Assembly: GCA_040384705.1 (NCBI GenBank)
Contig: JAZKIU010000001.1
Span: forward strand, 229,675 to 293,674
Direction of reading: 5' to 3'
Source: Patescibacteria group bacterium
GTDB lineage: Bacteria > Patescibacteriota > Minisyncoccia > Phycocordibacterales > Phycocordibacteraceae
Length of the DNA: 64,000 nucleotides
Program-made: the position numbers and the translations under genes
Notes under the pieces: model-generated
What the model saw: the letters and a program-made list of their open reading frames with translations, nothing else
What the model was told of the DNA's origin: nothing
Databases searched by the model: none
Shown: positions 1 through 64,000 of the stretch, piece after piece
Numbering within the stretch: position 1 is the stretch's first letter
Layout of the letters: each line of letters opens with the position of its first letter

Positions 1-2
1 CG

Positions 3-182
3 TATGGTTCGGGCGCTACGTCGGGAGGAAGCAGCGGGAATAGTGGGAGCGGGGTGACCACTGCGTCTCCTCCGATCGAGCCCTCACCAGCAGCTACCAC
101 TACCGTAGATGCAGAAGAGCCATCAGAAGGATTCTTCCTGTCGCTCTGGCACCGTATCGTGCTGTTCTTCGACTGGTTCTAG
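3..182 (+). CDS. Hypothetical protein, 5'-truncated at the window edge. It has a Gly/Ser-rich region and a hydrophobic C-terminus.
   Basis: An open frame runs from the window start to TAG at 180-182. Coding-like GC3 is the only other support. Confidence 0.3.
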   Translation, partial: YGSGATSGGSSGNSGSGVTTASPPIEPSPAATTTVDAEEPSEGFFLSLWHRIVLFFDWF

Positions 183-493
183 ACATACGAAGCATAGGGT
201 TCGGGCTTTCGGTGAGCAGTCTTCCTCGGACGCTTGGTGAGAACCATCGAGCCAATGAACAGCCCTATGAAGAACGAGAGGAGCGAGAACCCGATCGCGT
301 GGGGCATGAGGCTCGCGAAGAGCCATAGCCACCCCGCTACGAAGAAGTTGGCCATTCCCCATACTACGTTCAGGAGGGAACCCGAGGTCTTCCGGAAGGG
401 GGTTGGGTGCTCCTCTCCCACGATGCCTTTCACGAAATGCGGGACGCCATTGGCGAGGACGAGCCCGGCAAGAAGATAGAGGAGGTATGCCAT
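179..493 (-). CDS. Small hypothetical membrane protein, about 104 aa, with 2-3 predicted TM helices
   Basis: Track ORF with hydrophobic segments (LLYLLAGLVLA, FFVAGWLWLFASLM, LLSFFIGLFIGSMVL). It runs divergently from the next gene. No ribosome-binding site is recognisable. Confidence 0.4.
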   Translation of the reverse strand: MAYLLYLLAGLVLANGVPHFVKGIVGEEHPTPFRKTSGSLLNVVWGMANFFVAGWLWLFASLMPHAIGFSLLSFFIGLFIGSMVLTKRPRKTAHRKPEPYASYV

Positions 494-580
494 ATCCAGG
501 AAGCATTACGCATGAGGCATGAAGCGAGGGTGAACCGCAGCCATGGCGGAGCGGTCGTCGCTCGTGATAGGCTGTGCGCA

Positions 581-913
581 ATGAATCGCCGCTATATCCT
601 GTTGCTGGGAGCCCTTGGATTGGCGGCGCTTCTTCTTATAACGCCCGTAATCCTTCCGCCCGCGACCGATGCTATCCCTGAACCTGTTGCGAATCAGGGG
701 ATGCTAGCGGAAACGTACGTACGTGAGCATATCTCCGAGCTTTCGCCTCTTCCAGAGGTTCTGGGCGGCACGTTCTATGTAACCTCTATTCACGCTGATT
801 CCGGAGCGGGAATCGTGTCGTACGAGGACGGGCACAACGCGTATACGGCTGATTTCCGGTATGCAAGCGATTCCGGTAAGATAACCGTCACCTCCTTCGT
901 CATCAGGAAGTAG
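581..913 (+). CDS. Hypothetical secreted or membrane-anchored protein. The start is placed at the internal Met of track ORF 407..913.
   Basis: MNRRYILLLGALGLAALLLITPV reads as a signal or anchor sequence. The upstream part of the track ORF is Arg-rich and likely non-coding. Confidence 0.4.
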   Translation: MNRRYILLLGALGLAALLLITPVILPPATDAIPEPVANQGMLAETYVREHISELSPLPEVLGGTFYVTSIHADSGAGIVSYEDGHNAYTADFRYASDSGKITVTSFVIRK

Positions 914-982
914 CTGGCCGAACGCCCCATTCGGCCTCGTTCACGAACGATTAAGATTCAATACGCCAGACTAGCTCTATAT

Positions 983-1609
983 ATGTCACGCACCACAATA
1001 CTCATACTCATTGCCGTCGCCGTCCTATTCCTTATAGCCGCTGGCATCGCCATGTATCGTCTGGACGCCGATAGCAAGCGCGAAGTCGTCAATCAGTATC
1101 GCAGTTCGATGTTCACTCTTTCGTACCCGCTCGAGCTCGAGCTCGAGGAATCCTCGAATAGCACCATCGCCATCGGCTCTACCACGCCCCTGGGGTTCGA
1201 TGCCGCGGTCGTGGCCCATATCATTCCGCTCGAGTTCGTAGGCGATGCGACATTCGATTCGCTGGTTGAGGCGGAGCTAGTACGTCTTTGCACAGCCGAC
1301 AGCGCGACGGAGCGCGTGAGCTGCCCGACGATCGAATCGTCCAGCTCGCATGAGACCGCGGCAGGGGAGAGCGCAACCGAGTACTACCTCACGCTCGCGA
1401 GAACGAGCATCGCCACTGGCGAGACGGTGACCGAACGTTTCGGACCGATATATGTGTTCCCGGTATCGGCTGCGAAGGAAGAAGGAGAAGGTATCGATAT
1501 CTCCGCTCTCGTGCTGCATACCCCTCTTCCAGCTTTCCTCGAAAGAAGGGCCGACGGCGTGCTCCTGAGCTATATCACGGAGAAGCTCACTCGAGGCCCG
1601 AGGCGATAG
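983..1609 (+). CDS. Hypothetical signal-anchored protein, 208 aa
   Basis: It has an N-terminal TM segment (ILILIAVAVLFLIAAGIAMY). The rest is polar and acidic. Confidence 0.5.
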   Translation: MSRTTILILIAVAVLFLIAAGIAMYRLDADSKREVVNQYRSSMFTLSYPLELELEESSNSTIAIGSTTPLGFDAAVVAHIIPLEFVGDATFDSLVEAELVRLCTADSATERVSCPTIESSSSHETAAGESATEYYLTLARTSIATGETVTERFGPIYVFPVSAAKEEGEGIDISALVLHTPLPAFLERRADGVLLSYITEKLTRGPRR

Positions 1610-1675
1610 CCCCGTCCCCACCTGCCCTCCCGGCGGCACGGTACAATGAAAGGGTTATCCCATTAACCTATAGAC

Positions 1676-2101
1676 ATGCGTAACCTATTGAATTGCACGT
1701 GCAGCGATAAGTTCTCATCGCTCGCTCCGTTCCTGCTTCGTGTCGTCGTGGGCGCTATCTTCCTCGCGCACGGCTGGCAGAAGCTCTCGGGAGGGGTGGA
1801 CGGTACCGCTGGCTTCCTCGGCTCGCTCGGCTTCCCGGCTCCTGAGCTCTTTGCGGTGCTGCTCATCGCGGCGGAAGTCCTTGGCGGTGCGTTCCTCATC
1901 CTCGGTCTCTTCACGCACTGGGCGGCGAAGGTACTCGTCATCGTTTCCGCGGTCGCGCTCGTTTCCGTGCACCTCACGAAGGGTTTCTTCGTTGCAAGCG
2001 GCGGATACGAGTTCATCCTGCTCATCCTCGTGACCGTCATCTCAGTCATGATCACGGGCCCGGGACGGTGGTCCTTGGACTCCACGCTTAGGAAGCGCTA
2101 A
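1676..2101 (+). CDS. DoxX-family membrane protein
   Basis: It carries the FLAHGWQKL motif and four hydrophobic helices typical of DoxX. A terminator follows immediately. Confidence 0.75.
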   Translation: MRNLLNCTCSDKFSSLAPFLLRVVVGAIFLAHGWQKLSGGVDGTAGFLGSLGFPAPELFAVLLIAAEVLGGAFLILGLFTHWAAKVLVIVSAVALVSVHLTKGFFVASGGYEFILLILVTVISVMITGPGRWSLDSTLRKR

Positions 2102-2115
2102 GTCCTGTATCGAAG

Positions 2116-2145
2116 AAAAGCCCCGCCCAAGAGCGGGGCTTTTCT
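2116..2145 (+). terminator. Rho-independent terminator
   Basis: Hairpin AAAAGCCCCGC-CCAAGA-GCGGGGCTTTTCT. Confidence 0.7.
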
Positions 2146-2191
2146 CATGTGACTCGGGTGTATGCTTATTGCAGGACAGAGGGAGACGGCA

Positions 2192-2476
2192 ATGGATACA
2201 AACAAGCTGGTATTCGAGCAGTTCGGTCCCGACATAGGCAATGGTCGGAGGCAGTACGACATCCGCGTCGAAGCACATTCGCTAGCGACCTTCCCAGAGA
2301 CAGACGTGCTCAAGGGGCTGTATGAGTATTCTTCCATCGGGGCTCCGGGTAGTGAACTCATCGTAGTACGCAGGAACGGTGTCGCGATGATCGTAGAGAT
2401 GCCTGCTCGCCTACAGGACTACCAGGTGCAAGCGTTCGTGCGAGCCGTCGAACGAGAGACGTATTTCACGGGGTAA
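2192..2476 (+). CDS. Hypothetical small protein, about 94 aa
   Basis: A ribosome-binding site GAGGGAG sits 6 nt before ATG 2192. The gene is convergent with the polymerase gene. No family is recognised. Confidence 0.4.
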   Translation: MDTNKLVFEQFGPDIGNGRRQYDIRVEAHSLATFPETDVLKGLYEYSSIGAPGSELIVVRRNGVAMIVEMPARLQDYQVQAFVRAVERETYFTG

Positions 2477-2509
2477 AGAGCGGCTGCACGTAGCCGTTCT
2501 TATCATTTC

Positions 2510-3841
2510 CTAGTACACGTCGCCGAGCATCGGGAGCGAGAAGAGCTTCGGTCGCTTCTCCGCCTTGAAGAGCGAGGCCGGGCGGTACTTCGACATGCTT
2601 CCGATACCACTCCCGTCCGCGGATTGCTTCCGTGCCTTTACCGACTTCGCGCTCGAGCCAAGGTATATCGTGTCGCGGCCGTATTTCTCGGTGAGCTCGT
2701 CCACGTGCTCGAACAGCTGCGAGACCGCGTCATTACGGCCCGGCACGCTGAATATATCGAGCTGCTCGGGCTTCGCCTCGCGCAGTCCTGTGAGCGTGAT
2801 GCCGGTGGTGCGGTACCTGGTTCCTGTGCGATATACCTTGGCGAAGAACGGTTCGAGCGCATGGAGTATCTCGCCCGGGACGCTGGTCGGGCGGGGGAGC
2901 ACGAGGGTGTGCGTGCGATAGCGGAACTCGGATGACTTCAGGAAGAAGGAAAGACCGGTCGCGATGAGGTTATACCGTCTGGCCTTGCGGCACGCTCCCT
3001 CGATGTTCTTGGAAAGCTCCGAATACAGAAGCGAGGCGTCCGCGCTCGCCGGGCTGAAGGTCCGGGTCCTCTGTATGGAATGGTAGTCATCTTTCGTCTC
3101 GGTTACCAAGGGGAATACGAATTCACCGTTCAGCTCCCGCCACAGCTCGTGGATTGGTTTCGTTACCCGAGCACGCACCCATGCCTCGTCCTTCCGTGCG
3201 AGTTCGAGCGCGGTAGAGACGCCATGCTTGCGCAGCAATGCGCCCGTGTTCGGCCCAATGCCCCACACCTTTTCCACCGGGACCGTGGTCAGGAACTGAT
3301 CCTTCCCGAGAAGGGGAATGGCGGTGAATCCGTCGGGCTTCCTATAGTTGGAGCCTATCTTCGCGAGAACCTTCGTGCAGGAGAGCCCGACGGAGAACGT
3401 GATGTCGAGCTCCTGGAACAAATCCTTCTTTATTGAAAGCGCTATTTCCTCGTACGACTTGTTGAGCGTGCGACGGAGCCCGGTAATGTCCCCGAAGCAT
3501 TCATCGATACCGTATTCCTCTACCTCGGGTGTATATCGCCGCATTATCTCGTACATGCGGAGCGAGTAGAGGGTGTAGAGCTGATAGTCGGAGGAGATGA
3601 TGATCGCGTCCGGGCATATTTTCTTCACGTCCTTGAGCGGCACGCCGCGCGTGATGCCGCGGGCCTTCGCTTCATAGGTCGCAGCCGACACGATGCCGCG
3701 TTCCTTGCCGGTTACGACCGGTTTCCCGCGAAGCGATGGGTCCCGTGCCACCTCGCATGCGGCGAAGAAGCCATCGCCGTCGACATGAACGATCGCTCGG
3801 GGATAGTAGTAATTCTTACCCCACCCGACTTCGGTTGGCAT
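2510..3841 (-). CDS. Y-family DNA polymerase (UmuC/DinB-like translesion polymerase)
   Basis: The N-terminus AIVHVDGDGFFAACEVARDPSLRGKPVVTG matches the UmuC/DinB motif I. Palm and little-finger architecture follows. It lies directly downstream of lexA on the same strand. Confidence 0.85.
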   Translation of the reverse strand: MPTEVGWGKNYYYPRAIVHVDGDGFFAACEVARDPSLRGKPVVTGKERGIVSAATYEAKARGITRGVPLKDVKKICPDAIIISSDYQLYTLYSLRMYEIMRRYTPEVEEYGIDECFGDITGLRRTLNKSYEEIALSIKKDLFQELDITFSVGLSCTKVLAKIGSNYRKPDGFTAIPLLGKDQFLTTVPVEKVWGIGPNTGALLRKHGVSTALELARKDEAWVRARVTKPIHELWRELNGEFVFPLVTETKDDYHSIQRTRTFSPASADASLLYSELSKNIEGACRKARRYNLIATGLSFFLKSSEFRYRTHTLVLPRPTSVPGEILHALEPFFAKVYRTGTRYRTTGITLTGLREAKPEQLDIFSVPGRNDAVSQLFEHVDELTEKYGRDTIYLGSSAKSVKARKQSADGSGIGSMSKYRPASLFKAEKRPKLFSLPMLGDVY

Positions 3842-3958
3842 AGGAGAAGTTCCAGAAACGACGAGTCGGCTTCCGGGACACGCGGCGGAGCACGCGCTCG
3901 AAGCTACCGAGCTGATAGAGGGCGGGGGACATGGTTCGGGTAGTCATAGTTGTGGTGG

Positions 3959-4525
3959 TTAGTATTTGCGCACGACGGCGGTGACAACGGCTTCTATTGA
4001 AAGTTCTCCCTTGGGGTAGATCGGCTTGTACGCGGCGTTCGCAGGCTCGAGGAAATAGGAATCGTTCTTCTTGCGGAGATACTTCATCGTGTACTCGCCC
4101 TCGATTGATGCGATGACTATCTGGCCTGGCTTGTAGGTAGGATGGCGTTCGACAATGACGAGGTCGCCCGGACATATTCCCGCATCTATCATCGAGTCGC
4201 CCTTCACCTTGAGGATGTAGCTCGATTCCTTGTGCGGTGTGAGGTATTCATCGAAGTCCATGACGTCGAGGAGCTCCTCTTCTGCGGGCGACGGGAACCC
4301 GGCCTCGACGAGGCCGAGAAGGGGGGCACCTCGCATGAGCCTGCCGGGAATGATATGTCCTTCGCGATCCTTCTCGACGACGCCCGCCTCCACTAGCTTG
4401 CCTATGAGCTTGTACACGGCGTTCTTCGATTTGAAGCCGGTAAGCGCCATAAGCTCCTTGTAGCCCGGCATGCGCTTATGCCGCTCGTAGAACCCCGTTA
4501 CCTTCTTCTTGTACTCATCGAGCAT
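3959..4525 (-). CDS. lexA: LexA-like repressor with a winged helix-turn-helix and an S24 peptidase domain
   Basis: It has an HTH (KELMALTGFKSKNAVYKLIGKLVEAGVV) and an S24 domain with the catalytic GDSM and K motifs (KGDSMIDAGICPGDLVIV). The start is trimmed to the Met at 4525, which sits 16-27 nt downstream of a GAAC-N4-GTTC box. Confidence 0.85.
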   Translation of the reverse strand: MLDEYKKKVTGFYERHKRMPGYKELMALTGFKSKNAVYKLIGKLVEAGVVEKDREGHIIPGRLMRGAPLLGLVEAGFPSPAEEELLDVMDFDEYLTPHKESSYILKVKGDSMIDAGICPGDLVIVERHPTYKPGQIVIASIEGEYTMKYLRKKNDSYFLEPANAAYKPIYPKGELSIEAVVTAVVRKY

Positions 4526-4540
4526 AGTTTCAGTATAGGT

Positions 4541-4552
4541 GAACTCTGGTTC
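4541..4552. promoter_or_regulatory. Cheo-type SOS (LexA) box GAACTCTGGTTC
   Basis: A perfect GAAC-N4-GTTC palindrome lies immediately upstream of the lexA start codon. Confidence 0.6.
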
Positions 4553-4640
4553 ACCTGCAAGGAAACGTGGGGATAAGCATTCATCCATCCTTAATACGCC
4601 GCCTCGTATGGTGTCTTCATACTCGTAAGCACATCCATAT

Positions 4641-4820
4641 ATGGCCGACCCAGACCAGCTCCGTGACGATGCTGACCGTGCAGAAAGCGATGCCGCCGAG
4701 ACCGCAGAACAGCTTCGCCAAGCAGCGGAAGCAGCAGAAGCTGCTGAAGAAGCAGAACGACAAGCACGGGAGGAACGGGAAGAAGCGGATAGGCAGGCAG
4801 CTGCTGCGAACGACGGTTAA
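4641..4820 (+). CDS. Possible small acidic Ala/Glu-rich protein (59 aa) running divergently from lexA. Speculative.
   Basis: An ATG-to-TAA ORF missing from the track because it is under 60 aa. A strong bidirectional terminator follows it. There is no good ribosome-binding site and the sequence is low-complexity. Confidence 0.25.
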   Translation: MADPDQLRDDADRAESDAAETAEQLRQAAEAAEAAEEAERQAREEREEADRQAAAANDG

Positions 4821-4832
4821 TCTCTAGATAAG

Positions 4833-4870
4833 AAGAAAGCCTCGGCACCTTAGTGCCGAGGCTTTCTTTA
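4833..4870. terminator. Bidirectional rho-independent terminator between the small ORF and the acrB-like gene
   Basis: Hairpin GCCTCGGCAC-CTTA-GTGCCGAGGC with an A-run before it and a T-run after it. Confidence 0.7.
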
Positions 4871-4878
4871 CGAGTGAA

Positions 4879-7800
4879 TTACGCCACCGGAGCGAGAGGC
4901 TCGTCCTCCTTCGCGAAGCGCGCCTTCACCTCCTTGCCCGGCCAACGATGGTAGAGGACCGGGATGAGGATGAGCGTGAGTACCATGGAGAAGGAGAGGC
5001 CGAACATGATGGCGACCGCGAGCGGTCCCCATATCGCGGAGGCGAACGAGAGCGGGATCATACCGACCACGGTCACCACCGTGGTGAGGATGATAGGGCG
5101 GAAGCGCGATGAGGCCGCTGCGACCACGACATCGGTGAGCGTCTGGTTCGGATTGCTGCGGCCGATACGCGCGATCGAGTCCATGAGAATGATGGCGTGA
5201 TTGATGATGACGCCCGCGAGCGCGATGACGCCGAGCATGGACGGAAGCGAGAGCGCGGCTCCCGTGAGCATGAGGCCGAACAGAACGCCGATGAGCGAGA
5301 ACGGGATGATGGAAAGGAGATAGAAGGAGTGGCGGAAGGAGTTGAACTCGAGCACGAGGATGCCGAGCATGAGCGCGGCTCCGGCGAGGAGCGCGAGGCC
5401 GAGCTCCGCGAACGACTTATTCACGTCCTCGCTCTCGCCACCGATCTTCAGGTGCACGCCTTCAGGAAGCTGCTCCGCTTCGAGCTGCTTCTGGAACGCT
5501 TGGGATATCTGTATAGGATTCGCGCCGGTAGCGGCGTCCGCGGTGAGTGTCGAGATACGTGTCCCGTCCTCATGACGGATGACGGTGTTCGCTGGTTCGT
5601 ACGATATCGCAGCGATGGTGCCGAGCGGCACAGGGCCGCGCGTTCCGGGAACGGTGAGCTCACGCACCGCGTCGATGGTGACGTGCGTGGTTTCGGAAGG
5701 ATCGCGGTATGCCGGATTGAGATCGAGGCGCGTGCGCACTTCGATATCATCGTCTCCAGTGCGTATGTCGGTCGCCTTCGCGCCATAGAGCGCGGTACGG
5801 AGCGTGTCCGCTACCACGAGCGGGGAGACACCCTGCTCTGCCGCCTTCGCGGTATCGAGCTTCACCACGAACTCCGCACTATCGTCCCTCGTGCTCGTGT
5901 TCACGTTAGTCGCGCCCGGTATGGTTCCGAGGATACGTGCGCCTTGGTCCGCAGCTTCGGTAAGCGCGATGAGGTCATCGCCCTCGAAGGTGACGGAAAC
6001 TGCTGCGGACGTTGGAGGACCCCCTGACGGCTCGGACACGGTGACGCGCGCCGATGTGATAGGGCGCATCTTCGCGCGCAGCTCATCGACTATCTCCGCG
6101 CTCGTCTCCTTCCTGTCTTCCTTATCAACCAGGTTCACGGTGATATTGCCGGCGCGACTGCCTGAGAGCCCGCTCTGCGCGAAGTAGCTACCCGAGCCCA
6201 CCTCGGTCACGAAGGACTTGATGCGTGCATCGCTATACAGGAGTTCCTCGACCTCGCGTACCGAGAGATCGGTCTCCGAAAGTGCTGTGCCCTGCGGCTT
6301 CTCCACCTCGACCGTGATGATGCCGGAGTCCTCCCCTGGGAAGAAGACGACCTTCACCGCGCCGACCATAGGGAGGGCGAGCGACACGACGAGCAGGAGC
6401 GAGATGCCTATGAGGAAGCGGTTCTCTTTCTTCTTGTCGCCGAGAATGCCGCGAAGGACACGTTCGTACCATTCCTTGGCACGCTTGTTGTATTCCTCCT
6501 GGCGCTGCTCGAGCTTCGAGAGGGAAGGGCGGATGATGTACATCGACAGGAGCGGAACGAACCCGAGCGCCACGAAGATGGAGGCGAGAAGCACGAAGAT
6601 AACGGTGTAGGGAATCGATGCGAGGTACTTACCGACGATGCCCGAGATGAAGAAGAGCGGGACGAACACGGCGATGGTTGTGAACGTACCAGCGAACAAA
6701 GGCCATGCGTATTCCTTGATAGCAGCGCGCGCGGATTTCTCCTTATCGCCGTTCTCGACGAAATGCGTATGAATGGCTTCCACCACCACGATGCCGGAGT
6801 CCACGAGGATACCGATGGCGAGGATGAGCGAGAAGAGCGATATGAAATTGATCGTGTTGCCCGACGCCGCGATGCCGATGAACGCGATGAGGAAGGAGAG
6901 CGGGATGGAGGCTGCCGCTGCGAGCGACTCGCGCCAGCCGAGCGTGAAGAAGAGCATGAGCATCACGAGCGCGATGGTCTCGAGGCCGACGTTCGTGAGC
7001 TCGGTAAGGTCATGCTGCACGTCTTCCGACGCGTCGTACGAGATGACGGTCTTCGTTCCTTCAAGCGTCGTGCTCTCGAGCTCCTTGAGCTTCTCCTTCA
7101 CCTTGTCGCCCATCTCGACGACGTTCCCGCCGCGGCTCTTGAATACGGATATGGAAAGCGCGGGCGCTGACGGCGCACCTTCAACCGAGACGCGCGAATG
7201 GGTGACGGCATCCTCAAGACCATCGACCACCTTCGCGACATCGCGGACATGGAGCACGCTACCGGAAGGCCCCGCAAGCGCGATATTCCCGACCTGCTCG
7301 GTGCCTGAGAGTCCCGCTTCAAGACGGACCGCGTACGCGATGTCGTCGACGGTGATGGAGCCGAGCGGGGAGGCGACGCCCGATGCGCGTATCGCGTTTG
7401 TGACGTCGGAAAGGGAAAGTCCGTACTGACGGAGCTTGGACTGCTCGACGATAACGTCCACCTGGCGCTCGCGGACTCCTGAAAGCGCGACCGAAGAGAC
7501 GCTCGGCACGCGCTCGAGCTCGTCCTTCACTATGGTGCCGACCGCAGTCAATTCCGCAGGGGTGAGCTCGCCCGCGATCGAAGCGATGATTATAGGCTGG
7601 TCCGCGAAGTTCACGTCGGTGACCGAGGGATCCTCGGCTTCGGTAGGGAGCTCAGGGCTCACCTTGTCCACCTCGTCCTTGAGGAGCTGGATGGACTTGT
7701 CGATATCAGCCGACGCCGCGAACTCGACCGTGATAGAAGAGACGCCCTCGCCGGAAGTGGAAGTCACCTTCGTAACGTTCTCCACGCCCAGTACCCGGTC

Positions 7801-8007
7801 CTCTATCTTATTCGTGATGAGGCGCTCTACGTCCTCGCTCGAGGCGCCCGGGAGGACGGTGGTGACGATACCGATAGGTATTTGTATCTCTGGAGAGGAT
7901 TCCTTCGGAATGGCGGCCGCGGCATAGGCGCCCGCAAGGATAAGCACCGCCCCCATAAGGATGGTGAAGTGGTGCTTATGGATGAAGAAGAGCCAGAACT
8001 TCGTCAT
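4879..8007 (-). CDS. RND-family efflux transporter (AcrB/HAE-like), 1042 aa
   Basis: It has 12 TM segments in two halves plus large periplasmic loops. Its length and motifs are typical of AcrB-family pumps. Confidence 0.9.
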   Translation of the reverse strand: MTKFWLFFIHKHHFTILMGAVLILAGAYAAAAIPKESSPEIQIPIGIVTTVLPGASSEDVERLITNKIEDRVLGVENVTKVTSTSGEGVSSITVEFAASADIDKSIQLLKDEVDKVSPELPTEAEDPSVTDVNFADQPIIIASIAGELTPAELTAVGTIVKDELERVPSVSSVALSGVRERQVDVIVEQSKLRQYGLSLSDVTNAIRASGVASPLGSITVDDIAYAVRLEAGLSGTEQVGNIALAGPSGSVLHVRDVAKVVDGLEDAVTHSRVSVEGAPSAPALSISVFKSRGGNVVEMGDKVKEKLKELESTTLEGTKTVISYDASEDVQHDLTELTNVGLETIALVMLMLFFTLGWRESLAAAASIPLSFLIAFIGIAASGNTINFISLFSLILAIGILVDSGIVVVEAIHTHFVENGDKEKSARAAIKEYAWPLFAGTFTTIAVFVPLFFISGIVGKYLASIPYTVIFVLLASIFVALGFVPLLSMYIIRPSLSKLEQRQEEYNKRAKEWYERVLRGILGDKKKENRFLIGISLLLVVSLALPMVGAVKVVFFPGEDSGIITVEVEKPQGTALSETDLSVREVEELLYSDARIKSFVTEVGSGSYFAQSGLSGSRAGNITVNLVDKEDRKETSAEIVDELRAKMRPITSARVTVSEPSGGPPTSAAVSVTFEGDDLIALTEAADQGARILGTIPGATNVNTSTRDDSAEFVVKLDTAKAAEQGVSPLVVADTLRTALYGAKATDIRTGDDDIEVRTRLDLNPAYRDPSETTHVTIDAVRELTVPGTRGPVPLGTIAAISYEPANTVIRHEDGTRISTLTADAATGANPIQISQAFQKQLEAEQLPEGVHLKIGGESEDVNKSFAELGLALLAGAALMLGILVLEFNSFRHSFYLLSIIPFSLIGVLFGLMLTGAALSLPSMLGVIALAGVIINHAIILMDSIARIGRSNPNQTLTDVVVAAASSRFRPIILTTVVTVVGMIPLSFASAIWGPLAVAIMFGLSFSMVLTLILIPVLYHRWPGKEVKARFAKEDEPLAPVA

Positions 8008-8014
8008 GCGTTCG

Positions 8015-9616
8015 TTACGGCGCGATGGTTACCTTCTGGCCTGCGGCGAGCCCGCGTGCGTCGGTGACGATGCGTAGCTCGAGCGGGAGGTTGGTGCGCA
8101 CCTCTATGCGGTCACCACGGACTTCGAACACCTCGACTTCGTTCGCGATGAGCGCGCCCTCTGCGTCGACGGTGAAGACGATGCGCTTGTCGCCTGAAAG
8201 CTTCACGGCCGAAAGGGGAAGGAGTGCGGGGCCTGCAGGGACGCCGACCTCTTCCTTCTTGGGTGCCTGGTTCGGGAGTGCGATACGTACCGACTGGCCG
8301 TTCACGATTCCTCCTGCGCTCGCCGCATCAACGGCAACATGCACTTCTATGAGCTTCGTGGTTGGGTCAAGCGCTGGAGCTATGGAGGTCACGATGCCGG
8401 GGATGTCGTCCTCGACGGTGACCTTGGTGCCTGCGGCAAGGAGCGCGCGGTCGTCTTCGCCCACATATGCCACTATCTCGAGCGCGCCGTTCTGGGCAAC
8501 GGTCGCGACGTGCGTGAACGCGGTGACATAGTCACCGACGCGTATAGGAAGGAAGTTCACCTGGCCGCCGATAGGAGCGCGTACCACGGTCTTCTCGAGC
8601 TGCGCCTGCGCGGCTCGGAGCCCGCCGAGCGCGGTCTTCACCGACGCGTCCGCGCTCGCGACCTCGCCGCTGCGTGAATCCGTCTGGTGGCCCGCTACCG
8701 CTTCGGCGGCCTGTGCCGCACGTAGCGCATCGCGCTCTGCCGATAGCGTCGCGAGGAGACCATCGACGTCCGCGCGAGCCGCCGCAAGGTTCGCTTTCTG
8801 GATAGCGGTCGCGCCTGAGCTAGCAGGGGCAGCGATACGGGAAAGGTCTACGAGAAAGGCTGATGTGCGGTTCGTGATACGTTCCGCCTCCGCAAGCAGC
8901 GCTTCAGGATTCTTGGTGCTTGAGGTATCGAGTGCATAGCGCCACGCCTGCATCTCATCACGACGGAGCGCGGAGAATTCACTTCGAACGCTCGCGTTGG
9001 AACCCCCCGAGATGTTAAGCACCGGACTTATGGATGTGCCGCTGAAGAAGCTCTGCGCCTCGTTCGTCAAGAGGCTATCAAGGGTCGTGTACGCGGTGCG
9101 GTACGTGTTACGCGCAGAGGTCTCCGCTTCCTCGAGGGATTCCTCGGTATTAGCTGCTTGGACCTGCGTGATGGAGCGCGCAGCGAGCGCGCTTTCGTAG
9201 GCTCCCTCGGCCTGAAGGACCGCAGCCCGCTCGCTCGAGTTCTCGAGGCTTGCGATGACATATCCAGCAGGAACGTTCCCGCCAAGCTTGGCGTTCACGC
9301 TCCGTACGGTCCCTCCTGACTGCGCGAGGACGTCTGCTTCCGTTATCGAGCGCACGGTACCGAGGATGCTGACGGAATCGCCCTGTCCTGAAAGCTCACC
9401 CACGGTCGCGAGCGTGACGGTGCGGAGTTGGTTACCAGCATCGTGCGCGCCATCCTGACGCAGGAGCGTGATGCCCGCTATGAGGAGGACAGCAAGAAGG
9501 ATCGCGAGAGCGATCTGCTGCCACTTCTTGAGGCCGCGATACCGACGCCACGAGGCAACGGAGAACGCGCGAGTCCGAAGCGCCGTACGGCGTAGAAAGT
9601 TGATGAGAGACTGCAT
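8015..9616 (-). CDS. Efflux periplasmic adaptor (HlyD-family membrane fusion protein) with a long coiled-coil
   Basis: It has an N-terminal TM anchor, an Ala/Glu-rich coiled-coil insert, and a C-terminal beta-barrel and lipoyl-like region. It lies immediately upstream of the RND gene. Confidence 0.8.
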   Translation of the reverse strand: MQSLINFLRRTALRTRAFSVASWRRYRGLKKWQQIALAILLAVLLIAGITLLRQDGAHDAGNQLRTVTLATVGELSGQGDSVSILGTVRSITEADVLAQSGGTVRSVNAKLGGNVPAGYVIASLENSSERAAVLQAEGAYESALAARSITQVQAANTEESLEEAETSARNTYRTAYTTLDSLLTNEAQSFFSGTSISPVLNISGGSNASVRSEFSALRRDEMQAWRYALDTSSTKNPEALLAEAERITNRTSAFLVDLSRIAAPASSGATAIQKANLAAARADVDGLLATLSAERDALRAAQAAEAVAGHQTDSRSGEVASADASVKTALGGLRAAQAQLEKTVVRAPIGGQVNFLPIRVGDYVTAFTHVATVAQNGALEIVAYVGEDDRALLAAGTKVTVEDDIPGIVTSIAPALDPTTKLIEVHVAVDAASAGGIVNGQSVRIALPNQAPKKEEVGVPAGPALLPLSAVKLSGDKRIVFTVDAEGALIANEVEVFEVRGDRIEVRTNLPLELRIVTDARGLAAGQKVTIAP

Positions 9617-9727
9617 ATACCTATATATTGTGTATCACTTTTGGATGTAAGTCAATTTTACCATACTTGTATGGTTTTTCAATGACGTTCGGTAGATTTT
9701 CCCCAGCCTATAGGCGACAATGAGGGA

Positions 9728-12400
9728 ATGCAGTCAACGCGCTGGTACGCGCTCCCCAAGGAACAGGTCGAAGTGCAGCTCGAAGCGAGCGAGCATGGTC
9801 TCGCGTCGCTCACCGCGAAGGAGCGTCTCTTGAAATACGGAGCGAACGCGCTTCCGGAATCTAAGCCCGACGGCATTCTCATCATCTTCCTCCGTCAGTT
9901 CGCGAGCCCACTCATCTATATATTGCTCGGAGCCGCGGCAATCGTGTATTTCACCGAGGAACCAGTCGATGCATACATCATCCTGGCGATACTCTTCTTC
10001 AACGCCATCGTCGGGAGCATCCAGGAAGGGAAGGCGCAGAACACCCTGCGCGCACTTAAGTCGTACGCTACCACCGAAGCGACAGTGCTGCGCGATGGTC
10101 GCGAACTCCTCATTCCTGACCGCGAGGTCGTGCCGGGCGACATCCTCATCTTCTCCGAGGGCGGCAAAGTCGCCGCTGACGCACGCATACTTTCCGCGCG
10201 CGGCCTGCGCATAGACGAGTCCGCGCTCACCGGAGAATCGGAACCCGTCGAGAAGGATATCCATCCGCTTGCAGATACCGAACTCACCGTGGGTGACCAG
10301 CTGAACATGGCATTCAAGGGAACGAATGTCGTTGCGGGCACCGGCCAAGCGCTCGTGGTCGCGACGGGCACCAGCACCGTCCTCGGCTCCATCGCGAAGG
10401 AGCTCTCGGGCGTCGCCACCGAGATACCGCTCCAAGCGAGCATTCGCCGCCTCTCGAAGGCGATCATTGTAGTCGTCGCTATCATCAGCGCGCTCCTGTT
10501 CGTCCTCGGATACCTGAAGGGGCACCCTCCCGTTGAGATGTTCGCAACGGTCGTCACGCTTGCGGTCTCCATTATCCCCGAAGGCCTTCCCATCGTCATG
10601 ACGCTCGTGCTCGCGTCAGGCGTCTGGCGCATGAGCAAGCGCAACGCGCTCGTGAAGAACCTCCAGGCGGTCGAGGCGCTCGGTCAGGCGGCCGTGATTG
10701 CGGTGGATAAGACGGGGACCATCACGAAGAACGAGATGATAGTCCAGAAGGTATATGCGGAAGGGAAGCTCTTCGACGTCACGGGTGCCGGATACGCGCC
10801 CACGGGCGATGTGCTTATCGGCAACGCTTCGATAGTCGCAGCGAATCATCCCGAGCTTCTCTCTGCCGGGAAGATTGCTGCATATACCGCGACCGCGCGC
10901 GTGGTGTACGACGAAGAGCACAAGCTCTGGAGGGTTGCGGGCGACCCAACTGAAGCGGCGCTCATCGTGCTCGCTCGCAAGCTCGGGTTCCAAAAGGAAG
11001 ACCTTGAGCGCGAGTCGCCGCCCCTATTCGAGCTTCCGTTCACTTCGGAGCTTCGCTTCCACGCGGCGGTCCACGCGGGCGCACGCGGTGGTGCGCTTTC
11101 GGTAACGGGAGCGCCCGAGCACATCCTCGCGCGCTCAAGCATGGTGCGTGAGAACGGGAGCGAACACGCAATGACCGCGGAGAAGCGCGGCGAGCTCGAA
11201 GCGCTCATGCTCCGTCTCTCGGAAGACGGGTTCCGCGTGCTCGCGTACGCGGAACGCAACGGTGTGCATGAGGCGCTATCACCCGAGCACGTGGACAAGC
11301 TCACATTCCTCGGCTTCTTCGGGATACGCGATGGTTTGAAACCGGAGGTGCGCAGCGCGCTCCTTGCGGCGCATAACGCGGGAATAAAGGTGGTGATGAT
11401 AACGGGCGACCACGTCGCGACCGCGCGCGCGGTCGCTAAGGAGGCCGGCATATGGAACGAAGGGGACGGCGTGCTCACCGGAACCGAGATGGATGATATG
11501 GACGAGGCCACGCTCATCGATGCGCTTGCTTCAGTAACGGTGTTCGCGCGCGTCACGCCCGACCACAAGCTCCGCATTATCAAGGCGTACAGAGCCAAGG
11601 GTCTCACCATCGCGATGACGGGCGACGGCATTAATGACGCGCCGTCGCTTGTTGCAGCCGACCTTGGTGTCGCGATGGGGAAGATAGGGACGGAAGTCGC
11701 GAAGGAGGCGGCCGACATCGTGCTGCTCGATGACGACTTCGGCAGTATCGTCGCTGCGGTCGAAGAGGGTCGCGGCATATACCAGAGCATCCGTCGCGTC
11801 GCGCTGTATCTCTTCTCGACGTCTGCCGGCGAGACGCTTGCCATCACGGGAGCGCTCGTCGTCAGCTACCCGCTCCCCGTGCTCCCGGCACAGATAATCT
11901 GGCTCAACTTCGTGACCGACGGATTCCTCGATGTGGCGCTCGCGATGGAACCGAAAGAGAAGAACCTCATGGCGCGCAAATTCACCATGCCCGGCAAATA
12001 TCTTATCGATAAGTCGATGTTCCTGCGCATGGGACTCATGGCGACGACGATGGCGGTCGTCACGCTCGTGCTTTTCGGCATGCATCTCTCCGAAGGTCTC
12101 CCGAAGGCGCTCACCATCTCGCTTTCAGTACTCGCGGTGCTCCAGTGGTACAACGCCTGGAACTGCCGCTCCGAGACGCGTTCGATATTCTCCATGAACC
12201 CGTTCAGCAACCCATATCTCATCGGTGCAACGACGGTGGTCGTCATCCTCCAGATACTCGCGGTGTACACGCCGTTCCTCCAGGGAGTGCTCCACACCGT
12301 GCCGCTCTCGCTCGATGAGTGGAAGCTCGTTCTCGTCGCAGGACTTCCTATCATCGTCGTGGAAGAGATACGCAAGCTATTCGCGCGCATGGGTCGTTAA
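9728..12400 (+). CDS. P-type cation-transporting ATPase (type II-like, Ca2+/Mg2+ family)
   Basis: It carries the DKTGTIT phosphorylation motif and the GDGINDAPSL hinge. It has 10 TM helices and an N-terminal cation-ATPase domain. Confidence 0.9.
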   Translation: MQSTRWYALPKEQVEVQLEASEHGLASLTAKERLLKYGANALPESKPDGILIIFLRQFASPLIYILLGAAAIVYFTEEPVDAYIILAILFFNAIVGSIQEGKAQNTLRALKSYATTEATVLRDGRELLIPDREVVPGDILIFSEGGKVAADARILSARGLRIDESALTGESEPVEKDIHPLADTELTVGDQLNMAFKGTNVVAGTGQALVVATGTSTVLGSIAKELSGVATEIPLQASIRRLSKAIIVVVAIISALLFVLGYLKGHPPVEMFATVVTLAVSIIPEGLPIVMTLVLASGVWRMSKRNALVKNLQAVEALGQAAVIAVDKTGTITKNEMIVQKVYAEGKLFDVTGAGYAPTGDVLIGNASIVAANHPELLSAGKIAAYTATARVVYDEEHKLWRVAGDPTEAALIVLARKLGFQKEDLERESPPLFELPFTSELRFHAAVHAGARGGALSVTGAPEHILARSSMVRENGSEHAMTAEKRGELEALMLRLSEDGFRVLAYAERNGVHEALSPEHVDKLTFLGFFGIRDGLKPEVRSALLAAHNAGIKVVMITGDHVATARAVAKEAGIWNEGDGVLTGTEMDDMDEATLIDALASVTVFARVTPDHKLRIIKAYRAKGLTIAMTGDGINDAPSLVAADLGVAMGKIGTEVAKEAADIVLLDDDFGSIVAAVEEGRGIYQSIRRVALYLFSTSAGETLAITGALVVSYPLPVLPAQIIWLNFVTDGFLDVALAMEPKEKNLMARKFTMPGKYLIDKSMFLRMGLMATTMAVVTLVLFGMHLSEGLPKALTISLSVLAVLQWYNAWNCRSETRSIFSMNPFSNPYLIGATTVVVILQILAVYTPFLQGVLHTVPLSLDEWKLVLVAGLPIIVVEEIRKLFARMGR

Positions 12401-12435
12401 CTCGCACTTCACTATATATAGGAGAGTATGGGCGG

Positions 12436-13314
12436 ATGCGGAATCGTAATTTCGAACGTAAGTCGAAGATTCCACCGCAGAAGCAGGACATGCGTCCGGG
12501 AAGGACGATGCCCATGCAGCCTGCGCCCGAGGATAAGATGGAATGCTATGAGGGGAGCGGAAAGCTCACTGGTAAAGTAGCGCTGATTACGGGCGGTGAT
12601 AGCGGGATAGGACGAGCGACTGCGATAGCGTTCGCGAAGGAAGGCGCGTCAGTTGCCATCATCTATTTCAACGAGGACGATGACGCGAAGGAGACCGCGC
12701 ACCACATCGAGGACGTCGCGGGCGAAGGGCAGGTGACCTTGCTCCGCGCCGATATAGGGAAACCTGCAGTCGCGAAGCGGGTGGTGGAGCAGATAGTGAA
12801 GCGCCTCGGTGGGCTCGACATACTCGTGAACAACGCCGCCGAGCAGCATCCGCAGTCCTCCTTGCTCGATATCAGTCCCGAACAGCTCGAGCGCACCTTC
12901 CGCACGAACGTCTTCGGCATGTTCTATATGACCCAAGCTGCACTCCCGCACCTCAAGGCCGGAAGCGCCATCATCAATACGACATCGGTGACTGCATATA
13001 AGGGAAGCGCAGAGCTCATCGACTATTCTGCAACTAAGGGAGCGATAGTCGCGTTCACACGCTCCTTATCGCAATCGCTCGCAGAAAAGAAGATACGGGT
13101 GAACGCAGTCGCGCCCGGTCCCATATGGACGCCGCTCATCCCCTCGACGTTCTCGAAGGAGAAGGTGGGGAAGTTCGGGCAGGATACGACGCTAGGCCGC
13201 CCGGGGCAGCCGGATGAGATAGCACCTGCGTTCGTGTTCCTTGCGTCGGACGACTCCTCATATATGACGGGGCAGGTGCTTCATCCGAATGGGGGGACGA
13301 TAGTCAACGGTTAA
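12436..13314 (+). CDS. SDR-family oxidoreductase (YghA/YhdF general-stress type)
   Basis: It has the TGGDSGIGRA Rossmann motif, a YxxxK active site, and the N-terminal PPQKQ...YEGSGKL leader typical of YghA/YhdF. The start is trimmed to ATG 12436, which has a GGAGAG ribosome-binding site. Confidence 0.85.
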   Translation: MRNRNFERKSKIPPQKQDMRPGRTMPMQPAPEDKMECYEGSGKLTGKVALITGGDSGIGRATAIAFAKEGASVAIIYFNEDDDAKETAHHIEDVAGEGQVTLLRADIGKPAVAKRVVEQIVKRLGGLDILVNNAAEQHPQSSLLDISPEQLERTFRTNVFGMFYMTQAALPHLKAGSAIINTTSVTAYKGSAELIDYSATKGAIVAFTRSLSQSLAEKKIRVNAVAPGPIWTPLIPSTFSKEKVGKFGQDTTLGRPGQPDEIAPAFVFLASDDSSYMTGQVLHPNGGTIVNG

Positions 13315-13371
13315 TGCGGCCTTCATTGTGGTTGAGCTTTACTAACTCTCTTATCCACTAGCAATAACCGC

Positions 13372-13911
13372 ATGAAGAAATTTACCGTTGGAGTATTTGC
13401 CGCAAGAGAGGATGCGGAGAAAGCTATTAACCGCCTGCATAACGAGCTCACTATCCCGAACGAGGATATCTCCTACCTCTATCGCAACAGCGAGGGAGAG
13501 GTCAGGGAAGTGCATGCTGAACACATAGCGACCTCGACACCGGTCGAAGGCGCAGGAAAGGGCGCGGCAGTGGGAGGCGCGATAGGCGCGCTCGCAGGTA
13601 TCGCTGCGGTTGCAGGCGTCATCCCTGTAATTGGACCATTGTTCGCTGCAGGCCCGCTCGCCGTCGCGCTTGGCCTCACGGGCGCAGTGGGCACGACCGC
13701 TGCAGGAGCCATGACCGGAGCTGCCGCAGGCGGGCTCATCGGTGCGCTCGCGAACATGGGCATCGGCGAGGAGCGTGCCCAGCGCTACGCGGACCGCGTG
13801 AGTGCGGGCGACATACTTGTCGCAGCGTATGCGGACGAGGGCACCGATGTACAGTCCCTCCTTACGGACGCAGGAGCGCTTGAAACCGAGACATATAGCC
13901 TGAAGGTCTAA
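13372..13911 (+). CDS. YflT-like general stress protein with a glycine-zipper membrane segment (GSP17M family)
   Basis: The N-terminal VGVFAAREDAEKAINRL matches the YflT domain. A central Gly/Ala-rich glycine-zipper follows. The C-terminus carries ERAQRYADRVSAGDILVAAYAD. Confidence 0.75.
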   Translation: MKKFTVGVFAAREDAEKAINRLHNELTIPNEDISYLYRNSEGEVREVHAEHIATSTPVEGAGKGAAVGGAIGALAGIAAVAGVIPVIGPLFAAGPLAVALGLTGAVGTTAAGAMTGAAAGGLIGALANMGIGEERAQRYADRVSAGDILVAAYADEGTDVQSLLTDAGALETETYSLKV

Positions 13912-13943
13912 TAATCTCGTGAGTTCAGGGCGGCATAGATGAT

Positions 13944-16202
13944 ATGCTGGGTGCAATGAAACGGCGTATCATCGCGATCTCATTCCTGGCCGCCCTTATC
14001 GTCGCTCCGACTGCGCACGCGGCTACGACCGAGGAGTTGCTCTCCCTCATACATACGCTGCAGGCGGAGCTTTCTGCGCTTACAGCCAAGATAGCCACTA
14101 CGATTACGCCGCCTGTCATCACTCGCACGCTCGATGTTGGTGCGGAAGGAGCGGACGTAGTCGCGCTCCAGGCATACCTCAAGGCGCTCGGCTTCTATAC
14201 GCACCCGACAACGACGGGCTTCTTCGGTCCGGTCACGCAAGCGGCGGTCACTGCATACCAGCAAGCCAACGGACTTCCGGGGGTCGGCGCAGTCGGGCCA
14301 CTCACCATGGCGAAGCTAGCTGGAGTATCGCCAACTCCTCCGCCACCCGCGAATTACGTAGCTGATGCTCCGACGAAGAAGCCTGCTTCACGAGATCGAG
14401 GACACGGCGGGTCTGCTGCGGAGGAAACACCTATTCCTGTTACTCTCGCCACTCTCACACTTTCCGCTTCCACCATTGTCGAGAACAGTCCGGCGGACAC
14501 GGTCGTCGGTACGCTCCAGGGCACCACTACCGGCTCGACTCTTTCCCTCACCGACACGGCAGGCGGTCGCTTTAAGGTTGTGGGCGACGTCGTCATGACG
14601 GACTCGACCGTGACTGACTATGAGACGACGGCCTCGCACAACATCACCGTCCGCGAAACATACGCAGGCGCGACCAATACGCCGCTCGATACCATTCTCT
14701 CTATTACCGTCACGAACACTGCGGAGGGAACCCTTTCGGCGCTCACACTTTCCGCTGCAACGGTGCCTGAGAATAGCGCGGCCGATACGGTGGTGGGAAC
14801 CCTGCAAGGCACTACTACGGGCTCGACCCTCTCTCTCACCGACTCCGCGACCGGCCGCTTCAAGCTGGTAGCGGGAGTCATCTTGACTGATTCCGTCGCT
14901 ACCAATTACGAGAGCGCGACTTCACACAGTATTACCGTCCGTGAGACCTATGCGGAGGCCGCCAATTCACCACGCGATACCATACTCGCTATCACCGTTA
15001 CGAATGTCGCGGAAGGGACGCTCTCGGCTCTCACTCTTTCTGCTTCCACTATCGCGGAGAACAGCCCAGCGGACACGGTCGTCGGAACGCTCCAGAGCAC
15101 GACCACCGGCTCCACCCTCTCTCTCACTGACACTGCGAGCGGCCGCTTCAAGCTCGTCGGTGGGGTCATCCTTGCTGACTCTGTCGCTACCGACTATGAA
15201 GGTGCGACTTCCCACAACATCACTGTTCGTGAGACATATGCAGAAGCCTCCAACTCACCGCGCGATACCACGCTTGCCATCAGCGTGACCGATGTATACG
15301 AAGCAACCTCGGCCGCTCGCTGGCGCGTGCGTGTGTATGGCGCTCAAGGGCTCGATGGAACCACCGGAGCCGGGGCGCACTCGATTGCCGAACTGAAGTT
15401 CATGACGAGCGCAGGCGCAGGTGCGCAACCAACCACTGGTACTCCTATTTCAAGCAACGATGGCGGAGGCGGGGCAAAGGCTAATGCATTCGATGGCTCG
15501 AACTCGACGTATTGGTACGACGGCGCTAACGCTGACTCATGGCTCGGCTATACCTTCGACAGCGCAGTCGCCATCACCCACGTCAGCATGACCTCGCGCG
15601 ATTCGTTCTATCAGACCCCGAAGACATTCTTCGTTGAATATTCCACGAACGGCGGCTCGAGCTGGAATACGGCAGCGTACATCGTGTCGTCGAACTGGAC
15701 GGCAGCGGCCCAGACCAAGGTCGTATCGCTCGCAACCGCCTACCCAAGCAATGACCTGTCGGCGCTCGATGAGCCGGGCGGCTACCGCTATTGGGCAATA
15801 AAGGCGAAGAGCCCGGGTTCGTACGCTGGAAGCTTCAACGCGAATCAGACGGACATCCTGCTCAAGAGGAATGGCACGAGTATCGGGCCTGACCAGCATG
15901 CCAATCGTGGGCTCAATGCGACGGTGGTGAACTCGACGCCATTCAATAACGTCACCGGCGACAACTATTGGTACTTCGGCGCAGCAGACCAGTACGTGAT
16001 GGTCGACTTCGGGTACAAGCGCGTCGTCGACCAGGTGGGTGTGCTCGTGCGCAGCGGTTTCCCATCCCAAGCACTCCGGTACTACGAGGTATGGGCGGGC
16101 AACAGTGCCTTCACGCTCGCTTCCATGTCGCTCATCACGACCGTGGACGATAATACTGGTACGCCAACGGGAGGAACCGCGCATCTCTTCAGTATTCCTT
16201 AA
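13944..16202 (+). CDS. Secreted surface protein. It has a signal peptide, a PG_binding_1-like domain, three tandem 96-aa cadherin-like repeats, and two C-terminal F5/8 type C (discoidin)-like domains.
   Basis: The signal peptide is followed by ALQAYLKALGFYTHPTTTGFFGPVTQAAVTAYQQANGLPGVG, which is the peptidoglycan-binding motif. The repeat region is near-identical. The C-terminus has a carbohydrate-binding-like beta-sandwich. Confidence 0.8.
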   Translation: MLGAMKRRIIAISFLAALIVAPTAHAATTEELLSLIHTLQAELSALTAKIATTITPPVITRTLDVGAEGADVVALQAYLKALGFYTHPTTTGFFGPVTQAAVTAYQQANGLPGVGAVGPLTMAKLAGVSPTPPPPANYVADAPTKKPASRDRGHGGSAAEETPIPVTLATLTLSASTIVENSPADTVVGTLQGTTTGSTLSLTDTAGGRFKVVGDVVMTDSTVTDYETTASHNITVRETYAGATNTPLDTILSITVTNTAEGTLSALTLSAATVPENSAADTVVGTLQGTTTGSTLSLTDSATGRFKLVAGVILTDSVATNYESATSHSITVRETYAEAANSPRDTILAITVTNVAEGTLSALTLSASTIAENSPADTVVGTLQSTTTGSTLSLTDTASGRFKLVGGVILADSVATDYEGATSHNITVRETYAEASNSPRDTTLAISVTDVYEATSAARWRVRVYGAQGLDGTTGAGAHSIAELKFMTSAGAGAQPTTGTPISSNDGGGGAKANAFDGSNSTYWYDGANADSWLGYTFDSAVAITHVSMTSRDSFYQTPKTFFVEYSTNGGSSWNTAAYIVSSNWTAAAQTKVVSLATAYPSNDLSALDEPGGYRYWAIKAKSPGSYAGSFNANQTDILLKRNGTSIGPDQHANRGLNATVVNSTPFNNVTGDNYWYFGAADQYVMVDFGYKRVVDQVGVLVRSGFPSQALRYYEVWAGNSAFTLASMSLITTVDDNTGTPTGGTAHLFSIP
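14440..15305 (+). repeat. Three tandem copies of a 288-nt (96-aa) in-frame repeat inside the surface protein gene
   Basis: The motif ctcacactttccgct recurs at 14454 and 14742 with a 288-nt period. The protein repeat TLSASTIVENSPADTVVGTLQGTTTGSTLSLTD... recurs three times. Confidence 0.8.
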
Positions 16203-16236
16203 GGGTAGCGTTCTTCAGGAAAACTTTATCTTCGCT

Positions 16237-16261
16237 CCAGGCCCCGCAACGCGGGGTCTGG
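16237..16261 (+). terminator. Hairpin after the surface protein gene, with a weak T-tract
   Basis: CCAGGCCCCGC-AAC-GCGGGGTCTGG. Confidence 0.45.
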
Positions 16262-16273
16262 TAGTATCGGTGG

Positions 16274-17938
16274 ATGACCCAGAGCGAAGCCTTGCAAGTA
16301 CTCAAGACCGGAGCGAACGTTTTCCTTACCGGAGAGCCTGGTAGCGGCAAGACGCATACCATCAATGAGTACGTGAAGTGGCTACGCTCTCATGCAATCG
16401 AGCCATCCATCACGGCGTCGACCGGCATAGCAGCGACCCACATCCACGGCGTGACCATCCACTCCTGGAGCGGCATCGGCATCGCGGAACGCCTCACCGC
16501 GGACCTGCTTGAGCGCGTCTCGCAGAAGGAGCATGTGGTGAAGCGCATACAGCGCACGGACGTGCTCATCATCGACGAGGTCTCCATGCTTTCGGGCGAT
16601 GTCCTCACGATGGTGGACGCGGTCGCTAAAGAAGTCAGGCGCCGCGAGGAACCATTCGGCGGCATGCAGGTGGTGCTCGTGGGCGACTTCTTCCAGCTGC
16701 CTCCGATCGGGAAGGTGGGGCGGCCCTCGGCGTTCGCATTCGAGAGCCCGGCGTGGCCTGCGCTCAATCCGATCATCTGCTACCTGCATGAGCAGCATCG
16801 TCAGGAGGACGGGGCGTTCCTCGATCTCCTTGGCGCCATACGCACGAGCTCCTGGGACCACACGCACGTCTCGCTCATCACGGCGCGCGAGACCGACGGC
16901 GAAGGGCTCGATGAGGACATTCCCCAGTTGTATACGCATAACGCGGACGTAGACCGGATAAACGAAGGGAAGCTCGCAGCGCTTCCAGGCAACGGGAAGC
17001 GCTTCACGATGACCGGCCAAGGGGCTCCCATGCTCATCGAGGGCCTCAAGCGCGGCTGCCTCTCGCCTGAGACCCTCGTGCTCAAAGAAGGTGCGGTCGT
17101 GATGGCGACGAAGAACAATCCTATAGCGGGATACGCGAACGGTACGCTCGGTATCATTACTGGCTTCGAGCGCGGTACTAGCTATCCGATGATAGAGACA
17201 CGCGACGGAAGGGAAATAACGATAGCGCCCGCCGAGTGGGCGGTAGAGGAGGGCGGGAAGGCGCGCGCCAAGATAATGCAGGTGCCGCTCCGCCTCGCCT
17301 GGGCCATCACGGTGCATAAGAGCCAGGGAATGAGCATGGACGCAGCCGCTATGGACCTCTCACGTTCGTTCGAGTATGGACAAGGGTACGTAGCGCTCTC
17401 TCGCGTGCGTACGCTCGCCGGGCTCTCCCTTCTCGGCTGGAACGAGAACGCGCTCAATGTGCACCCGGGAGTGGCAACCAAGGATAAGCTCTTCCGCGAG
17501 CTATCCGAGCAAGCTGCCGTCGCGTTCGGTCTTCTAGAAGAGAGCGGAGAACGTACGACAATGGAGCAGAATTTCATAAAGGCATCAGGCGGCTCGCTCG
17601 AGGTGCGTGACGCATCCATCGCGAAAGTGAAGCGCAGCACGTATGACGAGACGTACGATCTCCTCAAGGAAGGGAAGACAATCAATGACATCAAGGCGCT
17701 GCGCGGGCTTACACTCGGCACCATTGCCGACCATCTGCAAAAGCTGAAGGAAGCAGGGCGGATAACTACAGACGAGGTACAGGATCTGCTTCCTGAAGCG
17801 ATCATCGACGGGCTCCCTAAGATATTCGTCGCCATGAAGGCGGTGGGGAGCGAGAAGCTTGCGCCGATATATTCAAAACTCAAGGGAAAGTATACGTACG
17901 ATGATTTGAAACTCGCACGTGTCGTCTACGAAGAATAA
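16274..17938 (+). CDS. PIF1/RecD-family ATP-dependent DNA helicase with a C-terminal helix-hairpin or HTH-like domain
   Basis: It has Walker A TGEPGSGKTH, Walker B DEVSML, and GDFFQLPPI motifs characteristic of the Pif1 family. The C-terminal roughly 100 aa form a helical domain. Confidence 0.8.
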   Translation: MTQSEALQVLKTGANVFLTGEPGSGKTHTINEYVKWLRSHAIEPSITASTGIAATHIHGVTIHSWSGIGIAERLTADLLERVSQKEHVVKRIQRTDVLIIDEVSMLSGDVLTMVDAVAKEVRRREEPFGGMQVVLVGDFFQLPPIGKVGRPSAFAFESPAWPALNPIICYLHEQHRQEDGAFLDLLGAIRTSSWDHTHVSLITARETDGEGLDEDIPQLYTHNADVDRINEGKLAALPGNGKRFTMTGQGAPMLIEGLKRGCLSPETLVLKEGAVVMATKNNPIAGYANGTLGIITGFERGTSYPMIETRDGREITIAPAEWAVEEGGKARAKIMQVPLRLAWAITVHKSQGMSMDAAAMDLSRSFEYGQGYVALSRVRTLAGLSLLGWNENALNVHPGVATKDKLFRELSEQAAVAFGLLEESGERTTMEQNFIKASGGSLEVRDASIAKVKRSTYDETYDLLKEGKTINDIKALRGLTLGTIADHLQKLKEAGRITTDEVQDLLPEAIIDGLPKIFVAMKAVGSEKLAPIYSKLKGKYTYDDLKLARVVYEE

Positions 17939-17975
17939 AAAGTCCGCCAGGGCCCGAGGGCGCCTGGCGGAGAAG
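17937..17975. terminator. Bidirectional terminator, with the purB side the stronger
   Basis: CCGCCAGGGCCCGAGGGCGCCTGGCGG is flanked by AAAA on the plus strand, which reads as a T-run on the minus strand. Confidence 0.6.
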
Positions 17976-17979
17976 TCGA

Positions 17980-19389
17980 TCACAGGATGGGTGCGGGATT
18001 GTAGCCGGCTGCCGCTCCATGGCGACTGATGACGAGGTCGGCGAAGTGCATGACCGTGTCCGCTTGGTCCTCCGCCAGGCCCGTATTCGGCACGATGAGG
18101 GCGTCTATCTCCTCGGCAGACAATGGGAAGGACGAATCCATCCCGAGAAGTCTGGAGAACACCGAAGCATCCTCGCCTTGCCGTATTCGCGTGAGAGCGG
18201 CCGTCGAGTAGCGCTTGATAAGTGCATGCGCGTCCTCGCGTCCCATTCCCTTGTCGATGGCGGCCATCAAGATGGCGGTTGTAGAAAGGAAGGGGAGTTC
18301 AGTCGCAAGTTCTCGCTCGATGATGGCCGGAAATACTGCCATCTCATCGAGCACGGTCATCGTCGCCTCGAAGAGTCCATCGAGTGCGAAGAACGCATCG
18401 CTTAGAAGGATGCGTCGCGGAACAGAGCAGCTCACGTCGCCCTCATACCACTGGTGACCCATGAGGCCGCTTGCCATGGTCACGTAGCCCGAAAGGATGT
18501 TCAGAAACCCGCCGATGCGCTCGCACGTCCGCATATTCATCTTGTGCGGCATTGCGGAGGAACCGGTCTGGCCCTCCTTGAACCCCTCGGTCACTTGGGA
18601 TTGGCCCGCCATGAGCCGCATCGTGCTGGCGAAGTTAGCCGGCGCAGACGCGAGCTGTGCTAGGGCCGCGACAACCATGAAGTCGAGGGAGCGAGGGTAG
18701 ACCTGGCCCACCGCGACGAGCGTGCGTCCGAAACCGAGATGCTCGCGCACCACGACTTCCAGTTGTAGAGCGTTATCCGTACCCAGGAGTGTTTGCATGT
18801 CCTGCTGGGTTCCCACGGGCCCTTTCATGCCCCGAAGCGGATAGGTCGCGATGATGGATTCCAGATGCTCGAACGCGCAGAGGAATTCCTCCATCCACAT
18901 CGCGAAGCGCTTGCCGAGCGTCGTGGCTTGCGCCGGCACGTTATGGGTCCGTCCGCATATGACCATCGCCTCGTATTCATTCGTCCGGTCTCGTAGTCGC
19001 CGCAGTATCGCGACGGCTCGATTCCGCACGAGCTCAAGGGAGCGGTGAATTTGCACCTGCTCGACGTTGTCGGTCAGGTCGCGTGACGTCATGGCTTCGT
19101 GGATATGCTGGCATCCTGCGAGCGCGTTGTACTCTTCGATACGCGCCTTCACGTCGTGTCGCAGAATGGCTTCTCGAGCAGCAATAGAGGCCAGGTCGAC
19201 GACCTCGACGTTCTTTTCGTACGCGATGATGTCGTCGTCCGAGATGTCTCGTCCAGCCGCGCGCTGGGCCTTAAGCACCGCAAGCCACAGGCGCCGCTCG
19301 GCGATTATCTTCCCGCGCGCTGACCAGATGGCCTTCATGGCTTCGCTCGCATACCGTTGAGCGAGCACGTTCTCGATGACTTCGGTCAT
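17980..19389 (-). CDS. purB: Adenylosuccinate lyase
   Basis: Full-length lyase_1 fold with fumarate-lyase signature regions. The start is trimmed to MTEVIENVLAQRYAS, which has a GGAAAGGA ribosome-binding site. Confidence 0.9.
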   Translation of the reverse strand: MTEVIENVLAQRYASEAMKAIWSARGKIIAERRLWLAVLKAQRAAGRDISDDDIIAYEKNVEVVDLASIAAREAILRHDVKARIEEYNALAGCQHIHEAMTSRDLTDNVEQVQIHRSLELVRNRAVAILRRLRDRTNEYEAMVICGRTHNVPAQATTLGKRFAMWMEEFLCAFEHLESIIATYPLRGMKGPVGTQQDMQTLLGTDNALQLEVVVREHLGFGRTLVAVGQVYPRSLDFMVVAALAQLASAPANFASTMRLMAGQSQVTEGFKEGQTGSSAMPHKMNMRTCERIGGFLNILSGYVTMASGLMGHQWYEGDVSCSVPRRILLSDAFFALDGLFEATMTVLDEMAVFPAIIERELATELPFLSTTAILMAAIDKGMGREDAHALIKRYSTAALTRIRQGEDASVFSRLLGMDSSFPLSAEEIDALIVPNTGLAEDQADTVMHFADLVISRHGAAAGYNPAPIL

Positions 19390-19496
19390 GATACCTATCC
19401 TTTCCCGTGTGCTTCCGGAAGTATTCCGGTTCCGCAGGGATAGTACCTTTTCCGAAATGTTTAGCAATCGCCCGTGTGAGGTACAATCAGTAGAAT

Positions 19497-20498
19497 ATGC
19501 AGTTTTCGTTCTACCGACCGAAGCGGGATATACGCCGCAAGCTCATCCTGTGGGGCATAGGGGCGATAGCGCTCATCGTCACGTTCCTCCTTGTCTACTC
19601 CAACATGTTCGGGCCGGTCGCGCAGTATGCAGAACCCGAGGAATTCATTGTGAATCCGGACACTCCCATCGAGGAAGTGGCGTCGGGCCTCAAGGAATTG
19701 AATTTCATAAAGAGCGAGCTCGCGTTCCGTATGGCATATGCGCTAACGGGCCACGAAGATATCGTTGAGGGAGGGTACAAGATAAGCCGGAGCCAGGACG
19801 CGTGGACCCTCGCGGAAGCGTTCGCGCGTCCCCCGTACCTTGCGTGGGTCACCATCCCGCCCGGGCTGCGCAAGGAGCAGATAGCGGAACTGCTGCAGAG
19901 GAAGCTCGGATGGACCGATGAGCAGGTCGAGAAGTGGGTGACGGTCGATACCGCTCCTGATGCCACCCTCATCGAGGGCGTGTACTTCGGCGATACGTAC
20001 CTCATCGCGTCCGACCAATCACCGGAGCAAGTAGCGCAGCGGCTGCGCGGCCGGTTCGAGGAAGTCTTCGCGCCGTACGCGGATCAGGCTGCCGACATGG
20101 ACCTCTCGTGGAACGAGCTCATCACGATGGCGTCACTCGTCGAGCGCGAGTCTGCGAAGAATGACAAAGCGCTCGTCGCAGGCATCATGTGGAATCGTCT
20201 CGATACTGGCATGCGGCTCCAGGTGGACGCTACCTTCCAGTACATCCGCGGGAAGAAAGGGAACTGGTGGCCAACACCGACCAAGGATGATAAATACATC
20301 GACTCACCATTCAATACGTATAAATACGCGGGACTCCCGCCGCACCCTATTGCTAACCCGAGCCTTGCTTCGATAAAAGCGGTGCTTGAGCCCGAGAACA
20401 CCGACTGCCTCTACTACCTCCATGATATGGATGGGGTAATACATTGCTCCGCGAACTATGCGGGGCAGCTGAGGAACGTTGATACGTATTTGCGATAG
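19497..20498 (+). CDS. mltG: Endolytic murein transglycosylase MltG (YceG family)
   Basis: It has an N-terminal TM anchor and YceG signature regions (FQYIRGKKGNWWPTP, YNTYKYAGLPPHPIANPSLASIKAVL). Confidence 0.85.
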   Translation: MQFSFYRPKRDIRRKLILWGIGAIALIVTFLLVYSNMFGPVAQYAEPEEFIVNPDTPIEEVASGLKELNFIKSELAFRMAYALTGHEDIVEGGYKISRSQDAWTLAEAFARPPYLAWVTIPPGLRKEQIAELLQRKLGWTDEQVEKWVTVDTAPDATLIEGVYFGDTYLIASDQSPEQVAQRLRGRFEEVFAPYADQAADMDLSWNELITMASLVERESAKNDKALVAGIMWNRLDTGMRLQVDATFQYIRGKKGNWWPTPTKDDKYIDSPFNTYKYAGLPPHPIANPSLASIKAVLEPENTDCLYYLHDMDGVIHCSANYAGQLRNVDTYLR

Positions 20499-20520
20499 GT
20501 TCGATACCTAGTCTGCCAGC
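20499..20520 (+). repeat. Copy 1 of a 22-nt direct repeat GTTCGATACCTAGTCTG(C/T)CAGC that resembles a tRNA T-loop and 3' end
   Basis: A 22/23-nt match to 29315..29336. It starts 1 nt after the mltG stop codon. Confidence 0.7.
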
Positions 20521-20524
20521 AAGA

Positions 20525-20560
20525 ACTCCGCGCCTTTCAGGGCGCGGAGTGCGAGGTCTT
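20525..20560 (+). terminator. Hairpin downstream of mltG
   Basis: ACTCCGCGCC-TTTCAG-GGCGCGGAGT. Confidence 0.5.
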
Positions 20561-20563
20561 CCT

Positions 20564-20857
20564 TCAACGTAGGTCACCTTGTCCTTCGAGGAGGTTCAAG
20601 GCTGCATTCCGAATGCGGATCTTCATGGCGTCGTCCACCGCGTCCGGATAGCCGGCGAGAAGCCGGACGGCCTCGATGGGGATGATCGCACCGAGTGTTC
20701 GTCCGTAGCGGTGAAAGCCCGTGATGCTCTTGAGCCCGAAGGCATCTTGGAGAATGTCTGGGAGGTTCCTTCTCCCCTCAGAGGTGGAGCAGAAACGTGC
20801 GGGGAATGCGGGAGTGGTACTCCCAAGCAACCACTGTTTACGAGTTCCCGAGGACAT
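20564..20857 (-). CDS. Hypothetical small protein, about 97 aa. The family is unclear and the C-terminus might be AbrB- or ribbon-helix-helix-like.
   Basis: A ribosome-binding site AGGAG sits 7 nt upstream of ATG 20857. The C-terminus reads GAIIPIEAVRLLAGYPDAVDDAMKIRIRNAALNLLE. A competing plus-strand ORF 20579..20875 has no ribosome-binding site. Confidence 0.35.
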   Translation of the reverse strand: MSSGTRKQWLLGSTTPAFPARFCSTSEGRRNLPDILQDAFGLKSITGFHRYGRTLGAIIPIEAVRLLAGYPDAVDDAMKIRIRNAALNLLEGQGDLR

Positions 20858-20935
20858 GAGCGTTCTCCTGAATGAGTCTAGACAGAACCTAACATGGATT
20901 GCATAAGGGTTCCAACCTCGTGCCAGATCCTCGCA

Positions 20936-20980
20936 AAAATAAAAAAAAGACCGCCACACGGATGTCGTGGGCGGTCTTTT
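20936..20980. terminator. Bidirectional rho-independent terminator
   Basis: AAAAAAAAGACCGCCACACGGATGTCGTGGGCGGTCTTTTGGG. Confidence 0.75.
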
Positions 20981-20999
20981 GGGCGGTGACCGATTCGGG

Positions 21000-21209
21000 T
21001 TAGACCAAAGTCATGTATCCGCGCGGGATACTGACCTGGGAAGGATCGATCCCATGCTTGTGCAGGAAGTTCAGCAGGTCTTGAAGCGTGATGCTGTCGC
21101 GGTTGCCGTGGAAACCGGGATTCGTTCCAAGAGCCCTCTTTCCCTTCGCGCTCCCGCTTTTCAGCGGAGCGCGGATATAGAATTTGTCGGTGCTTCGTGC
21201 GCGCGGCAT
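21000..21209 (-). CDS. Small conserved basic protein, 69 aa, with a C-terminal HeH or Rho_N-like helix pair
   Basis: A perfect ribosome-binding site GAGGAGGG sits 6 nt upstream of ATG. The protein is MPRARSTDKFYIRAPLKSGSAKGKRALG...ITLQDLLNFLHKHGIDPSQV. A terminator follows. Confidence 0.55.
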   Translation of the reverse strand: MPRARSTDKFYIRAPLKSGSAKGKRALGTNPGFHGNRDSITLQDLLNFLHKHGIDPSQVSIPRGYMTLV

Positions 21210-21455
21210 TTCGCCCTCCTCGCAGTTGGTACAGTTCGGTATCTACTATACGCATTATATTGACTTTGTCAATCACGACGGTTCTCGCATCGGGCGCAAC
21301 CACATCGTAGCTTTCGCGTACTCAGGTAAGGCAGGACGGGGTCGCGCTGGATTCCTTTATATAGCTAATGGATTGACGCTTCATCTATATAAAGGTATTC
21401 TATTTTCAATTGCCCGCGGGGCCTTTTTATTTTATTCGCAAGCCAGATTCGTCAT

Positions 21456-23243
21456 ATGGAAACCCGGAATATCGCCATCATCGCCCACGTGGATCACGGA
21501 AAGACCACGCTCACCGACGCCATCCTCAAGGAAACGGGCGCCGCAGCCGCTGGCGTGTCCATGGACTCCAACGCGCTCGAGCACGAGCGTGGTATCACCA
21601 TCTACTCCAAGAACGCCTCGGTGGAGTACAAGGGAACGAAGATAAACATCGTCGACACCCCGGGACACTCCGACTTCGGCTCTGAAGTTGAGCGCGTGCT
21701 CCGTTCCATCGATTCGGTGCTCCTCATCGTGGACGCGCAGGAAGGTCCTATGCCGCAGACCCGCTTCGTACTTAAGAAGTCGCTCGAGCTCGGCCTCAAG
21801 CCTATCGTGGTGCTCAATAAGATAGACAAGCCAGCAGCGGACCCCGATCGCGCCGAAGAGCAGGTGCTTGAGCTCTTCCTCGAGCTCGGTGCTTCTGATG
21901 AGCAGTCCGACTTCAAGGTGGTATATGCCATCGGCCGCGAAGGCGTCGCCATGAAGAAGCTCGACGACGAGCGCGTGAACCTCGAACCGCTTCTCGATAC
22001 CGTTCTTGAGAACGTACCGGCAGCGTCTGAAGCTGGGGACGAAGCGAAGCCCCTCAAGCTCCAGTCATTCAATCTCGCGTACGATAACTTCCTCGGCCGC
22101 CTCGCCATCTGCCGCGTATACGAGGGAACCCTCACTCCGGGACAGAACGTCATCGTGAAGAAGCCCGACGGCACCGCACGTAACGGAAAGACGACGAAGA
22201 TATTCACCTTCAAGGGTCTTGAGCGCATCGAAGCTACGGAGGCGACCGCAGGCGACATCGTCATCGTCGCCGGTCTCCCTGACGTATTCATCGGAGAGAC
22301 CATCACTACCGACCCTGCTATGGAGCCGATGCCCGCTATCGCCATCGACGAGCCGACCATCACAGTGAACTTCCTCGTGAACAACTCACCATTCGCCGGA
22401 CGCGAAGGGAAGTACGTGACGAGCCGCCAGCTCCGCGAATACCTCGAGCGCGAGCTCGAAGTGAACGTGGGACTCAAGGTGGACTTCGTTTCCCCTGACG
22501 CCTTCAAGGTTTCGGGCCGCGGTGAGCTCCACATCGCTATCCTCCTCGAGAACATGCGCCGTGCAGGATACGAGATGCAGGTCTCCCAGCCGCAGGTAAT
22601 CATCCGCGAGGAGGAGGGCCAGAAGCTCGAGCCGTACGAGGAGGTCACTATCGATACCCCTACCGAATTCCAGGGCGCGATCATCGAGCGCCTGGGTACC
22701 CGCGCATTCGTGCTCATGAACCTCGTGCAGCACGGCGACACGGTGCGCCTCACGCTCGAGGGCCCTACTCGCGGCCTTCTCGGATACCGCAACCAGTTCG
22801 TCGTCGACACCAAGGGCGAAGGGATACTTTCAACGCGCGTGCTCGGCTTCAAGCCGTACGCAGGCGAGATAAAGAAGCGCCAGGTGGGCTCCATGATCTC
22901 CATGGCGACCGGCAAGGCGCTCGGCTACGCGCTTTGGAGCATGCAGGAGCGTGGCGTCCTCTACATCACCCCAGCTACCGAAGTGTACGAAGGCATGGTG
23001 GTGGGCAATACCTCGAAGGGCGAGGAGATGGTGGTGAACCCGACCAAAGGAAAGAACCAGAGCAACGTCCGCTCGTCCGGTATGGACGAGGCCATCAACC
23101 TCGTGCCTGCATTCACCCTCTCCATCGAGCGCGGCCTCGAAGTCATGACCGACGACGAGTACCTCGAGATCACACCGCTATCGGTGCGTCTGCGTAAGCA
23201 GGGGCTTACTGAGAGCGATCGCTCAAAGAACCGCCGCTCATAG
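21456..23243 (+). CDS. typA: Translational GTPase TypA/BipA
   Basis: It carries IAIIAHVDHGKTTL, DTPGHSDF and NKID G-motifs. The domain order and length (595 aa) are EF-G-like. Confidence 0.95.
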   Translation: METRNIAIIAHVDHGKTTLTDAILKETGAAAAGVSMDSNALEHERGITIYSKNASVEYKGTKINIVDTPGHSDFGSEVERVLRSIDSVLLIVDAQEGPMPQTRFVLKKSLELGLKPIVVLNKIDKPAADPDRAEEQVLELFLELGASDEQSDFKVVYAIGREGVAMKKLDDERVNLEPLLDTVLENVPAASEAGDEAKPLKLQSFNLAYDNFLGRLAICRVYEGTLTPGQNVIVKKPDGTARNGKTTKIFTFKGLERIEATEATAGDIVIVAGLPDVFIGETITTDPAMEPMPAIAIDEPTITVNFLVNNSPFAGREGKYVTSRQLREYLERELEVNVGLKVDFVSPDAFKVSGRGELHIAILLENMRRAGYEMQVSQPQVIIREEEGQKLEPYEEVTIDTPTEFQGAIIERLGTRAFVLMNLVQHGDTVRLTLEGPTRGLLGYRNQFVVDTKGEGILSTRVLGFKPYAGEIKKRQVGSMISMATGKALGYALWSMQERGVLYITPATEVYEGMVVGNTSKGEEMVVNPTKGKNQSNVRSSGMDEAINLVPAFTLSIERGLEVMTDDEYLEITPLSVRLRKQGLTESDRSKNRRS

Positions 23244-23245
23244 AG

Positions 23246-23274
23246 AAAGCCGAGCTTAGCTCGGCTTTTTCTTT
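23246..23274 (+). terminator. Rho-independent terminator after typA
   Basis: AAAGCCGAGCTTAGCTCGGCTTTTTCTTT. Confidence 0.8.
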
Positions 23275-23383
23275 GCATTGTGGAGCAGGCATATCTCTGC
23301 TAGGTTACGTCGGGTTTCACCGAATCAATCAAGCGGGTAGATGAAGGCATTGTGCCTAAAATGCCCGAAGGGAGGTCTTTGTC

Positions 23384-23722
23384 ATGACTCAAGGCACGTT
23401 CGACGACCGATTCCAGGCGCTCATGCATCAGAGACGTCAAACGTCCCTCGAGGAGCAGCAACTCCGCGGTGTCGAAGAAGTGGGTTTCCGCGTGGCTATC
23501 TCGATGGATGAATCGGAGGAGGGCCGCCAAGAGCTTCGATTGGGCGAAAACACCCTCATCGCCTGGTTCCGCTCTGGCTGCAAGAACAAGGGCGGAGCGG
23601 AGTGCACCGCAATGGGTGTGGAGCTCATCCGTCCGCCGGAACTGACTCACGAGCAGTACGCGGTGGCGAAAACCTGGCTCGCGGGACTGATCGAAGCTCA
23701 TGTGTGCCAGCATCTTCTATAA
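23384..23722 (+). CDS. Hypothetical protein, 112 aa
   Basis: A ribosome-binding site GGGAGG sits 8 nt upstream. A hairpin follows. No family is recognised. Confidence 0.5.
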   Translation: MTQGTFDDRFQALMHQRRQTSLEEQQLRGVEEVGFRVAISMDESEEGRQELRLGENTLIAWFRSGCKNKGGAECTAMGVELIRPPELTHEQYAVAKTWLAGLIEAHVCQHLL

Positions 23723-23820
23723 AGTTGAAGAAAGGGACGGTCCATCAGGGCCGTCCCTTCACCATTTCTATATATAGCTTTTCATACCGTATAAGGGTTA
23801 TTAGTCACTAACGAAATTCC

Positions 23821-23973
23821 ATGTTCTACACCATCGCAGTGATACTTCTGGTGCTCTGGCTTCTCGGCCTCGTGACGTCGTACACGCTTGGTGGATTCAT
23901 CCATCTGCTTCTCGTCGTCGCGGTCATCATGGTCCTGGTGCGTCTCATCCAGGGCAGAAACCCGATAGCCTAA
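23821..23973 (+). CDS. lmo0937-family small membrane protein, 50 aa
   Basis: MFYTIAVILLVLWLLGLVTSYTLGGFIHLLLVVAVIMVLVRLIQGRNP matches the conserved lmo0937 small-protein family. It is under 60 aa and so absent from the track. Confidence 0.7.
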   Translation: MFYTIAVILLVLWLLGLVTSYTLGGFIHLLLVVAVIMVLVRLIQGRNPIA

Positions 23974-23979
23974 AACTGT

Positions 23980-24283
23980 ATGCCGCGCGGGGATAAATCA
24001 GCGTACTACCGACAAGCAGAAGCGCCAAGCCGAGTATATCGAAGAAGGATATGAGGAGCGGGGCGTACCTGAAAAGGAAGCTGAAGCCCGCGCATGGGCC
24101 ACGGTGAACAAGATGACCGGAGGAGGCAAGAAGAGCGGTTCAGGAAGAGGGAAGAAGGTGAACAAGGCGCCCGCGAAGAAAGGCGGCCGCAAGGGCGGGG
24201 CAGCGAGTGCTAAGCGCTCTGCGGCCGCGAAGTCCAAGTCAGCTAAGAAAGCCGCCGGTACGCGGGCGAGACAGAAGAGCTGA
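23980..24283 (+). pseudogene. Small Lys/Gly-rich conserved stress protein whose reading frame is interrupted by a +1 frameshift near codon 9. In actinobacteria the family is often annotated as a plasmid stabilization protein.
   Basis: ATG 23980 encodes MPRGDKSAY, then the frame breaks around 24004-24010. Frame +2 continues as TDKQKRQAEYIEEGYEERGVPEKEAEARAWATVNKMTGGGKKSGSGRGKK...KKAAGTRARQKS and ends at 24283. A strong terminator follows. Confidence 0.5.
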
Positions 24284-24296
24284 TACGGACGTAAGG

Positions 24297-24338
24297 GAAA
24301 CAACGAGGCACCGTCATGGCGGTGCCTCGTTGTTTTTG
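24297..24338 (+). terminator. Strong rho-independent terminator
   Basis: AACAACGAGGCACCG-TCATGG-CGGTGCCTCGTTGTTTTTGGG. Confidence 0.85.
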
Positions 24339-24429
24339 GGCGAGGGTGGTAACATCCGGCCAGAAGAAGGAGTTCTACGGTATAGAGCCGCGCTCTTCGA
24401 CACTCTAACCCCTTATCTAGGAGCATGTG

Positions 24430-24975
24430 ATGACGGACGTTCCGCTTACGCCTGAGCAACTGCTCCGCAGAGCGAAAAGCCAGGTAACTGCACCGGCTTC
24501 CGGCCGCATCCTGGTGATGCTGTGCCCGGAAATGCCCGAATGGAATACCTTCGACGAGCTCGTCTCGCTCGGAGCGCCCAGTACCGATGCCGGATGCCGC
24601 TCCCGCATGTGGGAGGGAGCCCGGACGTGCTGCGAGCATAGGAAGGCAGGACGACCGCTTATCCTGCTCAACTACGGGCTCGGCAGCCATACGTATCTCG
24701 ATGACCCCCTCGCGTGGGGCCGGAAGGAGGGATTGGTTCCTGCGTGCGTCCATACATGCCTCGGCATTTCGGCTGCGCACCCCAATCTTCCGATTGACCG
24801 GTTTAAGCTCCATAGCGAACCGGGATTCAGCCTCTTCGTCCCGATCGTATACGACCATGAGAGCGAACGCCGCAACTTCCGTATCGGGTACAACGGGATC
24901 CGGCGCACGCTCGAGTGCTCATGGGCGGGATATGGGATAAGCGGGCACAACTGGTCCGTGTTCGAGGCCGCTTAG
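24430..24975 (+). CDS. Hypothetical Cys-rich protein, 181 aa
   Basis: A ribosome-binding site AGGAG sits 6 nt upstream. The protein has eight Cys, including a CC pair and a CxxxC. A terminator follows. No family is recognised. Confidence 0.5.
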   Translation: MTDVPLTPEQLLRRAKSQVTAPASGRILVMLCPEMPEWNTFDELVSLGAPSTDAGCRSRMWEGARTCCEHRKAGRPLILLNYGLGSHTYLDDPLAWGRKEGLVPACVHTCLGISAAHPNLPIDRFKLHSEPGFSLFVPIVYDHESERRNFRIGYNGIRRTLECSWAGYGISGHNWSVFEAA

Positions 24976-24986
24976 TTGCCTGATTC

Positions 24987-25025
24987 GACGCCTCGCCCTG
25001 CTTTCGGGCGGGGCGTCATTTGTTT
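24987..25025 (+). terminator. Rho-independent terminator
   Basis: GACGCCTCGCCC-TGCTTTC-GGGCGGGGCGTCATTTGTTT. Confidence 0.8.
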
Positions 25026-25214
25026 ACACACCTTGCAAAACAAGGAGGTAAGTGCTATAGTTCCCCCACAACGGTTACTCCATAGTGTTTGACGTCTTGA
25101 GAGCGAACTCATCAGGACCAGCCAAAGCGGAAAGCGCATCGGCTTGAAACTCTCGAGGACGGTTGATTACTCAACACGAAGAGCGATTACGCTCTCGTTC
25201 AAACAGATACATAC

Positions 25215-26624
25215 ATGCAAAATAGCAATTTCTCTTCACGCGATAAGCGTGGAGGCAATCGGTCGGGTGGTTCATCCTCCCGTCCTAGCCGCAGCGGCTC
25301 CAGCCGTGGTGGCGCAAGCAACGCGTACGAAGCGGGCATGCAGTTCGCTCTTGCGAACGGCGCTCCTCGTCGTCCTCAGCGTAGTTTCGGACCGCCTCGT
25401 GGCGGTGGCGGCTCCCGTGGCCCCTCGTCCTCTTCGCGTCCTTCGTTCGACCGTGGCCCTCGTGGTGGCGGTTCCTCGAACCGTTCCGGCGGCAAGCGCG
25501 GCTTCCAGGAGATGAACGTCGACCTGAATAAGCTCATCAACAAGGCCTCAGCACCTGAAACGGTAGAGGCATACGTACCCGAGCACGCATTCGCGGGCTT
25601 CGCTATCGATGAACGCCTCAAAGCGAACATCGCAAGCAAGGGATACGTCACCCCAACCCCTATCCAGGACCAGTCCATACCGCACGTCCTCAAGGGGCTC
25701 GATGTGGTTGGTCTCGCGAACACGGGTACTGGCAAGACAGCGGCATTCCTCATTCCGCTCATCGACAAGGTGCTCAAGTTCCGTGCGCTCGGCCAGACTG
25801 AGCGCGTGCTCATCATGGTTCCTACCCGCGAGCTCGCCATCCAGATTGAGCAGGAGTTCTTCGGCTTCGCCAAGGGCCTCCAGCTCAATTCAGTGACCAT
25901 CGTCGGAGGAGCTAACATCTCTCCGCAGATTCGTGTCCTTCGCCGCAACCCTTCCTTCGTCATTGGTACGCCCGGACGTCTCAAGGACATCATGGAGCGC
26001 AAGGAGCTCGACCTCTCCGACTTCGGTACCGTTGTTCTCGACGAGGCCGATCGCATGCTCGACATGGGATTCATCAACGATATGCGTTTCATCATGGGCT
26101 TCATGCGGAACGTCCGTCACACGCTCTTCTTCTCGGCAACGCTGTCGAAGGATATCGAGCGCCTCATCGGAGAGTTCCTCAAGGATCCGGTCCGCGTCTC
26201 GGTGAAGACCCGCGAGACCTCGCACACCATCGACCAGGACGTCGTGCGCGTCGCGCCTTCCGAGAAGCTCAACAAGCTCGTTGACCTTCTCCAGGCTCCG
26301 GACATGGAACGCGTGCTCGTCTTCGGACGCACCAAGCACGGCGTGGAGCGCCTCGCGAAGGACCTTCGCCAGGCCGGCATCAAGGCCGATTCCATCCACG
26401 GCAACAAGACGCACTCCGCGCGCCAGAAGGCCCTTGGGCTCTTCAAGCAGTCGCATGTGCGCGTGCTTGTGGCAACTGACGTCGCGGCTCGTGGTCTCGA
26501 CATCTCGGGGGTGACGCACGTCATCAACTTCGACCTGCCGGGCACCTACGAGGATTACACCCACCGCATCGGCCGCACTGGTCGCGCGGGCATGGGTGGG
26601 AAGGCGCTTACGTTCATCTCATAA
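25215..26624 (+). CDS. DEAD-box ATP-dependent RNA helicase with an N-terminal Arg/Gly/Ser-rich low-complexity extension
   Basis: It carries Q-motif, GTGKTAAF, DEAD (VLDEADRML), SAT and HRIGRTGR motifs. About 100 aa of RGG/SR-rich sequence precede the helicase core. A long 5' UTR separates the gene from the previous terminator. Confidence 0.9.
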   Translation: MQNSNFSSRDKRGGNRSGGSSSRPSRSGSSRGGASNAYEAGMQFALANGAPRRPQRSFGPPRGGGGSRGPSSSSRPSFDRGPRGGGSSNRSGGKRGFQEMNVDLNKLINKASAPETVEAYVPEHAFAGFAIDERLKANIASKGYVTPTPIQDQSIPHVLKGLDVVGLANTGTGKTAAFLIPLIDKVLKFRALGQTERVLIMVPTRELAIQIEQEFFGFAKGLQLNSVTIVGGANISPQIRVLRRNPSFVIGTPGRLKDIMERKELDLSDFGTVVLDEADRMLDMGFINDMRFIMGFMRNVRHTLFFSATLSKDIERLIGEFLKDPVRVSVKTRETSHTIDQDVVRVAPSEKLNKLVDLLQAPDMERVLVFGRTKHGVERLAKDLRQAGIKADSIHGNKTHSARQKALGLFKQSHVRVLVATDVAARGLDISGVTHVINFDLPGTYEDYTHRIGRTGRAGMGGKALTFIS

Positions 26625-26642
26625 GGGATCGAACGACGCCAC

Positions 26643-26680
26643 ACAAAAGCCGCGGCACTGCCCGCGGCTTTTGTGCTATT
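26643..26680 (+). terminator. Rho-independent terminator
   Basis: ACAAAAGCCGCGG-CACTGC-CCGCGGCTTTTGTGCTATTT. Confidence 0.8.
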
Positions 26681-26739
26681 TGACTCCTAGAATGAGTACC
26701 GCACTATGTATCTAGATGGTTTAAACTCGGAGAACGCAG

Positions 26740-27186
26740 ATGCCGAATCGCCCGCTTGTGCCGAAGGATTTCAGTTTCACCTTGCTTGACGCAATGAGTA
26801 GCGAGTTTGAGGGAGGGCAAGACTTCCAACTCATCGCCCTTCATTTCATGGAGCATGTCACGGAATGGAAGGAACGCGCGAAGACTCGCGGCCTTGAGCA
26901 TTTCATTCCGGAGGATGCAGAACCTTTTATGGAAGGGATCGCGTGCGCACTCAAACGGTCGATGAAGGGCAGCGCCGATCTCGCGCCGGTTCCAAGCATA
27001 CCGGTTCCTGATGCGTACGCTGCGGCTGAGGCCTTCGCGAAGCGGCTGCTCGCTTTCGACGTAGTCCGAGCTTCGACCGAAGAACGGTCAGGTATTCGGA
27101 AATTCCTCGCCGATTTCCACAGTGGCATGATGACGAATCTGGAAGATACTTTCTTTCATGGTCGGCGTCGGCGCCATGCCCTCTGA
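26740..27186 (+). CDS. Hypothetical protein, 148 aa
   Basis: A ribosome-binding site GGAG sits 8 nt upstream. A terminator follows. No family is recognised. Confidence 0.5.
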   Translation: MPNRPLVPKDFSFTLLDAMSSEFEGGQDFQLIALHFMEHVTEWKERAKTRGLEHFIPEDAEPFMEGIACALKRSMKGSADLAPVPSIPVPDAYAAAEAFAKRLLAFDVVRASTEERSGIRKFLADFHSGMMTNLEDTFFHGRRRRHAL

Positions 27187-27196
27187 CTGATGCGGC

Positions 27197-27230
27197 AAAG
27201 ACCCCAGGCGCTTGCGCCTGGGGTTTTGGT
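27197..27230 (+). terminator. Rho-independent terminator
   Basis: AAAGACCCCAGGCGC-TTG-CGCCTGGGGTTTTGG. Confidence 0.85.
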
Positions 27231-27270
27231 ATACTAAGGGCTATTGGAAATAAAAGGGCGTAATACTTAT

Positions 27271-27969
27271 ATGGAAAAAGCAGATACTGGTTCGTTCATG
27301 GAGAAGTACATGACCCCTATCGCGGTCATAGTGGGTGCGCTTATCATCGCAGGTGCGTTCGCGTTCGGTCGCGGGGATGGCATGCCTACGCAACCAGGGG
27401 AGCAGGCAGCGAAGGCAGTTAACATCAAGGATGTGAAGGATAACGGTCCGTTCCTGGGCGATAAGAACGCGCCGGTCGTCATGGCGTACTGGTTCGATTA
27501 CCAGTGCCCGTTCTGCAAGCAGTTCGAGCAGACGGCGATGGTGCAGATATACGACACCTATGTCGCGACCGGGAAAGTGAAGATCCTCATCAAGGACTTC
27601 CAGTTCCTCGGGCCTGATTCAGAAGCAGGCGCGCTCTACTCGCGTGCCGTATGGGAGGCGCATCCAGAGCTCTATTACGAGTGGTACAAGGCGATGTTCG
27701 TCGCGCAGGACGAAGAGCATGGCGGGTTCGGCGATGAGAAGAGCGTCGATACGCTGACTCGTGGTGTCGCCGGCATCGACGGCGACCGCGTCGCAGCGCT
27801 CGTAGCGTCCAATCGCGCCAAGTACTTGGAGGCCATCGCAGCTGACCGTGCAGAAGGTTCCGCGCTTGGCGTCACCGGCACCCCAGCGATGATAGTCGGG
27901 AAGTCGCTTCTCGCAGGCGCCCAGCCGTTCGCATCGGTCGCAGCGTTGATTGATGCAGAATTGAAGTAA
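27271..27969 (+). CDS. DsbA-like thiol:disulfide oxidoreductase with a thioredoxin fold and a membrane-anchored N-terminus
   Basis: It has a CPFC active site (YWFDYQCPFCKQFE) and an N-terminal TM anchor. The start is uncertain among TTG 27244, ATG 27271 and ATG 27298. Confidence 0.8.
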   Translation: MEKADTGSFMEKYMTPIAVIVGALIIAGAFAFGRGDGMPTQPGEQAAKAVNIKDVKDNGPFLGDKNAPVVMAYWFDYQCPFCKQFEQTAMVQIYDTYVATGKVKILIKDFQFLGPDSEAGALYSRAVWEAHPELYYEWYKAMFVAQDEEHGGFGDEKSVDTLTRGVAGIDGDRVAALVASNRAKYLEAIAADRAEGSALGVTGTPAMIVGKSLLAGAQPFASVAALIDAELK

Positions 27970-27986
27970 TCAAAGACGCTTTTAAC

Positions 27987-28016
27987 AAAATGGCCTTCCT
28001 ATAGGAAGGCCATTTT
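27987..28016. terminator. Rho-independent terminator
   Basis: AAAATGGCCTTCC-TATA-GGAAGGCCATTTTG. Confidence 0.8.
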
Positions 28017-28038
28017 GCGTATACGCTATACTTCCTTT

Positions 28039-28233
28039 ATGAAAATCGAATGGAACACCGTGAACTGGTACTCGCAGGCAGTCGCTATCGTGCTCTTCGT
28101 CCTCGTGTTCGCGCTCGGGTTCTGGCTCGGGACCCAGTACCAGATGAGGGCATTCGAGAATGCCATCAAGGCCGAGCTCGAGGAGATGATGACGCAACCT
28201 GCTCCTTCTTCAGGCGAAGAAGCCGCTTCCTAG
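28039..28233 (+). CDS. Possible small membrane protein, about 64 aa
   Basis: It has one TM segment (AVAIVLFVLVFALGFWLG) then a polar tail. There is no clear ribosome-binding site. The track ORF starts at TTG 28015 inside the terminator. Confidence 0.35.
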   Translation: MKIEWNTVNWYSQAVAIVLFVLVFALGFWLGTQYQMRAFENAIKAELEEMMTQPAPSSGEEAAS

Positions 28234-28892
28234 GCCTTCTCGTTCACGCCGCGGAGGAAGAGGTATCCGCCGATGAATATGATGACGCCGCCCACGAGCG
28301 GCATGCCAATCGTGATGAGGAGCGAGCCTTCGGAGAAGTCGAGGAGCGAGCCGAAGAGGACGAGTGTCGCTGACATCACGGCCGAGAGCGGAAGCAGTAT
28401 GGAGATGAATATCGGATAGGGAAGGCGGGAGAGGCCGGTGCCGTACGAGATGAGCTCAGGGAGCGCGAAGCAGGTGAGGCACATATGGATGAAGCCTTTT
28501 ACCGTGCCTACATGCTCCACGACGCGGGACAGGAGGCCGTGCTCGTTCCCGGCTATCATCTTGCGTACGAAGGGGTACCCGAACCTGCGTGCGAGGAAGA
28601 ATGCACCCGTATATCCGAGGAAGTCACCGATGAGCACATACAGGAGCCCTGGCCAGAACCCGAAGAAGAGGCCGACGATAGGATAGAGGGGGGCGCCCGA
28701 TAGCGGGGCGATGATGACCGTCGATGCCTTGAGGAGTATGAACACGAGCGGCGCGAAGGGGCCCGACGCGAGCACGTACGCCTTCAGGGCTTCCATATCG
28801 ACGAAGAACGCTATGAGGACGAGGACGCCGATGGTGACGAGCAGCCCGATAACTCCCAACTGCTCGCTTATCTTGGCGTGGCGGATATTCAT
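28230..28892 (-). CDS. TVP38/TMEM64 (DedA-like, SNARE-associated) family membrane protein
   Basis: It has multiple TM helices and the conserved G(F/Y)xxGxxxAR motif region (FLGYTGAFFLARRFG). The start is trimmed to MNIRHAKI. Confidence 0.8.
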   Translation of the reverse strand: MNIRHAKISEQLGVIGLLVTIGVLVLIAFFVDMEALKAYVLASGPFAPLVFILLKASTVIIAPLSGAPLYPIVGLFFGFWPGLLYVLIGDFLGYTGAFFLARRFGYPFVRKMIAGNEHGLLSRVVEHVGTVKGFIHMCLTCFALPELISYGTGLSRLPYPIFISILLPLSAVMSATLVLFGSLLDFSEGSLLITIGMPLVGGVIIFIGGYLFLRGVNEKA

Positions 28893-28910
28893 GTGTATGG
28901 AGTATAAACT

Positions 28911-29327
28911 ATGGACATGGATATACGTGAATTCGAGGCGATAGCCGCAGAAGAGTGGAAGAAGGTGCCGGAGCGGTTCGCAGGCTCCGTGAAGAATGTA
29001 GCCCTCCTCATCGAAGACGAGCCGAGCGAGGCCGTACGGGAGGAAGAAGAGCTCGAGCACGAAGAGACCCTGCTCGGCCTGTATCACGGCGTTCCGCTCT
29101 CGGAGCGCGGCAGCGACTACGGCATCGGCGGCACCATGCCGGACACTATCACCCTCTATAGACTACCCATCATCGAGGAAGCGGAGGAGATGGATAGGGA
29201 ATTCCGGGATGCGATACGCATCGTGATACGCGAGACCATATGGCACGAGCTCGGCCATTATTTCGGTATGGATGAGCCGCATGTGCAGAACAGGGAGGAG
29301 GAGGGGACTAATAAGTTCGATACCTAG
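28911..29327 (+). CDS. Zincin-like metallopeptidase family protein (PF06262/DUF1025 type)
   Basis: The C-terminal HExxH-like motif WHELGHYFGMDE and the overall length match a family conserved in actinobacteria. Confidence 0.75.
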   Translation: MDMDIREFEAIAAEEWKKVPERFAGSVKNVALLIEDEPSEAVREEEELEHEETLLGLYHGVPLSERGSDYGIGGTMPDTITLYRLPIIEEAEEMDREFRDAIRIVIRETIWHELGHYFGMDEPHVQNREEEGTNKFDT

Positions 29328-29336
29328 TCTGTCAGC
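29315..29336 (+). repeat. Copy 2 of the 22-nt direct repeat GTTCGATACCTAGTCTGTCAGC
   Basis: A 22/23-nt match to 20499..20520. It overlaps the last codons and the TAG stop of the metallopeptidase gene. Confidence 0.7.
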
Positions 29337-29774
29337 TCAATTAGGCAGCTCCTTGTTGGGAGCGTACGTGTCTAGAACGCTTTCGATCATGAGGGATATC
29401 TCCTCGATCGTTGAGTCGGACTTATGGATGAATTCACGGACGCCGAGCGCGTGAGCTTTTTCGCGATCGCTTTCTGAACTGAGGTTGGAGAATACGATGA
29501 CCGGAATGTCTTTAAAGGTGGGGTCTTCTCCTTGCATGTGCTTAAGGAATTCAAACCCGGTCATGCCCGGCAACAGGATGTCGAGCAATATAACATCAGG
29601 CTTCTGCTTACGAACTTCCTCGACCGCTTTTTCACCATCAAAGGCTGAAGTAATAGCGACGCCGCGCGTCTTGAGCGCAGAAAGCTTATTGGTAAGGAGG
29701 TTCTGGAGTAGCCAGTCATCCTCGACGATGAGCAGGTGCCTGCCCGCAAGAGAGCGTTCCTCGGTAGTAGACAT
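29337..29774 (-). CDS. Orphan single-domain response regulator (CheY-like receiver only)
   Basis: The phospho-acceptor pocket is present (DD...D in LLIVEDDWLL/ILLDILLPGMTG, with K near the C-terminus). There is no output domain and no histidine kinase nearby. Confidence 0.8.
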   Translation of the reverse strand: MSTTEERSLAGRHLLIVEDDWLLQNLLTNKLSALKTRGVAITSAFDGEKAVEEVRKQKPDVILLDILLPGMTGFEFLKHMQGEDPTFKDIPVIVFSNLSSESDREKAHALGVREFIHKSDSTIEEISLMIESVLDTYAPNKELPN

Positions 29775-29914
29775 GGGTTAATTATAGCTCAGAGGGAAGG
29801 GTAGGCCCTTCCAGCAGGTGAGATGTTGGTATGACACGAGGAAGAATATAATCATTTTCCAACTATTCTGGAGAATCACTGAGGGTTACGTCCTATTCCC
29901 GAAGGTTCGAGGCA

Positions 29915-29943
29915 TTGACTTGCAAAAGGATATATGATATCTT
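29915..29943 (+). promoter_or_regulatory. Candidate sigma70-type promoter (TTGACT, 17-nt spacer, TATCTT)
   Basis: The -35 and -10 elements are separated by the canonical spacing. It sits upstream of a hairpin and terminator module. Confidence 0.4.
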
Positions 29944-29949
29944 CTATGT

Positions 29950-30076
29950 AATCGTGCGTATGAGACGAGCTGTTTACGGCTTACCTCCATCACTTGTGAT
30001 GTAGCATTTTTACAACTAAGCCGTAAACAATTCGTCTTGTGCAAGAAGAAAAGCCGCTCCCGGGAGCGGCTTTTCC
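29950..30076 (+). ncRNA. Candidate small RNA or cis-regulatory leader. It has a long imperfect hairpin (12-bp perfect arms GTTTACGGCTTA/TAAGCCGTAAAC extendable to about 19 bp) with a nested CATCAC/GTGATG mini-palindrome, and ends in an intrinsic terminator.
   Basis: The structure and terminator AAAAGCCGCTCCCGGGAGCGGCTTTTCC are read directly from the sequence. No plus-strand gene upstream could use that terminator. The downstream gene starts about 40 nt after it. Confidence 0.3.
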
Positions 30077-30117
30077 TGTGCTACCCTTACGGCCATAACC
30101 ATAGAGCGTCATTACGT

Positions 30118-30744
30118 ATGAGCATGAAGATAGTCATGTGGGTGCTGGGAGGGATCCTTATCGCGGGCGCAGGCACGTATGCAGCGATGAGTATGGACGG
30201 AGAGGCGCAGGTCGAGAAGGATACTGCCGATACCAACACTACTGGCGTTACCTCCATCTCCGCACTGCTCTCGCTTCCCATACCCCAGAAATGCGAGTTT
30301 ACGGACGAAACAGGGGCTGCGAAGACGTCCGGCACGGTATATGTCTCAGGCGGCAAGATGCGTGGCGATTTTGTCGCGAATGCCGCAGGCACCGAGTACC
30401 ATGCGCACACCATCATGGACGGTGCGACCGCGCATTCGTGGGTAGATGAGACGAAGATAGGAGTGAAGAGCGCGATGAGCGTATCGAGCGATACCGCAGT
30501 CTCGTCTAACCAGGGACTCGACGCGTCGAAGAACCTGGAATATCGCTGCGTACCATGGATCCCTGATACGGCCGTGTTCGAGCTGCCAACGAACATCTCC
30601 TTCATCGATGCTGGCATGTCCGCAGGAGCAGGAGCGAGCGGGTCGGCGGGCGCCGGAATGGACGCATCGGTGAGCGTATGCGCGCAGTGCGAGAAGGTTC
30701 CGGAAGCATACCGTGCGCAGTGCCGCGTCGCAGCGGGCTGCTAA
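30118..30744 (+). CDS. Hypothetical secreted protein with a Cys-rich C-terminus
   Basis: It has a signal or anchor sequence MSMKIVMWVLGGILIAGAGTYAA and a C-terminal CAQCEKVPEAYRAQCRVAAGC. The start is trimmed from the track ORF at 30037 to ATG 30118, after the terminator. Confidence 0.55.
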   Translation: MSMKIVMWVLGGILIAGAGTYAAMSMDGEAQVEKDTADTNTTGVTSISALLSLPIPQKCEFTDETGAAKTSGTVYVSGGKMRGDFVANAAGTEYHAHTIMDGATAHSWVDETKIGVKSAMSVSSDTAVSSNQGLDASKNLEYRCVPWIPDTAVFELPTNISFIDAGMSAGAGASGSAGAGMDASVSVCAQCEKVPEAYRAQCRVAAGC

Positions 30745-30749
30745 CGCAA

Positions 30750-30778
30750 ATAAAAAGACCGGACGCAGGGTCCGGTCG
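30750..30778 (-). terminator. Rho-independent terminator for the minus-strand small membrane protein gene
   Basis: The hairpin GACCGGAC-GCAGG-GTCCGGTC is followed by a T-run on the minus strand. Confidence 0.7.
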
Positions 30779-30793
30779 GGTATGGAGGGAGAA

Positions 30794-31123
30794 TCAGAGG
30801 TTAGTGTACGCGGCTTGCGGAAGGGGGAAGGGCGGGGTGGTGAAAGGCATAGCGGAGAGCGGGACGGATAGATTGGTGCTTCCAGCAGAAGCAGCAATAT
30901 TCGTCGCGACGCCGGCTGATATGCGTGCACCGTGCAAGAACGCGATGATAGTAGCCTCGAGTTCGCTCCATATAGCAGGAACCATCGATTGCAGGACCAA
31001 GATAAGCACCAAGAGACCGAGGGCGCGGAATATAGTCATATTCGTTGCGTTAGAGTTCGAGTAAAGGGCGCGTATGTTGGACCCCGCGTGAATGAATCCA
31101 CGCGACGACGTTCCGGCTGTCAA
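30794..31123 (-). CDS. Small membrane protein, 109 aa, likely co-transcribed with msrA. Family unknown.
   Basis: A TTG start has a perfect AGGAGG ribosome-binding site 5 nt upstream. The gene lies 33 nt downstream of the msrA stop. It has a central TM helix (IFRALGLLVLILVLQSMVPAIW). A terminator follows. Confidence 0.55.
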   Translation of the reverse strand: MTAGTSSRGFIHAGSNIRALYSNSNATNMTIFRALGLLVLILVLQSMVPAIWSELEATIIAFLHGARISAGVATNIAASAGSTNLSVPLSAMPFTTPPFPLPQAAYTNL

Positions 31124-31155
31124 AGATCCTCCTGTCCCCTAGAACACCCCTCCGC

Positions 31156-31695
31156 TTAGGAAGGTTGCGAGAGAAGCTCGGCGTACGCCTTCTGCACCTT
31201 CTGGAGCTTCGGCGCTATGACTACCTGGCAGTACGCCTGCTCAGGATGCTTCTCGAAATAGTCCTTGTGATAGTCCTCAGCAGGGTAGAAGACCGCGTTC
31301 TCCTCGATGGTGGTGACGATAGGGTCGCCGTCGGTGCTCGAAGTCTCGAGCTCACGAATGAATGCTTCTGTCTCGATTTTCTGCTCGGGCGTCGTAGGAA
31401 AGACTGCAGAGCGATACTGGGTACCAATATCGTTGCCCTGCTGATTCAGCTGCGTGGCATCGTGGGAAGCGAAGAATATCGTGAGAAGCGTGCGATACGC
31501 AACGACCGCAGGGTCGTATTCGATGCGGATGACCTCGGCGTGGCCGGTGTCTCCGACAGATACTTCTTCATAGGTCGGGTTCTCGGTGTGCCCACCCGCA
31601 TAGCCTGGTGCGACCGAAGCCACGCCCCTGAGCATTTTGAATACCGCTTCGGTGCACCAGAAGCATCCGCCGCCGAATATCGCTATCTCCTTCAT
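31156..31695 (-). CDS. msrA: Peptide methionine-S-sulfoxide reductase
   Basis: MKEIAIFGGGCFWCTEAVF carries the GCFWC active site. The gene is full length. Confidence 0.9.
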   Translation of the reverse strand: MKEIAIFGGGCFWCTEAVFKMLRGVASVAPGYAGGHTENPTYEEVSVGDTGHAEVIRIEYDPAVVAYRTLLTIFFASHDATQLNQQGNDIGTQYRSAVFPTTPEQKIETEAFIRELETSSTDGDPIVTTIEENAVFYPAEDYHKDYFEKHPEQAYCQVVIAPKLQKVQKAYAELLSQPS

Positions 31696-31717
31696 CCGCC
31701 TACTGTATCATCAGTAT

Positions 31718-32689
31718 ATGAAGAGGGCCGGAACCATACTCCTCATATTCGCTGCAGCATTCAGTCTCACGCTTTTCGCACTCAACTCCCAAAGTGTGGA
31801 GTTCAGGACCCTCACTAGCCAGGCGGGCATATTCCAGAAGAAAGAGGAGATAAAGACCGCGACGGTCCTGTTCGTGGGTGATATGATGTTCGACCGCTAT
31901 ATACGTACCGTGCTTGCCCGGAACGGGAACGCGCATGTGCTCGGTGGCGTCGGGCAGCTCTTGGCGGAAGCGGATATGAATGTCGGGAATCTGGAAGGAC
32001 CGATAACAGACAACCCCTCGCAATCACAAGGGACGGCAGTAGGTGAACTCACTAACATGCGCTTCACGTTCGCGCCGAGTGTACGGAAGCTCCTGCTCGA
32101 TTACGGCTTCAGCATGGTCTCGATTGGGAACAACCATATCCAGGATTTCGGGACCGACGGCGCGCGCTCGACTACCAAATACTTGTCCGGTGCAGGCATC
32201 GAATACGTAGGCGACCCGACCGGAGATTCTATTGAACCCGTCATTCAGGAAGTGAACGGCATACGCCTCGCATTCGTTTCGTATAGCGACTTCGTGGGCG
32301 GGGATTCTGCGCGTGCTCGTCAGGCGCTTGAAAGCGACGCGGCGCAGAGCGCGGACGCTGTCATCGTGCTCGCGCACTGGGGGAGTGAATACGAGACCGC
32401 TCCGCCCGCACGAGTACGCGAGCTCGCACGAGCATTCGCGAACGCGGGAGCGGACCTCATCATCGGCACGCACTCGCATGTTGTGGGGGAGGTGGAGGAT
32501 ATCGGCAACACTCGCGTGTATTACTCTCTTGGCAATTTCGTATTCGATCAGTATTGGACGCCGAGCGTGCGTTGCGGTCTCGCAGTCACCGCGACCTTCA
32601 TAAAGGAAGGGGATGCAACGAACACGCGGTATGCGGAAACCAACGTAGGGATGAGGAAGGACGGTGCAACCGCTCTTGGCTGCTCTTAG
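31718..32689 (+). CDS. CapA/PGA_cap-family metallophosphatase-like protein (poly-gamma-glutamate biosynthesis-type)
   Basis: It has an N-terminal signal or anchor, then the VLFVGDMMFDRY metallophosphatase motif. The C-terminal GTHSHVVGEVE and LGNFVFDQYW regions are typical of CapA. Confidence 0.8.
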   Translation: MKRAGTILLIFAAAFSLTLFALNSQSVEFRTLTSQAGIFQKKEEIKTATVLFVGDMMFDRYIRTVLARNGNAHVLGGVGQLLAEADMNVGNLEGPITDNPSQSQGTAVGELTNMRFTFAPSVRKLLLDYGFSMVSIGNNHIQDFGTDGARSTTKYLSGAGIEYVGDPTGDSIEPVIQEVNGIRLAFVSYSDFVGGDSARARQALESDAAQSADAVIVLAHWGSEYETAPPARVRELARAFANAGADLIIGTHSHVVGEVEDIGNTRVYYSLGNFVFDQYWTPSVRCGLAVTATFIKEGDATNTRYAETNVGMRKDGATALGCS

Positions 32690-33084
32690 CCTTCCTTCTC
32701 GAACGCGAGACAGACGGAATTGATGCAGTACCGCTTTCCGCCTGCTTCAGTCGGGCCGTCATCGAATACATGCCCTAGGTGCCCATCGCATTTCTTGCAG
32801 TACACCTCGGTGCGATGCATGCCGTATGTGTCGTCGGGGCGGGTACCTACGTTCTCCGCTACCGCGGGATCGGTGAACGACGGCCATCCGGTACCGGAGT
32901 CGAACTTCTGCTCGGAGGTGAATAATAGATTCCCGCAGGCCCGGCAGCGGTAGCTACCTTCCTCGTGATTCTCTACGTAGGCGCCCGAGAAGGGAGCCTC
33001 GGTCTCGCGCTCACGGAGCACCCGGTATTCCTCGGGCGAGAGCTTCTCGCGCCACTCTTCGTCTGTCTGCGGCATCGGTTCCAT
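32686..33084 (-). CDS. msrB: Peptide methionine-R-sulfoxide reductase
   Basis: SelR domain. It has two CxxC pairs (CRACGNLLF and CKKCDGHLGHVF) and the catalytic region HVFDDG. Confidence 0.9.
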   Translation of the reverse strand: MEPMPQTDEEWREKLSPEEYRVLRERETEAPFSGAYVENHEEGSYRCRACGNLLFTSEQKFDSGTGWPSFTDPAVAENVGTRPDDTYGMHRTEVYCKKCDGHLGHVFDDGPTEAGGKRYCINSVCLAFEKEG

Positions 33085-33133
33085 AGCATAAGTATACCCA
33101 TTTGCCGCCCATACGTCCGCAGGCTAGGATAGC

Positions 33134-33598
33134 TTGATGAACACCCGCGTCGGGCTCCTCGTGACATTGCTCGCACTCGCATTCCTTGGTATTGCGGATG
33201 CCTGGTATCTCTCGCTTTCGGCACTCCAGGGCGCTGCACTCTTCTGCGATGTGGGCGCGGTGCTCGATGGCTGCAACATCGTCGCGCAGAGCCCGTATTC
33301 GAAGCTCTGGGGCGTACCGCTCGCGCTCTACGGCGTCGTGTTCTACTGCCTCCTTTTCATCCTGGTTTCCGTACTCTTCGTCCGTACCCACCACCCGCTC
33401 TATCAGGCGGTCGCGGTGCTCGGCGTTCTCGGCCTCATCGCATCCCTGATATTCCTATTCATCCAGTTCGCGCTCATCAAGGCGCTCTGCATCTACTGCA
33501 TTGCGTCAGCGGTCATAGCGGCTCTCATATGCCTCATCGCCATAAGGTTATGGGCCAAGCACGCACCCGGACGCCTCAAACCCCCTGTGGTATCCTGA
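33134..33598 (+). CDS. Vitamin K epoxide reductase (VKOR) family membrane protein
   Basis: It has four or five TM helices and CxxC pairs (CDVGAVLDGC and CIYC). The topology matches VKOR. Confidence 0.8.
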   Translation: MMNTRVGLLVTLLALAFLGIADAWYLSLSALQGAALFCDVGAVLDGCNIVAQSPYSKLWGVPLALYGVVFYCLLFILVSVLFVRTHHPLYQAVAVLGVLGLIASLIFLFIQFALIKALCIYCIASAVIAALICLIAIRLWAKHAPGRLKPPVVS

Positions 33599-33602
33599 AT
33601 CC

Positions 33603-34751
33603 ATGAAGCGTCGGCTGCTAGCGCTTGCACTCCTCCTCGTCATTCCGGGCATAACGCTGGCGTCCACGGTACGGACGGACCGAACCCTCGTCGTATCGGA
33701 ACCTATTAGCGACAACGCGTACCTGACGGGTACCGATGTGAATGTGTCCGCACCCATTGGCGGGGATGTTCTCGCGGCAGGAGGAACCCTCACCCTTTCA
33801 GCAGCGGTCGCGGGCGACGCCACGCTTGCAGGAGGAACGATAGACCTGAAGCGACCGGTTGCAGGCGACGTGCGCGCAGCCGGTGGACGCATCATCATCG
33901 AGGACACCGTCGGTGGCGACCTCATCCTCGCGGGAGGCTCGGTCGTGGTGACGGGCACCGCATCCTCGACCCGTATCGCAGGAGCGAGCGTCCGCCTTGA
34001 GAACGGTGCTACGGGCCCGGTCGTTATCTACGGAGGTGATGTGTATCTTGCTGGCGAGTACTTGGGCGACGTAGAAGTGGTCGCGTCGGAGCGCCTCACG
34101 CTCGGGGAGGGCACGCACATCCACGGCGTACTCAAATACAACGCACCGCAGCAGGCAGGTGTCCCTGCGTCGACCGCCGTCGATGGAGGCGTGGAGTACA
34201 CGGGAGCTTCCGCATATCTTCCAACCGTCGAGGAAGCGAAGCGGTTCGCCATCGCAGGCGCAGGCGTCTTCTTCGTCGCGAGCGTCATCGCTGCAGTCAT
34301 CGCTGCTGGTCTCCTCGCTGGTCTCTTCCCACGCTTCACTTCCCGGGTGACCGAGCGCGTGCTCGCCCGTTCCCCAAGACGTTTCATACTGTTCGCCCTT
34401 CTTGGGTTCGCCGTCACGGTCGCGACCCCTGCCCTCATAATCCTGCTCCTCATCTCGTTCGTAGGGACGGTAGTAGCGATGCTGCTCCTGCTCGCATACC
34501 TCTCACTCCTTCTTGTCGGTTACTTATACGCGGGCATTCTCGCTGGCGCTGCCCTCATGCGTGGGCTCTTCAAGCGACAAGGCGTCTCGTGGCGCGGAGC
34601 GGTGCTCGGCATGTTCGTGCTGTATCTCGTCGGCATTATTCCGGTGATCGGCAAGGTATTCGTGCTCGTGCTCTCCGCAGCCGCTATCGGGGCGATAGTC
34701 GCTATCGCGTACGGCTTTGCGTTCTCGCGTACGGACGAGGTGGACGTATGA
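33603..34751 (+). CDS. Bactofilin-like protein (polymer-forming cytoskeletal family, DUF583-like) with a signal peptide and C-terminal TM helices
   Basis: Repetitive G/A-rich beta-helix-like units (GDVLAAGGTLTLSAAVAGDATLAGGTIDLKRPVAGDVRAAGGRIII...) are followed by a hydrophobic C-terminal third. Confidence 0.6.
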   Translation: MKRRLLALALLLVIPGITLASTVRTDRTLVVSEPISDNAYLTGTDVNVSAPIGGDVLAAGGTLTLSAAVAGDATLAGGTIDLKRPVAGDVRAAGGRIIIEDTVGGDLILAGGSVVVTGTASSTRIAGASVRLENGATGPVVIYGGDVYLAGEYLGDVEVVASERLTLGEGTHIHGVLKYNAPQQAGVPASTAVDGGVEYTGASAYLPTVEEAKRFAIAGAGVFFVASVIAAVIAAGLLAGLFPRFTSRVTERVLARSPRRFILFALLGFAVTVATPALIILLLISFVGTVVAMLLLLAYLSLLLVGYLYAGILAGAALMRGLFKRQGVSWRGAVLGMFVLYLVGIIPVIGKVFVLVLSAAAIGAIVAIAYGFAFSRTDEVDV

Positions 34752-35215
34752 TGCCCAAGGTAGGGGAGACTGCTCCCGACTTCACGCTCCAGGACCAGGA
34801 CGGCGCTCAGCACACCCTCTCGAGCTATCGCGGCAAGCCCGTCCTCATCTATTTCTACCCGAAGGACGATACTCCCGGCTGCACCAAGCAGGCGTGTGCC
34901 ATTCGCGACGCAGAACCCGATTTCCAGAAGCTTAAGGCAGTGGTGCTCGGTATCTCGGCTGATAGCATAAAGAGCCACAAGAAGTTTGTGGAGAAGTACG
35001 GCCTTACGTTCCCGCTGCTTGCGGACGAGGATAAGAAGGTAGTGAACGCATACGGTGTGTGGGGACGAAAGAAGTTTATGGGCCGTGAATACGATGGGAT
35101 ATTCCGCACCTCGTTCCTAGTGGGAGCTGACGGAACCATACTGAAGCTGTATGAGGGAGTGAAGGCGGAGAAGCATGCCGAAGAAGTGCTCTCAGATCTC
35201 CGCGAGCTTGCCTAA
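34748..35215 (+). CDS. bcp: Thiol peroxidase Bcp (peroxiredoxin)
   Basis: FYPKDDTPGCTKQACA carries the peroxidatic Cys motif. The start ATGATG overlaps the previous stop (ATGA). Confidence 0.9.
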   Translation: MMPKVGETAPDFTLQDQDGAQHTLSSYRGKPVLIYFYPKDDTPGCTKQACAIRDAEPDFQKLKAVVLGISADSIKSHKKFVEKYGLTFPLLADEDKKVVNAYGVWGRKKFMGREYDGIFRTSFLVGADGTILKLYEGVKAEKHAEEVLSDLRELA

Positions 35216-35220
35216 AGCCT

Positions 35221-35904
35221 ATGAGCCAACTTCCGATGCTCGATCCTAAGTTCGAGGAACGAAAGGAGCGGATGGGGAAGATACTCGCGTATCTCAAGAA
35301 GACCTATCCAGTCCCCAAGACCGAACTCAACTATTCCACCCCATTCCAGCTGGTCGTCGCGGTCATTCTCTCTGCGCAGTGCACGGACAAGAAGGTGAAT
35401 GCTGTCACGGAGACGCTTTTCAAGAAATACAGAACAGTCGAGGATTTCGCGAACGCTGACCCTGGCGTATTCTCCCGCGAGACCTCGAGCATCACGTTCC
35501 ATCAGAGCAAGACGAAGTACATCTTGAGTTCCGCACAACTCCTCCTTGATGAGTTCGGTGGGGAGGTGCCCAAGACGGAGCCCGAGCTCGTGAAGCTTCC
35601 GGGTGTCGCGTACAAGACCGCGCATGTGGTGCTCGGCGAGTTGTATAACATCTGGGAAGGCATACCGACCGATACGCACGTGCGGCGCTTCGCTATTCGC
35701 TTCGACTTGGTGGATAGCACCGAGCTCACGAAGATATCGAAGGAGCTCGAGGCCTTGGTACCCAAGAAGGATTGGCGGTACGTGAATAATGGTCTGGTGC
35801 TGTATGGCCGCTACGTCTGCACTGCTATCCCGCACCCCTGCGAGGATCATCCGTTGACGAAGATATGGCCTCCGGCCGCCCTTGTCTGGCCCAAGGCGAA
35901 GTGA
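35221..35904 (+). CDS. nth: Endonuclease III (HhH-GPD DNA glycosylase)
   Basis: It has HhH-GPD motifs (LPGVAYKTAHVVLGE, catalytic K/D region). The C-terminal Cys ligand region is CTAIPHPCEDHP. Confidence 0.85.
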   Translation: MSQLPMLDPKFEERKERMGKILAYLKKTYPVPKTELNYSTPFQLVVAVILSAQCTDKKVNAVTETLFKKYRTVEDFANADPGVFSRETSSITFHQSKTKYILSSAQLLLDEFGGEVPKTEPELVKLPGVAYKTAHVVLGELYNIWEGIPTDTHVRRFAIRFDLVDSTELTKISKELEALVPKKDWRYVNNGLVLYGRYVCTAIPHPCEDHPLTKIWPPAALVWPKAK

Positions 35905-35918
35905 GGTAGGATTGGGGT

Positions 35919-36611
35919 ATGGAAACCCAGAAGCCAGTAGCGGTCTTCGATATAGACGGCACGCTGTTCCGCTCCTCGCTCCTGATAGAGCTCGTTGAAG
36001 AGCTCATCAAGCGGGAGATATTCCCAGCAGACGCTCGCAAGAGCTACGAGACCTCGCAATTAGAATGGCTGAACAGGAAAGGGGAGTACGAGCCTTTTAT
36101 AAAGAAAGTAGTGCAGGCGTTCGGCAAGCATGCGAAGGGTGCGCCGTATGGCGATGTCGCGGACGTTGCGGGAGAGATAATAGAGTCGAAGAAGGACAGG
36201 ACGTATCGCTATACCCGCGACCTCGTCGATGATTTGAAGGCGAAGGGCTACTTCCTCCTCGCTATCTCGCACTCACCGAAGTTCATTGTGGACGGTTTCG
36301 CGTACGAACTCGGGTTCCACAAGTCCTATGGCACGTTCTACGAGACCGGGGCCTCTAACCGCTTCACGGGAGAGATAGCTGATGAGCACCTCATCATGAA
36401 CAAGAGCGCAGTGCTCAAGCGTGCGGTCGAGAAGGAGAACCTCACGTTCAAGAATTCCTATGGAGTGGGAGACACGGAGAGCGACATCTCCATGCTTACG
36501 ATGGTCGAGAATCCTATCGCCTTCAATCCAAACCGTCTTCTCTATCGGCATGCGAAGAAGCATGGGTGGCCTGTTGTGGTTGAGCGGAAGGATGTGATTT
36601 ATGAGATATAG
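35919..36611 (+). CDS. HAD-superfamily hydrolase (HAD-IB/PSPase-like)
   Basis: It carries motif I VAVFDIDGTLF and downstream HAD motifs. Confidence 0.75.
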   Translation: METQKPVAVFDIDGTLFRSSLLIELVEELIKREIFPADARKSYETSQLEWLNRKGEYEPFIKKVVQAFGKHAKGAPYGDVADVAGEIIESKKDRTYRYTRDLVDDLKAKGYFLLAISHSPKFIVDGFAYELGFHKSYGTFYETGASNRFTGEIADEHLIMNKSAVLKRAVEKENLTFKNSYGVGDTESDISMLTMVENPIAFNPNRLLYRHAKKHGWPVVVERKDVIYEI

Positions 36612-36667
36612 GGCCAAAACCTAGTCGGCCATTTCCGCTTCCTTCAGTAATTCCGTATAATGCCCCT

Positions 36668-36922
36668 ATGACAAAGAAACTCTACAGAAGCCGGGAGAAT
36701 AAGATGATCGCCGGGCTCTGCGGCGGCGCAGGCGAGTATCTGAACGTCGACGCGAACGCCATCCGACTTGTCTACACGATAGTCACCGTCCTTACAGGTG
36801 TTTTCCCCGGAATCATCGCGTATATCCTCGGAATCTTCATCGTGCCTTCAGAGCCTCTCATAACTCCTGTCACACCAGCACCTGCTCCGGACACCACGGA
36901 GGATGACACCATCAACCTTTAG
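36668..36922 (+). CDS. PspC-domain membrane protein
   Basis: RSRENKMIAGLCGGAGEYLNVDANAIRLVY is the PspC domain, followed by one TM helix. A TATAAT -10 element sits at 36652-36657. Confidence 0.7.
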   Translation: MTKKLYRSRENKMIAGLCGGAGEYLNVDANAIRLVYTIVTVLTGVFPGIIAYILGIFIVPSEPLITPVTPAPAPDTTEDDTINL

Positions 36923-37712
36923 GGCTCTCATCTGGAAGCATTACCGCACGCAGGGCAGGCATGACCTGCCGTGGCGGAAAACCACGGATGCATACCGAAT
37001 CCTCGTCTCCGAAGTAATGCTCCAGCAGACGCAGGTGGAGCGCGTCATTCCATACTATAAGAACTTCCTCAAGGAGTTCCCGACAGTCGTTGCACTCGCG
37101 AAAGCGCCCCTGTCCTCTGTTCTACGACAGTGGCAAGGGCTCGGATACAATCGTCGCGCCAAAATGCTGCATGAAGCAGCTAAAGTCGTGGTACGCGAAC
37201 ACAAAGTAAGAATGCCGACAGACATAATCGTGCTGGAATCCCTGCCAGGCATTGGTCCATACACGGCTCGTGCCGTCGCGGCGTTCTCTTCGAACACGGA
37301 CAGTATTTTCATAGAAACAAACATTCGGACGGTCATCACGCACCACTTCTTTCCGACGAAGGAAACTGTCTCGGATAAAGAGGTGCTCGAAGTACTTAAC
37401 AAGGCATATCCGAAAGGGAAGGCGCGGGAATGGTATGCAGCCCTCATGGACTATGGCTCGCATCTAAAGCGAAGCGGCGTCCGCATCAACGCAAGAGCGA
37501 AGGGATACACGAAGCAATCAAGATTCGAGGGTTCAGAACGCCAAGCGCGTGGCGCCATACTCCGCGCCCTTCTATCCGGGCCCAAAACGAAGAAAGCCCT
37601 CATAGGACTTCTTGGAATAGAACGCCAACCCCAGATGGAGTCTGCCCTTGCAAAGCTTACTCAGGAAGGCTTGGTGGCAAGGACTGGGACAAGGTTCTCC
37701 CTGCCTGGGTAG
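36903..37712 (+). CDS. MutY/Nth-family HhH-GPD DNA glycosylase lacking both the Fe-S cluster loop and the C-terminal NUDIX domain
   Basis: The N-terminal LIWKHYRTQGRHDLPWRK, ILVSEVMLQQTQVERVIPYY and LPGIGPYTARAV motifs match the MutY catalytic domain. The C-terminus has no Cys. Confidence 0.7.
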   Translation: MTPSTFRALIWKHYRTQGRHDLPWRKTTDAYRILVSEVMLQQTQVERVIPYYKNFLKEFPTVVALAKAPLSSVLRQWQGLGYNRRAKMLHEAAKVVVREHKVRMPTDIIVLESLPGIGPYTARAVAAFSSNTDSIFIETNIRTVITHHFFPTKETVSDKEVLEVLNKAYPKGKAREWYAALMDYGSHLKRSGVRINARAKGYTKQSRFEGSERQARGAILRALLSGPKTKKALIGLLGIERQPQMESALAKLTQEGLVARTGTRFSLPG

Positions 37713-38881
37713 CGGGTGTCCTGGACGCGCAGCCCCATCACCGTGCCGGCAAACGCAATGGCAAGACCGAGTACGAAGAAGAGCATGCTATAGCCACCGA
37801 GGATGAGGAAGAGGCTGCCGAGCAAGGGTGCGACGAGCGCGCCCCCCGGCCGCATCATGCGGAACACGCTCACCGTGTTAGGGTCACGCTCGGAGACACG
37901 CCTGAAGAAGTGCCCCTCAACCATCGCTTCGGCGAGCGCCGCACCGATGCGGGTGAGCACCAATATAGCGAGGATGACAGCAAGCGGCGTCGCGGCGTCA
38001 ACGAAGGTGAACGCCGCGAACGCGAGGCCCATGATGATGAATCCCGCGACCAGAAGGAGCCGGTCGCCGAAGTACCGGTCAGCGAGATACCCCGCAGGGT
38101 ACTCGAGGAACACGAACGGGAGCACCATGATGGCGAACATCCAGCCGAGCTGGTCCCACGGCATGCCGAGTACCGTATGGAGATAGATGGGGATATAGAG
38201 CGGGGCGAGATGGAAGAATATCTGCAAGAGACCGTACGAGAAGGCGACGGCCCGGAAATCACGGTCTCCCCACATGCAGGTGAATACCGACGCTATCTTG
38301 CTCCCGCGAGGGGGCAGTCCCTCCGGTATGTGCTCCACCAGGAAGAGCATGATGAACGGGGTAAGCGATACCGCGGCTGCGAAGAAGACGAGGTCGTATC
38401 GGTTCGTCCCATCAAGGAGAAGTCCCACCAAAAGCGGGGCGAGCACGAGCGCGAGGCTGCCCATCGTCATGAACGCGGTACGGACGCGGCCGGTCGAACC
38501 CTCTTCCTTAACGGTCGCTTCCAGCAGGAGATCGAGCTGGTACGCGAGAAGCGGAGAGGTCGCGCAGGCGAGCGCGACGCACGCGATGGCTATGGCCACT
38601 GAAGGATTGCCCGCAAGTATGGTGAGCACGACTGCCTGGAAGAAGGCGAGCGCGATAGCGATGCGTTTCGCGCCGCGCTTGGCGACCAATCGCGGCATGA
38701 TCGGGAAGAGAAGGAGCGTAATGACCGCCCCCATTGTTATGACGAGCCCGGCTCCTGCGACGCCGATGAGCGTCTCGAGATACGGTCCGACTATGTAAAT
38801 GATGAGGAAGAAGTGCGCGGCAGAGAAGAAATTGCCGAGCCACAGGACCTTTCGCGCTTGCATGTCAGGAAATTGTATCAC
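37661..38881 (-). CDS. MFS transporter
   Basis: It has 12 TM helices and MFS-typical loop motifs. Its 3' end converges on and overlaps the glycosylase gene. Confidence 0.85.
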   Translation of the reverse strand: MIQFPDMQARKVLWLGNFFSAAHFFLIIYIVGPYLETLIGVAGAGLVITMGAVITLLLFPIMPRLVAKRGAKRIAIALAFFQAVVLTILAGNPSVAIAIACVALACATSPLLAYQLDLLLEATVKEEGSTGRVRTAFMTMGSLALVLAPLLVGLLLDGTNRYDLVFFAAAVSLTPFIMLFLVEHIPEGLPPRGSKIASVFTCMWGDRDFRAVAFSYGLLQIFFHLAPLYIPIYLHTVLGMPWDQLGWMFAIMVLPFVFLEYPAGYLADRYFGDRLLLVAGFIIMGLAFAAFTFVDAATPLAVILAILVLTRIGAALAEAMVEGHFFRRVSERDPNTVSVFRMMRPGGALVAPLLGSLFLILGGYSMLFFVLGLAIAFAGTVMGLRVQDTRYPGRENLVPVLATKPS

Positions 38882-38952
38882 TCGCTCCTCCCTCGGTTGC
38901 TATCGGAAGGGAATTGAGGCAGGATGGCGCAAGACCAACAGGGGGAATCGTG

Positions 38953-39651
38953 ATGGCGAACGCCAGGAAGCGTGACTATAAGACCGAGAAAGAGCTCTGG
39001 AGGATGATGTTCGGGCCGACAAAGATAGCGGCTATCCGTCGCGAGCAGGCTGACCAGAACTTCCGGGAGGTATTCGAGGATGGGCACGCCACTTCCATCC
39101 GCGAGTTCCTGGAGCCCTACGCTGAAGACTATCGTCGGATGCTCAGGCGTCGCGGATTGGCATGGAAGCATATGACCCAATTCCATCCCGATGCGTTTCC
39201 GCTCCTGCTCAAACATGGGGTCGACTATGAGCCGTATGTCTTCGATGACTACATGTATCGGGAAAAGATACAGCCGTGGGCGGGGAAATGTTTCGCGAAC
39301 TCATGGTTCATCGTGGACAACCACGCTCGCATGAAAGGGCCGGAAGATCGTTCCCTGACATACGTGGAAGGGTTCCTGATGGGAGTACTTGCGTTACCTA
39401 TGCTGCACGCGTGGAATGGCCTCGACGGAGAGCGACCGGTGGCATGGGACTGGAGCCACTATGCGACTACGGGGTGGAGCCGGTACTTTGGCATCCCTTT
39501 CACGAAGGAAGAGTACGATTTCATCATGCAGACGGCGTACGGCGAGCCGATGATCCATTCCTTGTTCGATCGCAAGAACTTCGAACGACACCGGGCGCCG
39601 CTGCTAGAAGTCCTTTCGCGCCGAGATAACAAAGAGAAGCCCGCTGCATAA
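38953..39651 (+). CDS. Hypothetical cytoplasmic protein, 232 aa
   Basis: A ribosome-binding site AGGGGGAA sits before ATG 38953. A terminator follows. It has conserved-looking Cys (CFANSW) and His residues. No family is recognised. Confidence 0.5.
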   Translation: MANARKRDYKTEKELWRMMFGPTKIAAIRREQADQNFREVFEDGHATSIREFLEPYAEDYRRMLRRRGLAWKHMTQFHPDAFPLLLKHGVDYEPYVFDDYMYREKIQPWAGKCFANSWFIVDNHARMKGPEDRSLTYVEGFLMGVLALPMLHAWNGLDGERPVAWDWSHYATTGWSRYFGIPFTKEEYDFIMQTAYGEPMIHSLFDRKNFERHRAPLLEVLSRRDNKEKPAA

Positions 39652-39673
39652 GTGCAGCGGGCGCTCCTTTTTA
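39639..39673 (+). terminator. Rho-independent terminator overlapping the stop codon
   Basis: GCCCGCTGCA-TAAG-TGCAGCGGGCGCTCCTTTTT. Confidence 0.8.
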
Positions 39674-39682
39674 TGTGTGTGA

Positions 39683-41638
39683 CTAGACCCCGATCAATAC
39701 CGGAATGACCATCGGTGCCTTATTCGTCCTCGCGAAGAGGTACCCTGCCATGGTGTCGGAGAGCGCATTCTTCACGTAGTCGAGGTCGACGGGGTTCATG
39801 CCCTGTGTCGAGTCCTCGACGGTCTTCTTGATGAGAAGGCGTGCCTGGTTGAGCATGTCCTGGCTCTCGCGCAGGTACACGAAGCCACGGCTGATGATGT
39901 CCGGCGACTTGCGCAGCTTCCCGGTCTTGAGGTTCACGGTCGCGATGATGACGAACATGCCGTCCTTCGCGAGCATCTGGCGATCACGTATGACCACCTC
40001 CTGCATGTCCCCGATGGAGAAGCCGTCGACTACGAGCGGAGAAGAAGGAACCTTCTGCTTGTGGACGTTCAGGCGCTCTCCGTCCTCGATATCGATGACG
40101 GTACCGTTATCAGCGACGATGATGCTCTCGCGCGGGCGTCCGGCCTGCTCGATGGCTTTCGCGTGCGAGGCGGTCATCGAGTAGTAGCCATAGGCGGGCA
40201 TGAAGAACTTCGCGTTCACCTGCTGGTTTATCCAGATGAGCTCGCCCGTGTTGCCGTGCCCGGTCGAGTGCACGTCGCTCGATCGGTAGTGGATGAGGGT
40301 AACGCCATTGCGGTAGAGGTTGTCCTTCAGGCGCTGCACCGATATCTCGTTGCCTGGAATAACGGAGGACGAGAGCACGATGGTGTCCTTGTTGGTGAGC
40401 GTGATGTTCTTGTGCTGCTTCGTCGCGATGCGCATGAGGGCAGCGAACTCCTCGCCCTGGGCACCCGTCGCAAGAATGACGACCTTGTCGGGAGGGTAGT
40501 CACCTATTTCCTGCGCCGAGATGAGCGTCTCCTTCTTGATGTTAAGAAGGCCCGTCTTCTGCGCTATCTCGAGGTTCGTCTTGATGGAGCGGCCTTCGGT
40601 GACAATCTTCTTGCCGAGCGATTCAGATATCTCGATGATGCGTATCATGCGCTCGAACTGCGATGCGAAGGTACCGATGATGAGGCGGCCCTGCACCGTC
40701 TTGATGATGTTCTCGAGGGTCTCGTGCACCTTGCGCTCAGGCACGGAGAATCCGTCGCGCTCGGCGTTGGTCGAGTCCGCGATGAAGAAGAGGTTCTTCT
40801 GGGAGGCGAGATGGCCCCACGTCTTCACTTCCTTCTCGGTCGGTATGCCGTTCTCGTGGTCGAGCTTGAGGTCACCGGTGACGACGACGTTTCCGTGCGG
40901 TGTCTCGATAGCGATACCCATCGAGTCAGGAATGGAGTGCGTGACGGGGAAGAACTGCACCTTGGTAGAACCGATGGTCATCGTCTGGCCCACTTCGACG
41001 ACGACGAGGTTCGGCTTTGGCATATCGGGATACTCCTCCTGGCGCTTCGCTATCATCACCGCGGTGAGGTTCTGCGTGTAGATAGGCGGATTGCCGAAGC
41101 GGTTCATGAGGAACGGGATACCGCCGATGTGGTCGAGGTGACCGTGCGTGATGAATACGCCGCGCACGCGGTCGATGTTCTTCTCGAGGTAGCTCGTGTT
41201 CGGGAGGATGTAGTCGACGCCCGGGGAAGTGTCCTCGGACGTGAACTGGAACCCTACGTCGAATATGAATATGTCGCCGTTGGTCTCGACGGTGAACATG
41301 TTGCGGCCGACTTCCTCCACGCCACCCAAGGGAACGATGCGTACGACGCCTTCTGCGGGCTTCGCAGGGAAGTAGTCAGGAATGGCTTTGGCTTGGGTAG
41401 TCGCCTGGGACGGACCGCTTGGGCGACGGAGAGTACGGCGAATTTGGCGCGAGACGCGACCGGGGCGCTCAGCACCTCCGCCGCCACCACGACCGCCGCG
41501 AGAACCGCGGCCACGGGGGGCGTCGCCTTCACGGCGAGGTTCGCGCGGGCCTTGTGGCGGCCGTGCTGACTGGTTGCTTCCTTGCGGGTTCCGGGGAGCC
41601 GGAGCGGGCGCAGGAGCGGGAGCAGGTGATGGAGACAT
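39683..41638 (-). CDS. rnj: Ribonuclease J (beta-CASP metallo-beta-lactamase RNase) with a Pro/Ala- and Arg/Gly-rich N-terminal extension
   Basis: It has an HxHxDH motif (ITHGHLDHIGG) and beta-CASP plus C-terminal domains. About 90 aa of low-complexity sequence (PAPAPAPAPA, RGRGSRGGRGGGGG) precede the catalytic core. Confidence 0.9.
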   Translation of the reverse strand: MSPSPAPAPAPAPAPRNPQGSNQSARPPQGPREPRREGDAPRGRGSRGGRGGGGGAERPGRVSRQIRRTLRRPSGPSQATTQAKAIPDYFPAKPAEGVVRIVPLGGVEEVGRNMFTVETNGDIFIFDVGFQFTSEDTSPGVDYILPNTSYLEKNIDRVRGVFITHGHLDHIGGIPFLMNRFGNPPIYTQNLTAVMIAKRQEEYPDMPKPNLVVVEVGQTMTIGSTKVQFFPVTHSIPDSMGIAIETPHGNVVVTGDLKLDHENGIPTEKEVKTWGHLASQKNLFFIADSTNAERDGFSVPERKVHETLENIIKTVQGRLIIGTFASQFERMIRIIEISESLGKKIVTEGRSIKTNLEIAQKTGLLNIKKETLISAQEIGDYPPDKVVILATGAQGEEFAALMRIATKQHKNITLTNKDTIVLSSSVIPGNEISVQRLKDNLYRNGVTLIHYRSSDVHSTGHGNTGELIWINQQVNAKFFMPAYGYYSMTASHAKAIEQAGRPRESIIVADNGTVIDIEDGERLNVHKQKVPSSPLVVDGFSIGDMQEVVIRDRQMLAKDGMFVIIATVNLKTGKLRKSPDIISRGFVYLRESQDMLNQARLLIKKTVEDSTQGMNPVDLDYVKNALSDTMAGYLFARTNKAPMVIPVLIGV

Positions 41639-41723
41639 AACGATGAATGATTTAGAACAGGATAATTAATTTCCTACCAAGTAGAGAGCAGTAGGCACGG
41701 GAAGCGAGAGGTCGCTTAACCTA

Positions 41724-43445
41724 CTACTTGCTACTCACTAAGATTGGCCACACGAATTCGGTATACCGATGCCAGCTCGCGACCGTAGCGAAACGGTCAG
41801 AGGGCGACGTAACTTGCGGAAGCACGATGCCCTTAAGGTCCTTAGGTACAGCATACAGGAAGTCAGGCGCATGCGTAAAGGCGGCAGGATAGTCAGCTGC
41901 TATAAGCTGGCCCGCGCTCACGATATCGGCGTGCGCAGCCTCCGTATCGCTCTCGGCGCGTGCCTTTGCTAGGAGCGCGTCCACCGTCTCGTTCGTATAC
42001 AGGGCGACGTTGAGCCCTGGGTCCCGGCGCTGGCTTGAGTGCCAGAACGCGAAGAGGTCACGATCGCGTCCCACCACCTCCCCGAAGAGAAGGGCGTCGT
42101 ACTCGCGCGGGCGTATGACTTCCTGCGTGAGGCTGCCCGGCTCATACAGCTCGAGCGCGACCGGTATCCCAAGCAGCTCCCAATCCGCCTGCACCGAGGA
42201 AGCGATGAGCTTGAGCTCTGCCACGCTCGAGGTGCGGAGCGTGATGGTAGGCATTGCGGTCTCTCCCTTCGTCCATCCCACACCCTCCTCATAGTCCCAA
42301 CCGCCCTCATCAAGAATGAGGCGCGCCGCTTCTATGCGGGTAGCAGGGTCAGGAAGCGCTGCCGGCTCGAATGTATCGGCTCCTTCAGGAGGGAGCGGTC
42401 CGGTGAGCGGCGTCGCGTACCCACCAAGCAGGGTGTTCACGATGTTGTCGCGATTGATGGCAACGGAGAGCGCCTCGCGCACTTCTTTGTTCTCGAAGAT
42501 AGGCTGCTTATCCGGGTTATAGAACACCCCGAACACGCGTGCATAGGGCGCACGCAGCGCTCCGTCCTTCGCGACCCCGTATGCGCTCTCGACCGCGCCC
42601 CGACGTACCGCCCCAGCAAGATCGGAAGGGGAGGTGAAGAACTTGAAGTGGATACCATCGAGATAGGGGCGGCCCGTCGCGTATCCCTTGAAGGCGACGA
42701 GATCGTATTCCTTGATGACACCGTTCCCATCACGCAGCACGTTCGTGACGCGGAAGGGACCTGCCGCTACCGGACGCTCCATAAGAGGGGAGAAGGGGAA
42801 CTGGTCGTTCGGCACATTCCTCCAGAGCTTAGAGGGGAGTATGCCGAGCGTGGTGTCCTCGATGAACGGCGCGTACGCCTGCGGTAGCGTGAAGCGCACG
42901 GTGCGTGAGTCCACTACCTCCGCGCGGATGTTAGCCCAGTTCGCGTACTCCGGGGACTTGAGCGTAGGGTCCTGCGCCTTCTCGACGGTGAACACCACGT
43001 CTTCTGCGGTCACCGGCGTATTGTCCGAGAACTTCGCGTGCTGGCGGATGATGAACGTATACGTCTTGCCGTCCTCCGATATGGTGTAGCTCTCAGCAAG
43101 GACCGGGGTGAGCTCGCCGGTAGCGGATATGCCCATGAGCCCTGCGTAGGTGAGCATGGTGAGATCGCGGTCGGCGTCGGTGAGCGCAAGAAGGGGATTC
43201 ACGAAGCGAGGAGCACCCACCATGCCTTCGATGAGCGTTCCGCCGCGAGCAGGCTGCTCGACAAGGAAAGTCTTCTGCAGCTCGCGTATGCCCATGAGGC
43301 AGCTCACGACTACGGCAAGCGCGAGAATGCTCGCGATGAGCTTATCCCCCGGCGGGAGCCTGCGGATATGCGAAAAGAACCGGGAGATAGCCGCCGGCTT
43401 CTGGAACGATGGGAAAGTAGTGGGGAAGCGAGAGAACCGCTCCAT
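41724..43445 (-). CDS. ABC transporter substrate-binding protein, family 5 (peptide/nickel type). No cognate permease or ATPase gene is adjacent.
   Basis: It has an N-terminal anchor and the SBP_bac_5 architecture (OppA/DppA-like). Confidence 0.85.
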   Translation of the reverse strand: MERFSRFPTTFPSFQKPAAISRFFSHIRRLPPGDKLIASILALAVVVSCLMGIRELQKTFLVEQPARGGTLIEGMVGAPRFVNPLLALTDADRDLTMLTYAGLMGISATGELTPVLAESYTISEDGKTYTFIIRQHAKFSDNTPVTAEDVVFTVEKAQDPTLKSPEYANWANIRAEVVDSRTVRFTLPQAYAPFIEDTTLGILPSKLWRNVPNDQFPFSPLMERPVAAGPFRVTNVLRDGNGVIKEYDLVAFKGYATGRPYLDGIHFKFFTSPSDLAGAVRRGAVESAYGVAKDGALRAPYARVFGVFYNPDKQPIFENKEVREALSVAINRDNIVNTLLGGYATPLTGPLPPEGADTFEPAALPDPATRIEAARLILDEGGWDYEEGVGWTKGETAMPTITLRTSSVAELKLIASSVQADWELLGIPVALELYEPGSLTQEVIRPREYDALLFGEVVGRDRDLFAFWHSSQRRDPGLNVALYTNETVDALLAKARAESDTEAAHADIVSAGQLIAADYPAAFTHAPDFLYAVPKDLKGIVLPQVTSPSDRFATVASWHRYTEFVWPILVSSK

Positions 43446-43455
43446 AAGGGTGTCC

Positions 43456-43686
43456 TTAAATGAGGAAACCAGCGACGGCTGCAGCTACGAAAAGGATAGC
43501 GATGACGATAGTCGCGTTGAAAAGGAATTTCTCCGCGCCACGACGCTTGTAGAAGGTCGATGAGAAATTATCGCCTCCGAAAGCCCCTCCAAGGGAAGCG
43601 CCACGATTCTGCAGCACAATGCCGAGAATGAGGAGCACGGAGAGGGCTATCTGTACGTAGGGCAGTGCTGCCGTTAGAGTCTCCAT
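43456..43686 (-). CDS. secG: Preprotein translocase subunit SecG
   Basis: It is 76 aa with two TM helices and the LQNRGASLGGAFGG glycine-rich loop characteristic of SecG. Confidence 0.8.
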   Translation of the reverse strand: METLTAALPYVQIALSVLLILGIVLQNRGASLGGAFGGDNFSSTFYKRRGAEKFLFNATIVIAILFVAAAVAGFLI

Positions 43687-43724
43687 CTGTAGGCCCTACC
43701 TTATCAAATAGGGGAGGGAAATGC

Positions 43725-43750
43725 AAAAGCCCTCCGGGGGTCCGGAGGGC
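43725..43750 (-). terminator. Rho-independent terminator on the minus strand
   Basis: The hairpin GCCCTCCGG-GGGT-CCGGAGGGC is followed by a T-run on the minus strand. Confidence 0.7.
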
Positions 43751-43780
43751 TGCGGGTGAAGGGTTATGGCCTCAGGAGAC

Positions 43781-44047
43781 TTAGTTGGTCTCCTTGGGTT
43801 GGCGCATCCCCCACGATTGGACGAAGAAGAGCAGGACGAGGACGGCGATGAAAGCTCCGGCCGCAAGCGCATGTTCCGGCCGAGTCTGGCCGAGCCAGTG
43901 CGCGATCGCCGCGAAGGCGACGAGGGCGGCGCTGGCGGCGCAGTACCCGAACATATCCTCGCGACGCTGCTGTTGGCGAAGCGTGCGCATGGTGACCCAG
44001 AACGCGCCAAGGGCGCAGATGCCGGCAAGGATGAGGATTGCAGTCAT
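43781..44047 (-). CDS. Small hypothetical membrane protein
   Basis: It has two or three hydrophobic helices. The start is trimmed to MTAILILAG. Confidence 0.4.
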   Translation of the reverse strand: MTAILILAGICALGAFWVTMRTLRQQQRREDMFGYCAASAALVAFAAIAHWLGQTRPEHALAAGAFIAVLVLLFFVQSWGMRQPKETN

Positions 44048-44210
44048 GGCTGGTTCTCCCAGTGGCCAAATTGACGTTACTGAAACTACTATACACATTA
44101 CTTACATATATGTCAAGTATAGAAACTGGGAAGCCATACGCGCATGTAAAATCCAGCTTTTCTTTATGTTTGACGGTGCGCAATGAATTCATATACACTG
44201 TGGATAACTT

Positions 44211-44232
44211 TTAACGCCGTTTTGCGCGTTAA
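44211..44232. promoter_or_regulatory. Inverted repeat TTAACGC-N8-GCGTTAA in the AT-rich groES upstream region. It is a candidate heat-shock operator and is not canonical CIRCE.
   Basis: Perfect 7-bp arms lie 54-75 nt upstream of the groES ATG. The surrounding 240 nt are unusually AT-rich. Confidence 0.3.
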
Positions 44233-44285
44233 AAAGGGAATTCATGTTCACCCGTTACTAACCGCCTAAGCGATATCTTTTCTTT

Positions 44286-44588
44286 ATGGCAAAAGCAGAA
44301 AAACTTTCCATCCAACCGCTTCACGACCGTGTGGTCGTCAAACCCGCTTCTCGTGAAGAAGTCTCCGCCTCAGGCATCATCATCCCGGACTCGGCCAGCC
44401 GAGAAAAGCCGGAGCGGGGAACCGTTGTCGCCGTCGGCTTAGGCCGATACGAAGACGGCGACCTCATCCCCATGACCGTTAAGGTCGGCGATACCGTCCT
44501 CTTCTCCAAGTACGGCTTCGACGAAGTGAAGATAGACGGCACCGAGTACTTCATTCTCTCCGAGTCAGGTATCCTCGCCATCATTTAA
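44286..44588 (+). CDS. groES: Co-chaperonin GroES
   Basis: It is 100 aa and carries the mobile-loop and canonical Cpn10 motifs. Confidence 0.95.
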   Translation: MAKAEKLSIQPLHDRVVVKPASREEVSASGIIIPDSASREKPERGTVVAVGLGRYEDGDLIPMTVKVGDTVLFSKYGFDEVKIDGTEYFILSESGILAII

Positions 44589-44609
44589 TAGAGTCGACTT
44601 CCCTACTAA

Positions 44610-46262
<1,653 letters not shown>

Positions 46263-46282
46263 ATCAGAATAGCGAAAGACGA

Positions 46283-46323
46283 ATGCCGCGGTCCCGTAAG
46301 GGGTCGCGGCACTTTCGTTTGTT
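46283..46323 (+). terminator. Rho-independent terminator after groEL
   Basis: GCCGCGGTCCC-GTAAG-GGGTCGCGGCACTTTCGTTTGTT. Confidence 0.7.
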
Positions 46324-46330
46324 CAGTTCC

Positions 46331-46444
46331 CTATTCAGCGGGAACGAATGGAGCGCGCTGCTCGGTAGGAATGCCGCACAGAGCGAGCCAAAAGTTCACG
46401 TTAATGGGAATCCAGAGCCGGGGGCTATAGGCGAGCCAGAGCAT
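46331..46444 (-). CDS. Possible small hydrophobic peptide, 37 aa, with a very strong Shine-Dalgarno sequence. Speculative.
   Basis: The minus strand reads GGAGGAGG, a 7-nt spacer, then ATG, encoding MLWLAYSPRLWIPINVNFWLALCGIPTEQRAPFVPAE, and ends at TAG. There is no homology evidence. Confidence 0.25.
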   Translation of the reverse strand: MLWLAYSPRLWIPINVNFWLALCGIPTEQRAPFVPAE

Positions 46445-46570
46445 GATGCATCCTCCTCCACGGTAACTATACGTCCCCAAAGCTCATGCATAGGAGATAA
46501 GGGGAGTAATCGGGAATACGTATTTACGCAAGGATTGCCGCCTATTGGCAATCCGCTATACTATAGGTAT

Positions 46571-47131
46571 ATGACCATCCTTTATATCGTTCTGGGCGTC
46601 CTCGCCCTCATCGTGCTCTGGGCTATCTTCGCGTTCAACGGCTTCGTATCGCTCCGCAACCGTGCCAAGGAAGCGTGGTCCGATATCGAGGTGCAGATGA
46701 AGCGCCGCTATGACCTCATCCCGAACCTCATCGAGACGGTGAAGGGATACGCAGCGCATGAGAGCCAGACGCTCGCGAATGTCACCGCAGCACGCACCGC
46801 CGCTATGGGCGCGCAGACGGTAGGTGAGCACGCGCAGGCAGAGAATATGCTCACAGGCGCGCTCAAGTCCCTCTTCGCAGTGTCCGAGGCATATCCTGAC
46901 CTCAAGGCGAACACCAACTTCCTCGAGCTCCAGCGTGAACTCTCCGACACCGAGAACAAGGTCATGGCCTCCCGCCGCTTCTACAACACGAACGTCCAGA
47001 CGCTCAACACTGCTATCGAGCAGTTCCCCGGCAACGTCATTGCAGGCTCGTTCGGCTTCAAGCAGATGGAGCTGTTCGAGCTCGCGGATAGCGAGGCTGC
47101 GGCTCGTGAGCCAGTGAAGGTTTCCTTCTAA
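46571..47131 (+). CDS. LemA-family membrane protein
   Basis: An N-terminal TM helix is followed by the LemA domain (NRAKEAWSDIEVQMKRRYDLIPNL...). The start is trimmed from the track ORF at 46283 to ATG 46571. Confidence 0.8.
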   Translation: MTILYIVLGVLALIVLWAIFAFNGFVSLRNRAKEAWSDIEVQMKRRYDLIPNLIETVKGYAAHESQTLANVTAARTAAMGAQTVGEHAQAENMLTGALKSLFAVSEAYPDLKANTNFLELQRELSDTENKVMASRRFYNTNVQTLNTAIEQFPGNVIAGSFGFKQMELFELADSEAAAREPVKVSF

Positions 47132-47167
47132 GAGTAAGGCGCGCGTTTGTAACGCGTCACTAATACC

Positions 47168-48064
47168 ATGAACCTCTACCAAGAACGCTCAAGCAACGTC
47201 TTCAAGACCTGGGCCCTCATGCTCGGCTTCTTCCTGCTGGTGATTGCGGTAGGTTGGGCAATTTCCTGGTACTACGACTCGCCCGCTATCCTCTACGGCG
47301 CGGTCATCCTCTCCGTGCTCATGAACGTAGGTAGCTACTGGTTCTCGGATAAGCTCGTGCTCTCGATGACGAGCGCCAAGCCCGCGACACGAGCGGAATA
47401 CTTCGATCTCTACACGGTCACAGAGAACCTTGCCATAACGGCAGGGCTCCCTATGCCGAAGCTCTACGTGATAGACGACGCAGCGCCAAACGCATTCGCG
47501 ACCGGACGCGATGAGAAGCATGCTGTGGTCGTAGCGACCACAGGGCTCCTCAATATCCTCGACCGCACCGAGCTTGAGGGCGTCATCGCGCACGAGCTCT
47601 CGCATGTGAAGAACAAGGACATGCTCGTTATGACGGTCGCGGTCGTGCTTGCCGGGTTCCTCGCCATCATCGCCGACATCTTCCTGCGCATGAGCATGTT
47701 CGGCGGAGGCGACCGTGATAGCGGCAAAGCCGGCGCGCTCTTTGCGGTGCTCGCAGTCGTGGGCATCATCCTCGCCCCTATCGCGGCCCAGCTCATACAG
47801 CTCGCCATTTCCCGCCGCCGTGAATACCTCGCCGACTCCTCCGGCGCCCTCCTCACCCGTTACCCGGAAGGCCTCGCTTCTGCGCTCCGGAAGATAGGAA
47901 GCTATGCCGCGCCTATGAAGATCGCGAACCACGCCACTGCGCACTTGTTCATAGGAAATCCGTTCGGTGCACGTGCCTCAAGCTTCACGAACAAACTCTT
48001 CGCTACCCATCCGCCTATCGAGGATCGCATCAAGAAGCTGCTCGGCGCTGCTCGGGCTGAATAA
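47168..48064 (+). CDS. htpX: Zinc metalloprotease HtpX (M48 family)
   Basis: It has a HELSHV HExxH motif, four TM helices and M48 topology. Confidence 0.9.
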   Translation: MNLYQERSSNVFKTWALMLGFFLLVIAVGWAISWYYDSPAILYGAVILSVLMNVGSYWFSDKLVLSMTSAKPATRAEYFDLYTVTENLAITAGLPMPKLYVIDDAAPNAFATGRDEKHAVVVATTGLLNILDRTELEGVIAHELSHVKNKDMLVMTVAVVLAGFLAIIADIFLRMSMFGGGDRDSGKAGALFAVLAVVGIILAPIAAQLIQLAISRRREYLADSSGALLTRYPEGLASALRKIGSYAAPMKIANHATAHLFIGNPFGARASSFTNKLFATHPPIEDRIKKLLGAARAE

Positions 48065-48103
48065 GCCCAGCCTGCAGTGTTTTGTGCTATAACAGCACTA
48101 CCC

Positions 48104-48188
48104 GGAGGCGTCGGATAGCGGTTTATTCCACCACCTTGGAAAGGTGGCATATCGAAAGGTATCGAGAGTTCGAATCTCTCCGCCTCCG
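48104..48188 (+). tRNA. tRNA-Ser with a GGA anticodon and a long variable arm. No CCA is encoded.
   Basis: The acceptor stem is GGAGGCG/CGCCTCC. The anticodon stem CCACC/GGTGG encloses the loop TTGGAAA. The variable arm is 17 nt. The T-arm is GAGAG-TTCGAAT-CTCTC, and the discriminator base is G. Confidence 0.85.
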
Positions 48189-48258
48189 CTACAATCGTTT
48201 TCTTCATACCCACCCACCGGCATAATTCCTGGCGGGTCTGAATGTATACTTCCCATAT

Positions 48259-48891
48259 ATGGGCACGCTTCCTCATGGCGCACGATATGCTGTCGTATTG
48301 CTTGCGGCCTGCGCTATCATGCTCGCTGCGTTCGCGCTCGTGAACGCGGAAGACAGTGTCTTCGGCGAGCACGTCACAAGCCCTCGCCCGACGGTGACTT
48401 CCGCCCTTGTCGTCTCTGCGGGCTCAAGAAGCATCGAGGTAATAGAAGCCGAAGGGACTGACGAATCGGTACTGATCGTCGTGCGTATACTCGCGGACAC
48501 GGTGATATTCGCTGGCAGGGATACGGTTGAATCGGACGCGCTCGCGCAAGGGCAGCGTATCCAGATCCGCGGCACCAGGACGGAGAGTGGGATAGACGCA
48601 AGCATGATACGAATAGTCACCCTCGGAGAGGTCGAGATCGACGAGGAAGAAGTGCAGCCACTGCTCGCGGAAGAAATCGTGCCGGAGACCGTGCAGCCGG
48701 AGCCGGTTCCTGAACCCGCGCCGCCGCTCGAGTCGTCAGCCCCTCCTGCACCTGAGCCGCTCCCACCTGTGGAAGAGCCTGTCGAGGAGGAGGTGCCCGC
48801 GCCGGAACCGGAAGAGCCTCTGCCCGACGAAATAGAGCAGATGCCCGTGGTAGAACCCGCGCCGCCCGAGGGTGAGCAGCCCGAAGCATGA
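48259..48891 (+). CDS. Secreted or anchored protein with a Pro/Glu-rich C-terminal region. It is the first gene of the giant-surface-protein cluster.
   Basis: It has a signal or anchor sequence and a PEPVPEPAPP low-complexity tail. Its stop overlaps the next start (ATGA). Confidence 0.55.
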   Translation: MGTLPHGARYAVVLLAACAIMLAAFALVNAEDSVFGEHVTSPRPTVTSALVVSAGSRSIEVIEAEGTDESVLIVVRILADTVIFAGRDTVESDALAQGQRIQIRGTRTESGIDASMIRIVTLGEVEIDEEEVQPLLAEEIVPETVQPEPVPEPAPPLESSAPPAPEPLPPVEEPVEEEVPAPEPEEPLPDEIEQMPVVEPAPPEGEQPEA

Positions 48892-51800
48892 TGCGGACCG
48901 CGTATACCTCGCGCGTGCGATTCTTGGCAGCGCTCGTCCTGATGACTTTGGTCGTCATCGTCCTCTATCAGGCACTTACCGCACGCGCATTCTCGTCCGG
49001 TGCGGGTACCTGGGACGATCCGTACGTCGTCACTACCTGTGCGGAGCTCGAGAGCATAGGCTCCACGGCCGCCAACCGTCATGCGAATTACGTGCTCGGC
49101 AACGATATTGATTGCTCCAGCATCCCGAGCTACACGCCGATAGGTACTGCCAATAGCCCGTTCACCGGCCGCTTCGACGGCGCAGGGTACACCATCTCGC
49201 ACCTGACCGCAGGCAGCGCGTTCGCATCGTACGTCGGTGTATTCGGGCATGTATACGGCGGCGTCGTGCGGAACGTGCATGTGGATGACGCTGATATCCT
49301 CGGCGAGGATCATTTGGGCGCGGTCGTTGGGCAGCTGAACGCCGGTATGATCCTTGGGGTGCGGGTCACGAACTCCGCCATAGTCGTGAACGACGGACCT
49401 CGCGCAGGCGGCATCGTCGGGAACGCGACCGAATCCTATCTCAATACCGTCTCGGCGACCGGCACGAGCATAACGCTCACCAATGACACCGGGAGCAACA
49501 GCGGCATCGGCGGCATCGCGGGCGATGCGGATTTCACCAATATCACGAACGCGTATTCCGATGCGACCATCGCCGCTACCGGTGCGACCTTGGTCGGCGG
49601 CATCGTCGGCGGCTCGGCGCGCAACGTCGAGATCTCCGATTCCTATTTCGTCGGTACGGTAACCGGCACGAGCCTCGTGGGCGGTATTCTCGGGGGCGCA
49701 TCCACGGCATCAGCACCCATCACCGTGCGTTCATCGTATTTCTCCGGGGCCGCGACCGGCACCGCAGTTACGGCTATAGTGGGAGGCCTTGTCGGCAGCA
49801 TATCCGCTTCCGCATCCTTGATACAGGACTCCTTCTCGACTGGTGCGGTGTCGACAAGCACGAACGCCGGCGGCATCGTCGGCAGCTCGAACACCGCGGC
49901 GGCGAACTTCAGCAATCTCGTGTACTCCCGTGTCGGCACGACACGCTCGCGTTGCGAAGGGAACTCGCTGCCTTTAGGTGACGCTACCTATACATCCGGC
50001 CAATGCACCTTCCAGGATACGGACTCTTATTACAACAGCAGCAGCAATGCCCCGCTCTCGTCCTGGAACTTCACCGACATCTGGGAAACGGTCCCATCGA
50101 ACCGTCCGATACTCCGTGCATTCCCCTTCGTGGAGGCGACCTCCTATACATCAGTCGGCTCATGCGCCGCGCTGTCCGCAGCGCTACTCGACAATGCGAA
50201 CGGCTGGTACAGCCTCACAGGCGACATAGACTGCGCAGGAGATACCGCGCTCGCGCCCTTCGCCAGCACCTCGAGCAAGGCGTTCACGGGCAGACTCGAC
50301 GGGAACGGGCACACCATCGATGGCGTTTCGTACACCACAAGCGCTTCGGGGAACCATTATGGACTCTTCATAGCGGCATTCGGTGCTATCTTCGAGGACT
50401 TCACGCTTGCTGGTACCGGTATCGTTGCGGAGAACAAGACGGAAGTCGGCGGGCTCGCCGGCATCGGGAGCGGCAGCGTACTGCTGGGCGTGCATAGTAC
50501 GGTCCCGGTCGAGACCGGTTCGGGCGGCGACTACGTCATCGGCGGCCTGGTGGGCCAAGGCGGCGGGCTCATCATCGAGGACTCGAGCGTGAATGCCGAC
50601 GTGACGACCGACGGCTTCGGGTACGCGATAGGCGGGTTGGTCGGATTCGCCAACTATCTCCATGTAACGGACAGCCAGTACCTTGGGGGCACGGTTCGGG
50701 GCGGCGATACGGTCGGCGGCATCGTCGGGTTCGCGTCGGCCGTCTATATGGACTCGGTCGCAAGCGCGGGCACCATCACTGGCTCTTCCTATATGGGAGG
50801 CCTTGGAGGCGACGTGCTCGGGCCCTCTACCATCTCGAACTCGTCCTCGACGGCCAGCATCGTCGGGAACACCGACTACGATACCTTCTTCGGGAATATC
50901 GGCGGGCTGGTCGGGAGTGCATTCGATATCGCGTTCCTTAATGTCGTCTCGCAGAACCTCATAGATATCAGTGTCGGCGACGGAGCGGAAAGCGTCGGCG
51001 GCATCGCGGGGGTGATCGATAGCAGCGGATATACGATGACGAACGCGACCTCGACCGCAACCTTCGTCATTGCGGGGGACGCGGGCTCGTTCTGGGGGAG
51101 TATCGGCGGGCTTGTCGGCGGATCCTCCGGCCATACCTATAGCAATCTCTATGCCTCCACCACTATCGAAGTAGCAACGGCGCTCGCGCCTGCCGCTACC
51201 ATCGAGTCCATCGGCCTCATTCTCGGACTGAGCGATGGGGATACCATGGCCAGCAGCTCGGCTCTTGGAGCGATCGTGCTCCATGGCAATACGGCGAGCG
51301 GCGTCCTCAGCGATATTGGCGGCTTGGTCGGATCGATGAACGGATTCGACCACGCCGAGAACTTCGTTACGGCGGACATCGATATCACCGGCTTCAATGT
51401 ATCGAATATCGGCGGATACGCAGGCTCCGCATATGGCATCGGCTCCACACTCACGACTTCGTACGCCACGACCACCGTCACCATCCTTTCCTCGACGCCG
51501 AGCAGTATCGGCGGGTTCTTCGGGGATTTCACCAGCGCGGGGATAACGGAAACGTTCGCTCTGGGCTCGCTCGATATAACGGCCGGGCAAGGAGGCACGG
51601 GCCATGGCACACGCACAGGCGGCTTCGTCGGGAGCGCGTCGGGCGGCACGTTCGAGAACGTATACACTGCCGTGGATATATCGCTTACGGAGAATACTGC
51701 TTCTGGGAATGGCTCATCGTTCGGCGGCTTCGTCGGGTATCTCGCAGGGCTCGTCACGCTCGATAACGTGTACGCTTCGGGCGATCTTATATTCACGGCT

Positions 51801-54329
51801 TCCGGAGGCTCGACCGTTAACAGAATCGGTGGCCTCCTCGGAGAGTCTGCGGCCGCTACGAACGCCATATCGAATAGTTTCAGCGCAGGTGCGGTCACGC
51901 CGATAATCGGCTCGCTCCAGGTCGGTGGGTTCTTGGGCTTGCATAACGGCAGCGAGACGCTTGATAATAATCACTATGACGTCACGCGTTCGGGACAGGC
52001 CTTCTGTACGCAGACTGATGAAGCCTGGTGCACAGGCGACAACGTGGGCTCGGCGGACTCCGACTATTTCTATGATGATGCGAACGAGCCGATGGCGAGC
52101 TGGGACTTCAGTGCCGTCTGGGATTCCCACGATGATACGCATCCGACGTTCGAGTACTTCGCTTCCCTGTTCGGTCCAGGCGCAGAGGACGGAGGGGGAG
52201 CGACCGCGCCCACGATGACGGCCAGTGCCGCGTCCGCGGTCACGGATACCACGGCGACGCTTAACGGGAACATCACTGCCGTCGGTTCCGCGACACCGAC
52301 CGCTCGTGGCTTTGAGTACGGCCTCACGACCGCGTACGGCGCGACGACGACGGAAGCAGGGAGCTTCTCGACCGGAGCGTACACCGCATCCGCGTCGAGT
52401 CTCACATGCAATACCGCGTATCATTTCCGCTCGTACGCGACGAGCGCGGACGGCACCGGCTACAGCGCTGACGACACATTTACGACGAGCGCGTGCACAG
52501 GAGGCGGAGGCGGTGGAGGGAACGGTAGCGGCAGGAGGGAGATAGAGCCGCCCGTCATCTCGAACGTGAGGAGTACCATCACAGACGGAAGCGTCCGGAT
52601 AACGTGGGACACGGATACTCCCGCGTCGACGCAGATAGTATACGGACCGACGCAGTGCCTCGGCCTTTCGACCCCGGAATCCAATACGGGCACGAGCCGT
52701 ACGACCAAGCATGTGGTCGTGCTTCCGACGTTCGCCTGCAGGAACAGTGCCCACTTCTCCGCGCTGTCGGTAGACGCGCATGGGAACAGGAGCGTTTCCC
52801 CCGGACATTCCAATAATCTATTGCTGTGCCCAGCGTTCTCTCCGCCGCCGAGCCCCTCGCTTCTTAGTTGTCCCTATCCGCAGCCAGCTGTGCCTGTGCC
52901 AACTCCAGTGCCAGTAGCGCCCGCGCCCGCGATAAGCAGTCCTGTAGTGGAGATTCCAATCCCGCCCGCAAGCGAAATCGAACCGACGGTCATCGTCAAC
53001 GGAGGGAATCCAATTACGAACGATCCGATAGTGGGTGTACAGGTAACGCCTCCGGCAGGCACGGTCGCCTTCGTACTCTTCGATGCCGAAGATCCCTCCC
53101 ATACGGTATCGGTGCCGGTAGCCGTCGGAACCGTGGTCGTGGACCAGGAATGGGAGCTCTGCACCAATGCTTCAGCGTGTACGGGCGGGGAGCACACGCT
53201 CGCAGTATTCTTCATCGACGCGAGTGGGGCGGAATCGACCGTGATACGCCGCACCGTTACGCTCGTGAGCGGGAGGGAAGAACCGACAGCTATTTCCGCT
53301 GGCACTGAAGGAGATTCGATATTCACGCGGATAGCGGCAGGCATTGAGCGCATACTGACGGATGGCTCCCGAGCAGTCGCTCCTGTCCTCGCCTTGCTAC
53401 CTGCGGCGGGTATCGCCACGAGCGCGCTTGGAATCATCTGGGCCCTCGCTTCGCGGCTGCGTTCGCTTAGCGATATACCGATGCTTGCATATCGCGCGTT
53501 CGCTACGATATTCGGGTTCGGGTACCTGCGCAGGCGTGACAGGGCGTGGGGAACCGTGTACGACAGCCGGACGCGCCGCCCGCTCGACCCTGCGGTCGTC
53601 ACCCTGCATGACGCATCCGGGAAGGATATGAAGACGGTCATCACTGATCTCGACGGACGATTCGCCTTCCTGGCAGATGCAGGCACGTATTCCATCACCG
53701 CCGCGAAGGGCCATCATTCATTCCCTGCGCAGAACCTTCCCGCTATCGATCCGCTCTATCCATACCCATACACGGGCGGACCGATACCGGTGGGAGAGGA
53801 GGGCGTCATCGTGAAGGATATCCCACTCGACCCGGTCGATTTCGACTGGAACGAGTACGAGAAATACCGCCGCGGCCTCTACCGGTTCTTCTCCCGCTTC
53901 GACCGTCCGCTCGCGTACGCCGCCCTCATCCTCACCCCGCTCGGCGCGCTCATTTCGCTCGTTGCTGCGGTCCTCGAGCCATCGGTCATCAATATCGTGT
54001 TCCTCTTCCTCTATGCGCTCATCGGGCTCCTCTATTACGTCGCCGGGTTCGCTCCTCGCGTCTACGGCATGCTGCTTGACGCCACTGGGCAGCCGCTCGC
54101 GTTCGCCGTCGTGAAGGCGTTCCGTCCGGGTGCGACCTCGACCGGCATCCATGTGGTGGCTGACCATCTCGGCCGCTACTACCTCCTCCTGCCGCGCGAA
54201 AGCGAGTTCGATATCCAAGTGGAGATGCGTGCTGGCGAAGAAGCGTATACGCCCGTCTTCCGCGAGCGACTCACGGGATTGAAGGGGCACCTCAATCGTC
54301 ACATCCGCGTACCGCTCGATTTACCGTAG
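48888..54329 (+). CDS. Giant 1813-aa surface protein with many GLUG-type glycine-rich repeats, an Fn3/PKD-like domain, a poly-Gly linker, and C-terminal TM helices flanking two carboxypeptidase-regulatory-like (CarboxypepD_reg) domains
   Basis: It has a signal peptide and repeated IGGLVG, VGGIVG and AGGIVG motifs. PPVISNVRSTITDGSVRITWDTDTPASTQIVYGP reads as Fn3-like. GTVYDSRTRRPLDPAVVTLHDASGKDMKTVITDLDGRFAF reads as CarboxypepD_reg-like. Confidence 0.8.
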   Translation: MMRTAYTSRVRFLAALVLMTLVVIVLYQALTARAFSSGAGTWDDPYVVTTCAELESIGSTAANRHANYVLGNDIDCSSIPSYTPIGTANSPFTGRFDGAGYTISHLTAGSAFASYVGVFGHVYGGVVRNVHVDDADILGEDHLGAVVGQLNAGMILGVRVTNSAIVVNDGPRAGGIVGNATESYLNTVSATGTSITLTNDTGSNSGIGGIAGDADFTNITNAYSDATIAATGATLVGGIVGGSARNVEISDSYFVGTVTGTSLVGGILGGASTASAPITVRSSYFSGAATGTAVTAIVGGLVGSISASASLIQDSFSTGAVSTSTNAGGIVGSSNTAAANFSNLVYSRVGTTRSRCEGNSLPLGDATYTSGQCTFQDTDSYYNSSSNAPLSSWNFTDIWETVPSNRPILRAFPFVEATSYTSVGSCAALSAALLDNANGWYSLTGDIDCAGDTALAPFASTSSKAFTGRLDGNGHTIDGVSYTTSASGNHYGLFIAAFGAIFEDFTLAGTGIVAENKTEVGGLAGIGSGSVLLGVHSTVPVETGSGGDYVIGGLVGQGGGLIIEDSSVNADVTTDGFGYAIGGLVGFANYLHVTDSQYLGGTVRGGDTVGGIVGFASAVYMDSVASAGTITGSSYMGGLGGDVLGPSTISNSSSTASIVGNTDYDTFFGNIGGLVGSAFDIAFLNVVSQNLIDISVGDGAESVGGIAGVIDSSGYTMTNATSTATFVIAGDAGSFWGSIGGLVGGSSGHTYSNLYASTTIEVATALAPAATIESIGLILGLSDGDTMASSSALGAIVLHGNTASGVLSDIGGLVGSMNGFDHAENFVTADIDITGFNVSNIGGYAGSAYGIGSTLTTSYATTTVTILSSTPSSIGGFFGDFTSAGITETFALGSLDITAGQGGTGHGTRTGGFVGSASGGTFENVYTAVDISLTENTASGNGSSFGGFVGYLAGLVTLDNVYASGDLIFTASGGSTVNRIGGLLGESAAATNAISNSFSAGAVTPIIGSLQVGGFLGLHNGSETLDNNHYDVTRSGQAFCTQTDEAWCTGDNVGSADSDYFYDDANEPMASWDFSAVWDSHDDTHPTFEYFASLFGPGAEDGGGATAPTMTASAASAVTDTTATLNGNITAVGSATPTARGFEYGLTTAYGATTTEAGSFSTGAYTASASSLTCNTAYHFRSYATSADGTGYSADDTFTTSACTGGGGGGGNGSGRREIEPPVISNVRSTITDGSVRITWDTDTPASTQIVYGPTQCLGLSTPESNTGTSRTTKHVVVLPTFACRNSAHFSALSVDAHGNRSVSPGHSNNLLLCPAFSPPPSPSLLSCPYPQPAVPVPTPVPVAPAPAISSPVVEIPIPPASEIEPTVIVNGGNPITNDPIVGVQVTPPAGTVAFVLFDAEDPSHTVSVPVAVGTVVVDQEWELCTNASACTGGEHTLAVFFIDASGAESTVIRRTVTLVSGREEPTAISAGTEGDSIFTRIAAGIERILTDGSRAVAPVLALLPAAGIATSALGIIWALASRLRSLSDIPMLAYRAFATIFGFGYLRRRDRAWGTVYDSRTRRPLDPAVVTLHDASGKDMKTVITDLDGRFAFLADAGTYSITAAKGHHSFPAQNLPAIDPLYPYPYTGGPIPVGEEGVIVKDIPLDPVDFDWNEYEKYRRGLYRFFSRFDRPLAYAALILTPLGALISLVAAVLEPSVINIVFLFLYALIGLLYYVAGFAPRVYGMLLDATGQPLAFAVVKAFRPGATSTGIHVVADHLGRYYLLLPRESEFDIQVEMRAGEEAYTPVFRERLTGLKGHLNRHIRVPLDLP

Positions 54330-54520
54330 AGAATTTATCCACAGGTTGTCAACAGTTTTGGACTTCATTGACGCCTCATATACCGAGTGCCACAATTCAT
54401 CACAGGTACACATGGTACGGCGTCCATGCATAATGGATGCGGTGAAGTTCGGCGCGATGGGCTCGCGCAACAGGATTTTTATCAAGCGTTACGCAGACGT
54501 GCGCACTTAATCCATTACCC

Positions 54521-57500
54521 ATGAAAAAGAATGATGCTCGTATGACGGCACTCCGCAAGTCTCTTGCGGTATTTAATGCTGGTCTCCTCATGTTCGCGCT
54601 CGTCGCGATCAATTCCCCTCTCATTGCCATCGCACAGACGACGGACGTCACTCCTGCAGTCGAGCCCGTCGAGGAGGTAGTGCCAGAGACAGAAGAATCG
54701 ATACTGCCGCCTGCGGACGATATCGTCCCACCAGCAGACGATGTGGCACTCGTGCCGCCCGAAGAAGGCGTCGTTCCTCCTCAGGAGGAAGTCCCTCCGG
54801 TAGTAGAGGAGACGGTAGAACCGGTACTTGAACGTGCCGCCGAAGTGCTAGAGGAGGCCGTCCTCATAGACGAAGGGCCTCAGTGCATCATTCTGAGCGA
54901 CACGACGACGCTCGAGGGAGGCGACGCATCTGTCGAGGTATCGCCCTTGAACGCGGGTTGGACCGCGGTAGTCGACGTGCTTGCGAAGTGGATATGGGGC
55001 GAGAACCCTGTCGCTGACCCGATCAACGACGTCACCGAGGTATTCACCAAGACTTTCTCCATCACGGATGACTCGTCGGGGGGTACGCTCATCGTCGCAG
55101 CCGATAACTCGTATACCGTCATGCTCGACGGCAACCCTATCGGGAACCCGAACGATTCCGACGACGAGGATAACTACCATGCCGGGAAGGAGGACACGAT
55201 AGCCATTTCCGCTGCGGCGCTCGGAGCGGGAAGTCACACGCTCACCTTCACGGTGAAGAACTGGGGGCAGGCGAATGGAACCGCTGCGAAGAATCCTGCA
55301 GGACTCAAGTACAAGCTCACCATCGATGAGACGGACTGCGGAACGCCTCCTCCGCCACGCGAGCAGTGCGTGCTCGTGAGCGATACGACGACGCTCGAGG
55401 GTGGTACCGCATCTGCGCTCGTCACGTTCATTCATAATTCGTGGACCGCGCTCATCCAGAGCGCCTCCTGGATATGGGGCGAGGACCCAGCGACCGATAC
55501 GGCCGCGGGCAAGACTGAGATCTTCACCAAGACGTTCTGGCTTGATGGGGCAGTCGCAAGCTCGACGCTCCTCATCGCGGCCGATAACGGCTATACCGTG
55601 GAGCTGAACGGTGTAGAAGTGGGTGCAGACCCGCAGGAGAAGAACTACACCGCGGCAGGGCAGGACGTCATCACGATCGATGCGGGCGACTTCAACGTCG
55701 GCGCCAATACGCTCGTGTTCACCGTCGATAACTTCCCGCTCGCCAACGGAACCTCGCAGACCAACCCGGGTGGCCTCCTCTACAGGCTCACCATCGACGG
55801 GACGGAGTGCGATGACGTACCGCCCGCGCAAGAGACCGCGACGGTGTACATCATGAAGTACCTCAAGACCGCCAACGGCACAGAGCAGGTACTCGATGGC
55901 TCCGGCGCGCCCGCATTCCCGATGACCGCGTCATGGAATGCGACTAATATAGGCGCGGGCTCCGGAGGCTACACGCTCACCGCACCGACCTATGGCGCGA
56001 CCACGTCCGCTATGTCGTCTCCCGCAGACTACACGACGTCCGAAGTCACCGACGGAAGCGTCGTGCTCCCGGCCAATACGCCCGACGAGCAATGCACGCC
56101 AGGGAAGTACCGCCTAGTCGGCTACAAGTCCGGATTCACCCTTACTGACGCCCAGAATGCAGCGGTGAGCGCGACCGCCCCGGTATACACCGACATCACC
56201 TCCGACCGCTACATCATCGTGGTGAACGAGGATTGCGACGAACTGAACGAGGACCCGGACCCTACGACCCTCCAGGTGCATATCTACAAGCATCTCAAGG
56301 ATGAGCAGTCGACGGGGCAGGTTTCGAACGGAGCGAACGTGCCTGACTTCCCTATGACCGCTACCTGGACGACCGCGAACCTCAACGGAGGGGCGACGAC
56401 GAGCGGCGCGTACGTGCTCGGGAACAGCCATGGAGGAGCGACCTTCGAGCACGCGGCCAATACTTCGCCTATGCAAGCTCCCGCTGACTACACCACCTCC
56501 GAAGTCACGGACGGTTCGGTTGTCATCGCGAACGGCCAGCAGTGCGTCGCGGACAAGTACCGTCTCGTCGGCTACAAGTGGGGAACCACGTACGCGGAAG
56601 CTGTCGCGACCACGACGGTAACCGTGGCAGCACCTGAGTTCACCGACCTAACGAGCGACCGCTACGTCATCGTCGTGAACGAGGATTGTGATGATGTTCT
56701 GGACGACGGGGAGCCGACCGGTCCCGACGAGCAGACCATCGTCATCACCGGCAATACGTCGGGAGGCGAGAACCAGCTCGGTTGGTTGTTCAATCGCGAT
56801 ACCAACACCCAGTCACCGTACGCCTTCCAGGCGGGTAACGCAGCGACCGGTACGGGCAGTCTCTACGTGTCCCCGATAACGAACACGATAAACGGGAACA
56901 ACGATAAGTTCATCGGTGAGCTCTTCCTCCAGGAACAGATAGCCGATATCGATAGCATCTCGTACGACTTCAAGATCGGTACCCCGGACAGCACCGTAGA
57001 AGAGCAGTTCTACATGAGCGTCTACGCGAACTTCGGCGAGTCGAGCCCGACCAAGTTCTACGATTGCCGCTACAACGTCGTTCCTTCGACCGGTTCGACC
57101 GGAGGCTTCACGACGGTCACCTTCGACCCATCGCAGGTCTATGGAGTAACCCAGCACGGCACTTCCCCTCATCCTTGCCCTGCAACGCCATCCGGCATGG
57201 ATGCGCTCACCACCGGCTCCTCGACCATTCGCGTGATCGCGTTGAACGTAGGGGACACTACCGGAAGCGATACTGGTGTCAGCGGGTACCTCGACAAGGT
57301 GATAGTCGCGCTGAACGATCTCATCACTACGTATGACTTCGAGCCGGCACCAATTGTTCCGGGTAACGATGGCGACAATAACCGTAGCGGTGGAGGTGGA
57401 GGTGGGGGCGGAGGCTCCAGTTCCTCGGCAGCGCGAACCGGCTCGGTGCTCGGTGCGACAACCGACGCGGTCTGCAGCGCGCTCCTCTCGACCTTCATGA

Positions 57501-57790
57501 GGATGGGAACGACGAACGATGCGACCGAGGTTCTTGAGCTCCAAGGCTTCCTCAACGAGCACATGGGAGCAGGACTGCCCCTCACCGGCTTCTTCGGAGC
57601 CATGACGGACGCGGCGGTGCACGCCTTCCAGAAGAAGCACTGGGAAGATGTGCTCAAGCCATGGTTCCCATATCCTGCTGAGGGTATCCATGATGCGGAC
57701 GATTCCACGGGCTACGTGTACAAGACGACGCAGTGGAAGATAAACGACATCTACTGCCCGGACATAGCGCCGTTCCCACCGCTCCCGTAA
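54521..57790 (+). CDS. Large 1089-aa secreted repeat protein ending in a PG_binding_1 peptidoglycan-binding domain
   Basis: It has a signal peptide, two paired roughly 150-aa repeat types (C..LSDTTTLEGG...WIWGE and ...YRLVGYK...), a poly-Gly linker, and a C-terminal LELQGFLNEHMGAGLPLTGFFGAMTDAAVHAFQKKH. Confidence 0.8.
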   Translation: MKKNDARMTALRKSLAVFNAGLLMFALVAINSPLIAIAQTTDVTPAVEPVEEVVPETEESILPPADDIVPPADDVALVPPEEGVVPPQEEVPPVVEETVEPVLERAAEVLEEAVLIDEGPQCIILSDTTTLEGGDASVEVSPLNAGWTAVVDVLAKWIWGENPVADPINDVTEVFTKTFSITDDSSGGTLIVAADNSYTVMLDGNPIGNPNDSDDEDNYHAGKEDTIAISAAALGAGSHTLTFTVKNWGQANGTAAKNPAGLKYKLTIDETDCGTPPPPREQCVLVSDTTTLEGGTASALVTFIHNSWTALIQSASWIWGEDPATDTAAGKTEIFTKTFWLDGAVASSTLLIAADNGYTVELNGVEVGADPQEKNYTAAGQDVITIDAGDFNVGANTLVFTVDNFPLANGTSQTNPGGLLYRLTIDGTECDDVPPAQETATVYIMKYLKTANGTEQVLDGSGAPAFPMTASWNATNIGAGSGGYTLTAPTYGATTSAMSSPADYTTSEVTDGSVVLPANTPDEQCTPGKYRLVGYKSGFTLTDAQNAAVSATAPVYTDITSDRYIIVVNEDCDELNEDPDPTTLQVHIYKHLKDEQSTGQVSNGANVPDFPMTATWTTANLNGGATTSGAYVLGNSHGGATFEHAANTSPMQAPADYTTSEVTDGSVVIANGQQCVADKYRLVGYKWGTTYAEAVATTTVTVAAPEFTDLTSDRYVIVVNEDCDDVLDDGEPTGPDEQTIVITGNTSGGENQLGWLFNRDTNTQSPYAFQAGNAATGTGSLYVSPITNTINGNNDKFIGELFLQEQIADIDSISYDFKIGTPDSTVEEQFYMSVYANFGESSPTKFYDCRYNVVPSTGSTGGFTTVTFDPSQVYGVTQHGTSPHPCPATPSGMDALTTGSSTIRVIALNVGDTTGSDTGVSGYLDKVIVALNDLITTYDFEPAPIVPGNDGDNNRSGGGGGGGGGSSSSAARTGSVLGATTDAVCSALLSTFMRMGTTNDATEVLELQGFLNEHMGAGLPLTGFFGAMTDAAVHAFQKKHWEDVLKPWFPYPAEGIHDADDSTGYVYKTTQWKINDIYCPDIAPFPPLP

Positions 57791-57814
57791 TCGGGCGGTA
57801 GAAGGAATGCACAA

Positions 57815-57842
57815 GGCCCCGCTTGCGGGGTCTTGTCGTATC
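57815..57842 (+). terminator. Rho-independent terminator
   Basis: GGCCCCGCTTGCGGGGTC with a T-rich tail. Confidence 0.6.
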
Positions 57843-57866
57843 TAAAACGAATGGTAAAATAATTCC

Positions 57867-58859
57867 GTGAAAAGGAAGCACCTCCATCCTGCCCATCGTG
57901 TGTTCAGCGTCGTCGGCATGACGCTCGTGACCCTGTTCGCGGTCGCGCTCCTCGGCGCCACCGCGTTCTACGCACGCACCATGCTCACCTCGGACAACAT
58001 GGCCGCGGTCATCTCCGCCGTCCTTGTCGACCTTACCAACGAGGACCGCAAGGACGAGGACCTCGGTACGCTCACGAGGAACTCTGTTCTCGACGCAGCC
58101 GCGCAAGCGAAGGCGGACGATATGGCGGAGAAAGGATACTTCGCGCACAACTCGCCTGACGGGAAGACCTCCTGGCACTGGTTCCGGGAAGCGGGGTATT
58201 CCTTCTCGTACGCGGGCGAGAATCTCGCGGTCGACTTCGATGACTCGGATGATGTCGAGGAGGCATGGATGGACTCGCCGACGCACCGTGCGAACATACT
58301 CAACGGCAAGTTCACGGAGATAGGCATAGCGACGGCGGTAGGGACATACAAGGGGCAGAAGACGACGTTCGTCGTGCAGATGTTCGGGACCCCGGCAAAG
58401 ACGACGGCTGCCGCTCCGGTAGTGTCGGTAACTGAGCCGACAGCCGCGGAGGATATTGCCATAGGTACCACCGAGGTGCTCGGAGAGGCGGCGGGGGAGC
58501 CAGAGCAAGCCGTGGCTGCTGAGAAAACGGAAGTCGCGCCCGCAGCTTCTATACGGAACGAGAACGTGGAGGCTCCACCGGTAGTCACGCAAGCGGACGC
58601 TCCCTCATACGCTTCTACGCTCGGGCACTTCGCCGCGTCTCCCAAGATGCTGCTGCGAACGCTCTACGTGCTGAGTGCCCTGCTGCTTCTCGCGCTCCTC
58701 GTTCTGGTGACCCGCCTCGAGCTCAAGCGCCATCATGCGCCGCACGTGCTCGCCGCGAGCTTCCTCATCGTGATGATGACCGGGCTCTTCGTGGCGGCGG
58801 ATAGGTATGTGTTTAATTCTCCGACCATAGGCGCAGGCTCGGACGAGCCGCTCGGATAG
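57867..58859 (+). CDS. CAP/SCP (YkwD-like) domain secreted protein with an N-terminal anchor and a C-terminal TM helix
   Basis: The CAP signature region is YFAHNSPDG...GENLAV...WMDSPTHRANILNGKFTEIGIATAVG. Confidence 0.75.
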   Translation: MKRKHLHPAHRVFSVVGMTLVTLFAVALLGATAFYARTMLTSDNMAAVISAVLVDLTNEDRKDEDLGTLTRNSVLDAAAQAKADDMAEKGYFAHNSPDGKTSWHWFREAGYSFSYAGENLAVDFDDSDDVEEAWMDSPTHRANILNGKFTEIGIATAVGTYKGQKTTFVVQMFGTPAKTTAAAPVVSVTEPTAAEDIAIGTTEVLGEAAGEPEQAVAAEKTEVAPAASIRNENVEAPPVVTQADAPSYASTLGHFAASPKMLLRTLYVLSALLLLALLVLVTRLELKRHHAPHVLAASFLIVMMTGLFVAADRYVFNSPTIGAGSDEPLG

Positions 58860-58861
58860 CT

Positions 58862-59338
58862 ATGCGTACCCGGCTCCTCATCGCTGCGCTCGCTCTCGTC
58901 ATCGTCGTACTCGCCGCGCTGCTTATCTATACCCGTGCCCACGCGCCCGCTGAGTCGGTCGTCGCAGATACGGTAGTCAGCAAGGCGGAAGCGCTTCCGG
59001 GCGAGATAGAGGTCGTGGATACGCAGGAGAAGCGAATGCTTGGACTCTCGGGAAGAAAGGATATCGCGGACGACTACGGCATGCTTTTCGTATTCGACGC
59101 GGCAGGGAAGCACGGGTTCTGGATGAAGGACATGCTCTTCACTATCGATATCGTCTGGCTTTCCGATGATGGCACGATCGTGCACGTCGAGCATTCGGTC
59201 CCTCCTTCCAGCTACCCAAGCGTGCTCGTTACGCCGGTGCCCGCTTCGTTCGCACTTGAGACCAATGCTGGATATGCGAAGGAACATGGATGGGATACCG
59301 GCACAAAGCTCGACATCTCCAAGTACCAGTCCAATTGA
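58862..59338 (+). CDS. DUF192 (COG1430) family protein
   Basis: EVVDTQEKRMLGLSGRKDIADDYGMLFVF...DMLFTIDIVWLSDDGTIVHVEH is typical of DUF192. It has a signal or anchor sequence. Confidence 0.75.
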   Translation: MRTRLLIAALALVIVVLAALLIYTRAHAPAESVVADTVVSKAEALPGEIEVVDTQEKRMLGLSGRKDIADDYGMLFVFDAAGKHGFWMKDMLFTIDIVWLSDDGTIVHVEHSVPPSSYPSVLVTPVPASFALETNAGYAKEHGWDTGTKLDISKYQSN

Positions 59339-59366
59339 AAAGACTCGCCGCAAGGCGAGTCTTTTC
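59339..59366. terminator. Bidirectional rho-independent terminator shared by the DUF192 gene (plus) and rnpB (minus)
   Basis: AAAGACTCGCC-GCAA-GGCGAGTCTTTT with A/T runs on both sides. Confidence 0.8.
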
Positions 59367-59706
59367 ATGTATAGCGGACCCGGGCCATAAGCCGAATTCT
59401 GTACTCGTGTCTCCACGAGCGATGACCATCTATCTGGGACTATCGTTACCGATAGCCTCGAGCGGCGCTCCCCGAAGGGCACGGCCTTGCACAGTGGTAA
59501 GGATTTAGCCGTTTCAATCCCGCATCTCGGCGGGCCTGGCCCCGAAGGGCCTCCTTGGCTTTCGCCGCGGACGTCTCTGTTCGCACCTCGCGCCTTGCGG
59601 CGGACGGGCGTTACCCGCTACCGTGCTGCCGCACGAATGCGGCCTGTGTTCGGACTTTCCTCTACGCACCTTGCGGTACGCAGCGATCATCAGACCCGGG
59701 TCCAGA
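59365..59706 (-). ncRNA. rnpB: RNase P RNA, bacterial type A
   Basis: The minus strand carries P4 elements GAGGAAAGUCCG and ACAGAAUUCGGCUUAU. It also has GGGUAACGCCCG (P8/P9-like) and GUGCGAACAGAGA. P1 pairs GGACCCGGGUC with GGCCCGGGUCC. The length is about 340 nt. Confidence 0.85.
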
Positions 59707-59709
59707 TGG

Positions 59710-59738
59710 ATTATACGACACTATGACTTTTCCACAAC
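59710..59738 (-). promoter_or_regulatory. rnpB promoter (minus strand: -35 TTGTGG, 17-nt spacer, -10 TATAAT)
   Basis: The consensus -10 hexamer sits 7 nt upstream of the P1 5' end. Confidence 0.6.
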
Positions 59739-59836
59739 CAGCTTACTTCATGAAGCGCTCGTCCCCAGCCGCGGGCGCTGAGCGAAGCCTTCCGAGCTAT
59801 AATCAGTCCATTAGTAGGGCTGTGTAATAGGAAACC

Positions 59837-62248
59837 ATGCAAGAAAACCAAGCACCATCTGCAGCGGCACGCAGATTCTCGTTCGACAAGGCGGCGACCC
59901 TCGCCATCGTGCTCACCGTCGCGCTCGCCGCGATCGCGATGATATTCCCGTTCAAACCGGTAGTCATCATCCCGTTCCTTTATACGAAGGTCTCCATTCT
60001 CGCTATCGGAGCCCTTATCGCGCTCGCCCTGTTCATACTCGCGCGCCTTACCCGCGGGAACATCGTTATCCCGCCTCCAGCGCTCCTGGGCGCCCTCTGG
60101 CTGGTTCCGTTCGCATACGCGCTTTCGACGCTGTTCTCCGGGGTCTCTGCTGAGGCCGCGTTCTTCGGTCGTGAGCTCGAGACCGATACGTTCGGCTTCG
60201 TGCTCCTGCTCGCGGCGCTTGCGAGCCTTACCGCGCTCGCGTTCCGTCGCGGCAAGGAATACCGCACCTTCTTCCGTGTGCTCGGTGTCACGCTCGGCAT
60301 CGTGCTCGTCGCTGAAGCGGTATTCATCCTGGTCGGACGTCTCGCGCCGAGCCTCATGGCGCCGACGACGAATCTCATCGGTTCCTTCCCCGACCTCGGC
60401 ATGGTGGTCGGTCTTGGGGTCGTTACGACGTTGCTTGCCCTACGTCTCCTCGCGCTCGCCCCACGCACCCGCACCCTCCTCTATATCGCGGGAGCGGTCA
60501 GTCTCCTCATCGTCGCCTTGGTGAACTCTCCGCTCATATGGAGCCTCATCGCGCTTGTCGCGCTCGCGCTCTTTATAGAGGCGATCATGCGCCACCGCAC
60601 TTCGTCTTCTGACGAGAGCGACCTCGACGGTGTCGCGCTCCTCCTCTCCGAGAACGAAGCGGAATCGCGGGGTACGGACTCTCGTTCGCTGCTCGCTCCC
60701 TTGATAACGCTCGCTATTTCCATCTTCTTCATCGTGGGCGGCTCCACCATCGGGAACGCGCTCGTTTCCTCGTTCGGAACGAACCTCATCGACGTCCGTC
60801 CATCGTGGCAGTCGACCTTCGAAGTGGGAAGCCATACCTACGCATCTTCGCCGCTCTTCGGATCAGGCCCCGGCACGTTCGGCGAGCAGTGGCTCAAGTT
60901 CCGTGACCGCGCCATCAATGACACCGTCTTCTGGAACATCGACTTCGTCTCCGGCATAGGCAGTATCCCGACCTCGCTCGTAACGACCGGCATCGTGGGC
61001 GTGCTCGCGTGGCTCGCGTTCCTCGGTATCTTCCTCTTTGTGGGCGTACGCACGCTCCTCTTCCGCTTGCCGCAGGACGCGTTCATGCGCTTCGTCGCCG
61101 TATCCTCATTCGTCGCCAGCCTCTACGTGCTCACGCTCTCGGTATTCACCGTACCCGGGCCCGTCGTGCTCTCGATAGGATTCCTCTTCATCGGTCTCTT
61201 CATCTCATCGCTGCGGCATGCGAGCCGTGCGAACGAATGGGGCATCGTGTTCTCAAAGAATCCCCGAGTCGGCTTCGTCATCGTGTTCGCTCTCACGCTC
61301 CTTCTTCTTGCATCCATTCTCGCGGCATACGTCGTCGTCGGGCGGTACCTCGCGGCAGTCGCGTACACCGACGGCGCGCAGGCACTCGCTGCAGGCGACC
61401 TTGAGAAGGCGAACGGCGCTATCGAGCGCTCCATTGGGTTCGCCGCCAGCGATAGGGCATACCAGCTCGCAAGCGCGGTCGGCATCGCGCGTATGAACCA
61501 GGTCGCGTCGGACAGCGAGCTCGCGCCCGCCACCGCCCAGCAGGCATTCCAGGCTGCGCTCTCCGGAAGCATCCAGGCAGCCCTTACCGCGACGAAGCTC
61601 GGACCGAACAACTACCAGAACTGGGCGATGCTCGGCAATGTGTACCAGACGGTGGTGCCGCTCCGTATCGAGGGAGCGTACGATAATGCGAAGACCGCAT
61701 ACGAGCGTGCGATAAGCCTCAACCCTACCTCGCCGGTCCTGCAGTACGTCGCTGCGCAGCTCGAGATAGCGCAGGGTAACGCTCCTGCGGCAGAGGAACG
61801 CCTCGTATCCGCCATCAACCTCAAGCGCGACTACACCCAGGCTATCTTCCTCCTCTCGCAGCTCGAGGTGCAGCAGGGCCGCGCACGCGAAGCCCTCCAG
61901 GCAGCGGAGGCGGCAGCGTACTTCGCACCGAACGATCCGGTCGTGCTCTTCCAGGTGGGCATCCTCCGTTCCGCGAACGGGGACAACGATGGGGCAATCG
62001 TCGCGCTCGCGCGTGCCGTCGAGCTCAACCCGCAGTACGCGAACGCCCGCTTCTTCCTCGGCGTGATGCACGCTATCAAGGGCCAGTACGCCGAAGCGAT
62101 AGCTGATCTCGAATCGGTCGCTGCGCTCTCCGAAGCGAACGCGCAATCGGTCGCAGCCGACCTCGCGCAGCTCCGTGCCGGCAAGAACCCATTCCCGCCC
62201 TCACGGTTAGGAGCGCTCGGGATACCGGCAACGTCCGTAACCCCGTAA
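59837..62248 (+). CDS. O-antigen ligase (Wzy_C)-family membrane protein fused to a C-terminal TPR-repeat domain
   Basis: It has about 12 TM helices and the O-antigen-ligase loop motif (YASSPLFGSGPGTFGEQW). The C-terminal roughly 300 aa are TPR-like repeats. Confidence 0.8.
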   Translation: MQENQAPSAAARRFSFDKAATLAIVLTVALAAIAMIFPFKPVVIIPFLYTKVSILAIGALIALALFILARLTRGNIVIPPPALLGALWLVPFAYALSTLFSGVSAEAAFFGRELETDTFGFVLLLAALASLTALAFRRGKEYRTFFRVLGVTLGIVLVAEAVFILVGRLAPSLMAPTTNLIGSFPDLGMVVGLGVVTTLLALRLLALAPRTRTLLYIAGAVSLLIVALVNSPLIWSLIALVALALFIEAIMRHRTSSSDESDLDGVALLLSENEAESRGTDSRSLLAPLITLAISIFFIVGGSTIGNALVSSFGTNLIDVRPSWQSTFEVGSHTYASSPLFGSGPGTFGEQWLKFRDRAINDTVFWNIDFVSGIGSIPTSLVTTGIVGVLAWLAFLGIFLFVGVRTLLFRLPQDAFMRFVAVSSFVASLYVLTLSVFTVPGPVVLSIGFLFIGLFISSLRHASRANEWGIVFSKNPRVGFVIVFALTLLLLASILAAYVVVGRYLAAVAYTDGAQALAAGDLEKANGAIERSIGFAASDRAYQLASAVGIARMNQVASDSELAPATAQQAFQAALSGSIQAALTATKLGPNNYQNWAMLGNVYQTVVPLRIEGAYDNAKTAYERAISLNPTSPVLQYVAAQLEIAQGNAPAAEERLVSAINLKRDYTQAIFLLSQLEVQQGRAREALQAAEAAAYFAPNDPVVLFQVGILRSANGDNDGAIVALARAVELNPQYANARFFLGVMHAIKGQYAEAIADLESVAALSEANAQSVAADLAQLRAGKNPFPPSRLGALGIPATSVTP

Positions 62249-62289
62249 TGCACCCTGGCGCTACTTCATTCGGTTCCTAAAAGTACGTC

Positions 62290-63972
62290 ATGGTTCGCAA
62301 CATCCTACGGAAAATAACGGCCCCAGTACGGGGGCTCCATCAAGCCGCGTACCTGCTCGCGGGGCTGACGTTCGGCTCCCAGCTGCTCGCGCTCCTTCGT
62401 GACCGCTTGTTCGCGCACCAGTTCGGGGCGAGCGAGATGCTCGACATCTACTATGCCGCGTTCCGCGTTCCGGATCTCGTCTTCGCCATCGTCGCGTCGC
62501 TCGTGTCCGCGTACGTGCTCATCCCGCGCATAGCGGGCGCTAACAAGGAGGAGACGAAGAAGCTGCTCTCGCACACGGCATCCTTCCTCGTCATCGGCGG
62601 GGGCATCATCTGCGCAGGTCTCGCAGTCATCGCGCCTACGCTCCTATTCGCGCTGTTCCCGACGTTCGAGTCCTCGCCGCATGCAGCGGAGTTCGTGATG
62701 CTCGCACGCATCCTTCTCATCCAGCCCATCCTGCTCGGGCTCTCCGGAATAATCACGAGCGTGACGCAGGTGAACCGGCGCTTCGTCCTCTTCGCGCTTT
62801 CGCCCGTGCTTTACAACCTGGGCATCATCGGCGGCACCCTCTTCCTGTATCCGACGATGGGTCTCATCGGTATCGGATGGGGAGTCGTTGCGGGCGCGGT
62901 GCTGCATCTCGCCATACACATCCCGCTCGTGGCGAAGGCAGGGCTCCTTCCGCGCCCCGTCATCTTCTCGCCTCGGATAGTGTGGTCGGTAGCGCGCGAC
63001 TCCATGCCGCGTTCGCTTGCGCTTGGCGTCGGGGCGCTCGCAACGCTCGCTCTCACGGCTATTGCAGCGCAGACGGGCGAGGGAAGTATCGCCGTGTTCA
63101 CGCTCGCAGGGAACCTTGAGGCCGTCCCGCTCTCGCTCATTGGAGCGGCGTACGCGACCGCGGCATTCCCGGTGCTCGCCGAGCATATGAATGCGAAACG
63201 GTACGAGGAGTTCCGAGCGACGCTTCTCGTCGCTGCGCGCCACATCATCTTCTGGTCGGCGATCGTCTCGGTGCTCGCGCTCGTGCTGCGCGCCCACATC
63301 GTGCGCATCGTACTTGGGTCAGGCGCCTTCGATTGGGACGCGACGCGCCTTACGGCCGCCGTGCTCGCTATTCTTGTCTTCGGCCTTATCGCGCAAGGGC
63401 TCATACTCCTGTGCTCCCGTGCGTTCTATGCCGCTGGCCGCTCCTGGAACCCGCTCATCATCCAGGCGGGCGGCGCGGTCGTCTCGGTGCTCGCCGCCGT
63501 CGTTACCCTCACGCTCGTGAACACTTATCCCGCCCTCAATTACTTCATGGAGGTACTGCTGCGTGTCGAGGGTGTTCCGGGAACGGGCGTGCTGGCGGTA
63601 GCCCTCGGCGCTACGCTCGCGCAGATAGCTATGGCCGCTATTGCGCTTTATACGCTGCGGAGCGTGGCTCCGGGCGTCGCCGGAATGCTCGCCCGCTCTC
63701 TGGGCGAGGGCCTCGCGGCGGCCATACTCGGCGCGTCCGCTACCTACGGCGTGCTTGCGTACTTCGGGACGCTCGCACCACTCACCACGCTCCCCATCGT
63801 CTTTGCGGAGGGCCTCATAGCTGGTATGGTGGGACTCTCGGTGTCCGCGGCCGTTCTCGCGCTCCTCGCGAACCAAGAGTTCAAGGACCTCATAGAATCA
63901 TTGCGCCGCATCACCTCTACCCGTGCGCTTAAGCCTCACGGCGCCCTCATCGATGACCGAACGGATTCGTAA
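62290..63972 (+). CDS. murJ: Lipid II flippase MurJ (MviN)
   Basis: It has 14 TM helices and the N-terminal LRDRLFAHQFGASEMLDIYYAAFRVPDLV signature. Confidence 0.9.
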   Translation: MVRNILRKITAPVRGLHQAAYLLAGLTFGSQLLALLRDRLFAHQFGASEMLDIYYAAFRVPDLVFAIVASLVSAYVLIPRIAGANKEETKKLLSHTASFLVIGGGIICAGLAVIAPTLLFALFPTFESSPHAAEFVMLARILLIQPILLGLSGIITSVTQVNRRFVLFALSPVLYNLGIIGGTLFLYPTMGLIGIGWGVVAGAVLHLAIHIPLVAKAGLLPRPVIFSPRIVWSVARDSMPRSLALGVGALATLALTAIAAQTGEGSIAVFTLAGNLEAVPLSLIGAAYATAAFPVLAEHMNAKRYEEFRATLLVAARHIIFWSAIVSVLALVLRAHIVRIVLGSGAFDWDATRLTAAVLAILVFGLIAQGLILLCSRAFYAAGRSWNPLIIQAGGAVVSVLAAVVTLTLVNTYPALNYFMEVLLRVEGVPGTGVLAVALGATLAQIAMAAIALYTLRSVAPGVAGMLARSLGEGLAAAILGASATYGVLAYFGTLAPLTTLPIVFAEGLIAGMVGLSVSAAVLALLANQEFKDLIESLRRITSTRALKPHGALIDDRTDS

Positions 63973-64000
63973 TTTCAGTATCATTGCCCATATAGACCAT
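63953..64000 (+). CDS. lepA: Elongation factor 4 (LepA), 5'-partial. Only the first 16 codons fall in the window.
   Basis: MTERIRNFSIIAHIDH is the canonical LepA N-terminus and G1 lead-in. The start overlaps the last 20 nt of murJ. Confidence 0.7.
   Translation, partial: MTERIRNFSIIAHIDH

Follow-up and report, generated by a model that had tools for sequence, protein, structure and literature searches.

A putative chromosomal SOS operon containing lexA, a 43-aa micro-ORF and a dinB-like polymerase gene in a Patescibacteria (CPR) bacterium

In the 64-kb stretch of Patescibacteria DNA analysed here (the window), a gene for a LexA-family repressor lies directly upstream of, and on the same strand as, a gene for a Y-family polymerase. 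This arrangement raises the question of whether the genes form an SOS operon of the host chromosome, and of which elements would control it. We estimate at about 85 % the probability that, in a CPR bacterium of the Kaiserbacteria/Paceibacteria type, lexA, a 43-aa micro-ORF and a dinB-like polymerase gene constitute an SOS operon of the host chromosome. The initial annotation had presented the locus as a two-gene cassette; the two large ORFs and their order are as it described, and the two-gene layout gives way to one with a conserved micro-ORF between lexA and the polymerase gene. The relevant features, in coordinates of the window, are the following.

2476..2501, unstranded: weak hairpin just 3′ of the polymerase stop codon, a possible end of the operon (low confidence)
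2510..3841, minus strand: Y-family (DinB/Pol IV-like) translesion polymerase, 443 aa, with Pfam domains IMS, IMS_HHH and IMS_C
3816..3947, minus strand: basic micro-ORF, 43 aa, MTTRTMSPALYQLGSFERVLRRVSRKPTRRFWNFSYANRSRVG, with the core SFERVLRR
3959..4525, minus strand: lexA, coding for a repressor of 188 aa (winged HTH at the N-terminal end, self-cleaving S24 domain at the C-terminal end)
4532..4537, minus strand: −10 hexamer TATACT of the lexA promoter
4538..4555, unstranded: putative LexA operator (SOS box), an 18-nt perfect palindrome, GGTGAACTCTGGTTCACC (GGTGAAC-TCTG-GTTCACC)
4555..4560, minus strand: −35 hexamer TTGCAG of the lexA promoter
4568..4576, minus strand: DnaA-box-like 9-mer TTATCCCCA, 7 nt upstream of the −35 hexamer
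4641..4820, plus strand: acidic Ala/Glu/Asp-rich ORF, 59 aa, MADPDQLRDDADRAESDAAE..., divergent from lexA
4832..4868, unstranded: strong hairpin

The product of lexA appears to be a divergent member of its family. Its C-terminal part matches Peptidase_S24 (PF00717) with 97 bits, against a Pfam cut-off of 23.3, and the motifs VEAG (A75-G76), GDSM (S111) and TMKYL (K148) align with A84-G85, S119 and K156 of E. coli LexA; these four residues, corresponding to the cleavage site Ala75-Gly76 and the dyad Ser111/Lys148, are invariant in 23 homologues. A LexA family profile covers residues 25–197 of E. coli LexA and 15–195 of T. maritima LexA. The Pfam domain LexA_DNA_bind was not detected in the protein, even at E = 10, and the N-terminal domain is predicted to be a LexA-type winged HTH from an AlphaFold2 model with three helices and a two-strand wing (pLDDT 80–89). 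A structural search with this model ranked full-length LexA structures first. The C-terminal domain also matches UmuD and UmuD′ strongly, in sequence and in structure. Among the NCBIfam models, the lexA equivalog TIGR00498 scored 104.9 bits, under its cut-off of 110.95, about equal to the 106.8 bits of the UmuD model (cut-off 110). Most homologues are also 188 aa long and begin at the equivalent Met, which bears out the earlier proposal to move the start codon from 4588 to 4525. The main LexA group outside the CPR in the genome scan was from Betaproteobacteria (Gallionella, Sideroxydans, Nitrosomonadales), with 35–42 % identity. Dozens of contigs of the Paceibacteria/CPR type, from genomes and metagenomes, encode this LexA family and carry the same operator.

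The polymerase, proposed initially as UmuC/DinB-like, does belong to the Y family, containing the domains IMS (PF00817, 152 bits), IMS_C (PF11799, 62.7 bits) and IMS_HHH (PF11798), the last with 24.3 bits and thus marginally under the cut-off of 24.4. Comparison with UmuC, DinB and ImuB, as the annotation had suggested, places it with the error-prone polymerases of the DinB/Pol IV type. In NCBIfam as in the PDB it matches DNA polymerase IV best, the top Pol IV model (NF002751) reaching 221.9 bits against a cut-off of 371, with all ten models below their cut-offs; the UmuC model (151.7 bits, cut-off 431) ranks below seven Pol IV models. An identity as UmuC also fails in that the upstream partner bears an HTH. 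In the best solved-structure match, PDB 7yll, HVDMDAFF and IDEA align with HVDGDGFF and IDEC of the polymerase; over longer stretches, a solved Pol IV shows HVDMDAFFASIE opposite HVDGDGFFAACE and SIDEAYLD opposite GIDECFGD, and the catalytic Asp/Asp/Glu and the aromatic steric gate are intact in these alignments. At the C-terminal end the family shares the motif [RK]-L-x-[LI]-P-x-[LI]-G, in its longer form [RK]-L-x-[LI]-P-x-[LI]-G-[ED]-V (KLFSLPMLGDVY in the window), which we take, by its resemblance to QLxLxL-type motifs, to be a candidate for beta-clamp binding.

The proposed Cheo-type box GAAC-N4-GTTC upstream of lexA was confirmed: its core GAACTCTGGTTC (4541..4552) lies 16–27 nt from the lexA ATG at 4525, in the centre of the 18-nt palindrome, which fills the 17-nt spacer between the −35 and −10 hexamers. 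Both hexamers were read from the sequence. The −35 hexamer is weak, with 3/6 matches to TTGACA; at the same positions relatives contain TTGCAG, TTGACT or TTGACA and, for the −10, TATACT or TATGAT. A consensus promoter/terminator scanner missed this promoter and the large hairpin at 4832..4868, on account of the scanner's own thresholds. Since the −10 hexamer ends 6 nt before the ATG, the lexA mRNA is probably leaderless. Of 66 CPR loci, 50 have a palindrome G[AT]AC-N4-GT[AT]C, mostly GAAC-N4-GTTC, no more than 150 nt from lexA, and most of the remaining loci show GGTGAAC-N4-GTTCAC 190–440 nt upstream, before a small gene preceding lexA. The distance from box to lexA start is fixed in relatives, and 14–16 nt separate the end of GTTC from the start codon in 41 of 53 loci; from 100 % down to ca. 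51 % LexA identity, the arms of the box are invariant and the N4 spacer is variable. Situated within the promoter of lexA, the palindrome probably mediates autoregulation of this gene. The type of box had also been read as a hint that the genome has a Gram-positive-type LexA. The organism belongs to the CPR/Patescibacteria and is neither a Gram-positive bacterium nor an actinobacterium, and the flanks GGTGAAC..GTTCACC are clade-specific. Neither recA nor uvrA was found within the 64-kb window, whose only other intergenic site with up to two mismatches (44236..44251, before groES) is probably due to chance.

The polymerase gene is directly downstream of lexA in 42 of 57 informative CPR loci, with gaps from −36 to ca. 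+1200 nt, about half of them of 12 nt or less and several being overlaps; the box, its position and the order from lexA to polymerase recur in dozens of relatives, down to ca. 50 % LexA identity. That one operator would serve both genes, as proposed initially, agrees with this conserved order and with the lexA-polymerase gap in the window, where we found no second box, promoter-like or terminator-like site, nor any stable structure. The absence of Shine-Dalgarno sequences from all three operon ORFs, together with their close spacing or overlap, suggests translational coupling. The hairpin following the polymerase gene folds with −10.3 kcal/mol on the minus strand (z = −1.4) and −17 kcal/mol on the plus strand (z = −3.1). 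Next come an unknown 104-aa ORF and a DoxX gene, the latter kept beside the polymerase gene in relatives; the window also contains GroES/GroEL, BipA, RNase J, MurJ and RNase P RNA. As a separate observation, a covarying hairpin of 130 nt, present in some relatives and not in the window, stops 3–10 nt short of the start codon of the polymerase gene, where it could hide the start of translation. An Rfam search returned nothing real in the region or in this hairpin.

Several other readings of the locus have to be weighed against a host SOS operon, beginning with the nature of the polymerase. It could be a catalytically dead ImuB-type protein from an imuA-imuB-dnaE2 cassette: ImuB shares the IMS fold, its gene is often under LexA control and linked to lexA, and a lexA-imuA-imuB-dnaE2 operon has been reported (PMC4951493). 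However, HVDGDGFF and IDEC are intact and align with an active Pol IV, Pol IV models score best, and the 104-aa ORF and DoxX occupy the place downstream where neither imuA nor dnaE2 was found; the intact active site and the different gene content refute this reading, to which we assign practically no chance. A further possibility adds to the SOS operon rather than replacing it, namely that LexA does two jobs, first as repressor and then, once cleaved, through its S24 domain as a UmuD′-like partner or manager of the adjacent polymerase, in a fused lexA/umuD-umuC-type module. Pointing this way are the scores of the UmuD model (106.8 bits, on the C-terminal domain) and the lexA model (104.9 bits, on the whole protein), the strong structural and sequence matches to UmuD and UmuD′, and the position of an S24 gene immediately upstream of the polymerase, as in umuDC, with stop and start codons overlapping in many relatives (−36 to +12); E. 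coli UmuD is presented in PMC3901139 as managing both DinB and UmuC. The polymerase is nevertheless DinB-like and not UmuC-like (221.9 vs. 151.7 bits), and the pairing is not obligatory, since about a quarter of the CPR loci with enough downstream sequence lack an adjacent polymerase. We therefore regard a double role of LexA as unlikely.

As to the operator itself, the inverted repeat could have arisen by chance, or could form an RNA hairpin without serving as an operator, and the bare pattern GAAC-N4-GTTC is indeed not enriched in the window, with three matches for 1.05 expected and 9 of 100 shuffles reaching three. The other two matches (15390 and 36306) are inside genes and were dropped as operators, being taken as chance. 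The box owes its significance to its position and conservation. In contrast to the bare pattern, the 18-mer is found once in the window, even with two mismatches allowed (0.21 expected), and the pattern of conservation (constant arms around a variable spacer, at a fixed position inside the promoter, in dozens of loci down to ca. 50 % identity) refutes a chance repeat or hairpin, whose probability we place next to zero. Concerning the origin of the genes, S24 repressors beside Y-family polymerases are common on mobile elements, and the upstream neighbours of lexA vary in close relatives (RND pump, P-type ATPase, sensor protein, M23 peptidase), as might be expected of a prophage or integrative element module (cf. 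a repressor with rumAB or umuDC) that is not the host SOS regulator. Such an origin is, however, very improbable: no integrase, phage or defence genes were found nearby, the DoxX gene is conserved beside the polymerase, the window is housekeeping chromosome, and this LexA family accompanies the same operator in dozens of Paceibacteria/CPR-type contigs. The host SOS operon is consequently the reading that we follow below.

The micro-ORF starts 11 nt after the lexA stop codon and overlaps the start of the polymerase gene by 26 nt. It is present, always directly after lexA, in every relative with a LexA identity of at least ca. 83 %. In its SFERVL core the amino acids are invariant and 8 of 9 third codon positions vary, and pairwise codon differences amount to 106 synonymous vs. 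27 non-synonymous, a substitution pattern indicative of coding selection in the aligned ORFs. A profile search among 1.84 billion representative proteins yielded no relatives outside its own family, and Pfam and PADLOC returned no match for it or for the acidic ORF. The profile otherwise recovered repetitive proteins. Two other interpretations were discarded. A GAGC-N4-GCTC sequence within SFERVL was considered as a second operator or RNA motif, but the palindrome is not kept and the variation falls on third codon positions; a frameshift fusion of the micro-ORF with the polymerase was rejected because five relatives have ca. 10–150 nt of non-coding sequence between both ORFs.

On the other side of the promoter, the 59-aa ORF, flagged at the outset only as possible, appears to be a real gene from its pattern of variation. 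Positional homologues exist in four related lineages (L163, L164/L165, L001/L002 and L169/L170), two of them preceded by a Shine-Dalgarno sequence, and 14 of the 17 substitutions with respect to the closest relative, L163, are synonymous (three non-synonymous); the ORF is absent from other close relatives. No family match was obtained in Pfam, PADLOC or NCBIfam, and its profile search recovered one protein only. Its suggested control by the SOS box looks geometrically unlikely: the box is inside the lexA promoter, ca. 95 nt upstream of the ATG of the ORF, and for this reason it is not obvious that LexA at this site would block a promoter facing the other way. No convincing sigma-70 promoter could be defined for the ORF; the search showed only the conserved motif TTCAY-N5-6-CTTAAT and, 10 nt further on, a TAnnnT hexamer. 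As to the strong bidirectional terminator postulated after the ORF, the fold is strong on both strands (−31 kcal/mol; z = −8.0 on the plus and −6.0 on the minus strand), and the hairpin could terminate both the acidic ORF on the plus strand and a convergent RND transporter gene on the minus strand (stop at 4879). Because it would also serve this second gene, the hairpin is not evidence for the acidic ORF here. Analogous hairpins are located 3′ of the ORF in L001, L164 and L169.

The 9-mer upstream of the −35 hexamer has 8/9 matches to the DnaA box, TTATCCACA (PMC8203912), and is a candidate site from which we infer possible DnaA binding. Within −40 to −5 of the LexA box, exact copies of TTATCCACA were found in 12 of 67 distinct CPR lexA promoters (binomial P ~1e-30), and copies with up to one mismatch in 33 of the 67 (binomial P ~6e-63), always in one orientation and never reversed. 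The gap to the −35 hexamer falls into three classes, of ca. 0–1, 7–10 and 19 nt. The 9-mer shows strong enrichment in CPR lexA promoters and is arranged, by its spacing, in helical register with the −35 hexamer; the copy in the window is degenerate. Phased in this way, the candidate site could feed replication status into SOS control.

From these elements we infer binding of LexA, dependence on RecA, co-transcription and a leaderless start, which would operate as follows. A LexA dimer would bind GGTGAAC-N4-GTTCACC in the −35/−10 spacer and keep RNA polymerase off the lexA promoter. Upon DNA damage, the activated RecA filament (RecA*) would induce LexA self-cleavage at Ala75-Gly76 through Ser111/Lys148, and the promoter, freed of LexA, would open and produce a single, probably leaderless mRNA. 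Its translation, with the suggested coupling, would renew the supply of LexA and give rise to the basic micro-protein and to the translesion polymerase. The latter, recruited through its C-terminal clamp-binding-like motif, would then copy past lesions, and fresh LexA would close the promoter again. The micro-proteins and the DnaA-like site may also have a role in this circuit.

The SOS cassette as such is ordinary, a lexA-polymerase system of an already known kind. Beyond the known SOS layout are two tiny conserved genes and the DnaA-box-like site, which are apparently unreported. The lineage-specific 43-aa protein and the acidic helical 59-aa protein, from a Kaiserbacteria subclade, could act as new modulators, with LexA, RecA, the beta clamp or the polymerase as their target. 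Only tentatively do we propose that, with the DnaA-like site, the two micro-proteins and the 130-nt hairpin of relatives, the CPR lexA promoter does more than regulate itself. In CPR bacteria genomes are tiny and regulators few; a lexA promoter in which a phased DnaA-type site accompanies the LexA operator would, if true, show how replication status is coupled to mutagenic repair in this group, and orphan micro-proteins inside the operon would add to the same picture. For annotation, the locus provides the correct start codon of lexA, its operator and a pair of small genes easily missed by gene callers.

Among known systems, Firmicutes, Actinobacteria and Gallionellales are reported to have GAAC-N4-GTTC as their LexA motif (PMC4951493). 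The locus resembles that of Firmicutes and Actinobacteria (LexA/DinR) in the core operator dyad and its spacing, the logic of autoregulation and the two-domain LexA, but differs in the GGTGAAC..GTTCACC flanks, in an N-terminal domain too divergent for LexA_DNA_bind, in the CPR organism and in the operon of lexA with a polymerase gene. The non-canonical LexA of Gallionellales likewise uses a GAAC-N4-GTTC-type motif (Sanchez-Alberola et al., 2015, as cited in PMC4951493), in a different phylum (Betaproteobacteria). In the betaproteobacterial lexA loci, any weak polymerase match is at least 500 nt downstream, with 26–30 % identity. For Geobacter sulfurreducens, lexA1-dinB1 and lexA2-dinB2 operons have been reported (Jara et al., 2003, listed in PMC4951493). 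There, lexA reportedly controls its own expression and shares a transcript with the dinB gene that follows it; the order of lexA and dinB is shared with the CPR locus, whereas the operator sequence and the phylum are different, and we know of no micro-ORF in the Geobacter operons. Our locus, E. coli umuDC (Pol V) and Acinetobacter UmuDAb have in common a gene for a self-cleaving S24 protein that directly precedes a Y-family polymerase gene and is controlled by a LexA-type operator; unlike here, UmuD lacks a DNA-binding domain, and the polymerase of our locus is DinB-like rather than UmuC-like.

The E. coli uvrB and recN promoters are co-regulated by DnaA and LexA (PMC8203912, PMC6015884), and have in common with CPR lexA promoters the DnaA-box consensus TTATCCACA beside a LexA operator in an SOS promoter. 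CPR genomes, by contrast, have the site in the promoter of lexA itself, always oriented alike and helically phased relative to the −35 hexamer; its copy in the window has one mismatch, and DnaA binding is only predicted. In many phyla, lexA and dinB belong to the core set of LexA targets (PMC8565304), and the SOS network of Patescibacteria was the subject of Sanchez-Osuna, Barbe and Erill (2017, Environ Microbiol 19:3465, cited in PMC8565304), who, according to that citation, dealt with LexA-controlled, damage-inducible genes of the same superphylum. Judged from this citation, the cassette is most likely one of the systems that they catalogued.

The cassette is carried on the minus strand and is predicted to be an SOS operon of the lexA-dinB type, autoregulated and with an operator of the Cheo type, in keeping with the essentials of the initial annotation. 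It comprises, with the sequences flanking its promoter:

2510..3841, minus strand: Y-family polymerase (443 aa), with domains IMS, IMS_HHH and IMS_C
3947 (ATG) to 3816 (end), minus strand: basic micro-ORF of 43 aa, MTTRTMSPALYQLGSFERVLRRVSRKPTRRFWNFSYANRSRVG
3959..4525, minus strand: lexA-like ORF (188 aa; called as 3959..4588), with a Peptidase_S24 domain
4568..4576: putative DnaA-box-like site, TTATCCCCA, with one mismatch
4641..4820, plus strand: divergent Ala/Glu/Asp-rich ORF of 59 aa (the acidic ORF)
4832..4868: hairpin after the acidic ORF

The earlier proposal to move the lexA start from 4588 to 4525 is right, because most close homologues are exactly 188 aa long and start at the equivalent Met. 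A profile of 23 homologues aligns with residues 25–197 of E. coli LexA and 15–195 of Thermotoga LexA, a range that includes the helix-turn-helix region, and the homologue alignment shows no variation at the Ala75-Gly76 cleavage site or at the catalytic Ser111 and Lys148. The AlphaFold2 model shows three helices and a two-strand wing in the N-terminal domain (pLDDT 80–89) and a beta-rich C-terminal domain, its top structural matches being full-length LexA (E. coli LexA on DNA, Thermotoga LexA, and LexA on the RecA filament). Pfam LexA_DNA_bind was not detected in the N-terminal domain, and the NCBIfam lexA model gave 104.9 bits (cut-off, 110.95), with an approximately equal score for the UmuD model. 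Taken as a whole, these comparisons indicate a divergent LexA.

The proposed Cheo-type box is present before lexA as GAACTCTGGTTC (4541..4552), at the centre of a perfect palindrome of 18 nt, GGTGAACTCTGGTTCACC (4538..4555). The 12-mer pattern does not exceed chance in the 64 kb (three observed vs. 1.05 expected, the two remaining copies both being intragenic); the 18-mer occurs only once in the window, even at up to two mismatches. In the lexA sense, the region reads TTATCCCCA, 7 nt, TTGCAG, GTGAACCAGAGTTCACC, TATACT, gaaact and ATG: the palindrome occupies the 17-nt stretch that separates the −35 and −10 hexamers, the −10 ends 6 nt short of the start codon, and no Shine-Dalgarno sequence precedes the ATG. 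This is the layout of a promoter for a leaderless mRNA, which bound LexA would block. Among 66 CPR loci with a LexA identity of at least 50 %, 50 contain a G[AT]AC-N4-GT[AT]C palindrome at most 150 nt from lexA, mostly GAAC-N4-GTTC, with invariant arms, a variable spacer and two main flavours (GGTGAAC..GTTCACC and TAGAAC..GTTCTA); the distance from the GTTC end to the lexA start is 14–16 nt in 41/53 loci. GAAC-N4-GTTC is described as a LexA motif of Firmicutes, Actinobacteria and Gallionellales (PMC4951493). In agreement with its occurrence in Gallionellales, the non-CPR relatives of this LexA family found in a genome scan (L035–L073) are mainly betaproteobacterial (Gallionella, Sideroxydans, Nitrosomonadales and Methylophilaceae; 35–42 % identity), which agrees with the published proposal that Gallionellales have a non-canonical LexA binding this motif, and may point to gene transfer between these bacteria and CPR.

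Nearly all the remaining CPR loci, with no box directly before lexA, have GGTGAAC-N4-GTTCAC 190–440 nt upstream, preceding a gene of 61–78 aa, with lexA second in order (L012, L014, L018, L023, L024, L026, L028, L029, L031, L032, L102, L104 and L106; about 60–440 nt upstream of lexA). The small gene is preceded by the same promoter and box, and the adjoining polymerase is usually missing from these loci. Its product is conserved (..EI..LN..ID.KII.G..Y..EARRHK.L.. and then a hydrophobic tail at the C terminus) and may be a small, SOS-induced membrane protein.

Just 5′ of the −35 hexamer, CPR lexA promoters contain the 9-mer TTATCCACA, which corresponds to the DnaA-box consensus as given in PMC8203912, where co-regulation by DnaA and LexA is also described for E. 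coli uvrB and recN. It is exact in 12 and within one mismatch in 33 of 67 distinct loci, in a single orientation throughout, with no copy in reverse orientation among the 67. Against a background of about 1e-5 per position for the exact 9-mer in the same loci, the binomial P is about 1e-30 for exact copies and 6e-63 at up to one mismatch. Distances to the −35 fall into three classes (about 0–1, 7–10 and 19 nt) spaced by roughly a helical turn, as would be expected for a protein in contact with RNA polymerase. The site is degenerate in the closest relatives of the window too.

An exact TTATCCACA also occurs upstream of groES (44286..44588), at 44199..44207 on the minus strand, next to an inverted repeat, TTTTAACGC-N7-GCGTTAAAA (44209..44233), that might act as a heat-shock operator or as a terminator, and to a 2-mismatch SOS-box-like sequence, GGGAATTCATGTTCAC (44236..44251). 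Further intergenic 9-mers with 0–1 mismatch, at 54335..54343, 13351..13359 and 59728..59736, are oriented toward downstream genes, and the 9-mer may be a promoter-proximal site of wider occurrence in the source genome.

Assignment of the polymerase to the Y family was confirmed, and comparison with UmuC and DinB models places it best with DNA polymerase IV. Its best matches are families and structures of this enzyme (top NCBIfam model, 221.9 bits; PDB 7yll, E = 7.5e-40; E. coli DinB, 1e-31), the UmuC model being weaker (151.7 bits). Since all scores are under the curated equivalog cut-offs, we consider the enzyme DinB-like and divergent. Both catalytic motifs, HVDGDGFF and IDEC, are intact, which rules out a dead polymerase of the ImuB type. 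At the C terminus, members of the family have [RK]-L-x-[LI]-P-x-[LI]-G-[ED]-V in common (in the window, KLFSLPMLGDVY), which we take to resemble a beta-clamp-binding motif.

Of the 57 loci with sufficient downstream sequence, 42 have a polymerase gene after lexA on the same strand; in about half of the 42 the gap is at most 12 nt, several of the pairs overlapping (lowest gap, −36 nt). Within the 117-nt gap of the window there is no box, promoter-like site, terminator-like site or stable structure, so the simplest reading is a single operator for both genes, whose co-transcription we infer. In a close relative, a gene for an AlkB-like 2OG-Fe(II) oxygenase (L164:6036-6557) lies after the polymerase on the same strand and would lengthen the damage-response operon there; the window has a convergent 104-aa ORF without assigned function at this position (2162..2476).

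The micro-ORF, overlooked in the initial annotation, starts 11 nt past the lexA stop codon and ends 26 nt inside the polymerase ORF. It is present, always directly 3′ of lexA, in every relative with a LexA identity of at least about 83 % (about ten independent copies, 33–73 aa), and its motif was not found elsewhere in about 170 loci searched in six frames. The micro-ORF is very probably translated and under purifying selection, because the amino acids of its SFERVL core are invariant while third codon positions vary (8/9), and pairwise codon differences are 106 synonymous vs. 27 non-synonymous. It could be regarded as a mere coupling device, or as extending the polymerase by a frameshift; both possibilities were rejected, since it stops 10–150 nt short of the polymerase start in five relatives. 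Being embedded in the operon, it should be co-produced with the repressor and the polymerase. When 1.84 billion representative proteins were searched exhaustively with its profile, no relatives outside its own family were found.

Five relatives have a hairpin of about 130 nt in the gap that runs from the micro-ORF (or lexA) to the polymerase start (L001:6742-6885, L006:4562-4705, L169:2978-3120, L171:3120-3262 and L003:4672-4815), which is absent from the gap in the window. RNAalifold predicts 40 pairs, with compensatory double changes in 22; the core, CGTACT-N4-AGTACG, is conserved, the outer stems covary, and the 3′ arm ends 3–10 nt upstream of the polymerase ATG. The hairpin has no match in Rfam.

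The acidic ORF had been suggested as a possible gene sharing the SOS box. Compared with L163 (98 % LexA identity), 14/17 of its substitutions are synonymous in frame, and positional homologues in L163, L164/L165, L001/L002 and L169/L170 share M-x-PDP...EEAA..A...AAEA...EAD; each is followed by a hairpin, which in L001 has no convergent gene using it, and two have a good Shine-Dalgarno. The ORF is missing from the close relatives L083, L166, L168, L003 and L171 and from all more distant ones, and has no detectable family. We conclude that it is probably a real small gene, patchy and lineage-specific. Its co-regulation by the LexA box, about 95 nt upstream of its ATG and inside the lexA promoter, is unproven and geometrically unlikely; no promoter could be defined for it. 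Between the box and the acidic ORF, TTCAY-N5-6-CTTAAT (plus-strand sense) is conserved at 4580..4597 and at equivalent positions in L163, L164, L001, L169 and L166, with a TAnnnT hexamer 10 nt on; it may be part of the acidic ORF promoter or an additional protein-binding site.

The closest LexA homologues (72–98 % identity) originate from groundwater and soil metagenomes, those named being from Candidatus Kaiserbacteria or Paceibacterota (CPR bacteria). The window is ordinary chromosome, with genes for GroES/GroEL, BipA, RNase J, MurJ, YceG and RNase P RNA; neither integrase nor phage genes were found in it. Neither recA nor uvrA lies within the 64 kb, and no SOS-box match at up to three mismatches was found upstream of the PIF1-type helicase or the HhH-GPD glycosylases listed here:

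16274..17938: PIF1-type helicase
35221..35904 and 36903..37712: two HhH-GPD glycosylases
59372..59703, minus strand: RNase P RNA, bacterial class A (120 bits, exceeding the gathering score)

SOS cassettes of the lexA-dinB type are already known as a kind, such operons having been found in other organisms, and a comparative study has been devoted to the SOS network of Patescibacteria; the cassette described here adds modest interest through its predicted leaderless promoter layout, its two micro-proteins and its phased DnaA-like site.

Follow-up and report, generated by a model that had tools for sequence, protein, structure and literature searches.

Short, same-direction repeats that probably delimit mobile single-gene cassettes beside core genes in Patescibacteria

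Two homologous kinds of short, unstructured, same-direction site, here called M1 and M2, most plausibly delimit mobile single-gene cassettes in a Patescibacteria/Parcubacteria-like clade to which the sites are specific; we place the probability of this reading at about 0.6. The site family, its polarity, its arrangement in arrays, the turnover of cassettes between close relatives and the identical cassette edges in different arrays are observations. From these we infer that M sites are the crossover points of a putative dedicated site-specific recombinase encoded in trans.

Results

The window, i.e., the whole 64,000-nucleotide stretch of Patescibacteria DNA analyzed, contains two sites that match the M1-type repeat GTTCGATACCTAGTCTG(C/T)CAGC, at 20499-20520 and 29315-29336. 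These coordinates, given in an earlier note made from the sequence, were confirmed. The core of copy A, GTTCGATACCTAGTCTGCCAGC (20499-20520), starts 1 nt past the TAG stop codon (20496-20498) of mltG, a core gene of the YceG family (19497-20498, plus strand; Pfam YceG, 1.3e-63) that shares about 89% nucleotide identity with L023 and L064. The core of copy B, GTTCGATACCTAGTCTGTCAGC (29315-29336), includes an internal TAG (29325-29327) that is the stop codon of a core gene for a Zincin_1 metallopeptidase (28911-29327, plus strand; Pfam, 5.7e-23), such that the last four codons and the stop of this gene lie inside the repeat. The similarity between the copies spans 26 nt, extending slightly past the reported coordinates (20498-20523 versus 29314-29339), and the DNA flanking these 26 nt is unrelated. 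In full, copy A reads GGTTCGATACCTAGTCTGCCAGCAAG and copy B AGTTCGATACCTAGTCTGTCAGCTCA, both on the plus strand.

Searches of both strands with up to three mismatches returned copies A and B as the sole matches, compared to an expectation of 0.00 from 100 shuffles, and this upholds the view that the repeat is non-random. A profile derived from 19 examples outside this genome recovered the same two copies (E = 7e-10 and 2e-7) and no further significant match in the window; a 73% match at 36608-36633, considered as a further copy, was at chance level. The earlier statement that there is no other copy thus holds for M1-type sites, but a homologous, divergent M2-type site of 31 nt lies at 20908-20938.

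Copy A is the array-proximal site of a cassette array between mltG and typA. It occupies the same position in L023/L017 and L064 and is absent from L029/L030, which contain neither site nor cassette at this locus and in which the typA promoter lies 13 nt past the mltG stop. Core synteny resumes in the window at this promoter (21373-21401, plus strand), which is 98% identical in L023 and L064. Three genomes of the same genus, with core genes 88-92% identical at the nucleotide level, contain three cassette sets at this locus: W1 and W2 in the window, Y and W1 in L064, and X in L023, with none in the more distant L029/L030. The L064 arrangement was found again in two independent runs (L065 and L066). 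Identity between relatives at the mltG locus continues through ...CCAGCAA and stops there, and the point where the window ceases to be collinear with L064 falls inside copy A, at about 20510-20520.

Cassette W1 (20524-20907, minus strand) comprises a terminator hairpin (20525-20550), a 97-aa ORF without a Pfam family (20564-20857) and a shared 32-nt upstream module (20876-20907). Its homologues in L064, L067, and L068 have different neighborhoods and identical edges: in all four cases the left edge is CAGCAA[G/A] followed by AACTCCGCGC, and the right edge is followed by GGTTCCAA. W1 is preceded by M1 in the window and by M2 in the other three. To its right lies the divergent inter-cassette site GGTTCCAACCTCGTGCCAGATCCTCGCAAAA (20908-20938, plus strand), which is the best M2 profile match in the window and is orthologous to the L064 site at 7950. 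Cassette W2 (20939-21365, minus strand) follows, with a terminator at about 20945-20980, a 69-aa ORF (21000-21209) and a TTGACA-16-TATAGT promoter (21245-21272). No counterpart of W2 was found in L023, L064, or L029, and W2 is specific to this genome.

At the zincin locus, the window is collinear with its closest relative, L023, from PIF1 to the zincin gene, and homology ends at 29336, the last base of the copy B core. The variable DNA to the right (29337-30793), which has nothing in common with any relative, encodes a response regulator on the minus strand (29337-29774) and also contains a hairpin locus and an ORF of 235 aa; synteny with L026 picks up again at about 30845. Profile searches found no M site within 29337-30793, so the cassette status of this DNA is suggested by the synteny break. 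The end of the zincin gene carries graded versions of M1 in L023, L064, L010, and L029/L030, and the tail is missing in L026. Across 120 homologues, the zincin family ends in ...GTNRF[D/E]x*, and the T-loop-like GGTTCGA is thus explained as codons of a conserved Arg/Gly-Phe-Asp C-terminus. The position of copy B is probably the ancestral location of M1.

M1 (26 nt) and M2 (31 nt; GGTTCCAACATCGTCCCAGACCCCCAGCAAT) are homologous: both contain GGTTC on their left side and, on their right, CC(T/C)AG...CCAGCAA, and they align with one indel of 5-6 nt. Hybrid M2 sites with the right half of M1 occur in L009, L016, and L020. We counted 44 M2 sites in 18 loci, compared to none in shuffled sequence, with the proviso that all data are metagenome assemblies in which 31-nt repeats can produce mis-joins. 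Every one of the 44 is on the same strand as the local M1 and to its right, regardless of gene orientation; the longest ORF is codirectional with the sites in 15 intervals and opposite in 24. Across about 300 kb of loci, sites were found at cassette junctions only and in one orientation, with one at each cassette edge in the arrays and none in 10-kb blocks of core genes. M1 usually lies directly 3' of the stop codon of a core gene. Intact M1, including its apparently zincin-derived left half, was found at the ends of mltG, M23, AlaRS, atpC, UDG, and YchF genes; its apparent conservation is biased by exact-pattern scans. The Logan contig L013 terminates on the final base of M1, as expected at a repeat where the assembly graph branches.

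To the right of M1 are zero to seven unrelated single-gene cassettes with M2 between them, and the 41 intervals between sites range from 165 to 1639 bp (median 506). Cassette-specific sequence runs from just past ...CAGCAA up to ...GGTTCCAA. Most cassettes contain an ORF and, where inspected, a promoter and terminator of their own; most of those inspected have their own terminator hairpins. No Pfam family was assigned to 26 of 31 cassette ORFs. Loci of the M23-peptidase/alkA-like kind illustrate the turnover: M1 is separated from the conserved gene by one, one, one, and three non-homologous cassettes (L021, L003, L015, and L002, respectively). On neither strand did M1, M2, or a 69-nt long form fold better than shuffles (z = 0.05-0.6); neither M1 nor M2 has dyad symmetry, and none of the three forms contains inverted boxes of the attC type.

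Exact searches with a 20-mer of the repeat against 185,579 species genomes returned 12 loci, all in Patescibacteria metagenome-assembled genomes and none a tRNA; nine metagenome matches likewise included no tRNA. The related loci contain no tRNA genes. In the window, ARAGORN detected tRNA-Ser (48104-48189) alone, and its 3' end is unrelated to the repeat. Precomputed Pfam annotations of the genes called up to 10 kb from the arrays (L023, L026, L029/L030, and L064) showed no recombinase gene, whether Phage_integrase or other, and none was present among the 40 window ORFs scanned.

Discussion

Each M1 copy in the window is the exact point at which close relatives cease to be collinear, in line with the recombination or deletion hotspot that the earlier note had listed among its options. 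Because the copies lie at such breaks with exchangeable cassettes next to them, they are best understood as att-like recombination sites. The note's main idea was a different one, namely that an integrated element of 8.8 kb lies between the copies, which would be attL and attR in decayed form, copied from the 3' end of a tRNA. Two direct copies 8.8 kb apart and a T-loop-like start to the motif speak for it. We give it next to no credence: the bracketed block is core genome, with the order of the typA/DEAD-box/DsbA genes kept in five relatives (L023, L064, L029/L030, L010, and L026), and L029/L030 have the zincin-end copy and an intact block without the mltG copy. As the note had itself remarked, the block contains no integrase, and Pfam identified housekeeping genes only. 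A tRNA origin is also contradicted by the searches of 185,579 species genomes, in which the 20-mer was in no tRNA gene.

A related proposal is that the repeat acts in RNA as a 3'-end element, either a mimic of the tRNA T-arm and acceptor or a 3'-UTR signal of another kind that serves processing, stability, or translation termination. M1 does lie 0-14 nt after a codirectional stop codon in eight gene families, that stop is TAG in seven of seven families where about 40% would be the base rate, GTTCGATAC matches the T-loop consensus and TAG|G is able to form a 4-bp stem. However, the apparent T-arm folds no better than shuffles (z = 0.2), the stem is missing in about half of the instances, no Rfam family matches and coding accounts for GGTTCGA at the zincin end. 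Moreover, L005 and L008 have the site in antisense, about 30 nt before murA and tpiA start, and in most cassettes the homologous M2 sites are on the side that is not transcribed. Since M2 sites hold one orientation whichever way adjacent genes run, the motif is not an RNA 3'-end signal, and we regard this proposal as more improbable still than a signal acting in DNA. The latter, itself very improbable, would be a competence uptake sequence, a fork or transcription barrier or a C-rich Rho-loading tract that travels with horizontally acquired DNA. Patescibacteria are thought to depend on DNA uptake, and the motif is short, conserved in sequence, intergenic and often beside terminators, with an M2 top strand that is C-rich and G-poor. 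Against this, known uptake sequences occur on both strands, also inside genes, at about one per kb genome-wide, whereas, across the roughly 300 kb of loci covered, the core blocks lack M sites and the arrays have one per cassette edge, all facing one way; cassette edges inside the site are not accounted for either.

The remaining alternative retains the arrays and dispenses with the enzyme. M2 would be the most conserved part of a common terminator-M-promoter intergenic module, with shuffling by homologous or microhomology recombination, probably fed by natural transformation. Such shuffling resembles promoter/stem-loop (PeSL) cassettes of T4-type phages and Neisseria minimal mobile elements. 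It fits modules of 60-126 nt (the 32-nt upstream module, M2, and the terminator region) that are 82-92% identical between unrelated cassettes, an identical terminator module after M in two unrelated cassettes, a central stretch of about 15 nt in M that follows the genome rather than the cassette, and the finding of a recombinase next to no array. We nonetheless judge it unlikely. The contiguous identity between M1 and M2, about 7-12 nt, is insufficient for RecA-type exchange, and nevertheless the difference between the window and L064 maps to an M1 x M2 junction. Many sites are bare 31-mers without flanking modules, homologous recombination between regulatory modules does not need a strict one-way polarity that disregards gene direction, and this alternative does not account for how each cassette edge came to have a repeat.

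The preferred reading, i.e., sites that delimit mobile cassettes, has its own difficulties. Besides the lack of a recombinase gene adjoining any array, the sites have no dyad symmetry or fold, unlike lox, dif, and attC. Simple excision or insertion does not account for intact M1 at the six kinds of core-gene end listed above. Homology at times runs past M into common terminator/promoter modules, which homologous recombination would fit too, and copy B is followed by a synteny break without a second M site. Under this reading, an array would begin at M1 beside a core gene and continue as cassette-M2-cassette-M2, with M1 in an attI-like, array-proximal role. Cassettes would be gained, lost, and exchanged via recombination inside M sites, as integron cassettes are at attI/attC. 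For the left half of M1, the apparent source is the natural zincin 3' end, and for the right half an M2-type site.

Integrons are the closest parallel in organization. Both systems comprise arrays of mostly single-gene, mostly ORFan cassettes of about 0.5 kb, with one recombination-type site per cassette in a single orientation, a distinct array-proximal site, cassette edges inside the site and fast turnover between close relatives. In contrast to integrons, M1/M2 arrays have no IntI gene beside them, number several per genome and use ordinary core genes, at their 3' ends, as anchors. Their sites are 26-31 nt, conserved in sequence and unstructured, whereas attC sites are imperfect hairpins of 57-141 nt with R/L boxes; GTTGGAA agrees with the core GTTRRRY at only six of seven positions. 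Integron cassettes are promoterless and share a common Pc, but M1/M2 cassettes where inspected have their own promoter and terminator, as in W2, and their ORFs run in both orientations.

Other systems share individual features. SCC composite islands at rlmH and streptococcal CIME/IME arrays likewise build up elements in succession at a housekeeping gene's 3' end with direct repeats from the gene end between them, a resemblance that applies at the zincin gene, whose natural end matches the left half of M1, and many of their units lack a recombinase; however, those units are 5-60 kb rather than single genes of about 0.5 kb, no Ccr, integrase, or unit with a recombinase was seen here, and the same M1 site also follows many different, unrelated core genes. 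In PeSL and the Neisseria elements, too, small unrelated ORFs that each bring a promoter and a terminator are exchanged, with short conserved intergenic repeats or conserved flanks on either side, but M arrays are in a bacterial chromosome, their repeat polarity is fixed regardless of gene direction and the repeat core is neither promoter nor stem-loop. The pdif (XerC/D) modules of Acinetobacter plasmids combine short (28 bp) sites around small exchangeable modules with a recombinase encoded elsewhere, yet pdif sites have an 11-6-11 dyad and alternating orientation, whereas M sites lack a dyad and are all direct. Sites for attachment at tRNA genes are similar in having direct repeats of about 20-25 nt that resemble a T-loop and acceptor strand, and differ in that here a tRNA gene and an integrase are lacking and the DNA between the copies belongs to the core genome; Arg/Gly-Phe-Asp codons account for the resemblance. 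REP/BIME elements (RAYT-associated) were dismissed, given that no fold was detected and all copies are direct rather than inverted pairs. The repeat length fits CRISPR (23-47 nt), but the intervals of 165-1639 bp hold genes with promoters and terminators, compared to spacers of 26-72 nt.

No published description of such an integron-like arrangement, with no integrase seen beside its arrays, was matched in our literature search. Tentatively, and at somewhat less than even odds, we suggest that it represents an undescribed, integron-independent cassette capture system of Patescibacteria, with several arrays per genome beside core genes, self-expressed single-gene cassettes, asymmetric unstructured sites of 26-31 bp (M1 proximal, M2 internal) and a recombinase whose gene lies elsewhere and whose type may be unexpected.

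If true, this would extend the idea of the integron to systems other than IntI/attC. The short length, directionality, and lack of structure of the sites point to unusual recognition by the putative recombinase, which would make such an enzyme interesting as a tool for inserting small cassettes. The M repeats break metagenome assemblies, and they also offer a handle for recovering the flexible gene pool of the clade by PCR or read mining. In the ultra-small Patescibacteria (CPR), genomes are tiny, at about 0.6-1 Mb, few mobile elements are recognized, and the gain and turnover of accessory genes are poorly understood. A site-delimited cassette system, if confirmed, would account for their strain-level variability, because it stacks ORFan genes at defined points beside essential genes.

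Two Repeat Copies at Core Gene Ends

The window has two repeat copies, copy A at the mltG end and copy B at the zincin end, each best read as the proximal site of its own cassette array within an integron-like system of a Patescibacteria clade. The sequence GTTCGATACCTAGTCTG(C/T)CAGC was confirmed at 20499-20520 and 29315-29336: the gene at 19497-20498, which Pfam assigns to YceG/MltG, ends in a TAG with copy A beginning 1 nt past it, and copy B encloses the TAG of the gene at 28911-29327, which Pfam assigns to Zincin_1. The shared stretch, here termed M1, is 26 nt long (20498-20523 and 29314-29339) and its flanks are unrelated. Scanning both strands of the window with up to three mismatches gave no third match against an expectation of 0.00, and hence the two-copy repeat reported in the earlier note is real and non-random. 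Its statement that there was no other copy holds for M1 at this threshold, but a homologous site, M2, lies at 20908-20938; this was the sole addition made by mismatch, gapped, and profile scans of the window for degenerate copies. A candidate at 36608-36633 was rejected as an M1 copy, since its match was at chance level in the gapped and profile scans. The HAD-family hydrolase gene there (35919-36611), missing at that position in locus L026, is followed by ATAGGGCCAAAACCTAGTCGGCCATT, of which the 13-mer ACCTAGTCgGCCA is M1-like, yet scores at chance level.

The gene order PIF1-like helicase, mltG, typA, DUF5670, DEAD-box, DsbA-like, VTT, and zincin is kept in the same-genus relatives L023 and L064 and in loci L029/L030, L010, and L026 of other genomes. 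This conservation indicates that the 8.8 kb between the copies is core genome, contradicting the main proposal of the earlier note that a decayed attL/attR pair surrounds an island. Only in the window genome does an adenylosuccinate-lyase-like gene (17980-19467, minus strand) stand between the PIF1-like helicase gene and mltG, which directly adjoin in L023 and L064; its edges have no M site, indicating an indel of a different kind.

The proposed tRNA origin of the motif was likewise rejected: ARAGORN runs covering the window together with 40+ loci, a search of all GTDB species genomes for the exact 20-mer, and folding detected neither tRNA nor T-arm. The sole window tRNA, Ser-GGA (48104-48189), has a 3' end unrelated to the motif. 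The exact scan for GTTCGATACCTAGTCTGNCA across one genome per species (185,579 species) returned 12 loci, none in a tRNA, all from Patescibacteria MAGs labelled Saccharibacteria, Paceibacterota, or Parcubacteria with 49-57% GC; a metagenome scan added nine further loci. The window itself has a GC content of ~59%, which is high for the Patescibacteria group. M1 showed no fold (z = 0.2), and Rfam gave nothing above threshold for the repeat (gathering threshold for the whole window; E-value thresholds for both copies and the cassettes). The 120 zincin homologues terminate in ...EGTNRF[D/E]x*, so the apparent T-loop (C/G)GG-TTC-GA(T/G) represents Arg/Gly-Phe-Asp/Glu codons. Zincin-end versions of the motif are graded across relatives: GGTTCGATATCTAGtctgccagc in L023, GGTTCGATCCCTAGtctgccagcaat in L064, GGTTCGATACCTAGtctgccagcaat in L010, GGTTCGAGTCCTAAtctcccagc in L029/L030, and GGTTTGATTCCTAG followed by unrelated DNA in L026.

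M1 and M2 Form Polar Arrays of Cassettes

In other genomes, the same 26-mer follows the stops of several unrelated core genes, namely those for M23 peptidase (loci L002, L003, L009, L015), AlaRS (L004, L012), AtpC (L016, L020), uracil-DNA glycosylase (L006), YchF (L007), a membrane protein (L001), and MltG (L017/L023, L064). The stop codon is 0-14 nt upstream of M1 and is TAG in 7/7 families, compared to a base rate of ~40%. Two instances break this pattern: at murA in L005 and tpiA in L008, M1 is antisense and precedes the start codon by ~30 nt; M1 is therefore not obligatorily bound to a gene 3' end. Scanning for exact patterns makes M1 look more conserved than it is, but the unbiased sample collected by zincin and W1 protein homology still has sites. 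By eye, M1 was also rejected as a promoter (TTCGAT-17-T..., with an inconsistent -10) and as a dif/lox-like dyad site (inverted arms absent).

Rightward of M1, the sequence is hypervariable. At the M23/alkA-like loci L021, L003, L015, and L002, there are 1, 1, 1, and 3 non-homologous cassettes, respectively, between M1 and a conserved HhH-GPD gene. The units are parted by M2 (GGTTCCAACATCGTCCCAGACCCCCAGCAAT), a 31-nt repeat for which a scan allowing ≤9 mismatches found 44 sites in 18 loci, compared to none in shuffled sequence; L023 has eight, L004 and L006 five each, L029 four (variant), and the window one. M1 and M2 demonstrably constitute one homologous site family: they align with a single 5-6-nt indel, have GGTTC...CC(T/C)AG...CCAGCAA in common, and are bridged by hybrid sites such as GGTTCCAACATCGTCCCAGTCTGCCAGC in L020. 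Polarity is strict, with every M2 on the same strand as the local M1 and to its right. Across 41 site-to-site intervals (165-1639 bp, median 506), the longest ORF is opposite to the site in 24 and codirectional in 15; given that both directions occur under one site orientation, site polarity is independent of gene direction. This independence points to a DNA-level element with array-wide polarity and tells against both an RNA and a promoter reading.

Most cassette ORFs (26/31) lack a Pfam family, while the others are PurA-like, a GT2 glycosyltransferase, DUF218, an AAA ATPase, and DUF5680. Directly left of M2, a 32-nt module (gtctagacagaacctaacatggattgcataag; window 20876-20907) is common to many unrelated cassettes at 82-92% identity, with equivalents in L002, L003, L004, L007, L011, L016, L029, L064, L067, and L068. 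Read on the cassette strand, the module and the GTTGGAA of M2 give TTGGAA-18-TAGGTT with a preceding TGn, and together could be a shared cassette promoter. An attC-like hairpin spanning this module and M2 was rejected, as there was no fold signal and the lone apparent compensatory change was contradicted by other instances. Some terminator modules are also common to different cassettes, and mosaicism of these upstream and terminator modules reaches beyond the M sites.

Cassettes Are Gained and Lost Between Congeners

Cassette W1 (20524-20907) contains a 97-aa ORF without a Pfam family and with nine homologues. It recurs as the second cassette at mltG in L064 and, with different neighbours, in the other arrays L067 and L068. 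Its edges are identical across arrays: each of the four contexts has, on the left, ...CAGCAA[G/A] followed by AACTCCGCGC, the W1 terminator, and has GGTTCCAA directly after the right edge. The intervening ~15 nt (CATCGTCCCAGACNNN) vary by genome, not by cassette. Where an array ends at a reverse-oriented core gene, only GGTTCCAA(C) is left, abutting the stop of that gene, as seen in L067 and at the alkA-like gene of L003 and L021. Judging from these sequences, W1 appears to move as a unit.

The window, L023, and L064 have 88-92% nucleotide identity in PIF1, mltG, typA, and zincin, and yet differ in cassettes. From mltG to the typA promoter, the window reads M1-W1-M2-W2, L064 reads M1-Y-M2-W1-M2 (Y, a 160-aa membrane protein, forward), and L023 reads M1-X-M2 (X, a small Cys/His-rich protein); the more distant L029/L030 has neither site nor cassette, its typA promoter lying 13 nt past the stop. 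The window aligns with the M1 side of L064 to ~20528 and with its W1 side from 20517, and this overlap places the breakpoint removing cassette Y inside the site. At the zincin locus, homology between the window and L023 stops at 29336. In L023 a PurA-like gene comes next, and then at least six more M2-bounded units to the contig end; the window instead has a response regulator at 29337-29774 plus further unshared DNA until L026 synteny returns at ~30845. Homologues of this response regulator in contigs L069-L071 have unrelated contexts in which M sites are absent. Collinearity and cassette breakpoints thus fall inside sites, which upholds and sharpens the recombination hotspot offered as an alternative in the earlier note. 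All sequences are metagenome assemblies, in which 31-nt repeats can yield mis-joins; the L064 arrangement was found again in two independent runs (L065, L066) and the left junction of the window again in contig L013.

The variable DNA right of copy B also holds, at 29906-30037, a promoter-like TTGACT...TGATAT and then a hairpin with a 21-bp stem (29963-29983/30017-30037). This hairpin (29963-30037), which has no Rfam match, may be a small RNA.

Other Features of the Window

Three tandem 288-nt repeats (14454-15317, 70% identity) lie within a 752-aa protein (13944-16202) with PG_binding_1 and F5_F8_type_C domains. At 2510-4588 (minus strand), a Y-family DNA polymerase (IMS domains) adjoins a LexA-like S24 peptidase, so that even this very small genome has a mutagenesis pair of the SOS type. 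The minus strand also has a class A bacterial RNase P RNA at 59372-59703 (120 bits).

Possible Mechanism and Relation to Known Systems

M1 and M2 would be the sites at which a site-specific recombinase crosses strands over, M1 in the array-proximal (attI-like) role and M2 in that of the site carried by the cassettes (attC-like). M1 has a hybrid look: on the left it is the natural 3' end of zincin, similar to the M2 left half, and on the right it is M2-like; such a hybrid would be the expected product if a first insertion had gone into the end of zincin. Pfam searches identified no recombinase near any array examined, nor in the 40 ORFs of the window and 31 of the cassettes that were scanned, and the sites have neither dyad symmetry nor structure. 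The main rival to site-specific recombination is a homologous-recombination (PeSL-like) mechanism, which is kept plausible by the mosaicism past M and by the sharing of the 32-nt upstream module and some terminator modules.

With respect to a phage or plasmid vehicle, M1 had no match in IMG/VR, and PLSDB plasmids and INPHARED phages contained neither a match nor anything similar. In IMG/VR, 33 viral contigs of high GC (L031-L063) each contain a single copy of an M2 20-mer (GTTCCAACATCGTCCCAGAC), always within the same conserved ORF, which looks like a C5 cytosine methyltransferase (reverse strand ...VVWDDVGTFDG...DIVTAGYPCQ). These contigs have flanks unrelated to the CPR arrays and lack the full M2, and the match is probably a coincidence.

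The cassette system works like an integron, but an adjacent IntI and the attC hairpin architecture are absent and the cassettes are not promoterless. Tandem accretion at core-gene 3' ends (SCC/CIME), pdif modules, and T4 PeSL cassettes are each similar, yet differ. Topic and literal-sequence searches of the literature returned no description of these repeats, and the integron-like cassette system appears undescribed. Contig L013 (Logan SRR26324625), identical to window 11453-20522, breaks off exactly at the final base of copy A, indicating that the assembly graph branches at the repeat. M sites will fragment assemblies of this Patescibacteria clade.

Follow-up and report, generated by a model that had tools for sequence, protein, structure and literature searches.

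Conserved Arg/Gly-rich disordered N-terminal tails on a DEAD-box helicase and RNase J of Paceibacteria, and a structured leader RNA upstream of the helicase gene

The window, by which we mean the whole 64,000-nucleotide stretch of DNA analysed here, comes from a tiny-celled candidate-phyla bacterium of the Paceibacteria, and a DEAD-box helicase open reading frame is confirmed in it at 25215-26624 on the plus strand. The helicase core extends over 25512..26624 (+), as placed by Pfam and NCBIfam domain matches and by motif coordinates, with a Pfam DEAD match at residues 148-316 (154 bits), a Helicase_C match at residues 350-459 (109.8 bits), and NCBIfam helicase models whose matches set in at residues 124-131. 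Members of the DEAD-box RNA helicases (superfamily 2) combine two RecA-like domains with the Q motif, motif I (AxTGoGKT), DEAD, SAT and motif VI (HRIGRTGR), and the window helicase belongs among them on every count, with GYVTPTPIQ at 25641-25667, ANTGTGKT at 25716-25739, DEAD at 26040-26051, SAT at 26133-26141 and HRIGRTGRAG at 26562-26591, all on the plus strand. The protein ends about 10 residues past the Helicase_C domain, without a C-terminal tail, and all of the 63 aligned orthologues stop 0-5 residues after the sequence ALTFI. Because a C-terminal tail is absent altogether, the N-terminal tail is the sole accessory region of this helicase family, and its placement amounts to a relocated auxiliary domain.

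The window helicase misses every NCBIfam equivalog cut-off, its best models being those for CshA and RhlE. A CshA is expected to reach 646 bits against NF053631 and to possess the C-terminal region responsible for dimerisation and RNase Y binding; the window helicase scores 395.8 bits and lacks this region, since its match covers only model positions 1-341 of 434. For RhlE, RhlE1 and RhlE2, which are recognised by cut-offs of 743, 750 and 925 bits together with a basic, disordered C-terminal tail, the scores are 341.7, 342.2 and 363.2 bits, and again the tail is absent. Type II RhlB proteins are characterised by membership of the RhlB orthologue group and an N-terminal disordered extension. 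Here, the RhlB models give 259-292 bits against cut-offs of 564-732, while the N-terminal disordered tail is present, so that the helicase may work like a type II RhlB without being a member of that group. The nearest solved structure to the core is CshA (5ivl), with Vasa and DDX3X also among the best matches.

The region in front of the core is an N-terminal extension of residues 1-99 (25215..25511, +), as delimited by orthologues, codon differences and AlphaFold. In keeping with the preliminary description of this DNA, which had reported roughly 100 residues of RGG/SR-like sequence before the Q-motif, these ~99 residues are rich in Arg, Gly and Ser (22 G, 22 S, 16 R and 8 P), hold seven RG and four RGG motifs, including RGGGGSRG and RGPRGGG, contain just nine bulky hydrophobic residues, and carry a net charge of about +14. 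AlphaFold pLDDT is below 50 at residues 2-34 and for almost all of residues 49-98. At residues 36-49 lies an island, NAYEAGMQFALANG (25320..25361, +), defined by orthologue conservation and AlphaFold and kept across orthologues as (S/N)AYEAGM(R/K)FA. AlphaFold places a helix over residues 36-47 with a pLDDT of 52-59, so that the island, with its short predicted helix, is a candidate docking motif. The AYEAGMxFA island is missing from many families whose helicase still has a tail, and tail length varies from 25 to 115 residues across families, a rapid turnover of the RG-rich spacer suggesting that part of the tail may be under compositional or weak constraint only. A phmmer search with residues 1-99 against 1.84 billion representative proteins gave no match at E up to 0.001, orthologues included, and the tail is thus not linkable in this way to any characterised RNA-binding module; as the query is of low complexity and the test without power, the result says nothing on whether a module is shared between proteins.

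The RNase J gene, identified by TIGR00649 and its Pfam domains, encodes 651 residues at 39683..41638 on the minus strand. Its strand had been left out of the preliminary description. The RNase J family was defined here by a metallo-beta-lactamase, a beta-CASP and a C-terminal domain, an HxHxDH motif, and at least 400 bits against TIGR00649; the window protein has all three domains (Lactamase_B 65 bits, RNase_J_b_CASP 141 bits, RNase_J_C 83 bits), HGHLDH at residues 165-170 (41129-41146, -), and a score of 490.1 bits. With 548.3 bits against the 820 asked for by NF047419, it is not assigned to RNase J1 (RnjA) and is filed as a generic RNase J; among solved structures, that of B. subtilis RNase J1 (3zq4) is nearest to it. 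The core sets in at about residue 98-99 and is preceded by ~82-98 Pro/Arg/Gly/Ala-rich residues, with 19 P, 16 R, 15 G and 13 A in residues 1-98. This N-terminal extension (41345..41638, -), which is supported by orthologue layout, codon positions and AlphaFold, begins much as had been described, the earlier PAPAPAPAPA being PAPAPAPAPAP at residues 5-15, with the (AP)5 repeat at 41594-41626 (-). It further contains the RG tract RGRGSRGGRGGGGG at residues 42-55 (41474-41515, -), RG repeats of the sequence RGRGSRGGRGG, a basic motif RPGRVSRQIRRTLRRP at 41420-41467 (-), and IPDYFPAKP at 41357-41383 (-). The layout is kept in ~105 of 120 orthologues, with A8, P9, A10, P11, Y89 and P91 invariant, and third-position differences number 53-61 compared with 15-26 at positions 1 and 2. 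AlphaFold gives a pLDDT below 50 for almost all of residues 1-82 and packs the DYFP segment on the core, and a phmmer search of the PDB aligned nothing to residues 1-90. The 5′ region of this gene is short and A/U-rich (~20-30 nt), and lies behind a -10-like box.

An RGG/RG region is defined by di- or tri-RG(G) repeats spaced 0-4 residues apart. Both tails hold clusters of RG/RGG repeats with gaps of at most 4 residues inside a disordered region, with pLDDT below 50 in each case, and both therefore qualify as RGG/RG motif regions, while that of the helicase is better termed RG/SR-like because its RG clusters are both sparse and rich in Ser. As aligned among orthologues and modelled by AlphaFold, the tails are conserved across Paceibacteria in position and composition, predicted to be intrinsically disordered, and strongly positively charged; a lack of the extensions in orthologues, which would have undone the preliminary description, was not what we found. 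A scan for RG-rich 30-residue stretches in ~542 long open reading frames from the window and 80 related loci identified helicases and RNase J as the only credible genes with such a stretch: among the window's own genes it occurs in the helicase and RNase J alone, and it is absent from the credible non-helicase genes, ~460 in number, that neighbour the helicase in the 80 related loci. The presence of RG-rich tails on the helicase and RNase J exceeds chance. Four other open reading frames above the threshold were set aside as dubious, as they look like off-frame artefacts. The shared module that had been suggested is supported only in part: the two tails have composition in common and are not homologous. 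hhalign of the two tail profiles found no similarity (probability 0.2%), and the conserved islands are separate, with AYEAGM(R/K)FA in the helicase, and an N-terminal (AP)4-5, RPGRVSRQIRRTLRRP and DY.P in RNase J. Because the tails are not homologous, they were acquired independently. The islands, AYEAGMxFA in the helicase and (AP)n, RVSRQIRRTLRR and DY.P in RNase J, sit in a fast-evolving RG-rich spacer and look like short linear motifs for specific partners.

Upstream of the helicase gene, a terminator-like GC-rich hairpin with a T-run (24987..25017, +; 10 of the 12 base pairs in the stem are GC, and ATTTGTTT comes directly after it) marks the end of the upstream transcription unit. It is followed by a promoter-like sequence, TTGCAA-17-TGcTATAGT, with an extended -10 element (TGc) at 25033..25061 (+), from which the helicase transcript is predicted to start at ~25066-25069; in ~39 related loci, a TGcTATAnT box lies 6-8 nt 5′ of a conserved ACAAC. 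The leader is thus ~147-150 nt long, and the 190 nt reported earlier is the distance from the terminator hairpin. Length is not the only distinguishing feature of this leader, which had been called typical of cold-shock helicases, as it contains a conserved structured RNA. Covariance models, pair counts and folds point to a three-way junction of 103 nt at 25065..25167 (+). Here, a long closing helix, P1 (CAAC/GUUG, GUU/GAC, CUC/GAG and GUUU/AAAC), is joined by hairpin P2 (GUCUUGAG...CUCAUCAGGAC, 25094-25118, +) and the variable hairpin P3 (25120-25144, +), and GAAACUCU forms a conserved single-stranded stretch. The full-leader fold and the upstream sequences of relatives add a further hairpin, P4 (GAAGAGCG-AUUA-CGCUCUCG, 25178..25197, +), whose place is conserved and whose sequence is variable.

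The covariance model matches the window only once, at 25065-25167, with 110.5 bits. In an alignment that was itself fitted to the model, pairing is found in 93.8% of cells, compared with 29-44% in slid controls, covariation is strong, with compensatory changes at 17 of the 28 pairs, and none of 500 shuffles attains such values. RNAalifold recovered only P2 from a plain MAFFT alignment, and P2 and P3, not P1, from the model-fitted one; support for P1 is therefore drawn from the pair counts and from alignment-free folds, in which it appears in the minimum-free-energy structure of 33 of 37 distinct sequences versus 20% of shuffles. The folding z-score of the window motif by itself is modest (-1.8). 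The motif lies upstream of this helicase gene only, in ~40 genomes and 16-19 metagenome contigs (~60 in all), and wherever a match has enough downstream DNA it is on the same strand as the helicase gene, between the -10 box and the ATG. A degenerate DNA pattern used to scan metagenomes returned 120 stretches, of which covariance models accepted only those 16-19 as real, the rest being chance. Over the window, Rfam 15 gave no match at gathering score except RNase P, and at E up to 10 within 24950-25300 only a spurious partial match to HCV CRE outside the motif. The upstream region of RNase J shares no such leader, the covariance models matching the window once only. A new structured RNA motif that is tied to one gene family and absent from Rfam is well supported by these sequence comparisons. 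Cis-regulatory leaders are recognised by a covarying, conserved structure in a fixed place beside one gene family, on the same strand and between promoter and start codon, and in both structure and position this RNA appears to fit the generic class of cis-regulatory structured mRNA leaders. In the full leader, the 5′ strand of P2, GUCUUGAGAG, can instead pair with a distal box, CUCUCGAGGAC, at similar energy. This pairing gives the lowest-energy structure for the full leader of the window and for three relatives, and two conformations are therefore possible. A switch between them was rejected as a universal reason for conservation of the 3′ box, as it is impossible in a subclade whose P2 differs and where the 3′ box is still kept.

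We consider it probable that these features together reflect translated, disordered tails acting as auxiliary RNA binders, alongside a leader RNA that controls the helicase gene. The roles that we infer for this system are RNA binding, condensate formation, partner docking and autoregulation. The most likely function of the tails is auxiliary RNA binding, by which they would raise local RNA affinity and help load the catalytic core onto its substrates, and they may in addition drive RNA-dependent clustering. Precedents exist in the disordered tails of RhlE, which promote RNA binding, unwinding and phase separation (PMC11260450), in the N-terminal tail of Pseudomonas type II RhlB, which confers RNA-dependent phase separation and enhanced activity (bioRxiv 10.64898/2026.03.23.713837), and in the N-terminal extension of Helicobacter RNase J, which is needed for full activity (PMC3592473). 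The helicase mRNA would start with the three-way junction within ~4 nt of its predicted 5′ end, and it is most likely through the leader that the stability or translation of this mRNA is controlled. An appealing mechanism would be a leader that keeps RNase J from attacking the 5′ end until the helicase itself unfolds it, which would give negative feedback. Structures at the 5′ end are roadblocks to RNase J1 (PMC3997798), and E. coli DeaD is autoregulated via its own 5′ UTR (PMC7430678). Speculatively, the helicase, RNase J and the leader RNA could form one self-contained feedback circuit, a proposal that we hold as tentative and rather unlikely in its full form. In such a circuit, the three-way junction at the extreme 5′ end would shield the helicase mRNA from 5′-to-3′ decay by RNase J. 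The helicase, brought to the leader of its own mRNA by the RG-rich N-terminal tail, would then open helix P1 and expose the 5′ end to RNase J. The outcome would be negative feedback, with the helicase level set jointly by the activity of both tailed enzymes.

The starting point of this interpretation is that the tails are made as protein. If the helicase began instead at the internal Met of MNVDLNKL, the RG-rich region at 25215-25511 would be 5′ UTR, a possibility that the preliminary description had itself raised. The NCBI call for this gene (P0006) has 370 residues, is 100% identical over all of them, and starts at the Met100 codon (25512..25514, +); ~20 of the 120 top relatives are likewise annotated at 366-373 residues; Met100 is nearly invariant, lying within the conserved motif FQEMxVDLxKLINKA (25503-25547) and being kept, as is E99, in at least 90% of sequences; and AGGAG abuts the Met100 ATG, while no Shine-Dalgarno sequence precedes 25215, as had already been noted. 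However, with 0 nt between the two, this AGGAG is too near the ATG to serve as a ribosome-binding site, and it is accounted for by the conserved Q-E codons. Nor is the missing Shine-Dalgarno abnormal here, since many window genes look leaderless or lack one; an A/C-rich stretch read from the sequence, UUCAAACAGAUACAUAC (25198..25214, +), abuts the start codon, and relatives have a comparable context. Ahead of the internal Met, an open, R/G/S-rich frame is present in 79 of the 79 species-level loci where the helicase gene could be located, despite many insertions and deletions, and likewise in three loci with genes called at 370-371 residues. Codon differences in the tail are mostly synonymous, with 17 synonymous and 2 non-synonymous relative to locus L004 (2, 1 and 18 nucleotide differences at the three codon positions) and 41 and 14 relative to locus L005, and the Arg codons of both tails are all CGN, the same as in the cores. 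The AYEAGMxFA island is conserved as protein, the ATG at 25215 keeps its distance from the leader motif (48 nt, within a usual range of 43-64 nt), and in distant families the N-terminal ATG falls directly behind the -10 box, resembling a leaderless start and suggesting a leaderless mRNA. By this comparative evidence, the helicase is translated from the ATG at 25215 and the Arg/Gly-rich extensions of both enzymes are real and translated; a start at the internal Met is extremely improbable, being effectively refuted by the comparisons. The 370-residue public calls are probably wrong, though initiation at Met100 may give rise to a second, tail-less isoform. Translated tails could still be mostly neutral expansions of low complexity, of a kind that GC-rich coding DNA readily produces and that abundant proteins tolerate at their N-termini without specific function. 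Their RG-rich segments do vary fast in length (25-115 residues) and in sequence, conservation over most of the tail is of composition only, and structure confidence is low. We nevertheless find this reading very unlikely, as tails occur in every relative over a wide divergence, AT-rich Paceibacteria families included, contain invariant islands such as APAP, Y89 and P91 of RNase J, are lacking in ~460 neighbouring genes, and belong to a helicase that has no other accessory domain, while the excess of third-position and synonymous differences implies purifying selection.

Selected tails need not act chiefly on RNA. They could be a protein-protein assembly device that docks the helicase on RNase J or on a shared partner, with RNA binding secondary and, as the product, a minimal RNase J degradosome. 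Docking motifs typically take the form seen here, of short, strongly conserved and partly helical islands in a variable spacer; Helicobacter has a degradosome of RNase J and a helicase (PMC3592473); and just these two enzymes bear such tails in our sample. Yet Helicobacter RNase J can bind and activate its helicase without the N-terminal extension (PMC3592473), the tails studied here are non-homologous, and in many families, compared by their helicases, the helicase tail lacks the island; we therefore regard assembly as unlikely to be the main role. A comparable doubt attaches to the leader being mainly an RNA thermometer or cold-shock switch, similar to cspA or deaD, as opposed to a feedback element that the helicase or RNase J senses. 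Cold induction and long 5′ UTRs are classic traits of DEAD-box helicase genes (PMC7430678, PMC3590241), and the alternative GUCUUGAGAG/CUCUCGAGGAC fold would provide two conformations; against this, the alternative pairing cannot form in the subclade with a different P2 and an unchanged 3′ box, the motif does not sequester the start codon region, and no temperature dependence is indicated in the sequence. Auxiliary RNA binding by the tails, together with a controlling leader, remains the reading we prefer.

Patescibacteria have tiny genomes, and their RNA biology is almost unstudied by experiment. In these bacteria, both the main helicase and the main 5′ exonuclease/endonuclease bear conserved, disordered, polycationic tails, which means that Helicobacter and Pseudomonas are not alone in having RNA-decay enzymes with disordered tails at the N-terminus. 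Public helicase calls are probably wrong, and correctable, for about one sixth of the listed close relatives. The helicase, RNase J and the 103-nt RNA together offer a concrete, clonable system in which to study the regulation of RNA decay in a minimal cell, and the same system could show whether bacterial RG tails drive condensates. Were the feedback circuit to prove true, the leader would constitute a new class of helicase-sensing cis-regulatory RNA that is specific to candidate-phyla bacteria.

Outside bacteria, a likeness in overall architecture is seen with the eukaryotic helicases DDX4/Vasa, LAF-1 and Ded1/DDX3X, which bear RG/RGG-rich disordered tails at the N-terminus of a DEAD-box core. 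Eukaryotic RGG tails of this kind bind RNA and drive condensates, and the likeness is convergence in a different domain of life. They are regulated by arginine methylation, of which no instance is known in the Paceibacteria lineage. The window helicase shares its RecA-RecA core with the bacterial RhlE, CshA and DeaD types, but its tail is at the opposite end, it has no C-terminal extension and, unlike CshA, it lacks a C-terminal dimerisation region. The earlier generalisation that RGG tails on DEAD-box proteins are normally C-terminal is accurate for these three types, and breaks down for Pseudomonas type II RhlB, whose tail is N-terminal (bioRxiv 10.64898/2026.03.23.713837). Indeed, P. aeruginosa RhlB resembles the window protein in being a DEAD-box helicase with an N-terminal accessory disordered region of ~100-110 residues, which in the Pseudomonas protein strengthens RNA binding and stimulates both ATPase activity and unwinding (bioRxiv 10.64898/2026.03.23.713837), while the window helicase differs in its patescibacterial origin, in having no RNase E context, and in possessing its own conserved tail island.

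Our literature search on Patescibacteria or Parcubacteria with DEAD-box helicases, RNase J or RNA motifs found nothing relevant, and the nearest known counterpart for RNase J is the minimal degradosome of Helicobacter pylori, formed by RNase J and RhpA. As in the Paceibacteria, its RNase J has a lineage-specific N-terminal extension of at least ~100 residues that is predicted to be disordered, and a DEAD-box helicase is encoded in the same organism. In Helicobacter, the extension has 132 residues, is described as distinctive of the genus, is dispensable for RhpA binding, matters for full nuclease activity, and may, as has been proposed, help to form foci (PMC3592473, PMC10700544); its dispensability for RhpA counts against assuming a role in degradosome assembly. 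Homology between the two extensions was not detected, phmmer aligning the core alone, with residues 140-653 of the full-length Helicobacter chain (8cgl_A) matching only residues 94-610 of the window RNase J. Unlike the Helicobacter extension, that of the Paceibacteria is rich in Pro, Arg, Gly and Ala, and features both an arginine-rich motif and, at its N-terminal end, an invariant (AP)n repeat. The leader, for its part, is reminiscent of those of E. coli deaD/csdA, rne and pnp, in which the gene for an enzyme of RNA metabolism lies behind an unusually long leader, and this leader confers feedback by way of mRNA stability (PMC7430678). The deaD leader has 838 nt and depends on Rho, while that of the window helicase has ~150 nt and carries a compact three-way junction of 103 nt at its very 5′ end.

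The helicase ORF (25215-26624, + strand) encodes 469 aa, with the Pfam DEAD domain at aa 148-316 and Helicase_C at aa 350-459; alignment to NCBIfam helicase models starts at aa 124-131. The protein lies outside the RhlE, CshA, DeaD and RhlB-type named groups, as it missed every curated equivalog cut-off. The RNase J ORF (39683-41638, - strand) encodes 651 aa, is 100% identical to an NCBI protein, and is matched across its metallo-beta-lactamase, beta-CASP and C-terminal domains (490 bits against TIGR00649, cut-off 400), with the core beginning at ~aa 98. The window belongs to a Paceibacteria/Parcubacteria-group member of the Patescibacteria (candidate phyla radiation) and has a GC content of ~59%, and its best protein matches are from metagenome-assembled Patescibacteria, Paceibacterota and Parcubacteria genomes. 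Ahead of the cores, helicase aa 1-99 have 22 G, 22 S and 16 R, and RNase J aa 1-98 have 19 P, 16 R, 15 G and 13 A, with PAPAPAPAPAP and RGRGSRGGRGGGGG among them. From these residue counts, together with the ORFs and domain limits, the preliminary description was therefore accurate in assigning Arg/Gly-rich N-terminal extensions to both enzymes. RNase J also exists as a shortened 545-aa call (P0134) beside the 651-aa one. Its neighborhood (41639-43445, - strand, and 37661-39651) is syntenic in three relatives (L204-L206), where RNase J is flanked upstream by an SBP_bac_5 solute-binding protein gene and downstream by one for an MFS transporter.

The public record of the window helicase (P0006, 100% identical) is a 370-aa form starting at the internal Met100 (codon 25512-25514), and calls of this type (366-373 aa) account for ~20 of the best 120 relatives, or about 1 in 6. 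Were Met100 the start, the tail region would be untranslated; however, the comparative evidence is clearly against this. At loci called at 370-371 aa, the open upstream frame specifies an RG-rich tail, again with the conserved island, and has an ATG upstream, and in 79 of 79 species-representative genomes where the gene was located, an open stretch of 25-115 R/G/S-rich codons precedes the core. Codon differences from the related locus L004 (97% identical) within the tail are 17 synonymous and 2 non-synonymous (nucleotide differences 2/1/18 by codon position), and those from L005 are 41 and 14 (15/13/47). All 16 tail Arg codons are CGN, the same as in the core. The upstream ATG sits at a fixed 43-64 nt 3′ of a conserved RNA motif, while in distant families the equivalent ATG immediately follows a -10 box, resembling a leaderless mRNA. 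The AGGAG before Met100 abuts the ATG directly and corresponds to the conserved Gln-Glu codons of FQEMxVDLxKLINKA. On this reading of the sequences, the helicase tail is a real protein segment and the internal Met is not the sole start, with open frames, synonymous excess and ATG spacing in agreement; a second, tail-less isoform initiated at Met100 is possible. The RNase J tail gives the same picture of translation from sequence comparison, with 53-61 third-position differences from three orthologues versus 15-26 at positions 1 and 2, and an MSxAPAPAPAP start common to ~105 of 120 orthologues. In practice, shortened public helicase gene calls, which drop the conserved tail, can be corrected. 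Arginine codon choice in the helicase favors CGT in the tail (12/16; 25215-25511) and CGC in the core (20/27; 25512-26621), and GC3 of both tails (0.54-0.58) is below that of the cores (0.79-0.84), perhaps because G-rich mRNA structure is avoided where the RG-rich segments are encoded.

Alignments of orthologues show that both tails are kept in position and composition, each with conserved islands. The helicase tail is a variable RG/S-rich spacer around the island (S/N)AYEAGM(R/K)FA(L)(E/D)NG, here at aa 36-49, while sister clade helicases start instead with MATTYI(V/R)RKN...RPGY.(R/K)FA. In an AlphaFold model based on a 63-sequence alignment, the core is confident, aa 36-47 form a low-confidence helix, and pLDDT falls below 50 over aa 2-34 and almost all of aa 49-98. 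In all 63 aligned orthologues the C-terminus falls 0-5 residues past Helicase_C, and thus this family has no C-terminal basic tail, leaving the N-terminal tail as its sole accessory region. The RNase J tail runs from an invariant N-terminal (AP)4-5 repeat through an RG-rich spacer and the arginine-rich motif RPGRVSRQIRRTLRRP to (K)K.ADY.P..P immediately before the core, with A8, P9, A10, P11, Y89 and P91 invariant. Here, almost the whole of aa 1-82 has pLDDT <50, and the DYFP segment is modeled as packing on the core, so that most of each tail is predicted to be disordered, as had been proposed. Across ~542 long ORFs from the window and 80 related loci, a credible RG-rich stretch is confined to the helicases and RNase J, making the tails specific to these two enzymes within the available sample. 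In essence, both tails are conserved, translated segments with predicted disorder and a strong positive charge. The further proposal of a shared module fails as far as common descent is concerned, since profile-profile comparison of the tails gives a probability of 0.2% and their conserved islands differ. The tails are alike in composition and location only, and are thus best read from their sequences as convergent.

The helicase gene also has a leader. A terminator-like hairpin (24987-25017, + strand) followed by a promoter-like TTGCAA-17-TGcTATAGT (25033-25061, + strand) predicts a leader of ~147-150 nt; a long leader is therefore present, but shorter than the 190 nt first put forward. Many window genes have a -10-like box (TAnnnT) 5-12 nt before the start codon and no Shine-Dalgarno, few have a Shine-Dalgarno, and GGAG-like upstream sequence occurs in a minority only. 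This placement of -10-like boxes suggests that leaderless mRNAs are widespread in the source genome, making the helicase leader exceptional in the window. Examples of such boxes lie upstream of 29774(-), 31695(-), 33084(-), 33603(+), 19497(+) and 48259(+). RNase J has no conserved structured leader; its 5′ region is short and A/U-rich and follows a -10-like box. The helicase leader is conserved in blocks among relatives with no more than 62-83% helicase identity, and in related loci the extended -10 box is always 6-8 nt 5′ of a conserved ACAAC. Downstream of the motif lies a hairpin (25178-25197, + strand) conserved in position and variable in sequence, followed by an A/C-rich stretch up to the ATG.

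Within this leader, a 103-nt three-way junction (25065-25167, + strand) is formed by a long interrupted closing helix, P1 (CAAC/GUUG, GUU/GAC, CUC/GAG, GUUU/AAAC), a conserved hairpin, P2 (GUCUUGAG...CUCNAGAC), and a variable hairpin, P3; independent minimum-free-energy folds of 39 leader sequences give the same architecture. A first covariance model, built from 6 sequences, has a single match in the 64-kb window (25065-25167, 110.5 bits) and one match in each of 32 related loci, on the gene's strand and just 5′ of the helicase ORF. By a second model, every locus in L004-L043 scores for the motif and no locus in L044-L083 does; the latter group consists of more remote families, Adlerbacteria among them, whose helicase gene often resembles a leaderless one. 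A metagenome pattern scan added 16-19 instances, and an ORF for a tail-bearing helicase follows in every one with enough downstream DNA. In a model-fitted alignment of 38 sequences, 93.8% of cells hold standard pairs versus 29-44% with partners slid, and compensatory double changes occur at 17 of 28 pairs, values reached by 0 of 500 shuffles. Because this alignment was fitted to the covariance model, we added an alignment-free check of P1, scored as present with at least 6 end-to-end base pairs: 33 of 37 distinct sequences have it in their minimum-free-energy fold, versus 20% of shuffles. RNAalifold alone recovered P2 and P3 and not P1, and the single-sequence folding z-score is modest (-1.8). 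The leader is thus a conserved structure, exclusive to the helicase gene, with which the predicted transcript begins at its very 5′ terminus. The P2 5′ strand (GUCUUGAGAG, 25094-25103) can also pair with a distal box, CUCUCGAGGAC (25151-25161), which lies within the P1 3′ strand and nearly duplicates the P2 3′ strand; the full window leader and three relatives have this alternative pairing in their minimum-free-energy folds, and a subclade with a different P2 sequence is unable to form it. Leaders of four Vogelbacteria and Taylorbacteria loci (L054, L079, L074, L080) went undetected by both covariance models, and by eye their boxes CUC...GUUU and AAAC..CGAGA recall P1, so the motif may extend there in diverged form. 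In the metagenome relative L092 (7744-8030), a ~135-nt insertion places the helicase ATG 183 nt after the motif, versus the usual 43-64 nt.

The only RNA genes detected in the window are RNase P RNA (bacterial class A, 59372-59703, - strand, 120 bits) and tRNA-Ser(GGA) (48104-48189, + strand). Two adjoining very large ORFs with hydrophobic N-termini (48888-54329, + strand, 1813 aa; 54521-57790, + strand, 1089 aa) probably encode giant proteins, either surface or secreted, such as are common among candidate-phyla bacteria.

Judging from RhlE and type II RhlB, it is quite likely that the tails are the RNA-binding arms of the two enzymes. They would bind RNA non-specifically and cluster, raising catalytic-core activity, while the embedded islands would be putative docking motifs for partners. 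The leader probably controls how stable the helicase mRNA is or how it is translated. In E. coli, DeaD regulates itself via its 5′ UTR (PMC7430678), and in Firmicutes 5′-terminal structures block RNase J-type 5′ exonucleases (PMC3997798). A full feedback circuit, in which P1 would protect the 5′ end of the helicase mRNA, the helicase would open P1, and RNase J would then degrade the message, is a plausible, if speculative and rather unlikely, extension. Helicase, RNase J and leader together make a compact system suited to experiments.

The premise that RGG tails are normally C-terminal holds for RhlE, CshA and DeaD, all of which use a C-terminal basic tail that the window helicase family lacks, but not for Pseudomonas type II RhlB, whose N-terminal disordered tail brings about RNA-dependent phase separation and raises activity (bioRxiv 10.64898/2026.03.23.713837), as RhlE C-terminal tails likewise do (PMC11260450). 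For RNase J, the 132-aa N-terminal extension of the Helicobacter enzyme is required for full activity and not for RhpA binding or activation (PMC3592473, PMC10700544), a parallel that argues for caution over tail-based cooperation between helicase and RNase J. For bacterial DEAD-box helicases and for RNase J, one precedent each of an N-terminal disordered tail has thus been described, although both are from other phyla and unrelated in sequence to the window tails. The leader motif matches no Rfam 15 family, and we found no published description of it. Compared with these systems, what is new is the co-occurrence of both tails and their conservation across one candidate-phyla class, the relocation of the helicase accessory region to the N-terminus, and the previously undescribed conserved islands and helicase leader RNA motif.
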